DNA of 64,000 nucleotides from Candidatus Aminicenantes bacterium. Lineage in GTDB: Bacteria > Acidobacteriota > Aminicenantia > Aminicenantales > Aminicenantaceae. Positions 1-64,000 of the stretch are shown here, piece after piece. The DNA is taken from assembly GCA_011773465.1 (NCBI GenBank), contig WVXO01000060.1, positions 34,047 to 98,046 of the forward strand, written 5' to 3'. A program made the translations under genes and the position numbers. Numbering within the stretch: position 1 is the stretch's first letter; every line of letters starts with the position of its first letter. The notes below the pieces were generated by a model. It worked only from the letters and a program-made list of their open reading frames with translations. It had not been told where the DNA came from and searched no databases.

Positions 1-1
1 A

Positions 2-823
2 ATGGAGATCAAGGCTGACTTCATAGATTATGATTACATTGAGACTTTCGAAATCCCCCTGGTTGAAGGCCGCAGCTTTTCACGGGAATATTCCGCCGAT
101 CCTGAAACCGCCTTCATCGTCAATGAGGAAGCCGTTAAACGAATGGGACTTGAAAAACCCGTGGTGGGAAAAAGGTTCGGATTCTGGAATATCGACGGCC
201 AGATCATCGGCGTCATGAAGGATGCCCATTTCCAGGCGCTTCACTACAAGATCGAACCCCTTGTGTTTAAAATGTTTCCCGATTGGCTGAGGCGCATGTA
301 TGTGAAGATCCGGTCAGACAACGTGTCTGACACTCTGGCCTCTCTGGAAAAGACCTGGAAAGAGATGAGCCTAGGCTATCCCTTCGAGTACAGGTTTCTG
401 GATGAGGACTTCCACAACCTTTACAAGAGTGAAGCGAGACTGGGGAAAATCTTTCAGTCCTTCGCGGCCCTGGCAGTGTTTATCGCCTGTCTGGGCCTTT
501 TCGGCCTTGCCTCTTTCATCGCTGAACAGAGGACCAAGGAGATAGGGATTCGCAAGGTCCTGGGCTCGTCAACAGCCAGGATTGTGGCGCTCCTCAACCG
601 GGAGTTCCTTAACTGTATAGCAGCCGCCAACCTCATCGCCTGGCCCATCGCCTATTTCGCTATGCAGGCATGGCTCCAAAAGTTCGCCTACCGGGCCAAC
701 ATAGAGATATGGATATTCCTTCTTGCCGCCACGCTCGGCCTGACAGTAGCTCTGCTCACAGTTAGCCTACAGACTTTGAGAGCCGCTAGTGCCAATCCTG
801 TCGACAGCCTCAAGCATGAGTGA
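2..823 (+). CDS. ABC transporter permease, FtsX/MacB-type, C-terminal fragment (5' end lies outside the window)
   Basis: The ORF is open to the window edge. An extracytoplasmic segment is followed by three C-terminal TM helices and the EIGIRKVLG-type motif typical of FtsX-family permeases. Confidence 0.8.
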   Translation: MEIKADFIDYDYIETFEIPLVEGRSFSREYSADPETAFIVNEEAVKRMGLEKPVVGKRFGFWNIDGQIIGVMKDAHFQALHYKIEPLVFKMFPDWLRRMYVKIRSDNVSDTLASLEKTWKEMSLGYPFEYRFLDEDFHNLYKSEARLGKIFQSFAALAVFIACLGLFGLASFIAEQRTKEIGIRKVLGSSTARIVALLNREFLNCIAAANLIAWPIAYFAMQAWLQKFAYRANIEIWIFLLAATLGLTVALLTVSLQTLRAASANPVDSLKHE

Positions 824-874
824 GTTTGTGTGAGTCGGGAAGTCTTATAAAATTGAGTGCCAACCTGAGTTGAT

Positions 875-987
875 TGTAGGTGCTTGATTCATCAAGCCTA
901 CCTGTTGATTCTGTAGAGGCTGATTCATAAAATCCAAATCTATTACAGGAATTTGGTTCTTCTGTAGGGGTTTGATTTATCAAGCCA
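875..987. repeat. Three copies of palindromic repeat family B (GTAGGGGYTTGATTYATCAARCC)
   Basis: Copies at 875-902 (tgtaggtgcttgattcatcaagcctacc), 912-930 and 962-987. The same motif recurs at six other loci in the window. Confidence 0.85.
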
Positions 988-992
988 GCACT

Positions 993-1508
993 TTATTCTA
1001 TTTCCAAAAGCTCTGTGCCCAGCGAATAACCTTTCTCTGTCAATTCAAAACCTGATTCTATAGACTTTATTAATCCCTGTTCAATCGCATCGTTAATAAT
1101 TTCTGTGAATCCTTCAGGACCCATCGAGTACGTAATAGGGTAATCTTTTTCCGCTTCTAACAAAACATTATAGCCATACTGAGGAGACTTCTTTCTTATG
1201 TACATGATTAAATGCTTTACCCTATCATCAACAGTCTTGTTCTCATATTCTGTAATTATCCCTCTTAAGTAACCTGCGTCTTCCAGCTGAGGGGGTTCCT
1301 TTCCATGCTCAAAACAATCCCTTGTATAAGATGATATCATTGCTTTCTTTTCTCTAGGCAGATTTGTATAACTGCTCTGAAATATCTCCGGTGAAGCCAA
1401 GAAATATTCCCCACATGTGCCACATTTTATGAAATATCCCACCTTTCCTGGAATATGTGCTTTCTCTGCGTTTTTCTCACATAAAATACAAGTTGCTTGT
1501 TCGTTCAT
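993..1508 (-). CDS. Hypothetical protein with an N-terminal four-Cys zinc ribbon
   Basis: 171-aa ORF with CILC...CGTC (CxxC-x17-CxxC) at the N-terminus and a helical, possibly winged-helix-like C-terminal half. I recognise no family. Confidence 0.55.
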   Translation of the reverse strand: MNEQATCILCEKNAEKAHIPGKVGYFIKCGTCGEYFLASPEIFQSSYTNLPREKKAMISSYTRDCFEHGKEPPQLEDAGYLRGIITEYENKTVDDRVKHLIMYIRKKSPQYGYNVLLEAEKDYPITYSMGPEGFTEIINDAIEQGLIKSIESGFELTEKGYSLGTELLEIE

Positions 1509-1702
1509 TTTTCCACCTCACGGACGGCAATATGTTTATTTTTACGAAATCATTATATATAAATGGAAATGATAACTCAAGAACACACATTATATCGGGA
1601 GTTTTCTACTGATAGCCTTTTTTAATAAAAAAGTAGCCTGTCCCCTTTTTTTATGATATCTTGATTGAGCCATTTCTGTAAAACTTCATTAAGGAGGATT
1701 TC

Positions 1703-2290
1703 ATGTTGAAAAAGCTTTTTTTGATCATTTCAATAATGGGGGTTCTCATAGCCTTTGCCACAACAATCCAGGCTGACAAGTCCAATCCCAAAGTAATTAT
1801 GAAAACAAGCATGGGAGATGTAACCATCGAACTCTATCCAGATAAAGCACCCATTACTGTCAAGAATTTTCTCTCCTATGTGGATGAGAAATTCTATGAT
1901 GGAACGATATTCCACCGGGTGATTAATGGGTTCATGATTCAGGGTGGAGGACTGACCGCAGATTTTAAATCAAAACCGGTCAAGCCAGCCATAAAGAACG
2001 AAGCTACGAATAAGCTAAAAAATAAAAGAGGAACGATCGCTATGGCTCGGATGCCTGCCAAAGACAGTGCCACTTGCCAGTTCTTTATAAATCATGTGGA
2101 CAATCCTGGTCTGGATCACAGAGACAATACTCCCGAAGGATATGGGTATGCTGTCTTCGGAAAAGTCGTCAAGGGTATGGACGTGGTTGATGCCATAGCT
2201 AACGTTAAAATAATGACCAGAAGCGGCCGGGCGAATGTTCCGAGGGAAACCATAACCATCATCTCCATCCAGCGAGTAGAAGACAATTAG
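1703..2290 (+). CDS. Cyclophilin-type peptidyl-prolyl cis-trans isomerase, secreted
   Basis: N-terminal signal peptide, cyclophilin motifs FHRVINGFMIQGGG and ATCQFFIN, and an AGGAGG Shine-Dalgarno upstream. Confidence 0.9.
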   Translation: MLKKLFLIISIMGVLIAFATTIQADKSNPKVIMKTSMGDVTIELYPDKAPITVKNFLSYVDEKFYDGTIFHRVINGFMIQGGGLTADFKSKPVKPAIKNEATNKLKNKRGTIAMARMPAKDSATCQFFINHVDNPGLDHRDNTPEGYGYAVFGKVVKGMDVVDAIANVKIMTRSGRANVPRETITIISIQRVEDN

Positions 2291-2344
2291 TTGCTTGAGT
2301 TATAATTCCGTCGTCGGGGGAGTTCCGAGCTTCTGTTGACTGCA

Positions 2345-2542
2345 ATGTTCGACTGGATATTCGCCTTCTTTCACCTCTTTGCTCTCCTTGCTATTCTTGT
2401 TTATGCTGTCTATTCTCTCTTCCAGGGAAACATTTCTAGATTCATCATTCTTTTTGTCCTGCTGGTCTTTTGGTACTTTTTCATGCTCCATCCAGCAGTA
2501 AAAAAGGAGATCCAAAGAAAAAAGAAGAAAAAAAAGACTTGA
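2345..2542 (+). CDS. Small two-TM membrane protein with a poly-Lys tail, hypothetical
   Basis: Two hydrophobic helices followed by KKEIQRKKKKKKT. It ends 18 nt before the DUF3800 gene. I moved the start from the TTG at 2336 to the ATG at 2345. Confidence 0.4.
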   Translation: MFDWIFAFFHLFALLAILVYAVYSLFQGNISRFIILFVLLVFWYFFMLHPAVKKEIQRKKKKKKT

Positions 2543-2559
2543 AAGGAAAGTAATACTCT

Positions 2560-3438
2560 ATGCCAGTTTTTTTTGCTTTCTCGGATGAGTCAGGAAAATA
2601 CAAAAAAGAAAGAACAGATAAATTCATCTTAAAAAATCCTTTTTACTGCCGCTCGGTTGTTCTTCTTGAAGCAGGCGACTGGATAAAGCTCAAGGATAAA
2701 TTTTATCATCTCAAAAAGGAATTGTTGGATATCGACCACCAGCAAGAAGTGAAATGGTCCTATATCTGGTCTCTGTTCAAGCACTCCCAAAAAGGAGAAG
2801 GAGTCCCAAAAAATAAACCTTATTTTTATCTCCGCCATCATTCCCTGGATTTACTCGTAGATTTCATAAGAAAAGTCCTCCAATTTCTCAGTGAATGCAG
2901 AAGCTGTCATATCATACTCACTCTGACTTTTAATGACAGGGAAAAAACAAGACCTCTGAAGATGAAAAAGATAGCAAAGTGCCATATAGGCCATGTTTGG
3001 GATATAGCTGAAAAAGAAATGAGAAGAATTCCTGAAAGTGTTTGCGTCTTTTTCTTTAACCGGGAAGAACCGGCGTTGGAAAGGAGTCTGAAGGAAGTTT
3101 TCTTTGAGATTTATCGAGAAAGCTCACCAGAGAAATATTCCCGAATAAAAGACAGCCTCAATTTTGAATATTTCCCTCAAGGCTTTGGTGGTCAACTTGC
3201 TGACTACTGTGCAGGAGTTTTCAACGGCTGTTGCCGTCTCTATCCTCAGAGTATAGATCTTTTCCGTAACCAGATCTGGTCAAAAATACTGAAGGAGAAA
3301 AATGAAGCGCTGGGATACGGAATAACAGAAATCCCAAAAAATTCAAAAAATAGAGCTTACCTTAAAGGAATCTTAGAAAAAATTTTTGCTACAGAGGAAA
3401 AGAATTACCGGATTAGCCTCAACGCAAAGTTGAAATAG
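2560..3438 (+). CDS. DUF3800 family protein
   Basis: N-terminal FAFSDESG motif and a later QLADYCAG motif, as in DUF3800 proteins. 292 aa. Confidence 0.65.
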   Translation: MPVFFAFSDESGKYKKERTDKFILKNPFYCRSVVLLEAGDWIKLKDKFYHLKKELLDIDHQQEVKWSYIWSLFKHSQKGEGVPKNKPYFYLRHHSLDLLVDFIRKVLQFLSECRSCHIILTLTFNDREKTRPLKMKKIAKCHIGHVWDIAEKEMRRIPESVCVFFFNREEPALERSLKEVFFEIYRESSPEKYSRIKDSLNFEYFPQGFGGQLADYCAGVFNGCCRLYPQSIDLFRNQIWSKILKEKNEALGYGITEIPKNSKNRAYLKGILEKIFATEEKNYRISLNAKLK

Positions 3439-3449
3439 AACAAAGAAAT

Positions 3450-4820
3450 ATGGACTTATTTGAGCGCACTATCCGCTTCCTGGCCACCATAGTCTGGGGC
3501 CCTCAGACGGTTATCCTGCTCTTGGGAGTGGGATTTTTTCTAACGATCCGCCTGCGCTTTGTCCAGCTTCGCCGGCTGGGGCTTTCTTTCCGCTTCGGTC
3601 TCGGGAAAAGAGATTTTGGGGAAACCGCTAAAGAGCGCAAAGGCGACATTACCCCTTTCCAGGCTTTAACGACCTCTTTAGCCTGCACGATTGGAAACGG
3701 AAATATTGCTGGAGTCGGCACAGCGATCGCCATGGGAGGTCCCGGAGCAGTTTTCTGGATGTGGCTGCTCGCCTTCTTCGGTATGGCCACAAAGCTTGTT
3801 GAAGCTGTCCTGGGGCAGAAATTCAAGAGGACTGCTCCAGATGGCTTAGTGGCAGGTGGTCCCATGTACTACATAAGAGATGGATTGAAACTCCCCTGGC
3901 TGGCAGGCATATACGCTTTCTTTATGGGCTGTAAACCTCTTTTTGCGACCACTTCCATTCAATCTAACTCAATAGCCCTGGTTTTAAAGACACAATTGGG
4001 ATTCGAACCATGGATTTCTGGTCTTGGCCTGGCTGTTCTGACTTGGCTGGTCATCATTGGAGGAATTAAAACCATAGCCAAGGTGACAGAATTTTTATCC
4101 CCTTTTATGGTGTTTCTGTACCTATTTGGCGCTTTTTTTACCTTAATAGTCTTCGCTCCTCAGATTCCTCACGCTTTCTACCTCATTTTCGGAGGAGCTT
4201 TCAATCCCTCAGCTATCACCGGAGGAGTTGCAGGTATGACAGTAGCACGGGCTATCCGCTATGGATTTGCCAGAGGCGCTTATTCCAACGAAGCTGGGAC
4301 CGGAACAGCAGCTGTCTTTCATGCCACTGCCCAAACAAGCGAGCCTGTACGGCAAGGATTAATCGCTTCTTTAGACGTTTTTATTGATACCATCATTATC
4401 TGTTCCCTAACTGCTTTTGCGGTTCTAGTGACCGGAGTCTGGAACACAGGAATCACTAGCACAGCGATGACCGCTTCCGCTTTTAACGCCGCTTTACCGA
4501 AATACGGAGGCCTTATAGTGGCTGCAAGTTCTCTTCTTTTCGGATATTCCAGCTTGATTACAGTTCCTTATTATGGAGAAATTTCCTTTAAATATCTATT
4601 GGGCTCCTGGGTAAAACAACCATTTCGCTGGATCTTTTGCATCATCATTTTTGTTGGAGCTGCTATGAAAGTTGAAGAGGCCTGGTCTATCGGTGATGTA
4701 TTCAACGGAATGATGGCTTTTACCAACCTGATTGGACTGGTAGGTCTGTCCGGAGTTGCGGTGGTGCTGGTGAAAAGCTATTTGAAAAAATTGGAAACCC
4801 GTAAAAATAAAAACTATTAA
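3450..4820 (+). CDS. agcS: Alanine/glycine:cation symporter (AGCS family)
   Basis: About 11 TM helices and the family signature FQALTTSLACTIGNGNIAGVGTAIAMGGPGAVFWMW. 456 aa. Confidence 0.85.
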   Translation: MDLFERTIRFLATIVWGPQTVILLLGVGFFLTIRLRFVQLRRLGLSFRFGLGKRDFGETAKERKGDITPFQALTTSLACTIGNGNIAGVGTAIAMGGPGAVFWMWLLAFFGMATKLVEAVLGQKFKRTAPDGLVAGGPMYYIRDGLKLPWLAGIYAFFMGCKPLFATTSIQSNSIALVLKTQLGFEPWISGLGLAVLTWLVIIGGIKTIAKVTEFLSPFMVFLYLFGAFFTLIVFAPQIPHAFYLIFGGAFNPSAITGGVAGMTVARAIRYGFARGAYSNEAGTGTAAVFHATAQTSEPVRQGLIASLDVFIDTIIICSLTAFAVLVTGVWNTGITSTAMTASAFNAALPKYGGLIVAASSLLFGYSSLITVPYYGEISFKYLLGSWVKQPFRWIFCIIIFVGAAMKVEEAWSIGDVFNGMMAFTNLIGLVGLSGVAVVLVKSYLKKLETRKNKNY

Positions 4821-4845
4821 TATAGATAGTCCCTTCAGTAATATT

Positions 4846-5074
4846 TGTCATTACGAGCCCCGCGCGGCATTCTGATAGAAGATGTCATTGCGAGGAGCGC
4901 AGCGACGCGGCAATCCTCCGTTGCGAGCGAAGCGCGGCAATCTCAATTTTTTTTTATGAGATTGCCGCGCTCCCTTCGTTCGGTCGCAACGACAGGCTAA
5001 GGAATGTTCCTCGCTCCTCAAAATGATAACTTATTGTATGAGATTGCTTCGCCGCTGAGGGGCTCGCAATGACA
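4846..5074. repeat. Cluster of repeat family A (GTCATTGCGAGgAGCGaAGCGACGCGGCAATC and its inverse)
   Basis: Five half-units in both orientations form nested hairpins. One is cggcaatctca-N10-tgagattgccg, a perfect 11-bp stem at about 4935-4967. Confidence 0.85.
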
Positions 5075-5103
5075 ATGGATTGACCGAGTTTGGGGCAGGC
5101 CTT

Positions 5104-5868
5104 TTATTTAATGACTTTGCCGGAGAGGATAAGGATTAAGGCTCTATTTCCACCGTCAAGTTTAGAGACTCCCACCACAGTCCTCTCTCCGCTTTTCACG
5201 GTTAGAGTTGTACGTATAAGAACTATCTCTCTTTCTTTTCTTTCAATTTTGTCAGTTTTAATAGCACTTACCTGCTGGACTAAGGCCAATTCTAACTGAA
5301 AGGTATCCCCTTTCTGTTCTTTGACATAGCGAGGCTCCAATCTAAGTCTTACGTCCAGGTCATGACCACCGAGTTTCAGATCAGAATACTTGTCGTCTTG
5401 AATTCTTAGGAAGGAAGAATCAATTTTATAGTAGTGGGTGTATCCTAAAACATTTTTCAATTCTTTTATTATCGGATCAGACTCTAACGTCTTCTTCGAT
5501 TGCTTTCCCTCGGTTAATTTTGCAAGATCAGGTATTTCCACTAAATCCATCGATCCTAAAATCAGGTCCACAGTGATAAGGATATCAACTGGCTTGACAT
5601 CGATTTCTTTGATGATCGAGAGCATCTTGTCAACAATCTCAGGAGTGTCCTGTATTGTAATGATATTCAGGTCATGGTTGGAAGTTATGCGGCCGTACGG
5701 ACTCTGAAAGCTGCGCAAAACCTTATGAACTTCCTCCGCCTCAACATACTTGAGCTTTACAAACTCCTTCTTAAGCTCGGGCTTCCTCTCATTTTCTAAA
5801 GCATAAAGATTCAAAGTTATTCCAGTCAAAAGTAAAAAAACGCACAAAATTCCGATAGATTTCTTCAT
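5104..5868 (-). CDS. Secreted protein with a secretin-N (NolW-like) domain
   Basis: Signal peptide, then FVKLKYVEAEEVHKVLRSF...NIITIQDTPEIVDKMLSIIKEIDVKP, which matches the secretin N-domain pattern. Its start overlaps the upstream anti-sigma stop by 4 nt. Confidence 0.6.
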   Translation of the reverse strand: MKKSIGILCVFLLLTGITLNLYALENERKPELKKEFVKLKYVEAEEVHKVLRSFQSPYGRITSNHDLNIITIQDTPEIVDKMLSIIKEIDVKPVDILITVDLILGSMDLVEIPDLAKLTEGKQSKKTLESDPIIKELKNVLGYTHYYKIDSSFLRIQDDKYSDLKLGGHDLDVRLRLEPRYVKEQKGDTFQLELALVQQVSAIKTDKIERKEREIVLIRTTLTVKSGERTVVGVSKLDGGNRALILILSGKVIK

Positions 5869-6389
5869 TCTTTGACCTCCAGTTCAAAATTTTTATTTAA
5901 AAACCAGACTATTTTTAGCCCGGTTTCTTTGGAGACGATTGTCATGGAAACTACCTCCTGTTCAGATTCTTCCGGCGAGCTCCTGAAAAGCTGGGCCTGC
6001 TCTTCTGTGAATTTTTCTGATCCCAGCCCCATCTCTTTTTGGGTGATTGATGGCCCTATTATAAACAATAGGGTAAGAGCAACAACAAGCATTCCTAAAA
6101 GAGAGTAAGCCCAGACCTTCTTAAACGGCCAGTAGACAAGAGGTGAAACTTCAGGTTTTTTATCTTTTATTGCTCTCTTAAGGACCTGCTGCCAATCTCT
6201 TTCTTCCCAATCTATCCTGTCTTTTGCCAGCCATTCCTTAGTTTTCTTAAGAGTCAACATATAGGAGTCGTATTCTTGTTGACATTTCGGACAGTTTTCA
6301 AAATGGGCTTTTAAGGACAAAATTTTAGACTTAGGAATCTCAGAGCCAGCCATCAGGGGGAGTAAACTTTGAACCTTCCTGCAGTTCAC
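5865..6389 (-). CDS. Anti-sigma factor, zf-HC2 type, single TM
   Basis: N-terminal H-x3-C-x2-C motif (HFENCPKC) and one TM helix (AYSLLGMLVVALTLLFIIG). It overlaps the ECF sigma stop by 4 nt. Confidence 0.75.
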   Translation of the reverse strand: MNCRKVQSLLPLMAGSEIPKSKILSLKAHFENCPKCQQEYDSYMLTLKKTKEWLAKDRIDWEERDWQQVLKRAIKDKKPEVSPLVYWPFKKVWAYSLLGMLVVALTLLFIIGPSITQKEMGLGSEKFTEEQAQLFRSSPEESEQEVVSMTIVSKETGLKIVWFLNKNFELEVKE

Positions 6390-6958
6390 CTTCTCACCTC
6401 TCTTGTATTGGCAAAATTAATTTTCTCAAACTGCTCCCTGATTTTTTTCCTTGCGCGGGAAAGATGCGTCCGGACACTCATCGACGAACATTTAAGAATC
6501 TCTGAAGCTTCTTCGATGGAGAAGCCCTCTCCATCCCGGAGAAGAAACGTAGCCTTTTCTTTGGGACTTAAATCTCGAAGGCAGGTTTCAATTTTAGCCC
6601 TTATTTCTCTATTCAGGAGTTGTTTTTCAGGGTCATAGCTGGCACTGAAGCCTATTTTTTTTTGACTCTCCACAAAATTTTCATATTTCTTTTTCTTTCT
6701 CAAAGAGTCATAAGCAGAATTCACCGTAATCCTGTAAATCCAGCTCTTAAAGCTCCTCCCTTTTTTGAATTTATCGAGATGCTTGTAAACTTTGATTAAA
6801 ACTTCTTGACAGACTTCTTTTGCTTCTTCTAAATTTCCGGTCATCCGATTAGCCATGTTCAATAATCCTTGACGATAAGGCTGGAGAAGAAGTTCAAATG
6901 AACGGTGATTCCCGTTAAGGACTTCCTCGACCAATTCATCTTCACTCTTCATCTCCAT
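6386..6958 (-). CDS. ECF-type RNA polymerase sigma factor (sigma-70 family, group 4)
   Basis: Region 2 (EVCQEVLIKVYKHL...WIYRITVNSAYD) and region 4 HTH (SIEEASEILKCSSMSVRTHLSRARKKI). 190 aa. Confidence 0.9.
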   Translation of the reverse strand: MEMKSEDELVEEVLNGNHRSFELLLQPYRQGLLNMANRMTGNLEEAKEVCQEVLIKVYKHLDKFKKGRSFKSWIYRITVNSAYDSLRKKKKYENFVESQKKIGFSASYDPEKQLLNREIRAKIETCLRDLSPKEKATFLLRDGEGFSIEEASEILKCSSMSVRTHLSRARKKIREQFEKINFANTREVRR

Positions 6959-7010
6959 TTAATATACTCATCTTTCCATGAAAATGTTAAGAAATAAATC
7001 AAACAAGCTT

Positions 7011-7140
7011 ATAGAAGATGTCATTGGGAGGAGCGAAGCGACGCGGCAATCTCAGCCTTTTATGAGATTGCTTCGCCTCGCTCACAATGACAAACAAAGG
7101 AATCCGTTTCGCTCGCAACGGCGGATTGCCGCATCGCTGC
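7011..7140. repeat. Repeat family A copy
   Basis: atagaagatgtcattgggaggagcgaagcgacgcggcaatctc is nearly identical to 4874-4915. It is followed by inverse half-units. Confidence 0.85.
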
Positions 7141-7263
7141 TATAGGTATTTGTTTGTCCGCTGATACTCCGCCAGAGAAATTCAGGCTATCCTCGATGTT
7201 GACTAAAGGTGCGAAATAAACTATTTTTCATATCTAAGGCTTCCTCCAAAATAATTATGCTTC

Positions 7264-8562
7264 ATGCAAATCAAAATAAAGACATATAAGAAAAAAAGAA
7301 GAAAAACTCGGCGCATACATCTTTTGTTGTTTATATTCCTGTCTTTCTCGCTTTTCCTTATCCTGACCTTCCTTCATGAGGAAAAACCTGCGCTCGAAGA
7401 GGAAAAAGAGGCTCTTCAACAAGAGGCTTCTTTTGTCCTGCCGCCTCTGGAAGAAAAAAAAGAAATCATCAGAAGAGGAATGACAATGACAGATATTTTA
7501 AAACCCTACAATCTCTCCGGCACTGAAATACATGCACTGATAAAAGAAGTAAAGCCAATCTATGACCTGGCCAAAATAAGAGCTGGCCAAGAGCTGAGAA
7601 CTTATTCCTCTCCACAGGGAGATTTCTTTTCCCTAGAATACGATATCGATGAGGAAAACTATCTTCATGTCCAGAGAAAAGAGGGCACCTATAAGGCTAC
7701 GCTAAAAAAAATTCCCTACGATATTAGTGTCAAAACGATCTGGGGGGTAATAGAGGAGAATCTCATCTTTGCCGTAAGAGATGAGAACGAGGGGATTATG
7801 CTGGCTCTTAACCTTGCTGATCTTTTTGCCTGGGACATTGATTTTTATGCGGACCTTCGCCGCGGCGACTCTTTCAAAATCATATTCGAGAAGAAATATC
7901 TTAACGGCGAGTTTGTAGGCTATGAAAATATTCTAGCCGCAGAATTTACCAATCAAGGCAAGAAATTCCTGGCTTTCCGCTACACCTACCTTGATACTAA
8001 AGATACGGATTATTTCGACCTTGAGGGCAAGTCTTTAAGGAAAGAATTCCTGAAATCTCCGATAAGGTACAGCCGAATCACTTCCCGTTTCAGCCGCAGG
8101 AGGCTGCATCCTATTCGCAAGGTCTACCGCCCCCACTTCGGAGTGGATTATGCGGCCAGCGTCGGGACTCCGGTCCAGGTGACCGCGGACGGAACCGTCA
8201 CTTTTGCCGGACGGCGGGGAGCTTCAGGCCGCATGATAAGCATCCGTCATAAAAACAGGTATGAAACCATATACCTTCATCTTAGAGGTTATGCACCTGG
8301 AATAAGAAAGGGGAAAAAGGTTAAGGGAGGCCAGGAAATCGGGTATGTGGGTTCATCGGGTGAGTCGACGGGCCCCCACTTAGATTACAGAATCAAGAAA
8401 GACGGAAGATACATCAATCCCCTTCTTTTTAATCCCGCGCCCGTAAAACCCCTGAGAGCAGAGTTTCTGGATGATTTTAAGAAAAAAGCCGAGAGTTATT
8501 GTCTTTGTTTCGAAGCCCCTCTGATCATATTATCAAGTTTCAGTAATTCTTTTCCGCTATAA
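7264..8562 (+). CDS. M23 family metallopeptidase (peptidoglycan DD-endopeptidase-like), membrane anchored
   Basis: N-terminal TM helix and M23 motifs HFGVDYAA and GESTGPHLDY. Confidence 0.85.
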   Translation: MQIKIKTYKKKRRKTRRIHLLLFIFLSFSLFLILTFLHEEKPALEEEKEALQQEASFVLPPLEEKKEIIRRGMTMTDILKPYNLSGTEIHALIKEVKPIYDLAKIRAGQELRTYSSPQGDFFSLEYDIDEENYLHVQRKEGTYKATLKKIPYDISVKTIWGVIEENLIFAVRDENEGIMLALNLADLFAWDIDFYADLRRGDSFKIIFEKKYLNGEFVGYENILAAEFTNQGKKFLAFRYTYLDTKDTDYFDLEGKSLRKEFLKSPIRYSRITSRFSRRRLHPIRKVYRPHFGVDYAASVGTPVQVTADGTVTFAGRRGASGRMISIRHKNRYETIYLHLRGYAPGIRKGKKVKGGQEIGYVGSSGESTGPHLDYRIKKDGRYINPLLFNPAPVKPLRAEFLDDFKKKAESYCLCFEAPLIILSSFSNSFPL

Positions 8563-8595
8563 CTCAGAATATAAGAAAGAAGAGCCGCAGCGCTG

Positions 8596-10668
8596 CTATT
8601 TTTTTCTAGAGCTGCGTGAGCCTCCGCTTCTGGAGCTGCTTCCCGAGCTTCTGCTGCCTGAAGAACCTGTGCTCCGGGAGGATGCAGAGGAGGACCCAGA
8701 GGAAGAAGAGGACACTCCTGATCCTGAGGAAGAGCCGCTTCCTGAGGAAGAGCCGCTTCCTGAGGAAGAAAAACTCCCTCCACGACCGACATTACCGCGG
8801 CTGCCCACATTCCTTGAAGACAGGCCCAGTTCCGGGCAGCGGATTTCGTTGGTTCTGCTGACATATTTGATGGAGACTCCTGCTTTGCGGGCCAATCCAA
8901 CATCAGGATTCCAATCTCTGAAACGAAGGGAAGATCTAAGGTTAGTCGATTTTGAGATGTTTGATATGCTCTTTTCCACTTTATGAAATGAAGTCTCCTT
9001 CTCGGGAGAAATGACTCTTGGTCTGCTTACTTTAATTTTGGAGCCATCCGGCATCTTTTGAGTCTTAAGGCTTTCTGCCTTATCAGAGACTGACTCCTTA
9101 TTCTTCTTCAATGAAGAGGCTATATAATTTCTGTAATAAGATTCTATCTGACCTTTATTATCCCTGAGAGAACCTCTGAAGGCATTCAGCTTGTAAGTAT
9201 CTACTGCCTCTCGATAGGCGTTTATAGAGGATTTCTCAGAAAGGAGTTCCTTCCTCGCCTGTGAGGGAATATCTCGAAGCTTTAGGGCTACATCCTGGAT
9301 TCTTTTCGCATTTAAATCTTGTTTTTTTACTATAACCATAATTTCGGGAATCTTGCGCAAGGAATCGATAGCTCTCTTATCTCCCTTCTTTAAGGCAGAT
9401 ATTACTCTATTGTAGGCTCTCTTTATTTCTTTTGGCGGTTTATAGGTAGGGTCTCCTTTCTTTTTCAACTGTTTCTTACTAATCACGGAAATCGTTTCTG
9501 TCCTTTGTGCTGCACCTCCTGCGCCTGAAATCCCGCTAACTCCTGCCCCGTAGGCCCAGCTAAAATGAGAAGGATACCAATCCCACAACGACCAGAATCT
9601 CCAGTAACAAAAACGATCAGTGAGAACCCAAACCGTCCCGGACGGAGCAAAGGCAGAACCAGGCATCCATATCCAGCCGTATTTCTTGCTCCAGATCCAT
9701 TGGCCGAGATGATAGGGAACCCATCCCCACTTCTCTTCAGGCACCCAGAAAAGATGATCGTTTATCTCTCTCCAATGTCCATAGTAGAAAGGCTTCCAGC
9801 CTCCCCAGGGGTAATAATCGTTATAAGAGGGTCGCCAGACATAGCCGTAAAGATCGTGCCAAATCCATTCTCCATGAATATTCGAGTATTTTTCAGCGAA
9901 ATAGACGACAGCCCTGGAATATCTATAGATAGGTTTGGGGAGAGGACTTATCCCCTTATGAATGTCTTCAAAATTTTCGTTCATATGCTCATTCCACAAC
10001 CCAAAATCAACACCCTCCTTGTATTCTCCTTCAAGAGCCTGGTGATCTTTGGTGATAGTTAGCTTCTCTAATTTTTTGACCTTTTTTTCGTCAATGTTTT
10101 GCTCATCGGGTCCGTAAACTACATAAGCCTTTCCCAGCATTACCTGGACGTCTGTGCTTTCATCTTCTCTGGCGTTTATCATGGCCACTGTCCTGTTCTT
10201 TATTTTCACAGCAGCAGTAGGAGTCATCACCTGGAAAATCTCAGGGTAGCTATACCATTTATACATGATATAGATCTGGCCTTTATTAAGAACAAGATTG
10301 GTGAGTTTCTTTGGTGAGCTGAGGCTCTGGGCCAGAATGGTCTCGATCTTCAGTTCCGTTGCCACATCAAGCCTTATGATTGTTCCTGTGTCAAATTGAA
10401 TCTCGCATCTTCTTCTCTCAGTGGTCCTGATAATATCTCCGGGGGCTAAGGGAAGATTAAGGACAGCAACTTCAGCCTCTTTCTCCCCAACTCTTAGGAC
10501 TACTGGGTCTTCTCCGTCATGTTTGACCTCGGTGTAGCTAATGTGACCAAAATAAATATCTGTTTCATACGAATGGATATATTTATAATCGGATTTGGAG
10601 TAAACGAAACAGGGAAGAAAAAGAATTAAAACAAAAACTCCAAGAGAAGCGAATTTCCTATGTTTCAT
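8596..10668 (-). CDS. FecR-domain protein with a Trp-rich repeat region and a Ser/Gly-rich C-terminal tail
   Basis: Signal peptide after the ATG at 10668 (GGAGG 7 nt upstream). It has a FecR-like beta segment (PGDIIRTTERRRCEIQFDTGTIIRL), W-rich repeats (WGGWKPFYYGHW...WGWVPYHLGQWIW) and about 70 aa of S/G/R low complexity. Confidence 0.65.
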   Translation of the reverse strand: MKHRKFASLGVFVLILFLPCFVYSKSDYKYIHSYETDIYFGHISYTEVKHDGEDPVVLRVGEKEAEVAVLNLPLAPGDIIRTTERRRCEIQFDTGTIIRLDVATELKIETILAQSLSSPKKLTNLVLNKGQIYIMYKWYSYPEIFQVMTPTAAVKIKNRTVAMINAREDESTDVQVMLGKAYVVYGPDEQNIDEKKVKKLEKLTITKDHQALEGEYKEGVDFGLWNEHMNENFEDIHKGISPLPKPIYRYSRAVVYFAEKYSNIHGEWIWHDLYGYVWRPSYNDYYPWGGWKPFYYGHWREINDHLFWVPEEKWGWVPYHLGQWIWSKKYGWIWMPGSAFAPSGTVWVLTDRFCYWRFWSLWDWYPSHFSWAYGAGVSGISGAGGAAQRTETISVISKKQLKKKGDPTYKPPKEIKRAYNRVISALKKGDKRAIDSLRKIPEIMVIVKKQDLNAKRIQDVALKLRDIPSQARKELLSEKSSINAYREAVDTYKLNAFRGSLRDNKGQIESYYRNYIASSLKKNKESVSDKAESLKTQKMPDGSKIKVSRPRVISPEKETSFHKVEKSISNISKSTNLRSSLRFRDWNPDVGLARKAGVSIKYVSRTNEIRCPELGLSSRNVGSRGNVGRGGSFSSSGSGSSSGSGSSSGSGVSSSSSGSSSASSRSTGSSGSRSSGSSSRSGGSRSSRKK
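8723..8770. repeat. Tandem 18-nt repeat inside the Ser/Gly-rich tail coding region
   Basis: cctgaggaagagccgctt occurs twice perfectly (8723-8740, 8741-8758), followed by a partial third unit. Confidence 0.8.
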
Positions 10669-10806
10669 AGGTTCCCTCCATAAATGGGATCTTTTACTTA
10701 TCATCTACTATGAAGCTTGTGCAACCTTTGTGCCAAATAGCATAAGGCTAGAATAGAGCTTTTTAGGCTATTTTTTGTCCTCTTTTGCAACCAGCTGTAT
10801 CCTAAT

Positions 10807-10929
10807 GGGGTCAGACTTGCGAAACTTGTATAATTAATGATCGACTAAGTCCAGCTTTCAAAATCTTGGTAATTCTGCCCGACTTTTAAGGCAAGGGCAA
10901 AATAATGCAAATTTTGCAAGTCTGACCCC
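10807..10929. repeat. MITE-like element, family C (terminal inverted repeats GGGGTCAGACTTGC)
   Basis: The left end ggggtcagacttgcgaaacttg and the reverse complement of the right end, ggggtcagacttgcaaaatttg, match at 20/22 positions. The element is 123 bp and noncoding. Confidence 0.8.
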
Positions 10930-11004
10930 GCTTATTGTTGACTTTTAACGACCAAAAAATTAGAATGACTTTTTCTTAAAAACTACGCATTCGAGGAGGT
11001 TTCA

Positions 11005-12105
11005 ATGAAAATCACCCTTAGTGTCTTAAAAGCAGATATAGGCAGCATCGGTGGTCATATCACACCAAGCCAGGCTCTTTTTGATGAAGTTAAAAACTTC
11101 GTTCAGGAGAACGGCAAGAATCTGATTATTGATTTCTACACAAGTCATACAGGAGATGATATAGCCATCTTGTGCACTCATGAGAGAGGGGTGTTGGACG
11201 AAAAAATACACAAAATGGCCTGGGATGCTTTTATTGCCGGGACTGAAGTTGCCAAAAAACAAGGACTTTATGGGGCAGGACAGGATTTGTTGAAAGACGC
11301 CTTCAGCGGAAACATAAAAGGAATGGGCCCTGCTGTTGCCGAGATAGAATTTGAAGAACGGCCCAACGAACCCTTCATTTTTTTTGCCGCTGATAAAACT
11401 GACCCTGGTGCCTACAATCTTCCTTTCTACCTTGCCTTTGTCGATCCCATGTACTGCGCAGGTCTAATCTTAAGCCCTAAGATGAGCGACGGATTCAAGT
11501 TCCGTATTATCGATGTCGAACACACCGAGAAGGATAAGATTGTCGAACTCAACGCTCCTGAAGAGATTTACGATATCGCAGCTTTGCTCCGGGACAATGA
11601 AAGGTATGTCGTCGAGAGCATCTACTCCCGGAGCACAGGAAATCAGGCTGCAGCTATTGCCACAACTCGCCTCCACAGCATTGCCGGAAAATATACTGGG
11701 AAAGATGACCCGGTAGCTTTATGCCGTGTCCAAGGAGAATTCCCTGCAACTGGTGAGATTCTGGCTCCTTATCAAATCGGCCATTATGTAGCTGGCTATA
11801 TGAGAGGAAGTCACATCGGGCCTCTCATGCCCTGCAAGCAGAATGCAACCATCTCCTTTTTTGACGGACCTCCAGTCGTCACAGGAGCAGCTTTTTGTGT
11901 CAACGATGGAAAGCTTACAGAACCTGCTGATGTCTTCGACCATCCTTACTGGGATTATGTGAGAGATCAGATAGCTGAAAAAGCAACTGCCATAAGACGG
12001 CAGGGTTTCTCCGGAGCAGCCATGCTTCCTTACAGCGAGCTTGAATACGGAGGAATTGTCGAGAAGTTAGAAAAGCTGGAAAAGAAATTCAAGCTTCAGG
12101 ATTAA
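11005..12105 (+). CDS. fbp: Bifunctional fructose-1,6-bisphosphate aldolase/phosphatase (class V FBPase)
   Basis: MKITLSVLKADIGSIGGH..., GLYGAGQDLLKDAFSGNIKGMGPAVAEIEFEER and DKTDPGAYNLP align along the full length with archaeal class V FBP aldolase/phosphatases. Confidence 0.9.
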   Translation: MKITLSVLKADIGSIGGHITPSQALFDEVKNFVQENGKNLIIDFYTSHTGDDIAILCTHERGVLDEKIHKMAWDAFIAGTEVAKKQGLYGAGQDLLKDAFSGNIKGMGPAVAEIEFEERPNEPFIFFAADKTDPGAYNLPFYLAFVDPMYCAGLILSPKMSDGFKFRIIDVEHTEKDKIVELNAPEEIYDIAALLRDNERYVVESIYSRSTGNQAAAIATTRLHSIAGKYTGKDDPVALCRVQGEFPATGEILAPYQIGHYVAGYMRGSHIGPLMPCKQNATISFFDGPPVVTGAAFCVNDGKLTEPADVFDHPYWDYVRDQIAEKATAIRRQGFSGAAMLPYSELEYGGIVEKLEKLEKKFKLQD

Positions 12106-12186
12106 AAAGCTCTGAAGCTGTGATTCGCTGCAAACAGCCATATTTCTCAAAAGGTCCTCAGCAGTATAAATCTAATTAGAATCGTA

Positions 12187-12606
12187 ATGAAAAAATACAA
12201 GCACCCAATCCCCACAGTGGACATAATCATCGAAATCAAAAGAGAGAACGGACAAGAGGGAATTATTCTTATTAAAAGAAGAAACCCTCCTTATGGCTGG
12301 GCCTTGCCAGGAGGATTTGTTGACTGCGGTGAATCTTTAGAAGAAGCAGCTGTTCGGGAAGCCAAGGAGGAAACATCTCTCGATATAAGTCTAAAAAGCC
12401 AGTTCCACACTTATTCAGATCCGAAGCGCGATCCCCGAAGGCATACCATTTCAACAGTATATGTGGCTGCGGCTCGGGGAAGCCCGAAAGCTCAGGATGA
12501 TGCAAAGGAAATCGGGATATTCACCAAAGAGGAAATCAATTTTCCTCTTGCCTTCGACCATCAAAAGATATTAGCTGATTATTTCAAGCAAAAAAATAAT
12601 TATTAA
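12187..12606 (+). CDS. NUDIX hydrolase
   Basis: Nudix box [24 protein letters not shown]. 139 aa. Confidence 0.85.
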
Positions 12607-12628
12607 TACATTCTTATTCTATAAGATA

Positions 12629-12659
12629 GCCACGCTCCTTTTGGTCGCTCGCAATGACA
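12629..12659. repeat. Solo half-unit of repeat family A
   Basis: gccacgctccttttggtcgctcgcaatgaca resembles 4960-4992. Confidence 0.6.
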
Positions 12660-12680
12660 AAGGAATAAAAAAGGAAAAAA

Positions 12681-12956
12681 ATGGATAAAAATAAAGAAAA
12701 AGAAAAAAAATCAGAAGATGACTCACAGCTTAAGGAGGTTCATAAAGTCTGGGGACCGGTAGAAGCTGATGTGATTAAAAGTTTTCTCAAAAGCCATGGA
12801 ATTTCCTGCCTTCTAAGAGGACAAGTCGTCCAGTCTGTCCATCCTTTTTCAGCGGATGGCCTGGGGGAGATAAAAATCTTTGTCTCCAAAAAAGACTATG
12901 CCCTCGCCAAAAAACTCCTTAAGGAAAAACGAAGGAATAGCTCAGGCAGTCAATAA
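12681..12956 (+). CDS. DUF2007-like small protein (putative signal-transducing fold)
   Basis: A K/E-rich N-terminus followed by VWGPVEADVIKSFLKSHGISCLLRG, which resembles DUF2007. Confidence 0.5.
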   Translation: MDKNKEKEKKSEDDSQLKEVHKVWGPVEADVIKSFLKSHGISCLLRGQVVQSVHPFSADGLGEIKIFVSKKDYALAKKLLKEKRRNSSGSQ

Positions 12957-13046
12957 ATCATTATATCTTTAGCTGTGCGGATATGTTCCTCCATTTTTCG
13001 TAATCCTGCATGGCTTATCATTTAGTAATTCTGTTGGATTTGCGGG

Positions 13047-15518
13047 TTATTTCAACTCTGGCAGTTTCATGCGACGTACTATATCCTTGAAGCGGGGATC
13101 GTCGCGCAAAGGGGCGTAACCGGGATTGTCCCTGAGCCAGGGGAGGAAGCTTTGGCGTTCCTTGAAAGCCGCTTCCAGCCATCGAAAGGCCTCATCCTTT
13201 TCACCCAGGTCTGCATAAATCTCAACTAGAAACCAAGCATCCCAAGCACCCGTTGGCTTGGGTTCCCCTCTCAAGAGCTCAGCCATTATCTTCCGCGCTT
13301 CATCCCTTCGGCCAGCCAGCACATAGGTACCCACAAGAGGCCATTTCCAATCAGGATGGAGTGCACTCAACTTTTGGTGAGCCGCAATGGCCTCCGTATA
13401 CATCCCCTTTTCTGCATACAAACATCCCAGGACCGCAAGCCCCTGATTGAAATTGGGGTCTAGTTCGAGCGCCTTCCGCTGTGCATCCATCGCCTCCTCG
13501 TATCGTCCCGTACTCCAATATTGCCATCCCAGATCCGAAAGCCAGAGAGGATTGAGCGGATCCACCTCGATGGCTCGTTTCATTTCTGCCACGGCTTCAT
13601 CCATCTGTCCGGTCAGTAAGAGATACCAGGAATAGTTGCGATGAGCATCGGCCAAACTTGGGTTGAGTTCCAGGGCACGCCGGAAGGCTCGCTCGGCGCC
13701 TGCCCAATCCCATTCAAAGTAAAGGTCGATAAATCCTAAGGCGGCCACGGTTTCAGCCAGCGTCCCACCCAGTTCCTCCGCCTTAAGTGCTGCTTCCCTG
13801 GCTCGTTCCCAAACGTCCGGTGGTGGCGCAGGACCATGACCGATCAAACAATAACCGAGCGCCAATCCAGCGTGTGGCAAGGGGTTCGTAGGCTCTTTAT
13901 CGATGGCCTGCTGCATATATGCCAGACCTCTTTCGATTCCTTCTGGCGTAAGTTTATTCAGGAGAGACCTCCCTCTGAGATAGGCCACGTGCGCCTCTGG
14001 ATTGACTGGGCGAGCACTCGCCAGACGTGTCTCCTCCTGGGGTGTTAGCTGCAACTTCATTTCACGAGTAATCGCCGACACAATTTCGTTTTGAAGCGAG
14101 AGGATGTCGCGCAAGTCGCGCTCGTAGTTGTGGGCCCACTCCTGCGCTTCTGTTGTGGGATTGATCAACTGGGCGGTGACACGCACGCGGTCTCCTGAGC
14201 GCACAACTGTACCCGTCATCAGTCTTTTGACATTCAAATCCTGGGCAATCTTTTTCGGGGGGGTATCCTTTCCTTTGAAGCGCATCACCGTGCTCCGGGC
14301 GATCACGCGCTTCAAGCCGAGCCCGGCGAGGTCTGTGATCAGCGCATCATGTATCCCTTCGGCGATGGGATCTTGTTCGGGATCACCTGACAGGTTCTCT
14401 AGGGGCAACACAGCTATCGAATCTATAGCCTCTGCACGCCCAGTGAAAAGAGTCAGTGCAATCACAGTTATTATGATGACGAAACCTGCAATGCCTGCAT
14501 AAAGGAATGTTCTTTTTCTCCTGAGTAGCTTTGCTTTCCTCATTCTTGCCTTAATCTCTTCTGGTACTATTCCCTCTGATATGGATCTCAAATCATCTAA
14601 CAACTCATCTATCTGCTGGTATCGCTCATCTGGATTCTTCTCAAGAGCTTTGCCCACAACTTGCTCTATGGACATTGGCATGTCGGGGCGTAAATTAGTG
14701 ATTGACCCTGGCTTCTCCTTCAAAATGGAATAGACAACAGCCTGATCATGCTCCCCCTTGAAAGGGAGTTGACCGCTGAACATCTCATACAGAACCACAC
14801 CCAGTGACCAGATGTCTGTTCGGTGATCAACCTCTTCCCCTCTCGCTTGTTCGGGAGACATGTAGGCAATTGTCCCCATTGTCATCCCTTCCTTTGTCAC
14901 TAATGTCCCTCCAGCAACCCTAGCCAATCCAAAATCCATGATCTTCGCTTGCCCTTTCTCAGTCACCATGATGTTGGCACTCTTGATGTCTCTATGGACA
15001 ACTCCCTTCTTATGTGCCTCCTCCAAGCCTTCTGCTACTTGTGTGGCAATCTTCAGAGCTTCATCAAGCTCAAGCGCTCCTGACTCCATCTCCTTCTTTA
15101 AGCTCTGCCCTTCTACATAGGCCATAGAAATAAAGGTTTTTTCTTCAGCTTCGTCAAATTCATGAACAGTACATATGTTGGGATGATCCAACGCCGCAGC
15201 AGCCTGGGCTTCGCGCATAAATCGCTCTCTAACCTCTGAGATGTGTGTTAGCTCTGGCGGCAGAAACTTAAGGGCAACAGTGCGCTTGAGTTTGGTGTCC
15301 TCGGCTTTGTAAACAACTCCCATCCCCCCTCTGCCCAGCTCCTCAATGATCTTGTATCTTCCTGCAATAGTGCTCCCCTTTTGCAGCCTTTCTGCAGGTG
15401 TTATTAAGGTTTTTGTAATAGAAATTTTTTCGGCGGATTTTAAAGGTGTGGCACATTTACCGCAATAAATCGTGTTGTCAGGATTATCGGAATGACATTT
15501 GGGGCATTGAATAGTCAT
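13047..15518 (-). CDS. Ser/Thr protein kinase with N-terminal zinc ribbon, TM helix, periplasmic domain and TPR repeats
   Basis: CPKC...CGKC ribbon; Hanks motifs GRGGMGVVYKA, HRDIKSANIM, DFGLA and YMSPEQ; one TM helix; C-terminal TPR repeats. Confidence 0.9.
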   Translation of the reverse strand: MTIQCPKCHSDNPDNTIYCGKCATPLKSAEKISITKTLITPAERLQKGSTIAGRYKIIEELGRGGMGVVYKAEDTKLKRTVALKFLPPELTHISEVRERFMREAQAAAALDHPNICTVHEFDEAEEKTFISMAYVEGQSLKKEMESGALELDEALKIATQVAEGLEEAHKKGVVHRDIKSANIMVTEKGQAKIMDFGLARVAGGTLVTKEGMTMGTIAYMSPEQARGEEVDHRTDIWSLGVVLYEMFSGQLPFKGEHDQAVVYSILKEKPGSITNLRPDMPMSIEQVVGKALEKNPDERYQQIDELLDDLRSISEGIVPEEIKARMRKAKLLRRKRTFLYAGIAGFVIIITVIALTLFTGRAEAIDSIAVLPLENLSGDPEQDPIAEGIHDALITDLAGLGLKRVIARSTVMRFKGKDTPPKKIAQDLNVKRLMTGTVVRSGDRVRVTAQLINPTTEAQEWAHNYERDLRDILSLQNEIVSAITREMKLQLTPQEETRLASARPVNPEAHVAYLRGRSLLNKLTPEGIERGLAYMQQAIDKEPTNPLPHAGLALGYCLIGHGPAPPPDVWERAREAALKAEELGGTLAETVAALGFIDLYFEWDWAGAERAFRRALELNPSLADAHRNYSWYLLLTGQMDEAVAEMKRAIEVDPLNPLWLSDLGWQYWSTGRYEEAMDAQRKALELDPNFNQGLAVLGCLYAEKGMYTEAIAAHQKLSALHPDWKWPLVGTYVLAGRRDEARKIMAELLRGEPKPTGAWDAWFLVEIYADLGEKDEAFRWLEAAFKERQSFLPWLRDNPGYAPLRDDPRFKDIVRRMKLPELK

Positions 15519-15613
15519 TGGCTCCCTCCTAAATTACTTTATAAAAAAATAGCTATTTTTATTGAAAAAATCAAGTTGAAATGAGTTTAGACAAGCTTAT
15601 TTAAGGACATTAA

Positions 15614-15743
15614 GGCGGGTTTGATGAATCAAACCCCTACACAAGAAAAACAACACCACCCCAGTTTATCTATGAAATGGGGCCTGGCCCCATTTTCTGG
15701 CCCCATTTTCACAAAGGTGGGTTTGATAAATCAAGCCACTACA
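15614..15743 (-). repeat. Composite repeat B-D-B (family B arms flanking the GAAATGGGGCCTGGCCCCATTTTC palindrome)
   Basis: B copies at 15614-15651 and 15717-15743, with the D palindrome at 15674-15710. The same architecture occurs in the opposite orientation at 62284-62399. Confidence 0.8.
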
Positions 15744-15859
15744 AAAGAAAAACCATACACCAATCCGAAAAGCATAATTCTCTATATTGTAGCCATCCAG
15801 AAATTCACACAATATATAGAAAACAAAAAAAATAAATGGTTTTTTTTTGAATTTTTTCC

Positions 15860-15888
15860 TTGACAACGGATATTATCTTCCCTATATT
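15860..15888 (+). promoter_or_regulatory. Sigma70-type promoter of the dcw cluster (Pmra-like)
   Basis: TTGACA (15860-15865), a 17-nt spacer, then TATATT (15883-15888), about 28 nt upstream of the mraZ ATG. Confidence 0.7.
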
Positions 15889-15896
15889 TTACAAAA

Positions 15897-15921
15897 TGGG
15901 ACAAAACGGGACAAAATGGGA
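15897..15921 (+). promoter_or_regulatory. Putative MraZ operator: three direct GGGA repeats with 10-bp phasing
   Basis: TGGGAcaaaaCGGGAcaaaaTGGGA lies just downstream of the -10 box. E. coli MraZ binds phased TGGGN direct repeats at its own promoter. Confidence 0.6.
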
Positions 15922-16383
15922 AATTTATTACTAGGAAGCTACACAGTAAGGATCGATAAAAGCGGTCGAATTAAGATACCAGAAAAATTCCGTATTGCTC
16001 TGGAAGAAGACCACGGAAAAGAATTATTCATAACTTCTCTGACTGATGAATCCGTCCAGGTTTACCCTCTCCCTGTCTGGGAAGCGTTGTCAGGCGTTTC
16101 CGAAGAGGCAGCTCTTCACCTCCAACCCACGGTGAGAAAATTCATGCTCCGAGTTAACAGAAAAGGAAGCCAAATTCGTATTGACTCAAAGGGACGAATC
16201 CTGATCAGCCAGGCTTTAAGAGAGAAGGCAAAACTGGAAGACGAAATAGAAGTAATCGGTCTTTCCAATCACTTAGAAATTTGGAACAAATATAGACTCG
16301 ACGGAGCACTAGAGGAGAAGCCTCTAACAAATGAAGATTTTGAAAAAATCGCAGAACTCATGCCCCGAGGAAAAGATAAATGA
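15916..16383 (+). CDS. mraZ: Transcriptional regulator MraZ
   Basis: Two SpoVT/AbrB-like halves (RIDKSGRIKIPEKFR and RIDSKGRILISQALR). I moved the start to the ATG at 15916, since the upstream ORF extension is promoter sequence. Confidence 0.9.
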   Translation: MGNLLLGSYTVRIDKSGRIKIPEKFRIALEEDHGKELFITSLTDESVQVYPLPVWEALSGVSEEAALHLQPTVRKFMLRVNRKGSQIRIDSKGRILISQALREKAKLEDEIEVIGLSNHLEIWNKYRLDGALEEKPLTNEDFEKIAELMPRGKDK

Positions 16384-17276
16384 ACGGGAACGGCCACCTC
16401 CCAGTTCTCTTAGAAGAGGTTATGGATTACCTGGATATAAAGAGAGAAGGGATTTATGTAGACTGCACTCTTGGCCTGGGAGGACATGCTCTCGAAATTC
16501 TCAAGAGAAATCCAAAGGCTTCTCTCGTCGGTTTCGACATCGATGAAATTTCCCTCTTTAAGGCAAAAAAGAAGCTCGATCCATATGCAGACAGAGTGAA
16601 GCTTTATCACTCAGACTTCAGGTATATCCCAGATCTCAAAATCGACTTTTCCAAAATCAGAGGAATTTTGCTGGATCTAGGAATCTCTTCATTCCAGCTT
16701 GATTCTCCAGAAAGGGGATTCAGTTTCAACCAAGACGGCCCTCTAGATATGAGGATGGACCTCCGGAACAAAATAACGGCTTATAAAATAATCAACAAAT
16801 ATTCAGAGCAAAAACTCGCTCAGATTTTCCGGGAATATGGAGAGCTTAGACAGGCAAGAAGACTCGGCAAAGAAATTGTCTCAATAAGAAAATCCGAAAA
16901 AATCGAAACAACGACCCAGCTTCGCCTCATTGTCGAGAGAATCTGTGGCTGGAGGCCCCAGAAAGGAAAGATTCATCCAGCTGCCAAAGTCTTTCAGGCA
17001 ATACGCATTGAAGTCAACCAGGAATTAAAGAGCCTTTCCGGTTTTTTAGAAAGAATCACTCAACTCATTCCCAAGAAAGCCCACATCACCGCAATTTCCT
17101 TTCATTCCTTGGAAGACAGAATAATCAAGCATACTTTTGCCAACCTTGCCACCTCAGAAAATTCACATTCGTTTCTTAGAATTTTGACAAAAAAACCCGT
17201 TATCCCCTCCCAAGAGGAGATCGCCATCAATTTCAGGTCAAGGTCAGCCAAGCTTAGAGCGGCTGAGAGAATTTAG
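16380..17276 (+). CDS. rsmH: 16S rRNA (cytosine1402-N4)-methyltransferase
   Basis: HLPVLLEEV, DCTLGLGGH and LDLGISSFQLD motifs. ATGA overlap with mraZ. Confidence 0.95.
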   Translation: MNGNGHLPVLLEEVMDYLDIKREGIYVDCTLGLGGHALEILKRNPKASLVGFDIDEISLFKAKKKLDPYADRVKLYHSDFRYIPDLKIDFSKIRGILLDLGISSFQLDSPERGFSFNQDGPLDMRMDLRNKITAYKIINKYSEQKLAQIFREYGELRQARRLGKEIVSIRKSEKIETTTQLRLIVERICGWRPQKGKIHPAAKVFQAIRIEVNQELKSLSGFLERITQLIPKKAHITAISFHSLEDRIIKHTFANLATSENSHSFLRILTKKPVIPSQEEIAINFRSRSAKLRAAERI

Positions 17277-17570
17277 ATGGTAAGAAAAAAATACACCACA
17301 AAAGAAATAATGCTTTTTGTATTTTGCACAATTATCGTTATTTTTATTCTGACTTTCTATATCTGGCATCAGATGGAATCCATCAGAATAGGTTATGAAA
17401 TAGGCAAGCTCGAGGAGAAAGTTCTTACTTTGAGGAGACAAGTTGATGAACTCCAAACAGAAAAATCTTCCCTCCTGTCTCTTGACAGAGTTGAAAAAAT
17501 TGCCAAAGAAGAACTGAATCTGGTCGAGCCAAAAAAAGAGCAGCTCGTCTACGATGAGTTTATTCCCTAA
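17277..17570 (+). CDS. ftsL: Cell division protein FtsL
   Basis: 97 aa with a single TM helix plus a coiled coil, in the canonical position between rsmH and ftsI. Confidence 0.75.
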   Translation: MVRKKYTTKEIMLFVFCTIIVIFILTFYIWHQMESIRIGYEIGKLEEKVLTLRRQVDELQTEKSSLLSLDRVEKIAKEELNLVEPKKEQLVYDEFIP

Positions 17571-17587
17571 CTTAAGAAAAAAAATTT

Positions 17588-19339
17588 ATGAGCAGCTTCT
17601 ATCAGAAAAAAGCGCGAATAAGAATTATCACTCTGGGCTCTTTCTTTATGATCTGGTTAGTCGGACTCACAATTCGCCTTATTCAGCTCCAAGTTTTTGA
17701 ACATCCCCGCCTGAAAACAGAGACTCTCGAACAAAATCAAAACAGGAATACTATCCATCCTAAAAGAGGAACGATTTACGATTGCACGGGCAACATTCTA
17801 GCACGGAGCCTCCCAATCCAGTCCGTCTTTTTTTCTCCTTTCAAAGGAGAACCCTCTCATCTTCAACTCGAAAAAATAAAGAAGCTTAAGAAAACTTTAG
17901 GCCTATCCCAGAACGAGCTTCAGAATATATATAAAAGAATAGAAAAAAATTCTTCTTTTATCTGGATAAAAAGAAAAATTGACCCAGAAGAAGAAAAAAA
18001 AGTGAAGAGACTCTCTCTGAGCGGCGTTTATTTTTTGGAGGAAAACAAAAGGTTCTACCCTCACGGAAAGCTCGCCGCCCATCTCCTGGGAAGAGTAAAC
18101 ATTGACGATGTAGGTGCCAGCGGGATCGAGTACAAATACAATTCAGTATTAGAAGGAAAAAAGGGAGAACATCTTATCCTGAGAGACGCCAAAAAGAGAG
18201 AGTACCGCTTTGAGATTCTGAAAGAGCCAGAAGCAGGCAAAGACTTAATCCTGACAATAGACGAAACCGTACAGTATTACGCAGAAAAAGAGCTGGAAAG
18301 AGTTATGCATAAAACTGAAGCGAACTGGGGAACAGTTATCATTTCTCAACCTGCAACAGGAGAAATCCTGGCTATGGCGAATTATCCAACATGCGACCTT
18401 AATAATCCTCCTCTGATGCCGCTCTCACTCGATAGAAATAGAGCTATCCACTACAATTTCGAACCCGGGTCCACTTTTAAGATCGTCACGGCTTCGGCAG
18501 CCCTGGAAGCAAGAAAAGTAAACCTCACCGATTCCTTTGACTGCAGCAAAGGATTCATACGGATTGCAGGGAAGACAATCCGAGACCATGAACTATTTGG
18601 AGTTCTCTCTTTTCCTGAAGTCATCATCCATTCTTCAAATGTAGGGACAATTCAATTCGGCCAATCCATAGGAGAAGAAATATTCTTCGAGACGATAAAA
18701 GCCTTTGGTTTCGGCGAAAAGACAGGAATTGACCTCCCTGCTGAAGAAAAGGGGATTTTCAGGCCGCTCGATAACTGGACCAAAATTTCCGCTGCCTCCC
18801 TTTCCATTGGCTACGAAATCTCGGTAACAGCAATCCAGCTTCTCCAAGCGATAAACGCTATTGCCAACAAAGGTTTCATCATCAGCCCAAGGGTTGTTAA
18901 AAAAATCCTGAGCTCCCCCGACGAGGCGATGGAAAAGCCTTATAGGAGAAGAAGGATAATATCAGAAAGAACAGCCTTAGTATTAACCTCTATTCTTCAA
19001 AAGGCTATCCAAAGAGGAACAGGGATTACCGCCCGAGTCGAAGGTTATAATGTTGCCGGGAAGACTGGAACAGCCCAGAAATTCGATCCTTCCATCGGTG
19101 GCTATTCCTCCACCGTTCATATCTCCTCTTTTGCCGGTTTTGTCCCTGCCGACAATCCTGCTCTCTCCATGGTTGTAGTTATTGATGAAGCCAAAGGTCC
19201 ATATTCCGGAGGAGAAGTCGCCGCTCCCCTCTTCCGGGAGATCGCCAGCCTGGTTCTCCGCTATCTTCGCATTCCCAAACAAGAAAAGCATCTAAATACT
19301 ATTATCGCCAAACGCCACATGAGGCAGGTCGAAAGATGA
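17588..19339 (+). CDS. ftsI: Peptidoglycan D,D-transpeptidase FtsI (class B PBP)
   Basis: N-terminal TM helix and the SxxK (STFK), SxN (SSN) and KTG(T) motifs. Confidence 0.9.
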   Translation: MSSFYQKKARIRIITLGSFFMIWLVGLTIRLIQLQVFEHPRLKTETLEQNQNRNTIHPKRGTIYDCTGNILARSLPIQSVFFSPFKGEPSHLQLEKIKKLKKTLGLSQNELQNIYKRIEKNSSFIWIKRKIDPEEEKKVKRLSLSGVYFLEENKRFYPHGKLAAHLLGRVNIDDVGASGIEYKYNSVLEGKKGEHLILRDAKKREYRFEILKEPEAGKDLILTIDETVQYYAEKELERVMHKTEANWGTVIISQPATGEILAMANYPTCDLNNPPLMPLSLDRNRAIHYNFEPGSTFKIVTASAALEARKVNLTDSFDCSKGFIRIAGKTIRDHELFGVLSFPEVIIHSSNVGTIQFGQSIGEEIFFETIKAFGFGEKTGIDLPAEEKGIFRPLDNWTKISAASLSIGYEISVTAIQLLQAINAIANKGFIISPRVVKKILSSPDEAMEKPYRRRRIISERTALVLTSILQKAIQRGTGITARVEGYNVAGKTGTAQKFDPSIGGYSSTVHISSFAGFVPADNPALSMVVVIDEAKGPYSGGEVAAPLFREIASLVLRYLRIPKQEKHLNTIIAKRHMRQVER

Positions 19340-20802
19340 AACTCAAAGACTTGCTCGAAGGAGTTCCGGGTGTACTCTTTAACGGGAACGAGGAAGAAGA
19401 AATTCAAGGAATTGCCTATTCATCAAAAGATGTTCAGCCGGGCTTTCTGTTTGCCGCTTTAAAAGGAGAGAAAAAAGATGGCGTTGAATTTATTGAAGAA
19501 GCTGTCCTCAACGGTGCCGTTGTCTTTCTTTCAGAAAAGCCGAAACCAACAAATTTCGAGAAAACCTGGCTTCAAGCCTCCGACGCACGAGAAGCACTCG
19601 CCCTGTGTTCAGCAAATTTTTATTCTCATCCCTCACAAAAAATGAAAGTTGTCGGCGTCACAGGAACAAAAGGAAAAACCACAATCACTTACTTGCTCGA
19701 GGAAATACTAAAAGAATCTCATTTCCTTCCCGCAGTGATCGGGACAATATCCTACAGGAGTCCCAGTATAAAAATCTCCGCCGAAAGAACCACTCCCGAA
19801 GCGCCTTATCTGCAGAGAATGCTGGCGGAAATGCTTGCACAAGGAGTGACACACTGTCTGATTGAAGTCTCCTCTCATGCCCTGGAACTCAAGAGGGTCC
19901 TGGGCATTGGATTTGATATTGCCCTTTTCTCAAACTTAAGCGGTGAGCATCTGGACTACCATCACACAATGCAAAAGTATTTCGAAGCCAAAAAAAAGCT
20001 TTTCTTCCTCAACCATAAAAAAATAACGGCAGTAATCAACTCCGATGATCCGTGGGGAAAAAAACTGATATCAGAGCTTCCCTCAGGAGTCGTCACTTAT
20101 GGCCTCGAGCCAGGCGCACACGTGATGGGCAAAAATTTCAAACTCCTTGAAAGAGGAATAGAGCTTTCGGTTAAACATCCAGCAGGAGAGCTCCTTGTTT
20201 TCTCGCCTCTTCTGGGTAAGCCTAACCTCTACAATATCCTGGCCTCGATTGCCGTGGCTCTAAAACTGAATATAGCTGTATCAGCGATAAAAGAAGGCAT
20301 AGCCTCACTTCAACAGATACCAGGAAGGTTTGAGAATATAAAAAATTCGCTCGGACTCCATATCTTTGTTGATTATGCCCATACTGATGATGCCCTCAAG
20401 AATTTACTGGAAACTGTTCACGGGCTAAATCCCAGGCGCATCATTTTAGTCTTCGGAGCTGGTGGAGACCGAGACAAAGCGAAAAGACCAAGGATGGGAG
20501 AAGTTGCCGGAAACCTTTCTGACTGGACTATTCTCACCTCTGATAATCCCCGATCTGAAGACCCCATGGCTATAATCTCGGATATAGAAAAAGGTATCAA
20601 GAAAACCGGGACTAAGAATTATGAGATTCTGCCAGATAGAAAAGAAGCCATCGAACGTGCTCTATCCCTTGGAGAAAAAGGAGATTACATCCTTGTTGCC
20701 GGAAAAGGACACGAAGACTACCAGATCATCAAGGATAAAGTCATTCCTTTCAAGGATGCCGATGTCATAAGAAGCATTCTTGAAATAAAGGAGTCAGCCT
20801 GA
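19336..20802 (+). CDS. murE: UDP-MurNAc-L-Ala-D-Glu:meso-diaminopimelate ligase
   Basis: GVTGTKGKTT P-loop and the DNPR motif (TSDNPRSEDP) typical of DAP-adding MurE. Confidence 0.9.
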   Translation: MKLKDLLEGVPGVLFNGNEEEEIQGIAYSSKDVQPGFLFAALKGEKKDGVEFIEEAVLNGAVVFLSEKPKPTNFEKTWLQASDAREALALCSANFYSHPSQKMKVVGVTGTKGKTTITYLLEEILKESHFLPAVIGTISYRSPSIKISAERTTPEAPYLQRMLAEMLAQGVTHCLIEVSSHALELKRVLGIGFDIALFSNLSGEHLDYHHTMQKYFEAKKKLFFLNHKKITAVINSDDPWGKKLISELPSGVVTYGLEPGAHVMGKNFKLLERGIELSVKHPAGELLVFSPLLGKPNLYNILASIAVALKLNIAVSAIKEGIASLQQIPGRFENIKNSLGLHIFVDYAHTDDALKNLLETVHGLNPRRIILVFGAGGDRDKAKRPRMGEVAGNLSDWTILTSDNPRSEDPMAIISDIEKGIKKTGTKNYEILPDRKEAIERALSLGEKGDYILVAGKGHEDYQIIKDKVIPFKDADVIRSILEIKESA

Positions 20803-20804
20803 AA

Positions 20805-22187
20805 TTGGTTAATCTGCGCTTGAGCGAAACAGCAGAAAAAATGGGGGGGAAAATCCTTCAGGGTCCGCACTCCCTCTCGTTTCACAGATTTAATATAGAT
20901 TCTCGTCTAACAGAGCCGGGTGAACTCTTTTTTGCTTTAGTTGCCGAACGGAACGGCCACGATTTTGTCCCCGCAGCAGTTAAGAAAGGAGCTTCAGGTG
21001 CCGTTGTTTCTCATAAGATAACCATTCCCGACAAGAATATAGCTCTGATTCAGGTCAACGATACTCTCGATGCTCTCCATAAACTCGCAGCACAAGTTCT
21101 CTCCGAGCATCATGTCAAAGTAATCGGGATTACAGGAAGCATAGGAAAAACAACGACCAAAGAGTTCACCTGGCGGCTTCTTTCTCAGAATTTAAACGTC
21201 CTCAAGTCTGAAGGAAACTTTAACAACCAATTGGGCGTTCCGCTCTCCCTTCTTAAGCTGACGGATGAGCACGAGGTCGCGGTGCTGGAGATGGCCATGT
21301 CTGCGCCAGGTGAAATAAGAACTCTGACTCAGATTGCTCCTCCAGATATAGCTGTCATAACCAACATCAAGCCTGTTCATCTCCAGTTTTTCAACTCCAT
21401 AGAAGAGATAGCCTTAGCCAAAAAAGAGATTCTCGAAGGGGCCAAAAACGACGGAATAGCGGTCCTTAACGGAGATGAGTCTCTGGTCAAAAAAATAGCA
21501 GAAGATTGGAGTGGCAAGAAGATTTTATTCGGCCTTTCTGCCGAATGTGAAGTTCAGGCACGGAACATCCAAAAAATTGGCTGGGAAGGAATGGCTTTCG
21601 AGTTGAAATACGGAAACGGGAAAGAGAAAATAAGCCTTCCTTTCTTCTATGAAAGCCACCTCTACAATTTCCTGGCAGCCGCGGCCGCAGCAAAGGCTTT
21701 ATCCGTCCCCTTAGAGGATATTCTCCCTCAAATACTAACGCTCAAGCTCATGCCTAATAGAGGTACCCTCGTTCGTTTGGAAAAAAACATCAGGCTCATA
21801 GATGATTCTTACAACTCAAACCCGGCAGCACTCGAAGCAGCTTTGAAGGCGTTGACTCCTCTTCCTTCCAAGAGAAAAATAGCGATCCTGGGCGATATGC
21901 TCGAGCTTGGAGAAAAGGAGGTTGAATACCACATTCAGGCTGGCAGATATGTTGCAGAATGGGGATGGGACATCCTGGTAACGGTGGGGATTCTTAGCCG
22001 ACATATGGCTGAAGGAGCTCTCTCTTCAGGAATGCGAGCAGACCAAATTTTCTCTTTTAAAAATTCAGAGGAGGCTGCCGGAGAAATATTACCTCTCCTC
22101 GAAGAAGGGGATATTATCCTAGTCAAGGGCTCAAGAAAAATAGAAACAGAAAAAATTGTCGAAAGATTAAAAAAGGAAAGGCAATAA
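20805..22187 (+). CDS. murF: UDP-MurNAc-tripeptide:D-Ala-D-Ala ligase
   Basis: GITGSIGKTTTKE P-loop and Mur ligase architecture. Apparent TTG start. Confidence 0.9.
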   Translation: MVNLRLSETAEKMGGKILQGPHSLSFHRFNIDSRLTEPGELFFALVAERNGHDFVPAAVKKGASGAVVSHKITIPDKNIALIQVNDTLDALHKLAAQVLSEHHVKVIGITGSIGKTTTKEFTWRLLSQNLNVLKSEGNFNNQLGVPLSLLKLTDEHEVAVLEMAMSAPGEIRTLTQIAPPDIAVITNIKPVHLQFFNSIEEIALAKKEILEGAKNDGIAVLNGDESLVKKIAEDWSGKKILFGLSAECEVQARNIQKIGWEGMAFELKYGNGKEKISLPFFYESHLYNFLAAAAAAKALSVPLEDILPQILTLKLMPNRGTLVRLEKNIRLIDDSYNSNPAALEAALKALTPLPSKRKIAILGDMLELGEKEVEYHIQAGRYVAEWGWDILVTVGILSRHMAEGALSSGMRADQIFSFKNSEEAAGEILPLLEEGDIILVKGSRKIETEKIVERLKKERQ

Positions 22188-22188
22188 C

Positions 22189-23277
22189 GTGCTTTACTAT
22201 CTTCTGGTTCCGCTGAGAGAATACTTCATTTTCTTCAACGTGTTCCGTTATATCACGGTAAGAACTGCCCTGGCCGGAATAACGGCATTTCTTATTTGCC
22301 TTATTTTTGGTCCATGGGTCATCAAGATGCTAAGAAAATGCCAGATAGGAGAGGAGATTAGCCCAGACGGACCAAAATCTCACTTGGAAAAAAGAGGAAC
22401 TCCCTCGATGGGAGGAATCCTTATAATCGGGGCGACTATAATCCCTGCGCTTCTCTGGGGGCAATTGAGCAATACCTATGTGAGACTGGCAATGAGCACT
22501 ATGCTTTTATTCGGGCTTCTCGGCTTCTGGGATGATTTCCTGAAAATCAAAAGGACAAAATCTAAAGGACTCATCATACGCCATAAGCTATTTTTTCAAA
22601 TTGGCATATCCGCAGTCATCGGACTTATTCTTATTTATCTTGGTCTTACGGGGGAGTTCAGCCTTCAATTGAGTCTTCCTTTCTTTAAGAAATGGGTCCC
22701 TTATTTAGGTTGGTTTTACCTCCCCTGGATTATGCTTATTCTGGTGGGATCATCAAATTCGGTTAACCTTGCTGATGGACTTGACGGACTGGCCATCGGC
22801 CTTACGTTCATCAGTTCCAGTGCCTTTATAGTTCTTTGCTATGTCGTGGGTCGAGCTGACTGGTCTGAATTCCTGAATATTCTCCGGGTACCGGCCGCGG
22901 CCGAACTCACGGTTTTTGCGGGGGCTATGGCCGGTGCCTGCTTAGGCTTTCTCTGGTTTAACTGCCATCCTGCTCAAATTTTTATGGGAGATGCGGGAGC
23001 ATTATCGTTGGGGGGAACCATCGGTGTCATCGCTATCCTGATAAAACAGGAATTTCTTCTTTTCATGGTCGCTGGAGTCTTCATCCTGGAAGCGCTTTCC
23101 GTTCTTCTTCAAATTTTTTACTTCAAACTGACCGGAGGAAAAAGAATTTTCAAGATGGCTCCCCTCCATCATCATTTTGAACTCATAGGATGGTCTGAAG
23201 AGAAGATCGTCATTCGGTTCTGGATTGCAGGCATAGTTTTTGCCCTCTTCAGCCTCACCGCCTTGAAACTGAGGTAA
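22189..23277 (+). CDS. mraY: Phospho-N-acetylmuramoyl-pentapeptide transferase
   Basis: Polytopic membrane protein with NSVNLADGLDGLA and PLHHHFE motifs. GTG start. Confidence 0.95.
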   Translation: MLYYLLVPLREYFIFFNVFRYITVRTALAGITAFLICLIFGPWVIKMLRKCQIGEEISPDGPKSHLEKRGTPSMGGILIIGATIIPALLWGQLSNTYVRLAMSTMLLFGLLGFWDDFLKIKRTKSKGLIIRHKLFFQIGISAVIGLILIYLGLTGEFSLQLSLPFFKKWVPYLGWFYLPWIMLILVGSSNSVNLADGLDGLAIGLTFISSSAFIVLCYVVGRADWSEFLNILRVPAAAELTVFAGAMAGACLGFLWFNCHPAQIFMGDAGALSLGGTIGVIAILIKQEFLLFMVAGVFILEALSVLLQIFYFKLTGGKRIFKMAPLHHHFELIGWSEEKIVIRFWIAGIVFALFSLTALKLR

Positions 23278-23278
23278 A

Positions 23279-24646
23279 ATGAATCTGGAAGGAAAAAGAG
23301 TTCTGGTCGTAGGTTTAGGGAGTACAGGCGAAGCTCTCTGCAATTTTCTTCTCCATCACCGAGCTCAGGTGAAGGTGAGCGAAAAGAAGAATCCAGAAGA
23401 AATGGGTCAAAAAATCTCGTTCTGGGAGCGAAAGGGCGTTACAGTGGAAGCCGGAAAGCACGATCAGAAATCCTTCATGGAAGCTGATTTGATTGTGCCA
23501 AGCCCAGGAGTTCCCTGGCTCCCCGAGCTTGAAGCTGCTAGAGTGAACGGAGTAAAGATCATCTCCGAAATTGAGCTGGCTTACAAATTCTTAAAGGGAA
23601 AAATTGTGGGCATAACTGGATCGAACGGGAAATCCACTACAGCTAGCTTAACTCAAAAAATTCTGGAAGAAGCAGGGCTCAAGACTTACCTTGCCGGCAA
23701 TATAGGAACGCCCTTAATAAGTTTTGTCGATAACAGCCAAGACGACCACATTTATGTTACAGAAATCTCAAGTTTCCAGCTCGAGCATATAGAAGAGTTC
23801 AGAGTCTCCGTCTCAGTTCTTCTCAACATTTCTCCGGATCATCTGGACTGGCATCCGTCCTTCGCAGATTATTATGAAGCTAAAAAGAAACTCATCATCT
23901 CTCAGAGAGAAAACGATAAAGCTATTCTTAATCGAGATGACCCGCTGGTCTGGGCGTTAAAAGAGGAAGGGAAATTTCAGGTTTACGCCTTCAGCAGAAA
24001 CGGCAAAGTGTCCCCGGGATGTTTTCTTGACGGAGATTGGATCGTTCTCTCTAACAAAAAAGAAGAGAAGCTACTAAGAACATCCGCTATTCCTCTTTTT
24101 GGAATCCACAACCAGGAGAACGTCATGGCCAGTGCTTTGGTAGGTCATATCCTGGGTATCAAACCCGCCAGAATAATAGAACCGATAAAGAGCTTTCGAG
24201 GCCTTGCCCACAGACTGGAAAAAGTTACATCCATAAGAGGAATTGATTTTTATGATGATTCCAAAGCCACAAACGTGGACGCGACCTCAAAATCTATTCA
24301 GAGCTTTGAACGCAACATCATTCTCATCTTAGGAGGAAGGGATAAGGGAGGTGATTTTAAAAAATTAAGAAAACCTATTAAAGAAAACGTAAAAACGATC
24401 ATCCTCCTTGGCGAGGCCAAGGAAAAAATAAGAGCTGCCCTCATGGGAATTGTCCCCATGGAGACTGTCTCCTCTATCAAAGAAGCGGTGAGTCTAGGTT
24501 ATTCTCGAGCAAGACCGCAAGAAGTGGTGCTTCTTGCTCCGGCCTGCACAAGCTTTGACATGTTTCAAAACTTTGAAGAGAGGGGCCAGGTTTTCAAACG
24601 CGAAGTGTTATCCCTTGAAAAAGAGCTAGGGAAACAGAGGACATAA
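23279..24646 (+). CDS. murD: UDP-MurNAc-L-Ala:D-Glu ligase
   Basis: GLGSTG Rossmann-like N-terminus and GITGSNGKSTT P-loop. Confidence 0.9.
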   Translation: MNLEGKRVLVVGLGSTGEALCNFLLHHRAQVKVSEKKNPEEMGQKISFWERKGVTVEAGKHDQKSFMEADLIVPSPGVPWLPELEAARVNGVKIISEIELAYKFLKGKIVGITGSNGKSTTASLTQKILEEAGLKTYLAGNIGTPLISFVDNSQDDHIYVTEISSFQLEHIEEFRVSVSVLLNISPDHLDWHPSFADYYEAKKKLIISQRENDKAILNRDDPLVWALKEEGKFQVYAFSRNGKVSPGCFLDGDWIVLSNKKEEKLLRTSAIPLFGIHNQENVMASALVGHILGIKPARIIEPIKSFRGLAHRLEKVTSIRGIDFYDDSKATNVDATSKSIQSFERNIILILGGRDKGGDFKKLRKPIKENVKTIILLGEAKEKIRAALMGIVPMETVSSIKEAVSLGYSRARPQEVVLLAPACTSFDMFQNFEERGQVFKREVLSLEKELGKQRT

Positions 24647-24651
24647 GAATT

Positions 24652-25794
24652 ATGGAAATATTCAGACCTTACGGTTTCGACAAGCCTCTTTTCTTCGCCA
24701 CTCTCATCATGATCGCCATAGGGCTAATCATGGTTTACAGTTCTTCAGCAATTCTAGCCAGTGAAAAACACGAGAATTCTTTCCATTTCTTCATAAACCA
24801 AAGCATTGCAGCTGGGATTGGAATAGTTTTTATTTTTATGATGATGCCCATAAGGAAGCCATTTTTCCAAAATTTTTGCTTTGTCCATGGACTTCTTATT
24901 CTCTCTTTTATTCTCTTGGTGCTCTGCTTGCTCATGCCAGCGTTGGCTAACACAAACCGCTGGATCCAGTTCTTCGGCCTCAAGTTCCAGCCATCGGAAC
25001 TGGCAAAAATCAGCCTGATTCTATTTTTTGCCTCTTACTTTAACCGAAAAAAAGAAAAATTGAATGAATTTCAAACTCTTATTTTCCCCCTGATAGTTCT
25101 TTTTCTGTTTATCCTCCTAATCATAAAGGAGCCTGATTATGGTACTGCCCTTCTCGTCTTTATCATCTGCTCGATAATGCTCTTCATCGGGGGAGTGAAG
25201 TTCAAACACCTCTGTTACCTGGGAATCCTGTTTTTGGGTCTTTTTGCCTTTTATCTTTTCCAAGCTTCGTACAGACTGGACAGAGTCTTTACTTTTTTAT
25301 CGCCTGCAAAAGATCCTCAAGGGGCCGGTTTCCAGAGTATCCAATCAAAGCTGGCAGTTGGCTCAGGAGGTTTCTTCGGGGTAAGTATTGGAGAAAGCAC
25401 GCAAAAACTTTTCTTTGTTCCCTGCGCTCACACCGATTACATATATGCCATCCTGGGTGAAGAGATAGGCTTTATTGGCGCCATGTCCACGCTGCTTCTC
25501 TTCTTTATTTTGTTCTGGAGAGGACTGGTGATTTCCCAAAGAGCGCCCAATTTCTTCTCTCAAATTGTTGCCGCAGGGCTAACGATGGCCATCTTTTCTC
25601 AAGCCCTACTGAACATTAGCATTGTCCTGGGACTCGGTCCGCCTACGGGCATCCCTCTTCCTCTGATAAGCTTCGGAAGGTCTTCTCTCATATGCACTCT
25701 TTTCAGCATAGGCATTCTTCTCAACATCTCGCAGAGAAGGAGTACCAGTCGAATAAGAAGAGGCGGGCTTGATAAATCACGCCCCTACAAATAA
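24652..25794 (+). CDS. ftsW: SEDS-family peptidoglycan glycosyltransferase FtsW
   Basis: About 10 TM helices and SEDS motifs (EPDYGTALL, PCAHTDYIYA). The last 10 codons are encoded by a family B repeat. Confidence 0.9.
   Translation: MEIFRPYGFDKPLFFATLIMIAIGLIMVYSSSAILASEKHENSFHFFINQSIAAGIGIVFIFMMMPIRKPFFQNFCFVHGLLILSFILLVLCLLMPALANTNRWIQFFGLKFQPSELAKISLILFFASYFNRKKEKLNEFQTLIFPLIVLFLFILLIIKEPDYGTALLVFIICSIMLFIGGVKFKHLCYLGILFLGLFAFYLFQASYRLDRVFTFLSPAKDPQGAGFQSIQSKLAVGSGGFFGVSIGESTQKLFFVPCAHTDYIYAILGEEIGFIGAMSTLLLFFILFWRGLVISQRAPNFFSQIVAAGLTMAIFSQALLNISIVLGLGPPTGIPLPLISFGRSSLICTLFSIGILLNISQRRSTSRIRRGGLDKSRPYK
25762..25789 (-). repeat. Family B repeat copy embedded in the 3' end of ftsW
   Basis: ggcgggcttgataaatcacgcccctaca is the reverse complement of the family B consensus. 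In frame it encodes GGLDKSRPY. Confidence 0.8.
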
Positions 25795-25799
25795 TAAAA

Positions 25800-26879
25800 A
25801 TGAAGGAGAAAAAAATCATCATAAGTGGCGGAGGAACCGCAGGCCATCTTTACCCAGCCTTAGCTGTAGGAGATAAATTAAAGGAAAAAGATCCAGCTCT
25901 TCGTTTGACTTTTATCGGAAGCAGGAGGGAAGTGGAAAAAAGCATAATTAAGCATTATGATGTGAGTTTTGTCGCTTTGCCAATCGAGGGAATTAAAGGA
26001 AAAGGCCTGAAAGCCGTAAAATCTCTTCTTCTCCTTCCTTTCTCCTTCCTGAAATCTCTCTTTATACTCCTCCGCATAAGGCCAGGGCTGGTCATAGGGG
26101 CAGGAGGTTATAGTTCAGGGCCCGTTGTGCTTCTTGCCTCGTTGATGAAAATTCCAACGCTCATCCTTGAACAGAATCTTTACCCTGGTTTCACAAACCG
26201 CCTCCTGATTCCCTGGGTACGTCAAGCAGTAGTCTCTTTTAAAAGCTCTCTTCCCTCTTTCAAGGGAAAAGGAATATTTATAGGAAATCCTGTAAGAGAG
26301 GCGTTCTACCATCTCTCTCCCAAGGAAAAGTCGGAAAAACTCACAGTCCTCATCTTCGGTGGAAGCCAGGGGTCTCATTTCTTAAATAAGGCCACGATAG
26401 CCTCTCTTCCTCTTCTCAAGAAAGAAATAAAGAATTTAAGAATCTTCCATCAGACTGGAAAAAAAGATTATGAATGGGTCAAAAAAAGTTACGCACAAAA
26501 CGGGTTTATGGAAGTATTTGTCGCACCCTATTTTTTTGAAATGGCCGGTTATTTTCAAAAATCAGATTTAATAATAAGCCGAGCAGGTGCAACCACCATA
26601 GCCGAGCTTATTGCTTCTCAAAAGGCTTCTTTGCTGATTCCATTTTCTCAAGCTACGGACAACCATCAATTTTTTAATGCCAGAGAATTGGAAAAAATAA
26701 GAGGCACTGAGATCATTCTTGAAAAGGAATTAACGCCCGAAATCTTTGCCGATAAAATTTTTTCTTTTCTGCTAAACAAGGACAAGATAAACCTAATGGA
26801 AAAAAACTTGGCTCCCCTGAAAACAGAAAAAGTGTCTGAGAAAATCTCGAACCTCTGTTTTAAACTCATGGAGGCTTAG
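25800..26879 (+). CDS. murG: UDP-GlcNAc:lipid I GlcNAc transferase
   Basis: GGGTAGHLYPALAV N-terminal motif and GT28 architecture. Confidence 0.9.
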   Translation: MKEKKIIISGGGTAGHLYPALAVGDKLKEKDPALRLTFIGSRREVEKSIIKHYDVSFVALPIEGIKGKGLKAVKSLLLLPFSFLKSLFILLRIRPGLVIGAGGYSSGPVVLLASLMKIPTLILEQNLYPGFTNRLLIPWVRQAVVSFKSSLPSFKGKGIFIGNPVREAFYHLSPKEKSEKLTVLIFGGSQGSHFLNKATIASLPLLKKEIKNLRIFHQTGKKDYEWVKKSYAQNGFMEVFVAPYFFEMAGYFQKSDLIISRAGATTIAELIASQKASLLIPFSQATDNHQFFNARELEKIRGTEIILEKELTPEIFADKIFSFLLNKDKINLMEKNLAPLKTEKVSEKISNLCFKLMEA

Positions 26880-26895
26880 CTAAAGGAGTGGATCA

Positions 26896-28284
26896 GTGGT
26901 AAAAAACATTTACAAAAAGCTCAATAACATCCACATGGTCGGCATCGGGGGTACGGGCATGAGCGGTATCGCAGAGGTGCTCTTGAACCTGGGTTACAAT
27001 ATCTCAGGAACAGATATCGAGCAGAGCGAAGTGACTCAGCGCCTCGCTCGCTTAGGAGCAAAGGTATCTATCAGTCATAAAGCAGAAAAAGTAGAGGGGG
27101 CTGATGTGGTTGTTATCTCTTCTGCCATAAAAAAGGGTAATATCGAAGTCGAAGAAGCAAGACGCCGCAAGATACCTGTTATTCCCAGGGCGGAAATGCT
27201 GGCAGAGCTGATGCGGATGAAATACGGAATCGCTGTAGCAGGATCCCACGGCAAAACATCTGCTACATGTATGATCGCTCAGGTCCTCGAATTGGGCGGC
27301 TTTGACCCGACCATTATCGTGGGCGGCCGTCTTAGCACAGTCGGTGGCCACGGAAAACTGGGAGATGGGGATTTCATCGTAGCCGAAGCGGATGAAAGCG
27401 ACCGATCCTTCCTGTATTTATCTCCTTTTATCGCAGTGCTCACCAACCTTGACGATGAACATTTAGACCAATACACGACAGTGGATGAAGTCAAAAAAGC
27501 ATTTATATATTTTGCCAACAAAGTTCCGTTTTATTGCCCTATAGTCCTCTGCCTTGACGACTCAAACCTTAACGATTTGATTCCATCGCTTGATCGAAGA
27601 ATAATTAACTATGGCTTCTCCCCTTACGCCGATATCTTTGCTAGATACAGACACTTTGATAAATTCTCGACTTCTTCGACACTCTACTGGAAGGGCAAGG
27701 AATTGGGGAAACTAAAGCTCAACGTTCCCGGGAACCACAATATTTACAACGCGATGGCCGCAGTGGCCATTGGGTTGGATTTAGATATCCCCCCGCGCAT
27801 TATTCTGCAGTCTCTGGAGAGCTATAAAGGTGCCGGCCGCCGTTTTGAACTAAAGAAAGAAGTCAATGATATCATGATCATCGAGGATTATGCCCATCAC
27901 CCAACAGAAATAATAGCCACCTTAGAGGCGGCCAGGAGAGGCTGGAAACGAAGGCGTGTTGTAGTCTTCCAGCCCCATCGCTTCTCCCGCCTCTCTATTC
28001 TGATGAAAAGCTTTGCCTCATGTTTCACCGACGCAGATGTTCTTATCATCACAGAAATATATGCGGCAGGAGAAAAACCCATTGCCGGTGTCTCCGGCAA
28101 AGTGCTCTTTCGGGAAATCGAAAAGTCCGGGCATAAAAATGTCTTTTTTGAACCTGATATGAAAAATATCCCCTCTCTCGTGGGCGAGGTTGCTCAGAGT
28201 GGGGATTTTATTTTTGTCCTGGGAGCGGGAAACATCTATCAGATTATTCCGGATATTATAAAAACCCTGGAGGAAAGAGGATAA
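26896..28284 (+). CDS. murC: UDP-N-acetylmuramate:L-alanine ligase
   Basis: GIGGTGMSGIAEVL and GSHGKTS motifs. GTG start; the ATG 13 codons downstream is an alternative. Confidence 0.9.
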   Translation: MVKNIYKKLNNIHMVGIGGTGMSGIAEVLLNLGYNISGTDIEQSEVTQRLARLGAKVSISHKAEKVEGADVVVISSAIKKGNIEVEEARRRKIPVIPRAEMLAELMRMKYGIAVAGSHGKTSATCMIAQVLELGGFDPTIIVGGRLSTVGGHGKLGDGDFIVAEADESDRSFLYLSPFIAVLTNLDDEHLDQYTTVDEVKKAFIYFANKVPFYCPIVLCLDDSNLNDLIPSLDRRIINYGFSPYADIFARYRHFDKFSTSSTLYWKGKELGKLKLNVPGNHNIYNAMAAVAIGLDLDIPPRIILQSLESYKGAGRRFELKKEVNDIMIIEDYAHHPTEIIATLEAARRGWKRRRVVVFQPHRFSRLSILMKSFASCFTDADVLIITEIYAAGEKPIAGVSGKVLFREIEKSGHKNVFFEPDMKNIPSLVGEVAQSGDFIFVLGAGNIYQIIPDIIKTLEERG

Positions 28285-28286
28285 CA

Positions 28287-29156
28287 GTGGCTTCTCACCT
28301 TAGTCCGCCTTTGAAGACAAGAGCAGAGCCCTTCTTTTCTCAACATATGCAGTTCCAACGACGAAAAGGAAAAACAAAAACCAAAAAAGTCCAGAGAAAA
28401 GCGAAGCTCAAATTCAAGCATATATTTTTCTATCTCCTTCTTATAGGTGGAATTTTCTATTCCGTCAAGATATCTTACCTTTTCCTGATTTCATGGGATA
28501 ATCTGGAAGTAAAAGATATGATAATTGTTTGCCGCAATCCAGAGGTAAAAGAGGATATTCAACAAAATTTAGAGAATATAAACTTGGGAAATATTCTTCT
28601 CTTCGATATCGGGCATCTTCAGAAGGCGTTGGCAGCTCACAGATGGGTTAAAGAGGTCCGGATAAGAAAAATTTTACCCTCTACTCTAAAGATCGAAATC
28701 AAAATTAGAACGCCTCTCGCTCTGTTGAAAAGAGAAAATCTTTACCTTATAGACGAAGAAGGTATTCATCTCGAGAGAATCGAGTCAAGAGAAAAGTTAG
28801 ATCTTCCCCTTCTCGTCGATTCGAATAATTTTAAAAAAGATTATAAGGAAAAACTAGAATTAGCCTGGGAATGTCTTCGGAGCTTATCTCCTTCCGAAAA
28901 AGAGCAGCTTGACGTTCTGGATTTGAGTGAATACGAAAATATTACTGTTCAACTTAAAAAGAAAAAGACAAAGCTTATTCTTGGCAATGATCAGTTTTCC
29001 CAGAAGCTCAAAGAGTTCCAAAAATACAGCACTAGATTAGGTAAGTTCGGAAGCCTTGAGTATGCTGACCTCCGCTTCCCTGACCGGTTCATCATCAAAC
29101 CCAGGAAAAACCCGTACCAGTCAGTCATTCCCAAGTCTAAGAGGGAGGCAAACTGA
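28287..29156 (+). CDS. ftsQ: Cell division protein FtsQ (POTRA domain)
   Basis: Basic N-terminus, one TM helix and a POTRA-like segment, in the canonical position before ftsA. The start is uncertain (GTG at 28287 or ATG at 28347). Confidence 0.75.
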   Translation: MASHLSPPLKTRAEPFFSQHMQFQRRKGKTKTKKVQRKAKLKFKHIFFYLLLIGGIFYSVKISYLFLISWDNLEVKDMIIVCRNPEVKEDIQQNLENINLGNILLFDIGHLQKALAAHRWVKEVRIRKILPSTLKIEIKIRTPLALLKRENLYLIDEEGIHLERIESREKLDLPLLVDSNNFKKDYKEKLELAWECLRSLSPSEKEQLDVLDLSEYENITVQLKKKKTKLILGNDQFSQKLKEFQKYSTRLGKFGSLEYADLRFPDRFIIKPRKNPYQSVIPKSKREAN

Positions 29157-30379
29157 TGCCTAAAAATAATTGTATTGTCGGGCTTGACATAGGGACAAAA
29201 AAAACTGCAGCCATTATCGGTGAAATCACAGAGGATAATAAAATCGAGATTATAGGCATAGGCACAACCGACTCCAGAGGGCTAAGAAAAGGAGTAGTGG
29301 TCAACTTGGAAGCCACGGTGAATGCGATCAAAAAGGCCCAGGAGGAGGCAGAGCTTATGGCAGGAGTCGAAATAGATAGGGCCTTTGTTGGAATTTCTGG
29401 CGCTCATATAAAAAGTTTCAACAGCAGAGGAGTTATCGCAGTCTCGGGTAAAAACAAAGAGATCACCCCGGAGGACATTGAACGCGTTATCGACCAGTCC
29501 AAGGCTGTGTCCATCCCCCCCGATAGAGAAATCATCCATATTATTCCTCAAGAATTTGTGGTCGATGAGCAAGATGGAATAAAAGACCCGCTCGGCATGA
29601 GCGGAATCAAACTCGAAGTCAATGTTCACATCGTAACCAGTGCGACGACTTCTGTTCAAAACCTGAAAACATGCATCGAAAGAGCTGGAATTGAAATCGA
29701 GCGGATTGTTCTCAACCAGATCGCAGCCAGCAACTCTACCCTTACGCATGACGAAATGGAGCTTGGAGTAGGCATGATCGATATGGGAGGAGGAACAACA
29801 GAAGTGGCCATTTTTGAGCGAGGAAGCCTCTGGTACACATCCATAATCCCGATCGGAGGAGATAATTTCACCAATGACATCGCTGTCGGACTCCGGACAC
29901 CAATCCCTGAAGCAGAAAAGATAAAGAAAAAATTTGGCTGTGTATCCAGTCCCATGTTGGACGAGCAGGATACTATTGAAGTCCCCTCAGTAGGCAGAGG
30001 GAAAAAGCCTCGTATACTTTCCAGGCAGTTATTGGCTGATATCATTCAACCCCGAGCAGAGGAAATCTTCCGTTTGGTCGATAATGATATCAAAAGGATG
30101 GGATACGAGAAATCTCTTAATTCTGGAATAGTCCTCACAGGAGGAACAGCGCTGCTGGAAGGACTGGAAGAAGTTGCAGAGGAAATTTTTGATTTGCCTG
30201 TGCGGCGCGGCGATCCAAGCGGCATAGGAGGGTTGGCAGAGAGAGTCAACACCCCAGACTATGCCGCATCGGTTGGTCTTATCCTGTTCGGGTATGACCA
30301 GTGGACAGAAAAAACCCTATCCAAGGATAGGAAAAGAAGTCTTTGGGTCAAATTTAAGGATTGGCTTAAGGAGGCATAG
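29156..30379 (+). CDS. ftsA: Cell division protein FtsA
   Basis: Actin-fold motifs GLDIGTKKTAA and DMGGGTTEVA, with a C-terminal amphipathic tail. Confidence 0.95.
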   Translation: MPKNNCIVGLDIGTKKTAAIIGEITEDNKIEIIGIGTTDSRGLRKGVVVNLEATVNAIKKAQEEAELMAGVEIDRAFVGISGAHIKSFNSRGVIAVSGKNKEITPEDIERVIDQSKAVSIPPDREIIHIIPQEFVVDEQDGIKDPLGMSGIKLEVNVHIVTSATTSVQNLKTCIERAGIEIERIVLNQIAASNSTLTHDEMELGVGMIDMGGGTTEVAIFERGSLWYTSIIPIGGDNFTNDIAVGLRTPIPEAEKIKKKFGCVSSPMLDEQDTIEVPSVGRGKKPRILSRQLLADIIQPRAEEIFRLVDNDIKRMGYEKSLNSGIVLTGGTALLEGLEEVAEEIFDLPVRRGDPSGIGGLAERVNTPDYAASVGLILFGYDQWTEKTLSKDRKRSLWVKFKDWLKEA

Positions 30380-30388
30380 GAGGTAAGA

Positions 30389-31600
30389 ATGAGTGAAGGA
30401 GTAAAAAGTAAATTAAAATTTCGCTTAGTAGAAGAACGCTATGGGGCCAAAATAAAAGTTGTTGGGATCGGTGGAGGCGGCGGAAATGCCATAAACAGGA
30501 TGATTGAAGCAGGAATCGAAGAGGTGAAATTTATCACAGTCAATACAGATCTTCAAGCTCTCAACAGCACCAGGGCAAGGACAAAGGTCCAGATCGGAGA
30601 GCAACTTACAAAAGGGCTGGGATCTGGCGGAAGGCCAGATATCGGAAAACAAGCAGCCATGGAAGATACGGAAAAATTAGTCAATATCCTTGAAGACTCA
30701 GATATGGTCTTTCTGACCGCTGGCTTGGGAGGAGGCACAGGAACAGGAGCGACTCCGATCCTGGCAAACCTCGCCTCAGAAATGGGCATCTTGGTGATTG
30801 CGATAGTAACCCTGCCCTTTCAGTTTGAAGGAAAAATCAGAGCTAAGCAAGCAGAAGAAGGTCTAACCGAGTTAAAAACCGCAGTTGACACAGTTATCTC
30901 CATACCGAATGAAAGGCTGTTGGAGACAGTTACGCTGGATACTTCTATCCAGGACGCCTTTAAAATGGCAGACGACATCTTACGGCAGGCAGCTCAGGGA
31001 ATTTCTGATCTCATTACCAAGCCAGGGCTGATCAATCTGGACTTTGCTGATGTCAAATCAATCATGAAAGGCATGGGTATGGCCTTCATGGGGACAGGAT
31101 TAGCATCCGGAGAGAACAGAGCCATAGATGCTGCCCAAAAAGCTATATCAAGTCCTCTTCTGGTTGATACATCGATCGAGGGAGCTCAAGGAGTCCTGAT
31201 CAATATTACCGGCGGCAAAGACCTCACTCTTCACGAAGTCTCCAAAGCCTCGCAGCTTATCCACAGCCAGGCTCATCCGGAAGCCAATATCATTTTTGGC
31301 ACGGTAATCGATGAAAGCATGAAAGAAATGGCTAAAGTGACTGTCATCGCCACGGGCTTTGGGCTGGCACCGCGGAGGAGAGAAATTGCACCTCAACCAG
31401 ACCTCTCTTCTGTTGCCCAAGAAACTCCACCCCCCAATGCAAAAAGTGATACACCTCCTTATTTATTCGAGCCAAAGGGAACCGAGGTTCTCTGGAACAG
31501 ACCAGCTTGGGAAAAGCAATGGGAACCCTATGAGACGCCCTCTTTCATCAGGAAAAACAAACAAACGCCAATGAGGAAAATCCCTCGTGAAGTCAGCTGA
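30389..31600 (+). CDS. ftsZ: Cell division GTPase FtsZ
   Basis: Tubulin signature [12 protein letters not shown] and GIGGGGGNA, with a conserved C-terminal peptide. Confidence 0.97.
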
Positions 31601-32876
31601 TCTTGCAGTTGTCAACTGCGAACAACTTCTCACCTGCAGGGGGCAGATACCTAAGAGAGCTGTCGCCCTGCAAGATGTCGGGCTTCTGGAGAAAGCCTGC
31701 ATTGCTTCTTATAAAGGAAAGATTATTTTTTTGGGAGAGGAGAAAAAATTCAAAAAAGAAGTTCGATTGGAAGAAGATGGCACATATATCGATGGAACTA
31801 GTCTGATTGCACTTCCGGGCTTTGTTGACTCTCACACACACCTCCCTTTTGCTGGGACAAGGGAGGAAGAACTTGTTCTCCGTCTTAAAGGCTACTCGTA
31901 CCAGGAGTTGGCAAAAAAAGGCCTAGGAATTCAGACAACAGTAAAAGCAACCCGTCAAGCTTCCAAGAAGGATCTCCTCTCCCTCTCTCTTAATCGCCTC
32001 GATGGTATGCTTCTTTTGGGAACTACGACTGCCGAAGCCAAGAGCGGCTACGGCTTGAACCTTAAAGACGAGATAAAGCAACTTGAAACGCTCGAAGAGC
32101 TAAACAGAGTCCATCCCATCGATATCGTTCCCACTTTCATGGGCGCCCATGAAATCCCAGAAGAATACAAATCCAGAAAAAACGATTACATCGAACTTCT
32201 CATCGATAAAATTTTACCTGAAGTAAAAGAAAAAAATTTGGCCGAGTTCTTTGATGTCTTCTGTGAGGAAGGAGTCTTCTCTGTTGAAGAGACAAGAAAA
32301 TTAGTTAAAGCTGCTAAAGCAGCTGGATTAAAAATCAAAATCCATGCCGATGAATTCTCATCCCTAGGAGGAGCGAAGCTTGCCGCAGAAGAGAAAGCCA
32401 CATCTGCTGACCATCTCATCAACATAACTGAGGAAGGAATCAAGGAACTCGCGAAAAGCCAAACTGCCGCTACCCTGCTCCCTGCAGTCTCTTTTTTCCT
32501 CATGCATGAGAAAAAAGCACCAGCGCGAAAGCTCATCGAACAAGGAGCGATCGTTGCTCTGGCTACGGATTTTAATCCAGGAAGCTCGATGACAGAATCC
32601 ATGCTTTTTGTCCTCCAGCTTGCCGTTTTTTCCCTGAAGATGAGCATAGAAGAGGCCATCAATGCCGCGACGGCAAATGCTGCCTATGCTCTTGCTAAAC
32701 ATGAGGAAGTGGGAAGTCTTGGAGTCGGGAAAAAAATGGATGTTGTTTTATGGGATGTTCCCAATTATCCCACCCTTGTCTATCACTTGGGCATTAATCC
32801 TTTAAAACATATCATAAAGAACGGGAAAATTGTGGTCCAGGATGGGACCATTGTAGTTCAAGAGGGAAAAGTTTGA
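31587..32876 (+). CDS. hutI: Imidazolonepropionase
   Basis: [37 protein letters not shown] and ATDFNPGS motifs of HutI amidohydrolases. The GTG start overlaps the ftsZ end by 14 nt. Confidence 0.85.
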
Positions 32877-32924
32877 AAGAAGAATTGAAACTCCTTTTCC
32901 TCAACCTCCTTCTTTTACATACCT

Positions 32925-33063
32925 GGGGTCAGGCCTTGCTATTGGAGAGAAAAACTTTTAGCCATCGACTTTTCAAGCTTCATTTAGATAAGGTCTGACC
33001 CCACTCTCCCCTATTCCCTTCTTTTTTCCTTACAACCTCATCTGTATATACTTATCAATGAGG
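32925..33063 (+). repeat. Copy 1 of a 139-nt repeat (78-bp family C-like TIR core plus a 61-nt tail)
   Basis: GGGGTCAGGCCTT...AAGGTCTGACCCC core at 32925-33002. By manual alignment, the whole 139 nt matches 48148-48296 with about six mismatches. Confidence 0.9.
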
Positions 33064-33155
33064 TGACGGTGATAAGCTTGAATTCAAACATAAGATATGA
33101 TATGCAAATAATAGAAGATAACAAATTAAAAATATTTAAATAATAAGTATTATCC

Positions 33156-34427
33156 ATGATTCCCATAGAGAATTTGGCGAGGTTAACATCTAAAATTTCA
33201 GCCCCATTCTTAGATCGAACACTCAAAGCTCTGTCCTCAAATAAAAAAATTAATAATTTTTTAAAGAGATTAGAAATTCAACACCTTCACAAAATATATA
33301 AGCCAAAAAGAGTATTAATTATTCCTGATATCAACATTGGTGATGCAATTATCACCCAATCGTTCATATCTCCACTAAAGTATTATTTTCCAGACATGGA
33401 AATCAGTTATGTCTATCAACGCAAAGCTTATCCTCTAATTAAAGAAAATCCTAATATAGATAGACATTTTCCGTTGTTCAGAAATCTCGGCTATCCTTCT
33501 AAAAGAGATCGCAAAATTTTAGAAAACGTAATTGAAAGATATGATTTCGACATAATCTTTAATTTTTGCCCTTATTTCCCTGCTAACAATTTTAAATCCG
33601 CCAATTCACCAGTTATCAATCCAATAAGATTTATAGCTAATATTATTCGGGATTACGCTTCAGATGGCCGCAAAGCTCAGATTGCTTTTCAAATGAATAA
33701 ATTCGCTAAAGAATTGATAGAGGAATTTCCTTCTGATATTAAACCTAAAAATAAACCAAAGACAAAATTTTCCGAAAATCATCTTTTTACAACTCAACAA
33801 CTTTACAAAAAAACAAGAAAAATAATGGATAAATTAAACATAAATCCGCATGCGAGAAAGATTCTGTTTAATCCCGATACTGCTTCCCCTTACACATTAA
33901 TTCCCCTTAAATTTCAATTAGAACTGTTAAAAGGAATTTTATCAAACAACAAGCTTACCCTTCTTCTGAATTGTGGATTTATTTTTAAAGGCATTGAAAA
34001 AAAGCTTCTCAATGGAATTCCCTCATCTCTTCGGAAAAAAATTGTTGTCATTCCCAGGGATATACCCATCGATGTCTATGCTGCCTTAATCGATAATTCT
34101 AATATGTTTATCACTGGAGATACAGGCCCTTTACATATTGCTGCAGCAAAAAAAATTATTGTGAATTCTGATAACCATTTTAGAAATTCTACTGCCGTGA
34201 TTGGAATATTTGGAGCAACAAGTGCAAAAATCTATGGCTATGATTCTTTTTCCGATGAATATTTATCAGCATCGCAAACTGCTCCCTCAAAGGCATTTGA
34301 AGCGTTTCCAGCCTGTAAAAATCTTACATGTATCGATAAGATATTTAAAAAGTGCCCGAAAGTGAGGTGTTTTGATGGGTTGGAATCTGAACAAGTTATT
34401 GACTACGTCCAAAATTATTTATCTTAA
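33156..34427 (+). CDS. Glycosyltransferase family 9 (heptosyltransferase-like)
   Basis: INIGDAIITQSFISPLK near the N-terminus and GDTGPLHIAAA near the C-terminus, as in GT9 enzymes. The gene is very AT-rich. Confidence 0.65.
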   Translation: MIPIENLARLTSKISAPFLDRTLKALSSNKKINNFLKRLEIQHLHKIYKPKRVLIIPDINIGDAIITQSFISPLKYYFPDMEISYVYQRKAYPLIKENPNIDRHFPLFRNLGYPSKRDRKILENVIERYDFDIIFNFCPYFPANNFKSANSPVINPIRFIANIIRDYASDGRKAQIAFQMNKFAKELIEEFPSDIKPKNKPKTKFSENHLFTTQQLYKKTRKIMDKLNINPHARKILFNPDTASPYTLIPLKFQLELLKGILSNNKLTLLLNCGFIFKGIEKKLLNGIPSSLRKKIVVIPRDIPIDVYAALIDNSNMFITGDTGPLHIAAAKKIIVNSDNHFRNSTAVIGIFGATSAKIYGYDSFSDEYLSASQTAPSKAFEAFPACKNLTCIDKIFKKCPKVRCFDGLESEQVIDYVQNYLS

Positions 34428-34453
34428 GAGCTTTAGCTCACCCAAGAAATTCA

Positions 34454-35086
34454 TCATTTATTTTTTCTGAGGCCTTCTAATACATAATAAAAAATTGGCA
34501 GAATAAGGAGGAAAATGGTCAGGAAAATTGTTCTACCTTTTCCAAATTGTTCAATAAATTCATAAAGCTCATCAAACCATAATGTCCAGGAGATGATCCC
34601 AACCCACATCGAAGGGATAGTTATTAAAAACGTTTCTCTGGTATTGTATCCCTCTAAATGGGCGATATAGGAACCTATAACCGCTCCTGTCCAGGGCAAA
34701 GGTATCCACACAAAAAGAGAAAGGCCGAACCAATTCCATTTTTTAAATAGTCGCTTTTTATTTTTGGCCTTATTCTTTATAGATTCAATATAATTTCTGA
34801 TAAATTTTAATTTCTTAACTCGTTCATAGAAAAAAATAAAAATTGAATACATCAGTAAAAGATAGGTGGTATTGTAAAAGATTATGATGGGAATGATGAG
34901 ATAAGAAGAAAGCCCGTTTTCAAGCCCAACCGCGACGAAAGCAAGTCTTCCCCCCAGATGATTAGCTGCCACCATTGACAAAATTTTTGTGGCAAAAGAA
35001 GAGTTCACGATCAGCCAAAAAGTAAAAAAGACAAGCTCAATTCCCAGAAGTGCAATCCCCACTATGATAGTCGCTTGCTTTTTCAT
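34454..35086 (-). CDS. Integral membrane protein, hypothetical (possibly COG2426 / small-export-like)
   Basis: Five or six predicted TM helices with a basic central loop. AT-rich. The family assignment is uncertain. Confidence 0.5.
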   Translation of the reverse strand: MKKQATIIVGIALLGIELVFFTFWLIVNSSFATKILSMVAANHLGGRLAFVAVGLENGLSSYLIIPIIIFYNTTYLLLMYSIFIFFYERVKKLKFIRNYIESIKNKAKNKKRLFKKWNWFGLSLFVWIPLPWTGAVIGSYIAHLEGYNTRETFLITIPSMWVGIISWTLWFDELYEFIEQFGKGRTIFLTIFLLILPIFYYVLEGLRKNK

Positions 35087-35150
35087 CTAAATAACGGAAA
35101 AAATATTATTAGCTTTAAAACTTAACGAATCTGAAAGATGCAAAACAAAG

Positions 35151-36848
35151 TTAATCCATATAACCCAAGCTGCGCAGCTTCTTCTTTATTTTTTTCTCTT
35201 CCTTAGAATTTTGGACAATCCTTGAAGAGCTTCCTTTCAGGGCTTCATGGATTATATAAGATAAATATTCTTCGCCGGATTGGAATTCGGTATCCTCGAT
35301 TCTCCTCTTAATCTCCTTCATTATTCCCTCAGGCAATTCTAAGGTAACTTTTTCTTTCTTAGTTGACTGTTTTTCATTTTTTTCATTTTTCATATCTGAA
35401 AATTCCCCTTTGACCAAATTATCATCATCTAATCTTCCTCTTTTTCTTAATCTGAAAATGCCTCCCTTGATAAAATCTTTCTGTTTTTTGCTGTTTAAAC
35501 TTTTTATTAAATCATTAAGTTCTTTTTTCATTTCATCAGCTATAATTTTGCTCTCAACAGCGATATTAACCTTTTCTTCGGGATCAACCTCTAGATTATA
35601 TAACTCCTTTTCTCCCCCGTGTACCTGCTGGCAATAATTGCACATGCCAACACCATCAGGGCTAAAAATATACTTAAATTTTTTTGTTCTAATGCCAATC
35701 TTTCTCTGCACATATGATTCCTCATTGAATGCGTAATGACGTATTTCAGTTTTCTTTCCTCTAATCAAAGGCATCAAACTAGCTCCATCTAATCCATAAT
35801 CTTTGTATTTGATATTCAAGAGCTCATATAGAGTCGGCGCTAAATCTATGTGCTGGATTAACCCTTTCACTCTTCTCGGCCCAGAAAAGGCTTTAGGATA
35901 ATTAAGGATCAAAGGGACATGTGTAGTCACATCATAAAGACCGTGATGATCAAAAAAAATATCGTGCTCTATCAAACTCTCCCCATGGTCTGAAGTAATA
36001 ATAATCAGCGTGTCTTCCAGAAATCTTTCTTCTCTTAACACATCGAATAATCTGCCGATTTGCTGGTCAACATATCTCACCGCTCCATTGTATTTTGATA
36101 TGAATACTTCCTTGGAAGTCATGTGGCGCTTTTTCTTTTCAAAAAAATTTCTGGGACAGTTGTACGGGGTGTGTGTATCCCAATAATGGAGAAAAAGAAA
36201 AAAGTTTTCTTTTCTTGGCCTTTTGATCAATTCCTTGGCGAGCTCTGTAACTAAACGCGCATCCTGAATTCTTGCCAGCTTAAAAGAAAATAAAAATGTT
36301 CGAAATATGTCTTTTAATCCTTTCCACAAAGCGGGTGCGGTAAAACCTCTCTTTTTTGAGTAAATTCTTAGTAATCCAAGATGGGCAACTATATATTTTA
36401 AATGGACATAGGGAAGAGTAAAAATATAATAAATGAGCTTTCTTAATAAATTTCTTTTTGGGGTATAACCATAATAATCAAATCCTCTTTTAAACCATCT
36501 AGCCATCCAATCAACTGCGAGGGTCTCATATCCGTTCTCCTGCAAAACCTGAGATAGCAATCTTACATTCAAGGTCTCAAACGCGTTTAGATCTTCAGGT
36601 TTTACCTTATAACCGTGGTGGACAATCCCGTGGGTTCTTGGATATCTTCCCGAAAGAATAGCAGTTAAACTTTGATCTGTCGTATTCCAGCTACAATAGA
36701 CATTTTCAAAAAGAACACCTTTATCCGCAATTTTATCGATGTTTGGACTTGAATCCCTATCTCTTCCGTAGCAACCTAAATTTCTTGCACGAAGAGCATC
36801 GACGACAATCAGAATGATATTCGGATATCTATGCTTATTTTTTTCCAC
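35151..36848 (-). CDS. Sulfatase-like (alkaline-phosphatase superfamily) hydrolase/transferase with a C-terminal extension
   Basis: PNIILIVVDALRARNLGCYG metal-site N-terminus and SDHGE. TTDQS replaces the C/S-x-P-x-R formylglycine motif. The C-terminal ~110 aa is charged, with an RHH-like segment and an LRSLGY end. Confidence 0.7.
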   Translation of the reverse strand: MEKNKHRYPNIILIVVDALRARNLGCYGRDRDSSPNIDKIADKGVLFENVYCSWNTTDQSLTAILSGRYPRTHGIVHHGYKVKPEDLNAFETLNVRLLSQVLQENGYETLAVDWMARWFKRGFDYYGYTPKRNLLRKLIYYIFTLPYVHLKYIVAHLGLLRIYSKKRGFTAPALWKGLKDIFRTFLFSFKLARIQDARLVTELAKELIKRPRKENFFLFLHYWDTHTPYNCPRNFFEKKKRHMTSKEVFISKYNGAVRYVDQQIGRLFDVLREERFLEDTLIIITSDHGESLIEHDIFFDHHGLYDVTTHVPLILNYPKAFSGPRRVKGLIQHIDLAPTLYELLNIKYKDYGLDGASLMPLIRGKKTEIRHYAFNEESYVQRKIGIRTKKFKYIFSPDGVGMCNYCQQVHGGEKELYNLEVDPEEKVNIAVESKIIADEMKKELNDLIKSLNSKKQKDFIKGGIFRLRKRGRLDDDNLVKGEFSDMKNEKNEKQSTKKEKVTLELPEGIMKEIKRRIEDTEFQSGEEYLSYIIHEALKGSSSRIVQNSKEEKKIKKKLRSLGYMD

Positions 36849-37045
36849 TGTATCTATACGTAAGAGATATATATTTATTTTCTTGGCGAGTAATGAATAT
36901 TAGCATTTTTACATTATTCCACTTCATTTGCTTTTTAGAACTTATAACAAGGGAAAGTAGCTAAGTCAAATGATGGAGCAAGTTATACTTAAAAAATGCA
37001 GGAGATAATGCTTGGTAATTTAAATTTCAGAAACATCCTATATTT

Positions 37046-38476
37046 TCAATAATAATCTGCAAATGACTCTAGTTTTTCGCTCCGGTTAGGATGCTTTAAT
37101 TTTCTCAAGGCTTTTGCTTCGATCTGCCTGATTCTCTCACGAGTAACTTTGAATTGATCCCCGATTTCTTCCAGGGTATGCTCATTGCCATCACCTAATC
37201 CAAATCGCATCTTTAGAACTTTTGCCTCTCTCTCTGGGATAGTTTTTAGCACATCTTCAATTTGCTCTATCATATTGATATGAATGACTGTATCGGGAGG
37301 CGAAGGGATATCCTCATCTTCGATGAAATCACTCAGTCGACTGTCTTCCTCTTCTCCAACGGGGGTTTCAAGAGAGATGGGTTCCTGGGCGAATTTTATG
37401 ATCTTTCTTACTTTGCTAACGGGTATTCCCATTTTACCGGATATCTCTTTGCAAGTTGGTTCTCTACCTTTTTCCTTTACAAGAGTTCTCGATATCCTTG
37501 TTAGTTTGTTAATAGTTTCTACCATATGCACCGGGATTCTTATTATCCGTGATTTATCAGCTATGGATCGTATTATAGCTTGTCTAATCCACCAGGTGGC
37601 ATAAGTTGAAAATTTATATCCCTGTCGATATTCAAATTTATCCACGGCTCTCATCAGACCTATGTTTCCTTCCTGGATTAAATCAGAAAACGGGACTCCG
37701 CGGTGGCTGTATTTCTTAGCTATGGAAATTACAAGTCTTAGGTTGGCTACTGTGAGATCTTTTTTTGCTTGATCGCGGATTTTTTTTGCCGTAGCGATAA
37801 CTCTAAGAATTTTTCTTAAACCTCGAGAATTAAGGCCGATTTCTCTCTGGTGTTTCCTCAAGAGCTTATTGATTTCTTGCACTTTGCGTTTCAGCTCAGT
37901 CTTTTTCTTTTTGCCCCGGGCCTGTTTTAGCGCTCTATTCAGATCTTTCTTGACCTCTTCAAATTCGTTGATGACTTTTAATCTTTCCCGGAGATTGTCA
38001 ATGATTTTTTCCCATCGGGCTTGTCCAATAATAATTTCCCTGATAAGGCGGCTCATTCTGATGATAAAACGCCCGCGGGCAAAAGAGTATTTCTTTGTTG
38101 AAGGGATACTCTCTAATTGAGAACTTAGATCTCTGATCTTCCTGATTCTGGCCAGAATGTGATTCTTTTTTTCTTCAAGCCTTCTCTCTGTAATTTCATC
38201 TTCGCTGAAATCGAACATTCCATGGATGACTTCAAGACCCTCCTTTATCTTCTCTTCTAGAGAGAAAACTTCATTGAGGGCAAGCCGTGTATTAGATAGA
38301 GCTATGATAATATCCTTCTCACTTTTTTCGATCTGCTTTGCTATGGCTATTTCTCCCTCGCGACTAAGCAGCGAGATATTGCCCATCTCTTTTAGATAGA
38401 GCTTTACTGGGTCTGTTGTTCGACCTAAACTCCCGAGTTTGAAGGTTTCGTTTTTTTTTCTTTTTGGACTAATCAT
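37046..38476 (-). CDS. rpoD: RNA polymerase sigma factor RpoD-type, regions 1.2-4 (downstream part of an interrupted gene)
   Basis: Region 1.2 ([12 protein letters not shown]), region 2 ([13 protein letters not shown]), region 3, and region 4 ([27 protein letters not shown]). Confidence 0.9.
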
Positions 38477-38479
38477 ATT

Positions 38480-38641
38480 TCATTTATAGAGAATTTTGAT
38501 CCCATGGCTATCAATAGAGTTGATGAATTCATTAAAGTTTTTTCCATCGTCCACGCTATCCTTAAATGTCTTGTCTATTTTTTCAAAAAGAATATATCCT
38601 TGCTTTTTTCCTTTAGAAAAGAGCTGATGAATTTTGTCCAT
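38480..38641 (-). CDS. 53-codon ORF encoding sigma70 region 1.1, ending in an in-frame TGA one codon before the rpoD ATG
   Basis: MDKIHQLFSKGKKQGYILFEKIDKTF...FINSIDSHGIKI parallels E. coli RpoD LVTRGKEQGYLTYAEVNDHL...MINDMGIQV. It is in the same frame as 37046-38476. Confidence 0.7.
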   Translation of the reverse strand: MDKIHQLFSKGKKQGYILFEKIDKTFKDSVDDGKNFNEFINSIDSHGIKILYK

Positions 38642-38722
38642 TTTCTTTATTCATGACATACTTTTATCTTTTATTATTTTCTTCCCTAAAACTGTCACCT
38701 TTCGTTTTTTACACATATGTTT

Positions 38723-39157
38723 CTATCTTTTCCATTTAGAAATTAACTCATTACTATATTCAAACGTTGCTTTTACAGCCTGTTTCTTCGTCAATCCATC
38801 CTTGAGTCCTTTTGCTATATGCTTCCTCAAGATAGCATGCAACATATCAATATTGCTCTCATTCTCATTCATTGTTTTTTTTATAACCTCCTTTTCCACT
38901 TCGTTGGACTGTTTAAGGACTAATCTCAAGTAGGGTTTATCGACTACAGCCAAGTAACAGATATCACATACAAAATTGAAGACCTCTCTTGTCGCCTTGT
39001 TAAATTTTCTGTCTTTCTTTTTCCCTTCGGGCAGACGATTAAGGACCTCTTTGGATATATTAGATTTCACATCTTCCCATAAATCCCTTAAAAACTCTTC
39101 AAGGCTATAATCTACCTTACCCTCTGTCACTTGCGCTGGTGTAAATTTCCGTTTCAT
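38723..39157 (-). CDS. Hypothetical protein
   Basis: 144-aa helical, charged ORF, co-directional with rpoD. I recognise no family. Confidence 0.45.
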   Translation of the reverse strand: MKRKFTPAQVTEGKVDYSLEEFLRDLWEDVKSNISKEVLNRLPEGKKKDRKFNKATREVFNFVCDICYLAVVDKPYLRLVLKQSNEVEKEVIKKTMNENESNIDMLHAILRKHIAKGLKDGLTKKQAVKATFEYSNELISKWKR

Positions 39158-39326
39158 CCTTTTAAAGCCTCCTTATATTTCAATTTCCATTGAAAAGGTC
39201 TTTCTCGCTCTTTAGAGATCTAAAGCGAAAAATCGCAGCCTAAGCTGTAACCGACTCCTGTGTAAAATGCATTACCTAAAATATGCTAATCCTCTGTCAT
39301 AATTCATAAACAAATCTCTAAACAAA

Positions 39327-39788
39327 TTATTCCTCTTTACTAGGAGCTCGAATAGTAAGTATGGGAGTGGAGGCAATCCGCACTACTTTCTCAGCAACTG
39401 ATCCCAAAAAGAAACGCCGCCGGCCAGTGGTACCTTGAGTTGCAATAACAATAAGCTCAACATTTTCTCTTTTGGCAATTCGAGTGATTTCAACAGCTGC
39501 ATCTCCAATGGTAACAAGAGCACGCACTTTCAGTCTTTCTCCAATCTTTTTATCAATCACTTCCTGAAGCGATTTTTCTGCGGAAGATCGGAGCTCTTTC
39601 CTATACAACGATACGTTAAAACTTGGCCGGTCTCGCGGAGTTTCTACAAGAGGGGGCATTGGCGTGACAACATGAACGAGATATAGCTCGGAAGAAAAAT
39701 GCAAGGCTAATTCTTTCGCTGTTTTAAACGCCTCATAGGATGGCTCACTAAAATCGGTTGGCCAAAGAATTTTCTTAAAAGTAATCAT
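39327..39788 (-). CDS. Universal stress protein (UspA family)
   Basis: USP fold with the ATP-binding motif GTTGRRRFFLGSVAEKV. Confidence 0.85.
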   Translation of the reverse strand: MITFKKILWPTDFSEPSYEAFKTAKELALHFSSELYLVHVVTPMPPLVETPRDRPSFNVSLYRKELRSSAEKSLQEVIDKKIGERLKVRALVTIGDAAVEITRIAKRENVELIVIATQGTTGRRRFFLGSVAEKVVRIASTPILTIRAPSKEE

Positions 39789-39814
39789 TTTCGCTTTTTT
39801 TATATGAACGATAT

Positions 39815-40246
39815 TCAGACTATCTCTACAAGCTCTAGGTCAAAATAAAGCAACTTTCCCGCAAGCGGATGATTGGCATCCAATCTAATTGATTTATCAA
39901 GGATCTCAGCTACAACAACCGGGATTGCTTTCCCCTGTCTATTGACAAGCTGAAGCGGCATACCTTTTTCAGGAGAAATATCCTCAGGAATTCTTTCTTT
40001 CGGCATTTCCATCAGAAGCTTTTTATTATAATTACCATAACCTTCTTCGGGATTAACAGTAACGCTTTTCCTCTCCCCAGGCTTCATACCCAGCACGGCT
40101 TTCTCTAATCCCTTTATAATCTCTTCGGTTCCAACCTTAAACTGAAGCGGCTCTCGACCTTCCGAGGAATCAAATACTTCACCATCATCAAACCGTCCGG
40201 TGTAATGAACCTTGACTGTATCTCCAGTTTTTACTGTTTGTGTCAT
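39815..40246 (-). CDS. FKBP-type peptidyl-prolyl isomerase (SlyD-like, short form)
   Basis: VKVHYTGRFDDGEVFDSS, with an IF-insert-like middle and NHPLAGKLLYFDLELV at the end. Confidence 0.85.
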   Translation of the reverse strand: MTQTVKTGDTVKVHYTGRFDDGEVFDSSEGREPLQFKVGTEEIIKGLEKAVLGMKPGERKSVTVNPEEGYGNYNKKLLMEMPKERIPEDISPEKGMPLQLVNRQGKAIPVVVAEILDKSIRLDANHPLAGKLLYFDLELVEIV

Positions 40247-40278
40247 AATAGACCTCCTTAAAAATAACTTTACCTCTA

Positions 40279-40362
40279 TTACACAAATGAAACAGGGGAT
40301 TTTGTTCTGAATTAAAGGAATTTAATTCTCATTGTTTATAATTATTACATATTATGAGTGGA
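40279..40362 (-). promoter_or_regulatory. Conserved upstream element, copy A (sigma32-like promoter candidate)
   Basis: The minus strand reads ...aaattcCTTTAAttcagaacaaaatCCCCTGTTtc... about 48 nt upstream of the FKBP ATG. About 75 nt is shared with 47969-48062. Confidence 0.45.
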
Positions 40363-40477
40363 GAAGCAAATTTTAAAATAAAATGCGATTTCTTGGTTCA
40401 AATTCAGCTGGTTTGTACTGAAATTATGATATAAGGATCGAAAGGATAATTCCCACAGGGAAAACCGGGGTAATCTT

Positions 40478-42694
40478 TTATTTCTGAATTCTAACTAACT
40501 TATGGAGCAAACTCCTGGTTAATTGGGAGGACTCCAAATAGAACCTGGCTTGAGACGGTCCATAGCTTACTTTTATCGAATAAGCCTTTGCTGGTAATAT
40601 TTTAAATAAATCTTCATCAGTCCAATCATCTCCCAAGGCAAGAATAAAATCCCACTTCTTCTCAGAAAGCCAAGGCATTACACCATCACCTTTGTTTATT
40701 CCAGAAACCCTCACCTCAATAACTTTATTGCCGTGCATCACCTGAAGATCTGTATTAGCCAGAAACTCATTTAAGTAATCAAATAATTCACTAGATCTGA
40801 GTTGACCTAATTCTGGATTAGCCTTTCGATAATGCCAGGCAATTCCATATTCTTTTTCTTCCATCAGAGAACCTGGAACACGAAATTCATAAGTCTTGAG
40901 AATAGGCTTTAATTGTTCCTTCCAATCACCGGATATACTCTTTTGCTTTTCCCAGTCATGACGAGGGTCTCTTTTAATCCAGGCACCATGTTCAGCAACC
41001 AGACCACAAGGTACCTTTCCCAGCCAGTGCTCTATTGTTGTCCGGTCCCGTCCGCTAACAATAACCAAGGTATTGTGAGGATCCTTGCCTAGTGAAAAAA
41101 GAAGCCGTTTTAATCCTACATCTGGTTTTGCCTGCTCCGGCTTCATTGCAAAAGAAACTAATGTGCCATCATAATCCAGGAATAAAAGTCGATTCTTGCT
41201 TTTTTTGAAATCAGATATGAGTTTTTTCTCCCACTTTACATTAAGCTTTCGATGTTCACGTTGAGACTGAATTTTTTTAACATCTTTAGTTCTCTGGACA
41301 AAACTTCTGGCCCAGTGCAGCACATCATATTCAAAAAGCCGCTTTCTCATCAATTTCATCCCTCTCGCCTGTTCTTCTTCACTCATATCAAGAGCCTGAG
41401 TTAACGCTGAGGCAATGTCTTCTTTATTATTCACATTAACAAGTAAGGCTTCTCCCAGTTCAGAGGCAGCCCCAGCTGTCTCGCTGAGCACAAGCACACC
41501 CCTATTATCTTTTTTAGAAGCAACGTATTCTTTAGCAACCAAATTCATACCATCGCGTAAGGGAGTAACGAGAGCAACATCGGCTATAGTATAGAGGGGC
41601 AAAAGTTTATTAAAAGGAAGAGAACGATACATATAATGAACAGGAATCCAACCCGGCATACCAAACCGGCCGTTAATTCTTCCGACCAGGGAATCAACTT
41701 CCTCCTTGAGAAGAGAATAATGCTTAACTTTAGTCCTCGAGGGAACACATAACATGACATAAGTAAACCGGCCGTGCCACTCGGGTTTTTTTTCTAAAAA
41801 CAACTCAATGCCTTTTAATCTTTGAGGGATTCCTTTTGTATAATCCAAGCGATCAACAGAAAGAATGATCTTTCTCTTCTCTGTCCATATTTTTTCTTCA
41901 AGCTTTTTGATTTCTTTCTGTATTGAAGACTCCTCCAGAAGACTTTTCAGGCCTAGGGAATCGATCCCCATAGGAAAATTCTCTACCTTCACAATCCTGT
42001 TGTCCACCTGGATTGCTCCAAACTCGTGTTCATATCCTAATAATAGCAGCACGCTGTTTAAAAAGTGCTGGGCATATTCATAGGTATGAAAACCTATTAG
42101 GTCAGCTCCAAGGAAACCTTCGAGAATCTCCTGGCGCCAGGGCAGTACGCGAAATATCTCAGAAGAAGGAAAAGGGATATGCAGAAAAAAACCAATTGAA
42201 CTTTGAGGTAAACTTTTTCTGATAAGAGCAGGAAGAAGCATAAGATGATAATCATGAATCCAGAAGGTATCCTGTGGATCGGCTAAATCGAAAACCTTCT
42301 GAAAAAATCTTTGATTCACTTTTTTGTAAGCAATCCACTCTGACTCTTCATAAGCACAATAGGTTGAAAAATAATGAAAAAGAGGCCAGAGAGTTCTGTT
42401 TGCAAAACCATAATAATATTTTCCAATCTCTGCTGGAGAAATAAAGACAGGATAGCTCTTGCAGTAATTTATGAGCTCGTTCTCAATTGATCTTTTTTCT
42501 TTATCATTTGCAGGCCAATAGCCAGGCCAACCGACAAAAATTGCCTTTTCCTCCTCTTGAATGGCCCGGAGACAAGTCGCCAATCCTCCTGGACTCTGTT
42601 GAATTTTCAGCTCGTCTTTCCTTTTGCTTATCGTTACAGGCAGTCTATTAGAAACAATAATGATTTTACCTTTCGATTTTTTATTTCCCTTCAT
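40478..42694 (-). CDS. Bifunctional trehalose-6-phosphate synthase / trehalose-6-phosphate phosphatase (OtsA-OtsB fusion)
   Basis: GT20 N-terminus (IIVSNRLPV, full-length OtsA-like) fused to a HAD phosphatase ([10 protein letters not shown] ... [10 protein letters not shown]). Confidence 0.9.
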
Positions 42695-42973
42695 GACGAA
42701 TTTTTAGGGGCAATTTATCTCTATTCTACTCTTTAATAGAAATAACATCAAATCAACTCAAAAAGACGTAAGCATCTTTATTTCCGTTATTAGAAAAGCT
42801 TTTGGAGATGCTTGCCGAATAGACTGTCTCTCTTTTTTCTACTTTCCTCATTAGCGGTTAATAGTGCTAGTTTGTAAGACATAATTTGAAAATAAATAAA
42901 TCAAAGAAAAATTTGGCCTTAAATATTTCCCCTGAGAAGGAATAAATTGGGAAAGAAGAAAGGATCAGTAATA

Positions 42974-44188
42974 TTAATAATTATCAAAGATGTCTATAAA
43001 AAGTGTCAAATAATCACTTATATGCCTTGTCACAAGGAAATTATTTCTCATGAATTCTTTTCCTTCTCTTCCCATTTTTTTGGCGAGTTTCTTATCCTTG
43101 AGGAGAGTAACCACTTTATCAGCACATCCAGCAAAATCATAAGGGTCTACTAGGAATCCTGTTTTATTATTGATAACCTGCTCTGGAATTCCTCCTATTT
43201 TCGAGGCAACAACAGGGGTTCCCTTCCATTGAGCCTCAGCAACCGATAAGCCAAAGCCCTCCCTTGTGGATTTTTGAAGTATGACCGAAGACTTTCGCTG
43301 CAGAGCATTTACTAAAATTTGATTATCTCCTAAAACAAATAAAACATCTCCATTTTCCAAGTGCTTTCTGGCTTTCTTTTCTATCTTATTGTAGATGATT
43401 ATTCCTTCGGGATCATCGGAGGCCATGTTATAGCAATAAACGAGACGGCTATCCACCTTCTCTTTTACAATTTCAAACACTCTTAATACTCCCTCTGGAT
43501 CTTTCCAGGGATCAAAGCGAGAAACCTGCGTTATGAGGGGCTTATCCGTTGGAATATCAAACTTCTTAAGGACCTTTGAAATAGTATCATCTGATATATC
43601 CATGTTTTTGGGAGAAAGAGGGTCAATCGAAGGATGAATAACTCGTTGTTCAAGGAAAAGATCATTCTTCTTGAAACGCTTACTTGAAATAATCATCATG
43701 TCATAACGGAGTATAAAGGGCTTGATATAACTCCATAATTCCTTGTTGGGTTCAGTGAGATCGATATGACACCGCCAAATCCACGGCTGTTTTTTTCTGT
43801 GAAATTTAATCAGAGGGAGGGGTTGAGGGTCGTGGGCTACGACACAATTATGATCCAGATGAGTAAATTTGGAAAACCTCTCATTTGTATCCAAATAGAG
43901 ATTTTTTTTGTTAACTGATAAATTAATTTGACCGCCCTGAAGGGCATTGTGAAATTTCTTTGTCACAGAAAAAAAATCTGCTGGCCCTAACAAGACTCTC
44001 CAGCCTGTATCTATTCCAACATCATTCATCAAAAGCACAAGATTGTTTAGTATTTCGGCAACACCCCCTCCCTGGGCAGTGGAATTTATATGGACAATAT
44101 GTTTATTGATCAGGCGGTGAGCTTTTTGATAAATATTCCCTATGGCCTTTTCTCCAACAATAGGAAGATAATCATCCATACTCTTCAT
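42974..44188 (-). CDS. treT: Trehalose glycosyltransferring synthase TreT-like (GT4)
   Basis: HINSTAQGGGVAEIL, FFSVTKKFHNALQG, WIWRCHIDL, ITQVSRFDPWKD and REGFGLSVAEAQWKG closely parallel Pyrococcus/Thermococcus TreT. Confidence 0.85.
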   Translation of the reverse strand: MKSMDDYLPIVGEKAIGNIYQKAHRLINKHIVHINSTAQGGGVAEILNNLVLLMNDVGIDTGWRVLLGPADFFSVTKKFHNALQGGQINLSVNKKNLYLDTNERFSKFTHLDHNCVVAHDPQPLPLIKFHRKKQPWIWRCHIDLTEPNKELWSYIKPFILRYDMMIISSKRFKKNDLFLEQRVIHPSIDPLSPKNMDISDDTISKVLKKFDIPTDKPLITQVSRFDPWKDPEGVLRVFEIVKEKVDSRLVYCYNMASDDPEGIIIYNKIEKKARKHLENGDVLFVLGDNQILVNALQRKSSVILQKSTREGFGLSVAEAQWKGTPVVASKIGGIPEQVINNKTGFLVDPYDFAGCADKVVTLLKDKKLAKKMGREGKEFMRNNFLVTRHISDYLTLFIDIFDNY

Positions 44189-44544
44189 ATGTCTAACCTC
44201 CGATAATAAGCTTCATAAAATATCATTATAGCTGAATTGCAGGACTCTCTTATCATCTATCATCAAATAAATCAGGAGTCAAACCGCCTTTTATCTGGAG
44301 TTTGCCTAAGAGCTATAGACCGAAAAGGCTTCTGTATAAATTTTTAGCGTTGAATTTATGCTTTAAATGCCTTTCCTTTGGCTATAAAGGAACTCTTGAA
44401 TTCCATATACAAAGCATAACAGAGGAAATACTCTCGTCAGTATGATAAAATTTGAACCGTATTAAATAATTTACTTTTTATATTAATTTTTTTGGCAATA
44501 ACAAAATATCAATAATAAAAACGAGTTTAATTTGAGGTTTTAAA

Positions 44545-45696
44545 ATGTTAAATTTTAACTATCTCATTCCGACAGAAATTCTTTTTGGCAAAGAGCAGAT
44601 AAGCAATTTAGAAAGCAAAATTGAAGACTATAATAGGATATTATTCGCTTGGGGTGGGGGGAGTATCAAAAAAAATGGCATCTATGAAAAAGTTATTGAC
44701 TCGTTAAAAAATAAGACATATTTCGAATTGTCTGGGATAAAGCCAAATCCAAGACTCTCAAGTGTAAAAAAAGGGATAAGGATATGCACAGAAGACGACG
44801 TTGATTTTATCTTAGCTGTTGGAGGAGGGAGTGTTATAGACTGCTCTAAAGCAATTGCGGCAGGTGTCTATTATCCAGATGATGTCTGGGACTTATTCAT
44901 GAGAAAAGCAACAGTAGAAAAGGCCCTTCCAATCGGAACTATCTTGACTTTGGCTGCCACAGCTTCTGAAATAAACGCAAGTGCAGTAATCAATAACGAA
45001 GAAACACAACAAAAACTCTCAATAACATCAAACCTTCTAAGACCAAAATTTTCAATACTCGATCCAACATATACGATGACTGTCCCCCGAGCACACACGG
45101 CAGCAGGAGTTGTTGATATAATGAGCCACGTTTTTGAACAATACTTCGATACTACAAAGGGAACATATCTGCAGGATCGGTTAGCTGAAGGTATTTTAAA
45201 GACGTGCATAAAGTATGGACCGATTGTTTTAGAAAATCCAGATGATTATGAAGCAAGAGCAAACGTGATGTGGGCGGGAAGTCTTGCCTTAAGCGGCCTT
45301 TTATCATTCGGCAAAAAAGGAGACTTTGCAACACACAAAATTGAACATGAAGTCAGTGCGATATATGACCTAACACATGGTATTGGTATGGCAATATTGT
45401 TTCCCAATTGGATGAAATACGTAATGCATGAAAATATTGATAAATTTGTAGAATTTGCTCATAACGTGTGGGACATCCCTAATATGGGGGAAAAAAAAGA
45501 TATTGCAAACTTAGGCATACAAAAAACAAGGGAATTTTTCAGCTCTCTAGATATGCCAACAACATTTTTTCAAGTAAACATAAGTTATGAAAAATACGAA
45601 GAGATGGCAACAAAGGCAGTTTATTTTGGCGAAATTGGCAGCTTTAAGAAACTAAAAAAGGAAGATGTCTTAGAAATCTTAAAACTATCCCTTTAA
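44545..45696 (+). CDS. Iron-containing (group III) alcohol dehydrogenase
   Basis: GGGSVIDCSKAIA motif and metal-binding His residues (HKIEHE, THG). 383 aa. Confidence 0.85.
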   Translation: MLNFNYLIPTEILFGKEQISNLESKIEDYNRILFAWGGGSIKKNGIYEKVIDSLKNKTYFELSGIKPNPRLSSVKKGIRICTEDDVDFILAVGGGSVIDCSKAIAAGVYYPDDVWDLFMRKATVEKALPIGTILTLAATASEINASAVINNEETQQKLSITSNLLRPKFSILDPTYTMTVPRAHTAAGVVDIMSHVFEQYFDTTKGTYLQDRLAEGILKTCIKYGPIVLENPDDYEARANVMWAGSLALSGLLSFGKKGDFATHKIEHEVSAIYDLTHGIGMAILFPNWMKYVMHENIDKFVEFAHNVWDIPNMGEKKDIANLGIQKTREFFSSLDMPTTFFQVNISYEKYEEMATKAVYFGEIGSFKKLKKEDVLEILKLSL

Positions 45697-45726
45697 ATTA
45701 AGCGAATCCCTCGCAGGGGCCGCTTC

Positions 45727-46698
45727 TTATAGACCGTTCCTCTTTGCGGCTTCTTCTAGGATCCTTATGGCCAGATAATCGGCTGGCTTGCCTATTTCAC
45801 TGGCCATCTTGGCCATAGGGCTAAATTTCGGATAAATCCCCGGGAGTGTATTTACCTCGAGAATCCAGGGAATCCCTTGTTTATCCAGGCGGATGTCTAC
45901 TCGTGCATAGTCAGTACACCCGATCGAACGATAAGCCCTTGTCGCTACTCTCTTCACAGCTGTCTCCTCTTCCGCTTTCATTTCAGGTACTGTTACGTTA
46001 TATTGCCAGTGGGTGGATTTCTTCTTCATCTTTTCTGTAAAGATTCGAGGTGCTCCTCGGTTAGTGTCGAAATGTTTCTCCAGGATTGGCAGGATTTGTA
46101 ATTTTTTATTGCCGATGATACCAACGGTTATCTCGCGGCCAGGGATGTACTTTGTTATGATTGCTTCCTTGTCTACTGCAAGAGCAGCATCTATTGCTGC
46201 AGGCAGTTCTTCGGCCGACTGGACAAAAGACTCATCTGATACTCCTTCGCTCGCTCCTAAAGAGCAGGGCTTTACCAGGATTGGAAATTCTACCCGCCGA
46301 GATGGCTCCCGTTGTTTTCGATTGACCAAGGCGAATTGAGGCACGGGCAACTTGTCATATCTAAAGATTTTACCCGCCAGCCCCTTATGCATTGCCAGAG
46401 AGTGGCATAAAGCGCTGCAACCAGTGTAAGGCATCCCCATCTTTTCCAAGAGCGCTGGTATGTATGACTGGGCTCTGCCAGGGATTGAGTACCAGTTGAA
46501 CACTATATCTGGCTTGGCTCTTCTGATCTTCGCAAACAGGTTGCCGCGTCCATCAATAGTCACAACCTTGCGATGAGCACGCTCGAATGCCTTGCGCACG
46601 CGGGTAAGAGTGGGGTATAGGAGTTTGCGCCGTGACCCGTGGATTTTATCTTCGGTCGCGCGCATTCGCGTCGGATTGTAAACTATCGCAATCTTCAT
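45727..46698 (-). CDS. ATP-grasp enzyme of the D-alanine--D-alanine ligase family (non-canonical)
   Basis: ATP-grasp core (FPILVKPCSLGASEGV, ARVDIRLD, ILEVNTLPG). The N-terminus differs from canonical Ddl. Confidence 0.65.
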   Translation of the reverse strand: MKIAIVYNPTRMRATEDKIHGSRRKLLYPTLTRVRKAFERAHRKVVTIDGRGNLFAKIRRAKPDIVFNWYSIPGRAQSYIPALLEKMGMPYTGCSALCHSLAMHKGLAGKIFRYDKLPVPQFALVNRKQREPSRRVEFPILVKPCSLGASEGVSDESFVQSAEELPAAIDAALAVDKEAIITKYIPGREITVGIIGNKKLQILPILEKHFDTNRGAPRIFTEKMKKKSTHWQYNVTVPEMKAEEETAVKRVATRAYRSIGCTDYARVDIRLDKQGIPWILEVNTLPGIYPKFSPMAKMASEIGKPADYLAIRILEEAAKRNGL

Positions 46699-46708
46699 GA
46701 TCAGCTTT

Positions 46709-47620
46709 TTACCTTTCTGAGCTCATGATCTTAATCGTCCGAGAATTTTTGCTATGAGGCTCTGAACCGCCCATGGTAAGCACTTCGGCGAATCTCCTGC
46801 GCACCTGGAAGCCTAGGATCTCTTTGGCCTTGCTGCAATCAATAAGACTTTCTTTATCGGAAAGAGGTCTTCTGATTGGCGTTTTAGGAAAATAAGTAGC
46901 CACCAGATTCGGGATATCCGAGTTCGAAAGACAAACATCTTCAGCTGCGATATGGAATACATCATACCCTTTCAGGTCGGACACCAGAGCGCATACAATA
47001 GCGTTAACTGCATCTTCTACATGCACCCAGGCCCACAGGGACTTGCGCCTCGCTGATGGATCTTTTGCGTCAGCCAAATATTTTTGCTCATCCTCAGGAC
47101 AGAAGATGTTCGAAAACCGCAGAGCAATGATGTCTATATCATATCCTTGCGTAAAGCAGCGGCACATCTCCTCTCCGTGCATCTTGCTGATTCCGTAAGG
47201 ATCCTGTGGCTTTAAGGGATGTTTCTCGTCTACGGGCACGTATTCTGGAGCAAACTCATTCACGCTCTGTGCTATTCCAAGAACCGCGTCGCTACTGGAG
47301 AATAACAACTTTTCCACTCCCTCGTTCTGTGCTGTCTCGAGCACGCAGTAAGTTCCTAAAATGTTCGTTGCCATCACCTTCATCGGCAGATGGTTGTAAC
47401 GGGACCGCAGAGCTGCCAGATGTATTATCCTGTCTGCACCTTGAAAAGCCTCGCTAAGTCTAGCCCTATCTGTGATTTTACCCTTCATATATGGGAATTG
47501 ACTCTGCTGTGGGTGCTGTTTATCATAGAGCAAGATCTCATGCTCGCGTGCAAGCACTGGTGCGAGGTACCTGGCCAATTTTCCGCTACCGCCCGTGATA
47601 ACTAGTTTCATCTTTTTCAC
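46709..47620 (-). CDS. NAD-dependent epimerase/dehydratase (extended SDR)
   Basis: ITGGSGKLARYL Rossmann motif and YGISK (YxxxK) catalytic motif. Confidence 0.8.
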   Translation of the reverse strand: MKKMKLVITGGSGKLARYLAPVLAREHEILLYDKQHPQQSQFPYMKGKITDRARLSEAFQGADRIIHLAALRSRYNHLPMKVMATNILGTYCVLETAQNEGVEKLLFSSSDAVLGIAQSVNEFAPEYVPVDEKHPLKPQDPYGISKMHGEEMCRCFTQGYDIDIIALRFSNIFCPEDEQKYLADAKDPSARRKSLWAWVHVEDAVNAIVCALVSDLKGYDVFHIAAEDVCLSNSDIPNLVATYFPKTPIRRPLSDKESLIDCSKAKEILGFQVRRRFAEVLTMGGSEPHSKNSRTIKIMSSER

Positions 47621-47655
47621 TTACCCTTGCACCCAAAAGAGAGGTTAATATTCTC

Positions 47656-47943
47656 TTACCTGGGCTTGGAAACCTCGATGTCTAAAGTTTCTTCCAAATC
47701 ATTCATGGAATTCTGTATTCTTTTTTCGATATTCCCACCTGGATCCTTTTCGATTTCTTTCAGTTCCTGGAGTTCCAATCTCAACAAATCCCGCATAGCC
47801 TTTACTTTTTCAATTTGCTTGTAATAATCAATTCCATCCACTACATTTACCTTCTCGGCTTTTGCCTTTAGTTGATAAATTTTGGCATTCGCCTTTTTTA
47901 ATTTAGTTTTAATCATTGCCTGATAAATTCCTTTTTTATCCAT
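47656..47943 (-). CDS. Small coiled-coil protein, hypothetical
   Basis: 95 aa with K/E-rich heptads. The ATG at 47943 has an AAGGA Shine-Dalgarno, whereas the track start at 47976 is a TTG inside the conserved upstream element. Confidence 0.45.
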   Translation of the reverse strand: MDKKGIYQAMIKTKLKKANAKIYQLKAKAEKVNVVDGIDYYKQIEKVKAMRDLLRLELQELKEIEKDPGGNIEKRIQNSMNDLEETLDIEVSKPR

Positions 47944-47968
47944 AATTGAGGTCCTTAACAAAGAAATA

Positions 47969-48062
47969 CAACACAAATAAGAATCAACAGAAACCGGGGT
48001 TTTGTGCTTGATTAGAAGAATTTAAATCTCATTTTTGTTCATTATTACATATTCTGAATAAA
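47969..48062 (-). promoter_or_regulatory. Conserved upstream element, copy B (sigma32-like promoter candidate)
   Basis: The minus strand reads ...aaattCTTCTAAtcaagcacaaaaCCCCGGTTtc... about 53 nt upstream of the ATG at 47943. It is colinear with 40279-40362. Confidence 0.45.
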
Positions 48063-48147
48063 GATTCAAACTTTAGAGGAAAATCCCTATCTTCGTGTCA
48101 AGAATCTAATAAGCCGCCTTCTCTTCAACTTCCTTTATATTCTTAGT

Positions 48148-48296
48148 TGGGTCAGGCCTTGCTATTGGAGAGAAAAACTTTTAGCCATCGACTTTTCAAG
48201 CTTCATTTTGATAAGATCTGACCCCACTATCTCCTATTCCCTTCTTTTTTCCTTACAACCTCATCTGTATATACTTATCAAAGAGGAAGGCCAAGA
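48148..48296 (+). repeat. Copy 2 of the 139-nt repeat
   Basis: Same orientation as 32925-33063, with about six mismatches. The TIR core is at 48149-48225. Confidence 0.9.
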
Positions 48297-48489
48297 CAAA
48301 GTTTGACATTCATTCATTCCTGATGTATAAGTCCTAAACGTGTCAGGGGCTGAAATCCAAGCAAAAAACAAAAATATTTGTTTCAATTCTCTACGACGCA
48401 AAAAAAGCAAATTCCTGTAAACACGCAAAATATTGATTGGATTAAATCCCCTTCTCCTAATAATATTTGTTTAGAAAGGAGAAAGTCTC

Positions 48490-49629
48490 ATGGCCAACTT
48501 AAAAATATCCAGAAGAAGTTTTATGGGAAGCCTTGCAGCTGGAGTTGCAGTCCTTCCCCTCAGCAATTATCCCTGGGCTTATCCGTCAAAAGCAGCCCTT
48601 CCCTCTGAGAGAAAGATTGATTGGGGTTATCCTGAGGGAGCCATTCGACTGAATGCAAACGAAAACCCGTATGGCCCTTCACCAAACGCTATAAAAGCTA
48701 TGGAAAAAGCTCTCTCTCAGGGACACCGCTACACCCGCGCCACCCAGCTAACAAAAGAACTTGCGTCCTACCATGGAGTCTCCATGGATATGATTATTGC
48801 AGGCTGTGGCTCTACAGAATTTTTAAGGATAGCTCCCTGGGCATTCCTCCGCGATGGCGGTGAACTCGTAACAGCCCTACAAACATTCAAAACTTTACCC
48901 AGGGAAGCTAAGAAAATTGGGGCAAAGGTCATTGAGATTCCCATCGATAAGGATTTCTATCTTGATCTCCAATCCATGAAAAAAGCTCTGACTCCGAAGA
49001 CAAAAATGATTTACCTCGTCAACCCGAACAACCCTACTGGGACATGCCGCGACTTCGAGGACATTCAAAATTTTTGTGCATCCCTTCCTAAGACGATAAT
49101 TGTTTTCATAGATGAGGCCTATTCCCACTTCCTCGAAGATAAGCAGGGAAGAAGCGGGATAACCCTGGTCAAACAGGGATACAAGGTGATTGTCAGCCGA
49201 ACTTTTTCAAAGGTCTATGGGCTGGCAGGGATGCGCCTGGGTTATGCCATCGCCAATCCATCAATCATCGCAGAACTTAGGGCATTCGGCTTCAGGAACA
49301 TGGGGATTAACCAGGCAGTCTTTGCCGGGGGGCTTGTATCGCTTGAAGATGAAAAACACGTCCAGAAATACAAGAACCTTGTCAAAGATGGCCAAGAATA
49401 TTTCTATAATCAGTTTGATTCCATGGGCTTAAAGTACATTCCCAGCACAACGCCCTTCTTAATGGTCAAGGTTAATATGGCATCTAAGGTAGCTCAGAAA
49501 AAATTGGCCTCAAAAAATGTATTTGTTCGCAAAGGTGAGGACTGGCAGATGCCTGACTATCTGCGGATAACCATGGGCTTCCCCGAAGAAAACAAAGCCT
49601 GCGTCTCTGCCCTCAAAAAAATCTTATAG
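48490..49629 (+). CDS. Class I/II PLP-dependent aminotransferase (HisC-like) with a twin-arginine signal peptide
   Basis: SRRSFMGSLAAGVAVLP Tat motif, NANENPYGPSP, and the SRTFSKVYGLAGMRLGY PLP-lysine motif. Confidence 0.8.
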   Translation: MANLKISRRSFMGSLAAGVAVLPLSNYPWAYPSKAALPSERKIDWGYPEGAIRLNANENPYGPSPNAIKAMEKALSQGHRYTRATQLTKELASYHGVSMDMIIAGCGSTEFLRIAPWAFLRDGGELVTALQTFKTLPREAKKIGAKVIEIPIDKDFYLDLQSMKKALTPKTKMIYLVNPNNPTGTCRDFEDIQNFCASLPKTIIVFIDEAYSHFLEDKQGRSGITLVKQGYKVIVSRTFSKVYGLAGMRLGYAIANPSIIAELRAFGFRNMGINQAVFAGGLVSLEDEKHVQKYKNLVKDGQEYFYNQFDSMGLKYIPSTTPFLMVKVNMASKVAQKKLASKNVFVRKGEDWQMPDYLRITMGFPEENKACVSALKKIL

Positions 49630-49770
49630 GGGCTTGATTCATCTGTAGGGGTTTGATTCATATACATGGGCTTAATCTATCTGTAGGGGCTTGAATCATC
49701 AAACCCACCTTACTAAAAAGTGTTGTAGGGGTTTGATTCTTTGTAGGGGCTTGATTCATCAAGCCCACCT
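49627..49770 (+). repeat. Tandem cluster of about six full or truncated family B repeats
   Basis: Units begin near 49627, 49644, 49664, 49681, 49724 and 49741. The first unit supplies the TAG stop of the aminotransferase. Confidence 0.85.
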
Positions 49771-49840
49771 TATTATAAATTTGTGAAGATTAGGTCTCGA
49801 TTCCAATCTGATTCGAACCAATTCCTGAGCTCAAGGACGC

Positions 49841-50956
49841 CTAATAGGTCACTTTATATATTATAGCTTCTCGATGACCCGTTATAACCTTAAAATAATC
49901 ATTTAACAGACTATCAACAGTTTTATCCCCTGTATCAACCAACAAGGGACGACCATATAATGAATTTATTTTATGTTTTGTCGCCACTATGATTATATTG
50001 TCCATTCCAACATATTTAATGACTTCCGGGCTCAGTTGCTGATTCCCTCTTCCGAACAGGTAGCCCTGGCCCCCGATAGGTGTAATGATTAGCTTAGTCT
50101 TTTTCCCTTTGATTTTTTGGAGTAAATCTGCCTCATTCAAATCTTTTCCCACAAGCTTTTTCTTATGAATAAGGTCTATTCCTAATAAGGTATCTTCCAA
50201 ATCGAGCTTTCCCATTATTGCCCTAGTTGTAGTTCCCGGTCCGACAATATAATAATACTCATCGGACATATTTTCTGTAACGTCATGCGCGATTGCTTCC
50301 TGAGAATATTGTTCACTAACAGGACTTCCTGCTTTTACCCGCTGAACGAATCTTCTTTCAAATGGTATTTTTAAATACCCGTATAATTTGGCTCGTAATC
50401 TTCCTTTTCTATAATCTTCTTCGTCAATGTCCATCACTTCCGCTTCCAGGATATTTTTTGCTTTTTCCTGAAGGTATAAAGAGGCTAACTCCCCTGCCCT
50501 CGTCGGGTTACAGGCATACACAGCAGAATGAATCTTAACCCCTGCGGGTATTCCTAAGACAATCAATGAATCGCCTACAGCAGTATATATATCTCTTGCT
50601 GTTCCATCTCCACCAGCAAAAAGCAGCAGATCTACCCCTAAATCCAGCATTTCTTTGGCAGCTTTTCTGGTATCCGAAGCAGTAGTCGTCGGGCCTGTAA
50701 AGGTCCCGATGATATCAGGAGAAAAGCCACAGCGAACGGCTGCTTCTTCGCCCATTTTATCAGGATAGGTTATTAATTCTATCCTATCTTTGAGCGGCTT
50801 GAGTTTTTTAAGGGCTTCTATCGTACGGTTCTGAGATTGAGGTTTGGCTCCCAGCTTTATGGCCTTTTCCAGAATATCCAAACCGTCCGTTCCCTTCAGA
50901 CCAACGCGCCCGCCCATTCCTGCGATAGGATTGATAATCAGCCCTAGTTTTTTCAA
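49841..50956 (-). CDS. ATP-NAD kinase family protein (long, archaeal-like form)
   Basis: [22 protein letters not shown]-terminus and the GGDGT motif. 371 aa. Confidence 0.7.
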
Positions 50957-50972
50957 ATGCGATAACCCTCGG

Positions 50973-52538
50973 TTATTTTTTCTTGTGTTTTTTCAGGTAA
51001 GCCCTCCAGGTTATAGCCCACCTTTGAGGATCATCCAAAGTGCTGTGATCAATTTTGTGGACAACGCTGTTGTACGGCGCGTTTTTCACTTTATCAGGAT
51101 TTTCGTATGCTTCGGCGACAACTTTCTCTAGACCGGCGATATATTCATCAATCTCGTCCTTGGAGTAGGATTCAGTCGGCTCAATCGTGAACGGCTCCGG
51201 AACAATAAACGGATGATGGCTTGACCATAAATGGAAGCCAAAATCAGCCATCCTGCAGGTCACATCTTCTGTGGTTACGCCTGTCTCTTTAGTGAGTGTC
51301 TCCCAGCTATACCTCACTTGTTCAATACGATGTCTTCCTCTGGCATAAGGCGCACTGGCACCTTTTATCTTCTTTATTTTTTCCAAGATATAATTATTGT
51401 TTAATACAGCTACGTTTGCAGCTTCTTTAAGTCCTTCGGCTCCTAAGCTCATTATCCACAAATATGCTCTTAAAACGGCGGGGAAAACTCCGTAGAATGC
51501 TCTTACTTTGCCAATAGTGTTAGGAAGATTATAGTTTAAAAAGTATCTATCACCGTCAAATTCCACTGTCGGGACTGGCAAATAGCTTATAAGCTTTTCA
51601 GTAACACCGAGTGCTCCTGTTGCAGGTCCGCCGCAGCCATGGGGAGAAGAAAAGGTTTTGTGCAGATTAAAGAAACAAAGATCAAAGCCAGCTTCACTTG
51701 CTCTGGTAATGCCTAATATTCCGTTTGCATTGGCCTGGTCATATCCGCACAAGCCCCCAGCTTCATGAACTACGTTAACAAACTCATCTATCTTAGGATT
51801 GAAGATACCCGTATCTTCCGGATTCGTTATTAATAATCCTGCGGTTCGCTCTGAAACTGCTTTCTTCAGAGCCTCGACATCCGGTAATCCGTCTTCATTT
51901 TGGTAAATAGTAATCACTTTATATCCTTTTACAGCGGCCGCTGCAGCATCGGAAGGATGAGAGAATATAGTGGTTATGATCTCATCTCGTTTATCTGTTT
52001 CTCCCCGGGAATCGTGATAAGCATGGATGATGGAAGCCATAGCTAGAATGGCTGAAGAACCTCCTCCAGGCTGCATGGTAAATTTCTTCATTCCTGAAAT
52101 CTCTTGAAGGAATACATCCAATTTGTACATTATTTCCAGCGCACCTTGAGCAGTATTCTCATCTTGCAGGGGATGAACTTCTGTAACCTTAGGTGAACGG
52201 GCTAAAAACTCGTTTATTTTTGGGCTGTATTTCATCGTGCAGGTCCCCTGCCCTAAATCAACATTTAAATCTGCTCCAAGACATTGCTGAGACAAGCGAA
52301 TGAAATGCTTTAACACTCTCATCTGAGATATTTCAGGAAGCGAAGGAGTTTTTTTTCTTGTCATGTTTTCTGGCAATTTAGATATTCCATCACCGACGGT
52401 ATCTTCGATTTCTTTTTCTACCCCGGGGATTACGATGCCTCTTTCTCCCTCTGTGTTCAATTCAAAAATTATTGGCTCATCCCATTTGGCCTGATGAAAA
52501 TTTCTTACTTTCGTTTTTTTATCTGTTCTCATGGTCAA
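50973..52538 (-). CDS. gcvPB: Glycine dehydrogenase (aminomethyl-transferring) subunit 2
   Basis: Full-length similarity pattern, including the PLP-lysine motif FNLHKTF. Confidence 0.9.
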
Positions 52539-52590
52539 TCCCTTCCTTTCTTATGATATCCAATCTTACGATACCCAATGTTTTCAACCT

Positions 52591-53988
52591 CTATCCTAAA
52601 TATTCATTCAAGGCTTGAACCAGACGATCAATATCGTCCTTGGTGTGAACCTCTATCACGCAATAAAGCGCACAATTTCCAAGCTCAGGAAAATCCCTGG
52701 TAAGGTCTTTGCCTCCGAAGATTCCCTGCTTCATCAGGGCTTTATTAATCTCATCGACCGTCATCCCTGTATCCTTGAAACCGACAACAAACTCTTTAAA
52801 ATGGGGTGAATCGAATAAGGGCGCTTTAACTCCTTTTATTTCTGATAGTTTCTTCATGGCATATTGCGATCTTTGCATGATGGTCTTTCCCAATTCTTGC
52901 ATTCCTTTAGGACCCATGAGGGATAAATAAACAGCAGCTGTAATGCCCCATAATGCTGCATGAGTTCCGACAAATTCTTTGCCTTCTTCTCTGACTGCGA
53001 AGGATGTTCTTTCATAAGCTACATCGCCAAAACCGTATTCACCTTCTACAGACGTTTTTGTTATCCCGAACAGGCGAGACGGGTATTCCATCACAAATCT
53101 TTCTTCATCTCGGCTAGCTATGAATCCTCCGTGACCGCCGCCGTAATTCATATGAACTCCGAGCCCTTGAATATCACCACAAACAATATCCGCGCCATAA
53201 TTAGAAGGGGGAATAATGACTCCTAAAGAGGCCGGATCAACACCGACTACGCTCAAAGCTCCGTTTTCATGGGCGATATCTGATATAGCCCTCCCTTGAT
53301 GCTCGATAAATCCCAAATAGGACGGGTTCTCAAAATATATACAAGCAATATCGGGAGACATCTTCGCTCCCAAATCATCGAGGTCCACGAGTCCAGTATC
53401 AGGACAGTGATTTACCATTTGAACGCTAAAAACAGGTACGCAGTAGTTTCTTATGGCTAAGAGCCTATCTCGAGATATCGTATCTGATATGAGTATTTCC
53501 TTGCGCCCGGTAATTCTGGCAGCCATACTTAGAGCGGTACTTGAGGCCTGGCACCAATCATATGTCGGCACATTAACCACATCCATGTCTAAAAGCTCTG
53601 CCATCAAGCTTTCATATTCAAAAAGAGCCTGAAATCTCCCATGGTCTTCGTACGGCTCCCCTGCATAGGCTGTTAAAAATTCTGAACGCTGATTTATTTC
53701 ATCGCAGATAGCCGGAACATAGTGCTGCCAGCATCCTCCCCCTAAAAAACTGATGTTTTCCTGACACGTTTGGTTTTTATAAAGTACTTTTTCTACATGC
53801 CGCTTTAAAGCATACTCAGAGGCCAACGCTCCAGGCAGTTCCAGCTCTTTTTTTAACCTCAAGTTCTCTGGTATATCCTTATAAAGTTCATCAATATCCT
53901 TTACCCCTATCTCCTCGAGCATTTTTGCCTTTACTTTTGGTGCAGAATTGGGGATATAGGGGTGCACCGTTTTTTCACTATTTTTCAT
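52591..53988 (-). CDS. gcvPA: Glycine dehydrogenase (aminomethyl-transferring) subunit 1
   Basis: HPYIPNS N-terminus, FLGGGCWQHYVPA, and a position directly upstream of gcvPB. Confidence 0.9.
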   Translation of the reverse strand: MKNSEKTVHPYIPNSAPKVKAKMLEEIGVKDIDELYKDIPENLRLKKELELPGALASEYALKRHVEKVLYKNQTCQENISFLGGGCWQHYVPAICDEINQRSEFLTAYAGEPYEDHGRFQALFEYESLMAELLDMDVVNVPTYDWCQASSTALSMAARITGRKEILISDTISRDRLLAIRNYCVPVFSVQMVNHCPDTGLVDLDDLGAKMSPDIACIYFENPSYLGFIEHQGRAISDIAHENGALSVVGVDPASLGVIIPPSNYGADIVCGDIQGLGVHMNYGGGHGGFIASRDEERFVMEYPSRLFGITKTSVEGEYGFGDVAYERTSFAVREEGKEFVGTHAALWGITAAVYLSLMGPKGMQELGKTIMQRSQYAMKKLSEIKGVKAPLFDSPHFKEFVVGFKDTGMTVDEINKALMKQGIFGGKDLTRDFPELGNCALYCVIEVHTKDDIDRLVQALNEYLG

Positions 53989-54172
53989 GATAATCCTCCG
54001 ATTATTGCAGCTTCTGAATTACTCATAAAAACTATCGATAACCCTATTTATGGATTTAAGATTTATGGTTCTTTAAATGATTTTGCATTCATGAATAAAT
54101 CATTCAACTCAAAACCTTTAAAATCATGCAAAAAATGCTTTTTCTTGATTCTCATAAGCGCAAATTTTATAT

Positions 54173-54961
54173 TCAGGCTAATCCGCCGCCGTCAACGACC
54201 AAAACCGACCCTGTTACCCAGCTTGACATATCGCTGGCAAAGTAAAGAACAGCATTGGCAATATCTTCGGGAAGACCAACACGATGCAGGGGACGGTCTG
54301 CAGCAGCCTTCATAAATTCAGCGTCATCCACTCCTAATTGAGCTGCTTCATCATGCAGGAGCTCTGTGTCTGTATCTCCGGGACAGACACAATTGACTCG
54401 AATGCCCTGACTTCCATGATCAATGGCCATCGCCCGAGTCATGTTTACGGTTCCACCTTTGGCCGCACAATAGGCCGTAGCGTTTGGGCCGCCTTTCAGT
54501 CCCCACCCTGAACCGGTATTGATTATGCTTCCTCCACCGTTATCAATCATACGAGGAATCACATGGCGAGAAAGTAAATAAATGGATTTTAAGTTTACGT
54601 TCAAAACTAGATCCCACTCTTCTTCGGTTAACTCAACTATATTTTTGCGTCTTGTCACTCCGGCATTATTGAATAGAATGTCTATCCTACCAAATTCTTG
54701 ATAAACATCCTCGGTTGTTTTCCTACAGTCAGAGTCTGAAGTTACATCGCACCGGAAAAATTTTGCTTTCTTTCCAAGGCTTTTAATCTCTTCGGCAGCC
54801 TCTTTTCCTTTAGGTTCATTGATGTCAACCAGAGCGATACTGGCGCCCATTTCTGCTAACCGCTTTGCCGCTGCCAAACCAATCCCTGAGGCTGCTCCTG
54901 TAATCATCGCAACTTTCCCGTCTAGTGAAAAAAGCTCTGTAGCTTTAGAGTCTATGTTCAT
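54173..54961 (-). CDS. SDR family oxidoreductase (FabG-like)
   Basis: TGAASGIGLA and YCAAKGG motifs. I set the start at the ATG at 54961, because the track's TTG extension is actually the GGAGG Shine-Dalgarno. Confidence 0.85.
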   Translation of the reverse strand: MNIDSKATELFSLDGKVAMITGAASGIGLAAAKRLAEMGASIALVDINEPKGKEAAEEIKSLGKKAKFFRCDVTSDSDCRKTTEDVYQEFGRIDILFNNAGVTRRKNIVELTEEEWDLVLNVNLKSIYLLSRHVIPRMIDNGGGSIINTGSGWGLKGGPNATAYCAAKGGTVNMTRAMAIDHGSQGIRVNCVCPGDTDTELLHDEAAQLGVDDAEFMKAAADRPLHRVGLPEDIANAVLYFASDMSSWVTGSVLVVDGGGLA

Positions 54962-55030
54962 GGCTAAAACCTCCAAATATCATAAGGTTGGATTCTCTTA
55001 CGTAAATTATTCATCTAAATCTTTCAAATA

Positions 55031-55283
<253 letters not shown>

Positions 55284-55342
55284 ATTCTCTCTTTTGAAAT
55301 CGAGAATTTTTCAAGTGTACATTTATGCTCTTAGGCTGTCAA

Positions 55343-55391
55343 TGGGATCAGACTTTTAATCAAGTTTTGCAAGTCTGACCCCATTGCATTT
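55343..55391. repeat. Short family C hairpin element
   Basis: gggatcagactt-N15-aagtctgacccc. The right arm ttttgcaagtctgacccc is identical to the right end of 10807-10929. Confidence 0.75.
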
Positions 55392-55408
55392 ACTTGCATT
55401 TTATATAA

Positions 55409-58708
<3,300 letters not shown>

Positions 58709-58709
58709 T

Positions 58710-59273
58710 ATGAAGGACAAGAGAAGCGGAAAAATTGTTCTTGTAGCCCACTGCCTGCTAAATGTCCATTCCCTGGAAGAAAATCTTGCTATTTATCCCG
58801 GTCTTGAAGAAGAAGTAATAAAGCTCCTTATTGAAAAAGGTGTGAGCCTCTACCAAATTCTCTGTCCTGAGATTGAACTTTCAGGAATATTCAGGAAAGC
58901 GCTGCCTAAAGAATCTTATGACCACCCAAAAATCAGGAAAATATACCACCAGCTTGCCGATAAGATCGCTGATAATCTGAGGTGGTATATCAAGAAAGAT
59001 TATAAAATAAGAGCGGTTATCGGAGCTGAAGCAAGCCCATCATGCGGGATAGAACTTGTTGGGAAATGGAAAGAAAAGATAACGGGTAAAAAAGAGTTCC
59101 CGAGAGATATTGAATTTATTCCTGGCATGGGAGTTTTTATGGAGGAGCTTAAATCTTCCTTAGCTAAAATCAATATTCATCCAGAATGGATAGGAATACC
59201 CGGAAAATCCATCCGCACCTTAAAACCCGAATCTTTCAAAGAAACCCTTAATAAGCTAGCCAAATTACTATAA
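58710..59273 (+). CDS. Conserved hypothetical Cys-motif protein (possibly DUF523-related)
   Basis: 187 aa starting at the ATG 2 nt after the lacZ-like stop. HCLLN and SPSCG motifs. The family assignment is tentative. Confidence 0.45.
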   Translation: MKDKRSGKIVLVAHCLLNVHSLEENLAIYPGLEEEVIKLLIEKGVSLYQILCPEIELSGIFRKALPKESYDHPKIRKIYHQLADKIADNLRWYIKKDYKIRAVIGAEASPSCGIELVGKWKEKITGKKEFPRDIEFIPGMGVFMEELKSSLAKINIHPEWIGIPGKSIRTLKPESFKETLNKLAKLL

Positions 59274-59360
59274 TATCGGCTGTACAGGTAGGCCTTACAA
59301 GCACCTTATCCTTTCAGGAAAGAATTAGAGGAAAATTTTTTTCAGCGATGGAGGATTGAT

Positions 59361-62264
59361 ATGAAAAACTTGAGATTGCACTGGTATTTTGTTCTTGCCC
59401 TATTTGTGTTTTTTGTCTCCTCGGGCTTTGCTCAAAATGTTGTATTCGAAGAAAGGAAAGAAGGCGACAAACAGATTTTCCGGCTGAGCAACGAGCAGGT
59501 TAAATGTTCGGTAATTTTTGAGGAAGGGAAGCTTAGTTCTGACAAGCTTGAAGCACAACTGGATTGGTTAGCAGAATACAGGACCAGGCCCTTTTCGATT
59601 GAAACCGATGCTGATTTTGGCCTGAATTTGATGTGGACAGGGTGGCGGGCACCGAGAAAAGCGAATAACGCAGAAAATCCCGTAATGTTCTCCAAACATA
59701 ATTTTCAGCTTCTGCGTCATGAGATTCAAGAGCTTCCCGAAGATAGCAAAGAATTAAGTTTTTTCTTCAAAGGACTGAACAGTTCTTTGGAGCTGCGGAT
59801 AACATATAAACTCGAAAAGGACGCCTTCTATATAAAGCGCAAAATAGCAGTTCGCGATTCCAGATCAGGCGGCCATTTCTTAAGATGGATTTGGCCCCGC
59901 CGGGGTGTTGTTTACGGAAATGTGACAATTCTTAAACCCGGAGGGTTCGGTCAGCCACTGGCTCTGCAGTACAAGCAAGGAGGTGCTTTTTTCGGACTGG
60001 AATACCCGACTTCAGAAAATTCCCTGAAGCCTTTGGAGAGAGGTAAAACAACTCTGCACTGCGGCCAGGAATTCGGGGAGCGGATCGGAAGCTCCTGGCT
60101 GGAGAGCGAATGGGTTGTGGAAGGGCTATCCCCGAATCCGCATGTCAAACTCTGGTTCTGGAAGTATCTGGACCGGATTCGAGTCGCATCTCTAAAGCCC
60201 TTTCTCCTTTATAACACCTGGTATGATGTTAGGGCGCCTGAAATTGTGGAAAGTCCAGCCCATGTCATGAATGAAAAAAATTTACTTCGTATTATCGAAT
60301 CTTTCAAGAAAGAAATGGTCGAAAAGCATGGATTAGAGCTGGATGCCTTTGTTCTGGACGACGGCTGGGATGTTTACAAAAGTGATTGGGTGTTGAGCAA
60401 CTCGCAATTTCCAAGAGGCCTCGTTCCGGTGGGTGATGCCTTGAAAGAAATAGGAACAAACCTTGGAATGTGGTTTGGTCCTATTGGCGGTTACTCAAAC
60501 AGAACGTGGCGGATTGAATGGATGCGTAACCACGGGTACGAAGTTATCCCCGGCCGTGAAGCAGGAAGGGGCCAGCTATGCTTGGCCGGAAAAAGATATC
60601 GCCAGCTCTTCAAGAAAAGGGTATTAGATTTTATCCGCAACAACGGCGTGGGCTATTACAAGTGGGACGGAATCCAATTCTCCTGTAGCGAACCTGACCA
60701 CGGTCATCCTATCGAAGTCTATTCCCGGAGGGCTGTCATGGAATCATTGATTGACCTTTGCCGATCTGTTAGGACTGAGAACCCGAATATTTTTCTGAAT
60801 ATCACCTCCGGAACCTGGCTTAGCCCCTGGTGGGTAAAGTATGCCAACACGATCTGGATGCAGGGAAGTGACTACGGCTATGCCAATGTCCCCTCGATAA
60901 GCAGGCGTGACGGGGCCATCACCTACCGCGATTACGTACTCTTTGAAGATTACGGGAAAAACGATTTCTGGTTTCCGATTGCTAATCTGATGACTCACGG
61001 AATTATTAAAGGCAATTTGCAGAAATTGGGAGGAGAGGCAGAACCTTTGGATAAATTTACGGACAATGCCCTCCTCTATTTTGCCCGCGGTGTTTCCATG
61101 TGGGAGCTCTACGTTTCTCCAGACTTGCTCACAGATGGAGAATGGAATGCCCTGGCAAAATCCATCCGCTGGGCAAAGGATAGATTTGAAGTCTTGCGCT
61201 CAACAGAGATGGTCGGCGGAGACCCAGGAGAAAGCCTTGCCTACGGATATGTCCACTTTGCCGGAAACCGCGGAATTATTGCTGCCAGGAATCCTTCTAT
61301 CGAACCTCAAACTCTGAAGGTTTCATTATCAGCTTCCATGGGTCTCGATCCCAAGGTGTCTTCTTTAGTGGTGGAACGAGTGTATCCTAAGCGGCGAATC
61401 TCACCCAAATTGTATAGAGCAGGATCGAATCTAGAAATACCGCTTCAAGGATATGAAACTGCCGTATACGAAATTTATCCTCTTGATGAGGCCTCTGAGC
61501 CTCTGCTGGCCGGAGTTACTTTTGAATTAATCAAGGAAAGTGAAAGCAACTATGCTGTGAAGTATTATGATGCACAAAAAGGTGCCCGATTGTTGAATCC
61601 AGAAATGGTCCGAACGGTGAAGTACGGCGGCAAAAGCATCAAGCCCTCCAATTTCTCAATTCCGCTCAGGCATCTGCCCGAGCCTGTGAGCCATGGTTCT
61701 ATTCGCCTCTCTTCTCAAGAGAATCAACCAGAAATCAATATAGAATTCGACCTCCATAAGCCTGCAGAAGAAGCTACTTTGGCTATCTTACTTGAACCGG
61801 TTGGAGAATCAAAGGGCGAGACAAAACCTGAAGTCACCGCATTTTTGGACGGGGAAAAAGTAGAGCTAAAGGTAGAACAGCAGAATGGCCGCTGGGGCTG
61901 GTACACGTTTAAGGTTCAACCCGGCAAACATACCTCTCGTATCATTACTACCCAAAAAGAAAATGAGAAGGAAAATATAGGAAATGGCAACGTTTCTGTG
62001 GAAGAAAATGGAGACAGACAAAATGGGGCCTGGCCTCATTTTCCTCTAGTTATAGCTACGCAGGGAGAAAAAGAAAATAAATGGACGGGCAAAGTTTCTG
62101 TATGGCTCGTCTGTTCACAGAGGCCAGAGGCGATGGAGGTTGCTTTTGATCTGGCGCAAAAACTTGGTAAGAAGCGATCAATGCCGCCCAGGCCCTGGCC
62201 TTCTGGAGAGTTCCAAAGGACCGTTAAACTCGGAGAGCTTGAGATCCGTAATCCCTATAAATAA
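59361..62264 (+). CDS. Secreted alpha-galactosidase-like glycoside hydrolase (GH36/GH27-clan TIM barrel), large
   Basis: Signal peptide. FVLDDGWDVYKSDWVLSNSQFPRGL and GYYKWDG resemble melibiase-type catalytic barrels. The C-terminal beta domains carry a repeat-derived segment. Confidence 0.55.
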   Translation: MKNLRLHWYFVLALFVFFVSSGFAQNVVFEERKEGDKQIFRLSNEQVKCSVIFEEGKLSSDKLEAQLDWLAEYRTRPFSIETDADFGLNLMWTGWRAPRKANNAENPVMFSKHNFQLLRHEIQELPEDSKELSFFFKGLNSSLELRITYKLEKDAFYIKRKIAVRDSRSGGHFLRWIWPRRGVVYGNVTILKPGGFGQPLALQYKQGGAFFGLEYPTSENSLKPLERGKTTLHCGQEFGERIGSSWLESEWVVEGLSPNPHVKLWFWKYLDRIRVASLKPFLLYNTWYDVRAPEIVESPAHVMNEKNLLRIIESFKKEMVEKHGLELDAFVLDDGWDVYKSDWVLSNSQFPRGLVPVGDALKEIGTNLGMWFGPIGGYSNRTWRIEWMRNHGYEVIPGREAGRGQLCLAGKRYRQLFKKRVLDFIRNNGVGYYKWDGIQFSCSEPDHGHPIEVYSRRAVMESLIDLCRSVRTENPNIFLNITSGTWLSPWWVKYANTIWMQGSDYGYANVPSISRRDGAITYRDYVLFEDYGKNDFWFPIANLMTHGIIKGNLQKLGGEAEPLDKFTDNALLYFARGVSMWELYVSPDLLTDGEWNALAKSIRWAKDRFEVLRSTEMVGGDPGESLAYGYVHFAGNRGIIAARNPSIEPQTLKVSLSASMGLDPKVSSLVVERVYPKRRISPKLYRAGSNLEIPLQGYETAVYEIYPLDEASEPLLAGVTFELIKESESNYAVKYYDAQKGARLLNPEMVRTVKYGGKSIKPSNFSIPLRHLPEPVSHGSIRLSSQENQPEINIEFDLHKPAEEATLAILLEPVGESKGETKPEVTAFLDGEKVELKVEQQNGRWGWYTFKVQPGKHTSRIITTQKENEKENIGNGNVSVEENGDRQNGAWPHFPLVIATQGEKENKWTGKVSVWLVCSQRPEAMEVAFDLAQKLGKKRSMPPRPWPSGEFQRTVKLGELEIRNPYK
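62018..62046 (+). repeat. Family D palindrome embedded in frame in the glycosidase CDS
   Basis: acaaaatggggcctggcctcattttcctc, of which aaatggggcctggcc-cattttc matches 15675-15699 at 23 of 25 positions. It encodes QNGAWPHFP. Confidence 0.7.
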
Positions 62265-62283
62265 TTGTATGTGCTTAATACTT

Positions 62284-62399
62284 CTGTAGGGGTTTGATTT
62301 ATCAAACACTCCTTTGTGTTCATATAACCAAATTGCAAAATATGGGGACGGGCCCCATTTTCTCTTTTATTGTAGGGGCTTGATTCATCAAGCCCGCCT
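62284..62399 (+). repeat. Composite repeat B-D-B
   Basis: B at 62284-62312, D at 62341-64 (tatggggacgggccccattttctc), B at 62371-62399. It is colinear with the reverse complement of 15614-15743. Confidence 0.8.
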
Positions 62400-62435
62400 C
62401 TGTATTAATCGGACATATGACTCACCAATAACCAA

Positions 62436-63917
62436 TCATTTTCCCCGCAGCTTTTTTAGCGCCCTGATAGCACTCTCCATTTTAGGGTCCAGTTCCAACG
62501 CTTTTTCGTAATATTTGATGGCATTCTCTTTATCCCCGTTAATCATATATGCCTCCCCAAGACTGTCGTGACAATTGGCATTCTTTGGATAAACCTCGAT
62601 ATTTAATTTGAAGATTTCAATCGCATCCTTAACTCTCTCCATCCCAAGCAATTGATAACCAAGCCTATTCAGTTGCCTCGGATCAAAATTGTAAGATTTA
62701 GGATGATTTTCTTTCAATTCTTTATACAGCCTGATAGCTACATCAATACCTTTTTCAGCAATAGTTTTACTTATGAGAGCTCTAATCGGTGTTTTTGGAA
62801 TCGGGGGCGGCTCAAGCCCCATTATGGTAAACAAAGTTGCAATTGTAATATCCCCTGTCGGTGCAAAATCACAATTACTGAGCACAACCGCAGCCGTTGA
62901 TTTTTCAGGCATCATAATAAAATATGTTCTATATCCGACATCGCCTCCTCCGTGGGAAACAGTTTTAATTTCTCTATAAGTTCTTATAAACCAACTAAGC
63001 CCGGCACGCCCGTTTTCTCCATTGTTAAGTTTAGCCGGTTCCCATAGAATATCATAACTTTCCGGCTTTAATATTTTCTTCCCCTTGAAGGCACCTTTGT
63101 TCATGTTGGCCATTGCCCAGTTACACATTTCTAGAACATTTGAATGCAAAGTAGAACTTGGAGCATGGGCGCGATGGTATGGATAAATATCGCTGACAAC
63201 TGTTTTCAACTTCATGACATGTGGAGTCGTAGCCAACTTGGGAGAAACCTTTTTTTTAAGGAAAGTGCTCTCATGCATTTCTAAAGGATCAAGAATATTC
63301 TTCTTCACATAGTCTTCGAATGACACCCCAGAAACTTTCGCTATGACGTCCCCCAGCACTTCAAAAGCCATGTTACTGTATGAAAATCTTTCACCTGGTG
63401 CTGCAATGAGTTTTTCGTCAGTCAAACTTCTTACATACCTCTCTAGAGCACCATCATCATATTCCGGCTTATCCCAATGATAATCCATCACATCGGGCAT
63501 ACCTGATATATGACCTAGCATTTGCCTTATAGTGATTTCCTTATATCTTTCATCGTCTAATTTAAAATAGGGGAGGTACTTTACTACCGGATCATCAAGG
63601 TCAACTTTACCTTGTTCTACAAACTGCATGATGGCTGTTGCAGAAAATGGTTTAGAAACCGAGGCCATGTGGAATAATGATTTTGTCGTAATGGATTCTT
63701 TTGTCTCGATATTTTTCACGCCAAAACCCTTCGCATACACTATTTCATTATCTTTCACAATGCCTATCGCCAGCCCCGTCAGTTCATAGGATTTCATAAT
63801 CTCTTGAACAATTGGTTCTACTTTTTCTCCAATCTGGTTTTGTTTTTCCTGAGCTGCCACATAGCCAAAACTCAAGATAATTAAAGTGACTAAAATCAGG
63901 TTTTTAAATTTGTTCAT
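62436..63917 (-). CDS. Serine hydrolase (beta-lactamase/PBP4*-like fold) fused to C-terminal TPR repeats, secreted
   Basis: Signal peptide, SxxK (SVSKPF), YxN (YSN), and C-terminal TPR repeats (AIEIFKLNIEVYPKNANCHDSLGEAY...). Confidence 0.85.
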   Translation of the reverse strand: MNKFKNLILVTLIILSFGYVAAQEKQNQIGEKVEPIVQEIMKSYELTGLAIGIVKDNEIVYAKGFGVKNIETKESITTKSLFHMASVSKPFSATAIMQFVEQGKVDLDDPVVKYLPYFKLDDERYKEITIRQMLGHISGMPDVMDYHWDKPEYDDGALERYVRSLTDEKLIAAPGERFSYSNMAFEVLGDVIAKVSGVSFEDYVKKNILDPLEMHESTFLKKKVSPKLATTPHVMKLKTVVSDIYPYHRAHAPSSTLHSNVLEMCNWAMANMNKGAFKGKKILKPESYDILWEPAKLNNGENGRAGLSWFIRTYREIKTVSHGGGDVGYRTYFIMMPEKSTAAVVLSNCDFAPTGDITIATLFTIMGLEPPPIPKTPIRALISKTIAEKGIDVAIRLYKELKENHPKSYNFDPRQLNRLGYQLLGMERVKDAIEIFKLNIEVYPKNANCHDSLGEAYMINGDKENAIKYYEKALELDPKMESAIRALKKLRGK

Positions 63918-64000
63918 TTTTGACTCCTTATTTAGACTTTAGAGGAAGCAAGTCTTACAGGCCTTATCAATTCTTCTATTTTTGCAGCAGCTAATTGACC

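Follow-up and report, generated by a model that had tools for sequence, protein, structure and literature searches.

A split primary-type sigma-factor gene, probably an accessory copy with a recent lesion, on a low-GC island of an Aminicenantes bacterium

In bipartite sigma factors, such as SigO-RsoA of B. subtilis and gp55/gp33 of phage T4, two adjacent genes encode polypeptides that share the sigma function between them. Each polypeptide supplies a promoter- or core-binding module that is indispensable, and such splits are conserved. The group 2 sigmas, which include RpoS, Streptomyces HrdA/C/D, and cyanobacterial SigB-E, are close to the primary sigma over regions 1.2-4, lack region 1.1, are dispensable, and are associated with stress genes (PMC4598750). 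Region 1.1 has also been removed by engineering. Sigma-70 without it forms holoenzyme, initiates transcription, and binds core more stably, without being released (PMC12478191). Deletion of region 1.1 stabilises promoter complexes (PMC7641759). In the Aminicenantes, the canonical RpoD is represented by P0071 and by its counterpart in a second complete genome, P0096. The sigma described here shares with them the domain order 1.1, 1.2, non-conserved region, 2, 3, 4, and a short basic linker, PKRKK, behind region 1.1 is common to both.

The gene lies in a window of 64,000 nt, which is the whole stretch of DNA that was analysed. It is a real split sigma-factor gene. The following features were identified at the locus and around it.

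32900-47600 (right edge approximate), no strand: low-GC island carrying the probable sigma paralog, from GC profile, Pfam, and synteny
38723-39157, minus strand: unk144, a conserved ORF (144 aa, function unknown) that lies next upstream of the sigma gene in every island copy
38641-38654, minus strand: ancestral start, ATG at 38654-38652 (MNKE...), shifted out of frame by an extra A (+1) within the A-run at 38644-38641
38483-38641, minus strand: region 1.1 ORF of 53 codons (MDKIHQ...KILYK), with a Pfam PF03979 match
38480-38482, minus strand: in-frame TGA, ancestral codon CGA (Arg54), from codon comparison with related loci
38474-38476, minus strand: ATG of the 476-aa ORF (predicted N-terminus MISPKRKK...), ancestral internal Met56 (KRNM), 3 nt past the stop
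37046-38476, minus strand: 476-aa ORF with the linker and regions 1.2, 2, 3, and 4, ending in TGA
about 38413-38324, minus strand: region 1.2 (Pfam), with the non-conserved region coming next
about 37747-37547, minus strand: region 2 (Pfam)
about 37519-37292, minus strand: region 3 (Pfam)
about 37252-37091, minus strand: region 4 (Pfam)

The minus strand reads ...CTC TAT AAA TGA AAT ATG ATT AGT... across the junction, and the ORF list gives the 53-aa ORF (38480-38641, stop counted) and the 476-aa ORF (37046-38476) in a common frame. A first-pass annotation of this DNA had taken the 53-codon ORF to be a sigma-70 region 1.1. This was borne out by the Pfam family Sigma70_r1_1 (PF03979), which matched at 33.3 bits, above the gathering score of 22.5, over profile positions 5-54 of 81. 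The ORF can be aligned to the N-terminus of continuous relatives of 531-538 aa. The same annotation had described a TGA, then AAT, then the in-frame ATG of a 476-aa ORF with regions 1.2 to 4, and both the sequence and Pfam agree with it. Regions 1.2, 2, 3, and 4 each scored above the Pfam cut-off. NCBIfam RpoD_Cterm (TIGR02393) gave 373 bits against a cut-off of 354, and the RpoD equivalog PRK05658 gave 553.4 on the 476-aa part, slightly below its cut-off of 555. The ORF thus carries these four regions at RpoD-level scores, as a group 1 sigma does. The stop comes directly past the last helix of region 1.1 and about 20 residues ahead of region 1.2 (TTDPVKLYL), so the earlier statement that it separates the two regions is correct. 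In the window allele region 1.1 is absent from the main polypeptide because of this TGA, while it is present on the same polypeptide in P0001-P0008. The two indispensable pieces of a bipartite sigma are absent here, as regions 1.2, 2, 3, and 4 are all on the 476-aa ORF and the small ORF holds region 1.1 only. In contrast to the bipartite sigmas, only the accessory region 1.1 is severed, and the split is not conserved.

The history of the stop codon can be read from related loci. The codon at this site is CGA in seven of them (L002, L087, L084, L001, L112, L085, and L086) and AGA in two (L113 and L114). TGA was found in the window and in L003 only. In the protein alignment, all intact proteins (P0001-P0008) have Arg in the position-54 column, and most intact relatives have Met in the column of ancestral Met56. 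With a sense Arg codon in nine related loci, the TGA arose through one C>T change, which gives the lesion its polarity. A search for the same TGA at orthologous loci had been proposed earlier, and its outcome is that the split is not shared by these relatives. L003 (Logan ERR2564001) is a separately assembled contig, maybe from the same reads as the window. It is identical at 1890 of 1891 positions and has the same TGA.

TGA is a genuine stop in this genome, as had been claimed. It terminates 15 of the 48 ORFs in the window, and the stop of ftsZ gives that gene the same length as its homologs. A reassigned TGA codon was considered and ruled out, because 15/48 ORFs end in TGA and Arg is what the relatives have at the site. 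From murF to ftsZ, all the dcw genes can be matched over their full length to a complete relative genome, in agreement with the earlier view that they are intact.

The same allele has a second lesion, a +1 A at the start site, that the first-pass annotation overlooked. In the start-site alignment, the intact relatives all have ATGAATAAAG-AAATGGAC, while the window and L003 have ATGAATAAAGAAAATGGAC. An out-of-frame ORF of 13 codons now begins at the ancestral ATG and runs over the start of region 1.1. The frameshift and the TGA lie inside 170 nt. An ancestral start that is out of frame may reduce translation of both ORFs.

At the junction, UGA-AAU-AUG, the gap between stop and start is 3 nt. 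A stop-start range of -8 to +10 nt is treated as predictive of coupling, and reinitiation copes with gaps of a few nucleotides, with a variable loss of efficiency (PMC10666635). Since the gap is within this range, reinitiation is mechanistically possible. Of the features of a coupled pair, the few-nucleotide gap is present and the conserved arrangement is absent, as it was seen in the window and L003 only. No SD-like motif was found at either ATG; for the 476-aa ORF the 20 nt upstream (AAATTCTCTATAAATGAAAT) were searched. The RNA fold downstream of the stop was no better than that of shuffled sequences (z = -0.01). The window gave no Rfam match and no tRNA. A promoter and terminator scan returned fewer matches than shuffled sequence and was uninformative.

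The surroundings of the gene are not those of a canonical rpoD. The island has 35-39% GC against 43-47% elsewhere in the window. By Pfam, its genes encode GT9, Sm_multidrug_ex, a sulfatase, the sigma, unk144, Usp, FKBP, OtsAB, TreT, Fe-ADH, ATP-grasp, and an epimerase. Synteny between the window and the complete genome CP070825 stops at about 32.9 kb, and the island was not found in CP070825 after ftsZ and the amidohydrolase gene. The gene order of the island is kept in L002, L112, L113, and L116. The sigma of the window clade always has the same neighbours in the same order, TreT, OtsAB, (FKBP), Usp, unk144, sigma, sulfatase, even at 68% identity. The position of unk144 is the same in L001, L002, L112, L113, and L117. 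A Pfam search of this 144-aa ORF found no match. Its 30 homologs are apparently all from this clade, as their contigs resemble those of the clade and no organism other than Candidatus Aminicenantes is named for them. The canonical P0071, by contrast, is linked to dnaG on a 4.07-Mb contig; it is the single canonical copy with its context read. In the 64,000-nt window there is no dnaG, and the only sigma-70-family gene is this one. The FtsZ and RpoD matches were compared in search of a contig that carries a canonical sigma together with an island one. Only distant genomes came up (4.07 Mb, 4.43 Mb, and 97,207 bp), and the island is missing from all of them.

Sequence divergence sets the island sigmas apart as well. 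Over regions 2-4, the canonical RpoDs are 94-95% identical to each other, while the island sigmas are about 78% identical to them and 78-96% identical among themselves. Both the dnaG-rpoD context and the high conservation of regions 2-4 that belong to a group 1 sigma are thus absent. This sigma also has substitutions in a region 2.4 segment that is normally invariant and is RQAITRAIADQARTIRIP in the canonical protein. Over the whole protein, RpoD is 82% identical between the complete genomes, and the window sigma is 67-69% identical to canonical RpoD. For FtsZ, the window is 78-81% identical to the complete genomes, which are 80% identical to each other. For the same genome pairs, dN/dS was 0.22-0.34 for the sigma, 0.09 for FtsZ, and 0.13-0.17 for OtsAB. 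When GTDB genomes were scanned with the 476-aa protein, full-length relatives among the matches listed had at most 64% identity, one 72% match covered regions 2-4 only, and no second rpoD was found among them. An exact look-up of the 476-aa protein gave no record. A metagenome scan with the N-terminal 271 aa confirmed only 27 loci, and five of these belong to the island clade (L084-L087, 70-91% identity).

Most members of the clade keep an intact region 1.1. Where intact, it is under purifying selection (dN/dS 0.19-0.49), and thus region 1.1 matters when it is present. Other populations have lost it in their own ways. L001 has lost the start together with the N-terminal half of region 1.1 through a deletion, and in L085/L086 the region is hit by a deletion and a frameshift. 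In all three region 1.1 lesions (window, L001, and L085), the same Met-initiated ORF is left intact, and in L001 and L085 this ORF of 1431 nt is intact, in DNA of 37% GC. Over regions 2-4, the L085 branch has 24 non-synonymous and 22 synonymous changes (p = 7e-5 against neutrality) and the L001 branch has 16 and 15 (p = 8e-4). The window branch has 12 and 6 over the 476-aa ORF, which is indistinguishable from neutrality (p = 0.17). Its events are concentrated in region 1.1, with 7 in 54 codons against 18 in 477 (Fisher p = 0.009). Two further metagenome assemblies show larger changes, and either could be an artefact or a rearrangement. In L087, a repeat-mediated deletion of 866 bp takes out regions 1.2-3. 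In L116, the sigma is missing from its site in the island. Among related MAGs, GCA_964347175.1 has an intact island sigma, and GCA_964435925.1 has an island that lacks it at this site. L116 was considered as proof that the sigma is dispensable and was set aside as suggestive only, since there is a local duplication on the contig and the sigma is possibly elsewhere in that MAG.

Taken together, this gene is probably not the housekeeping rpoD. The favoured explanation, held with moderate confidence, is an accessory rpoD-derived sigma on a stress and compatible-solute island, in which the split is a recent lineage-specific lesion and not an evolved architecture. The gene is best read as an accessory sigma, a primary-like paralog, that is either losing region 1.1, and so becoming group-2-like, or decaying outright. 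Of the four options given in the first-pass annotation, a decaying second copy in the low-GC segment fits best with the context, the divergence, the dN/dS values, and the sister lesions. An rpoD-derived accessory sigma would be carried on the low-GC island of one Aminicenantes clade. In the window's population, a single C>T transition turned the conserved Arg54 codon CGA into TGA and severed region 1.1 from the rest of the protein, and the +1 A insertion disabled the ancestral start codon as well. The 476-aa ORF, in an A-rich unstructured context, can probably still be translated, by termination-reinitiation or by SD-independent initiation. The predicted product would have the architecture of a group 2 sigma, with region 1.1 missing, and it would still be made and used. 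A dnaG-linked housekeeping rpoD would be located elsewhere in this genome.

A plain pseudogene, in which the nonsense codon and the start frameshift silenced the whole gene, the 476-aa ORF is intact only because the lesions are recent, and no product is functional, is the alternative that deserves the most attention, although it is on balance unlikely. It would account for two lesions inside 170 nt, for an internal ATG that has no SD-like motif, and for the 12 to 6 substitutions of the window branch that are not distinct from neutrality. The whole gene also seems dispensable elsewhere, with the core deletion of L087 and the absence of the sigma from its site in L116. It is harder to reconcile with L001 and L085, which lost region 1.1 and still kept the 1431-nt ORF intact under purifying selection, or with the fact that all three region 1.1 lesions spare the same Met-initiated ORF. 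Another possibility is that an error arose in sequencing or in the consensus, or that the assembler fixed a minority allele, and that the true gene is continuous with CGA. The TGA and CGA codons are one base apart, the second lesion is in a homopolymer run, which is a classic error site, and L003 possibly came from the same reads. However, the two assemblies share both lesions over 1891 bp with one mismatch unrelated to them, murF to ftsZ are full-length against the complete genome, and a C>T substitution is atypical as a systematic error. A base-call error, the fourth option raised earlier, is therefore improbable, as the second assembly carries the same TGA.

The possibility that drew attention to this locus was a free-standing region 1.1 with a 1.1-less sigma. 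Reinitiation at UGA-AAU-AUG is plausible, and that part of the proposal stands; the signature of a selected arrangement is absent, and a purposeful split is not upheld. A functional two-piece primary sigma, made in a fixed ratio by termination-reinitiation with the peptide acting in trans, and perhaps even the sole primary sigma, has in its favour a stop exactly at a domain boundary, a start 3 nt on in the coupling range (PMC10666635), a 53-aa ORF that retains its region 1.1 score, and a window with no second rpoD. It is nonetheless very unlikely. The arrangement is limited to one population, the ATG is an ancestral Met older than the stop, the allele also has its ancestral start frameshifted, the window-branch substitutions are concentrated in region 1.1, and sister lineages simply delete that region. 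Context and evolutionary rate disfavour a sole primary sigma in particular. The narrower case, a natural two-piece primary-like sigma in which the split allele is functional and the free 53-aa peptide modulates the reinitiated 1.1-less sigma or its holoenzyme in trans, is exceedingly doubtful. In model bacteria UGA leaks more than any other stop, so that a little full-length protein is likely to be made anyway. That the TGA is recoded in a programmed way to give a continuous 531-aa sigma, whether through read-through, selenocysteine, or codon reassignment, is nevertheless close to negligible in probability, and nothing supports programmed read-through or selenocysteine. An in-frame stop kept among relatives is absent, as nine related loci have CGA or AGA, and a SECIS or read-through element is absent downstream, with z = -0.01 and no Rfam match. 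TGA is the ordinary stop of 15/48 ORFs, and the window has no tRNA. The read-through option of the earlier annotation can thus be dropped.

An accessory sigma that carries a recent lesion can be compared with the known systems. The 476-aa ORF resembles the group 2 sigmas in being close to the primary sigma over regions 1.2-4 and in lacking region 1.1, as do its counterparts in L001 and L085. Its location among OtsAB, TreT, Usp, and FKBP recalls their association with stress genes (PMC4598750). The context, the evolutionary rate, and four independent lesions suggest that the island sigma may be non-essential beside a separate primary sigma. The core deletion of L087 and the absence of the sigma from its site in L116 speak indirectly against an essential main sigma of the cell. 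It differs from group 2 in that most members of the island clade retain a constrained region 1.1 and a long non-conserved region. The clade resembles a duplicated group 1 sigma that has lost region 1.1 repeatedly, without fixation of the loss. It differs from canonical RpoD P0071 in its island location and in having no dnaG. The predicted 476-aa product matches the engineered sigma-70 and sigma-A proteins without region 1.1; those laboratory constructs are housekeeping sigmas, while the gene here is a natural allele, probably that of a paralog, known from sequence. That the repeated, independent removal of region 1.1 is adaptive, and that a transition from group 1 to group 2 has been caught in progress, is a tentative and rather unlikely idea.

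Alone, the split is an ordinary nonsense mutation, and the locus should be annotated as disrupted, not as two genes. One Aminicenantes clade has a second, fast-evolving primary-sigma copy on an island of stress and compatible-solute genes. Its natural populations have taken at least three independent routes to the removal of region 1.1, and the remaining ORF is under selection on the L001 and L085 branches. Should these genomes prove to have a canonical rpoD, the clade would offer a natural series for the origin of group 2 sigmas from duplicated primary sigmas, and for the value of region 1.1 to a sigma outside the housekeeping role.

The gene is located on the minus strand and is divided into two open reading frames (ORFs):

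38641-38483, minus strand, with its stop codon at 38482-38480: 53-aa ORF, region 1.1 (Pfam Sigma70_r1_1)
38476-37046, minus strand, in the same frame: 476-aa ORF, regions 1.2, 2, 3, and 4

The junction reads ...CTC TAT AAA TGA AAT ATG ATT AGT..., with the TGA directly past the last helix of region 1.1 and about 20 residues ahead of the invariant region 1.2 motif, TTDPVKLYL. Sigma70_r1_1 matches the 53-aa ORF at 33.3 bits (gathering score, 22.5) over profile positions 5-54 of 81. The 476-aa ORF scores 373 bits against RpoD_Cterm (cut-off, 354) and 553 bits against NCBIfam RpoD PRK05658 (cut-off, 555). The first-pass annotation had described a sigma gene split in frame between regions 1.1 and 1.2, and this description was accurate.

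The names attached to its homologs point to an Aminicenantes-type Acidobacteriota. In eight relatives (79-92% identity), the protein is continuous, 531-538 aa long, and has arginine at the stop column (...YKRNM...). The orthologous loci were inspected for the TGA, and sense codons were found in all but one contig, L003:

TGA: the window and L003
CGA (7 loci): L002, L087, L084, L001, L112, L085, and L086
AGA (2 loci): L113 and L114

Thus, the stop arose by a single C>T transition restricted to this population. A second private lesion is present on the same allele. An extra A in the A-run at 38644-38641 (minus strand), right behind the ancestral ATG (38654-38652, MNKEM...), shifts this start codon out of frame, and it now begins a 13-codon ORF that overlaps the start of region 1.1. 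The insertion (38641-38654, minus strand) is common to the window and L003 and is missing from all relatives. The 476-aa ORF begins at an ATG that most intact relatives also have as a Met codon; it is ancestral and did not evolve as a restart site.

Several explanations had been offered for the TGA. A base-call error is only a minor possibility, since L003, a Logan contig from run ERR2564001, matches the window at 1890 of its 1891 bp, TGA included. One assembler alone therefore did not produce the stop; the reads may be common to both assemblies. In the dcw cluster, described earlier as intact, the murF-ftsZ genes do align over their full length with a complete relative genome. TGA is also a genuine stop here, as had been proposed; 15 of the window's 48 ORFs terminate with it, among them ftsZ, whose end point matches the length of its homologs. 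Programmed read-through is likewise a minor possibility, as the stop is private to the population, the RNA 3′ of the TGA is no more stably folded than its shuffles (z = -0.01), and no Rfam families or tRNA genes were found in the window. A purposeful trans-acting region 1.1, made by reinitiation and considered new biology, is improbable given the private stop, the ancestral ATG, and the second private lesion.

A decaying second copy in a low-GC segment is favored among the earlier options by context, rate, and lesions. The window contains neither dnaG nor a further gene of the sigma-70 family. In a 4.07-Mb Aminicenantes contig, the canonical rpoD (P0071) is directly downstream of dnaG, which is the classical arrangement. 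The sigma gene examined here is found elsewhere, in a block of 35-39% GC (about 32-46 kb; 43-47% elsewhere):

32900-47600: low-GC block with trehalose synthesis (OtsAB fusion, TreT), Usp, FKBP, sulfatase, small-export-protein homolog, GT9, and Fe-ADH genes

The gene order TreT, OtsAB, (FKBP), Usp, an ORF of 144-168 aa, sigma, sulfatase, Sm_multidrug_ex, and GT9 is kept in all clade members, even where identity falls to 68%. The complete genome CP070825 is syntenic with the window from murF past ftsZ to an amidohydrolase gene, and this synteny ends at about 32.9 kb, the start of the low-GC block; neither island nor sigma is present at the matching site in CP070825. The block appears to be a variable island for compatible solutes, inserted beside the end of the dcw cluster. 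In L001, mannosylglycerate synthase and asparagine synthase replace OtsAB.

The 144-168-aa ORF has no Pfam match and is immediately upstream of the sigma gene in every island copy:

38723-39157 of the window, minus strand
7498-8004 of L113, overlapping the sigma start by 4 nt
6097-6531 and 12173-12607 of L112, where a further, inverted copy is paired with Usp

The ORF has just 30 homologs, and all seem to belong to this clade (their contigs are clade-like, the sole organism name being Candidatus Aminicenantes). Its product could be a sigma partner or regulator. Typically, dnaG and rpoD share their operon with rpsU (ribosomal protein S21). Because an rpsU paralog is found in some relatives' islands (L116 17572-17787, L117 5039-5254, and L118 5469-5684), the island sigma may originate as a partial duplicate of an rpsU-dnaG-rpoD operon. 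The window's island has no such paralog, and its OtsAB-FKBP gap is just 230 bp.

Across regions 2-4, canonical RpoDs are 94-95% identical to one another, island sigmas are about 78% identical to canonical RpoD, and island sigmas share 78-96% among themselves. FtsZ of the window is 78-81% identical to that of two complete genomes, which share 80% with each other. The RpoDs of these genomes are 82% identical overall, and the window's sigma is 67-68% identical to them. The dN of the sigma gene is among the highest in the neighborhood, and its dN/dS is 0.22-0.34, compared with 0.09 for FtsZ and 0.13-0.17 for OtsAB in the same genome pairs. In region 2.4 (37550-37620, minus strand), the normally invariant segment RQAITRAIADQARTIRIP, near-universal as RQAITR(A/S)IADQARTIRIP, is altered in the 476-aa ORF; in other island sigmas, M or I replaces the Thr. 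This segment includes residues that read the -10 element, so the island sigma and the housekeeping sigma may prefer different promoters. Taken together, context and evolutionary rate suggest a duplicated, specialized, less constrained primary-like sigma, with a profile unlike that of a housekeeping ortholog.

Lesions are also present in sister populations. L001, the origin of the 476-aa protein P0009, has lost about 130 bp lying between short similar sequences, and with them the start and N-terminal half of region 1.1; the gene is left beginning at the same Met. In L085 and L086, a larger deletion joins the upstream ORF to the final third of region 1.1. Loss of 1 nt also shifts the frame, and the ORF resumes at this Met. 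L087, the closest relative of the window, has an intact region 1.1 and has lost regions 1.2-3; an in-frame deletion of about 866 bp runs between two near-identical direct repeats of 17 nt (GATTTCA[G/T]CGAAGATGA), the joint at about 2930-2946 corresponding to window 38196 joined to 37330. In L116 (GCA_964435925.1, CAYTBG010000002.1; 10435-20435), the island matches window 50669-38698 at 88-91% nucleotide identity. The match ends 25 nt beyond the ORF upstream of sigma, with no sigma remnant or sulfatase; YfiO-like, SnoaL, HTH, PC4, and SSF-transporter genes follow, and 18428-20434 holds a duplication of the epimerase and ATP-grasp genes. Either the sigma was lost or the region was rearranged. 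Since the copy is broken or missing in four or five of roughly 14 sampled populations, a sole essential sigma is hard to reconcile.

Most likely, then, an accessory island-borne rpoD paralog was struck by a recent C>T nonsense mutation and a start-site frameshift, and the downstream ORF remains translatable from the ancestral Met56, which would yield a 1.1-less sigma. In the main rival account, the gene is plainly dead in this population. Clade-wide, both region 1.1 (dN/dS 0.19-0.49) and regions 2-4 (0.15-0.25) are constrained. On the terminal branches of two other lineages that lack region 1.1, the large ORF is clearly non-neutral, with 24 non-synonymous and 22 synonymous changes in regions 2-4 of L085 (p = 7e-5 vs neutrality) and 16 and 15 in L001 (p = 8e-4), counts that span each branch as a whole, the lesion having arisen at some point along it. 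On the window branch, the large ORF has 12 and 6 (p = 0.17; small counts). Mutational events there are concentrated in region 1.1 (7/54 codons vs 18/477; Fisher p = 0.009), which fits with region 1.1 no longer mattering.

As for translation from Met56, an SD-like motif precedes neither ATG, compared with about 60% of the window's genes that have one; the context is A-rich and unstructured. The 3-nt stop-start gap falls within the range of termination-reinitiation, with gene-specific loss. Native E. coli gene pairs lost 5-70% at +2 nt, and a synthetic operon showed an approximately tenfold loss at +3 nt (PMC10666635). Sigmas lacking region 1.1 are active, with tighter core binding and more stable promoter complexes (PMC12478191, PMC7641759). 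The value of this case lies in the way natural populations have repeatedly lost region 1.1 from a duplicated primary sigma, rather than in the split itself.
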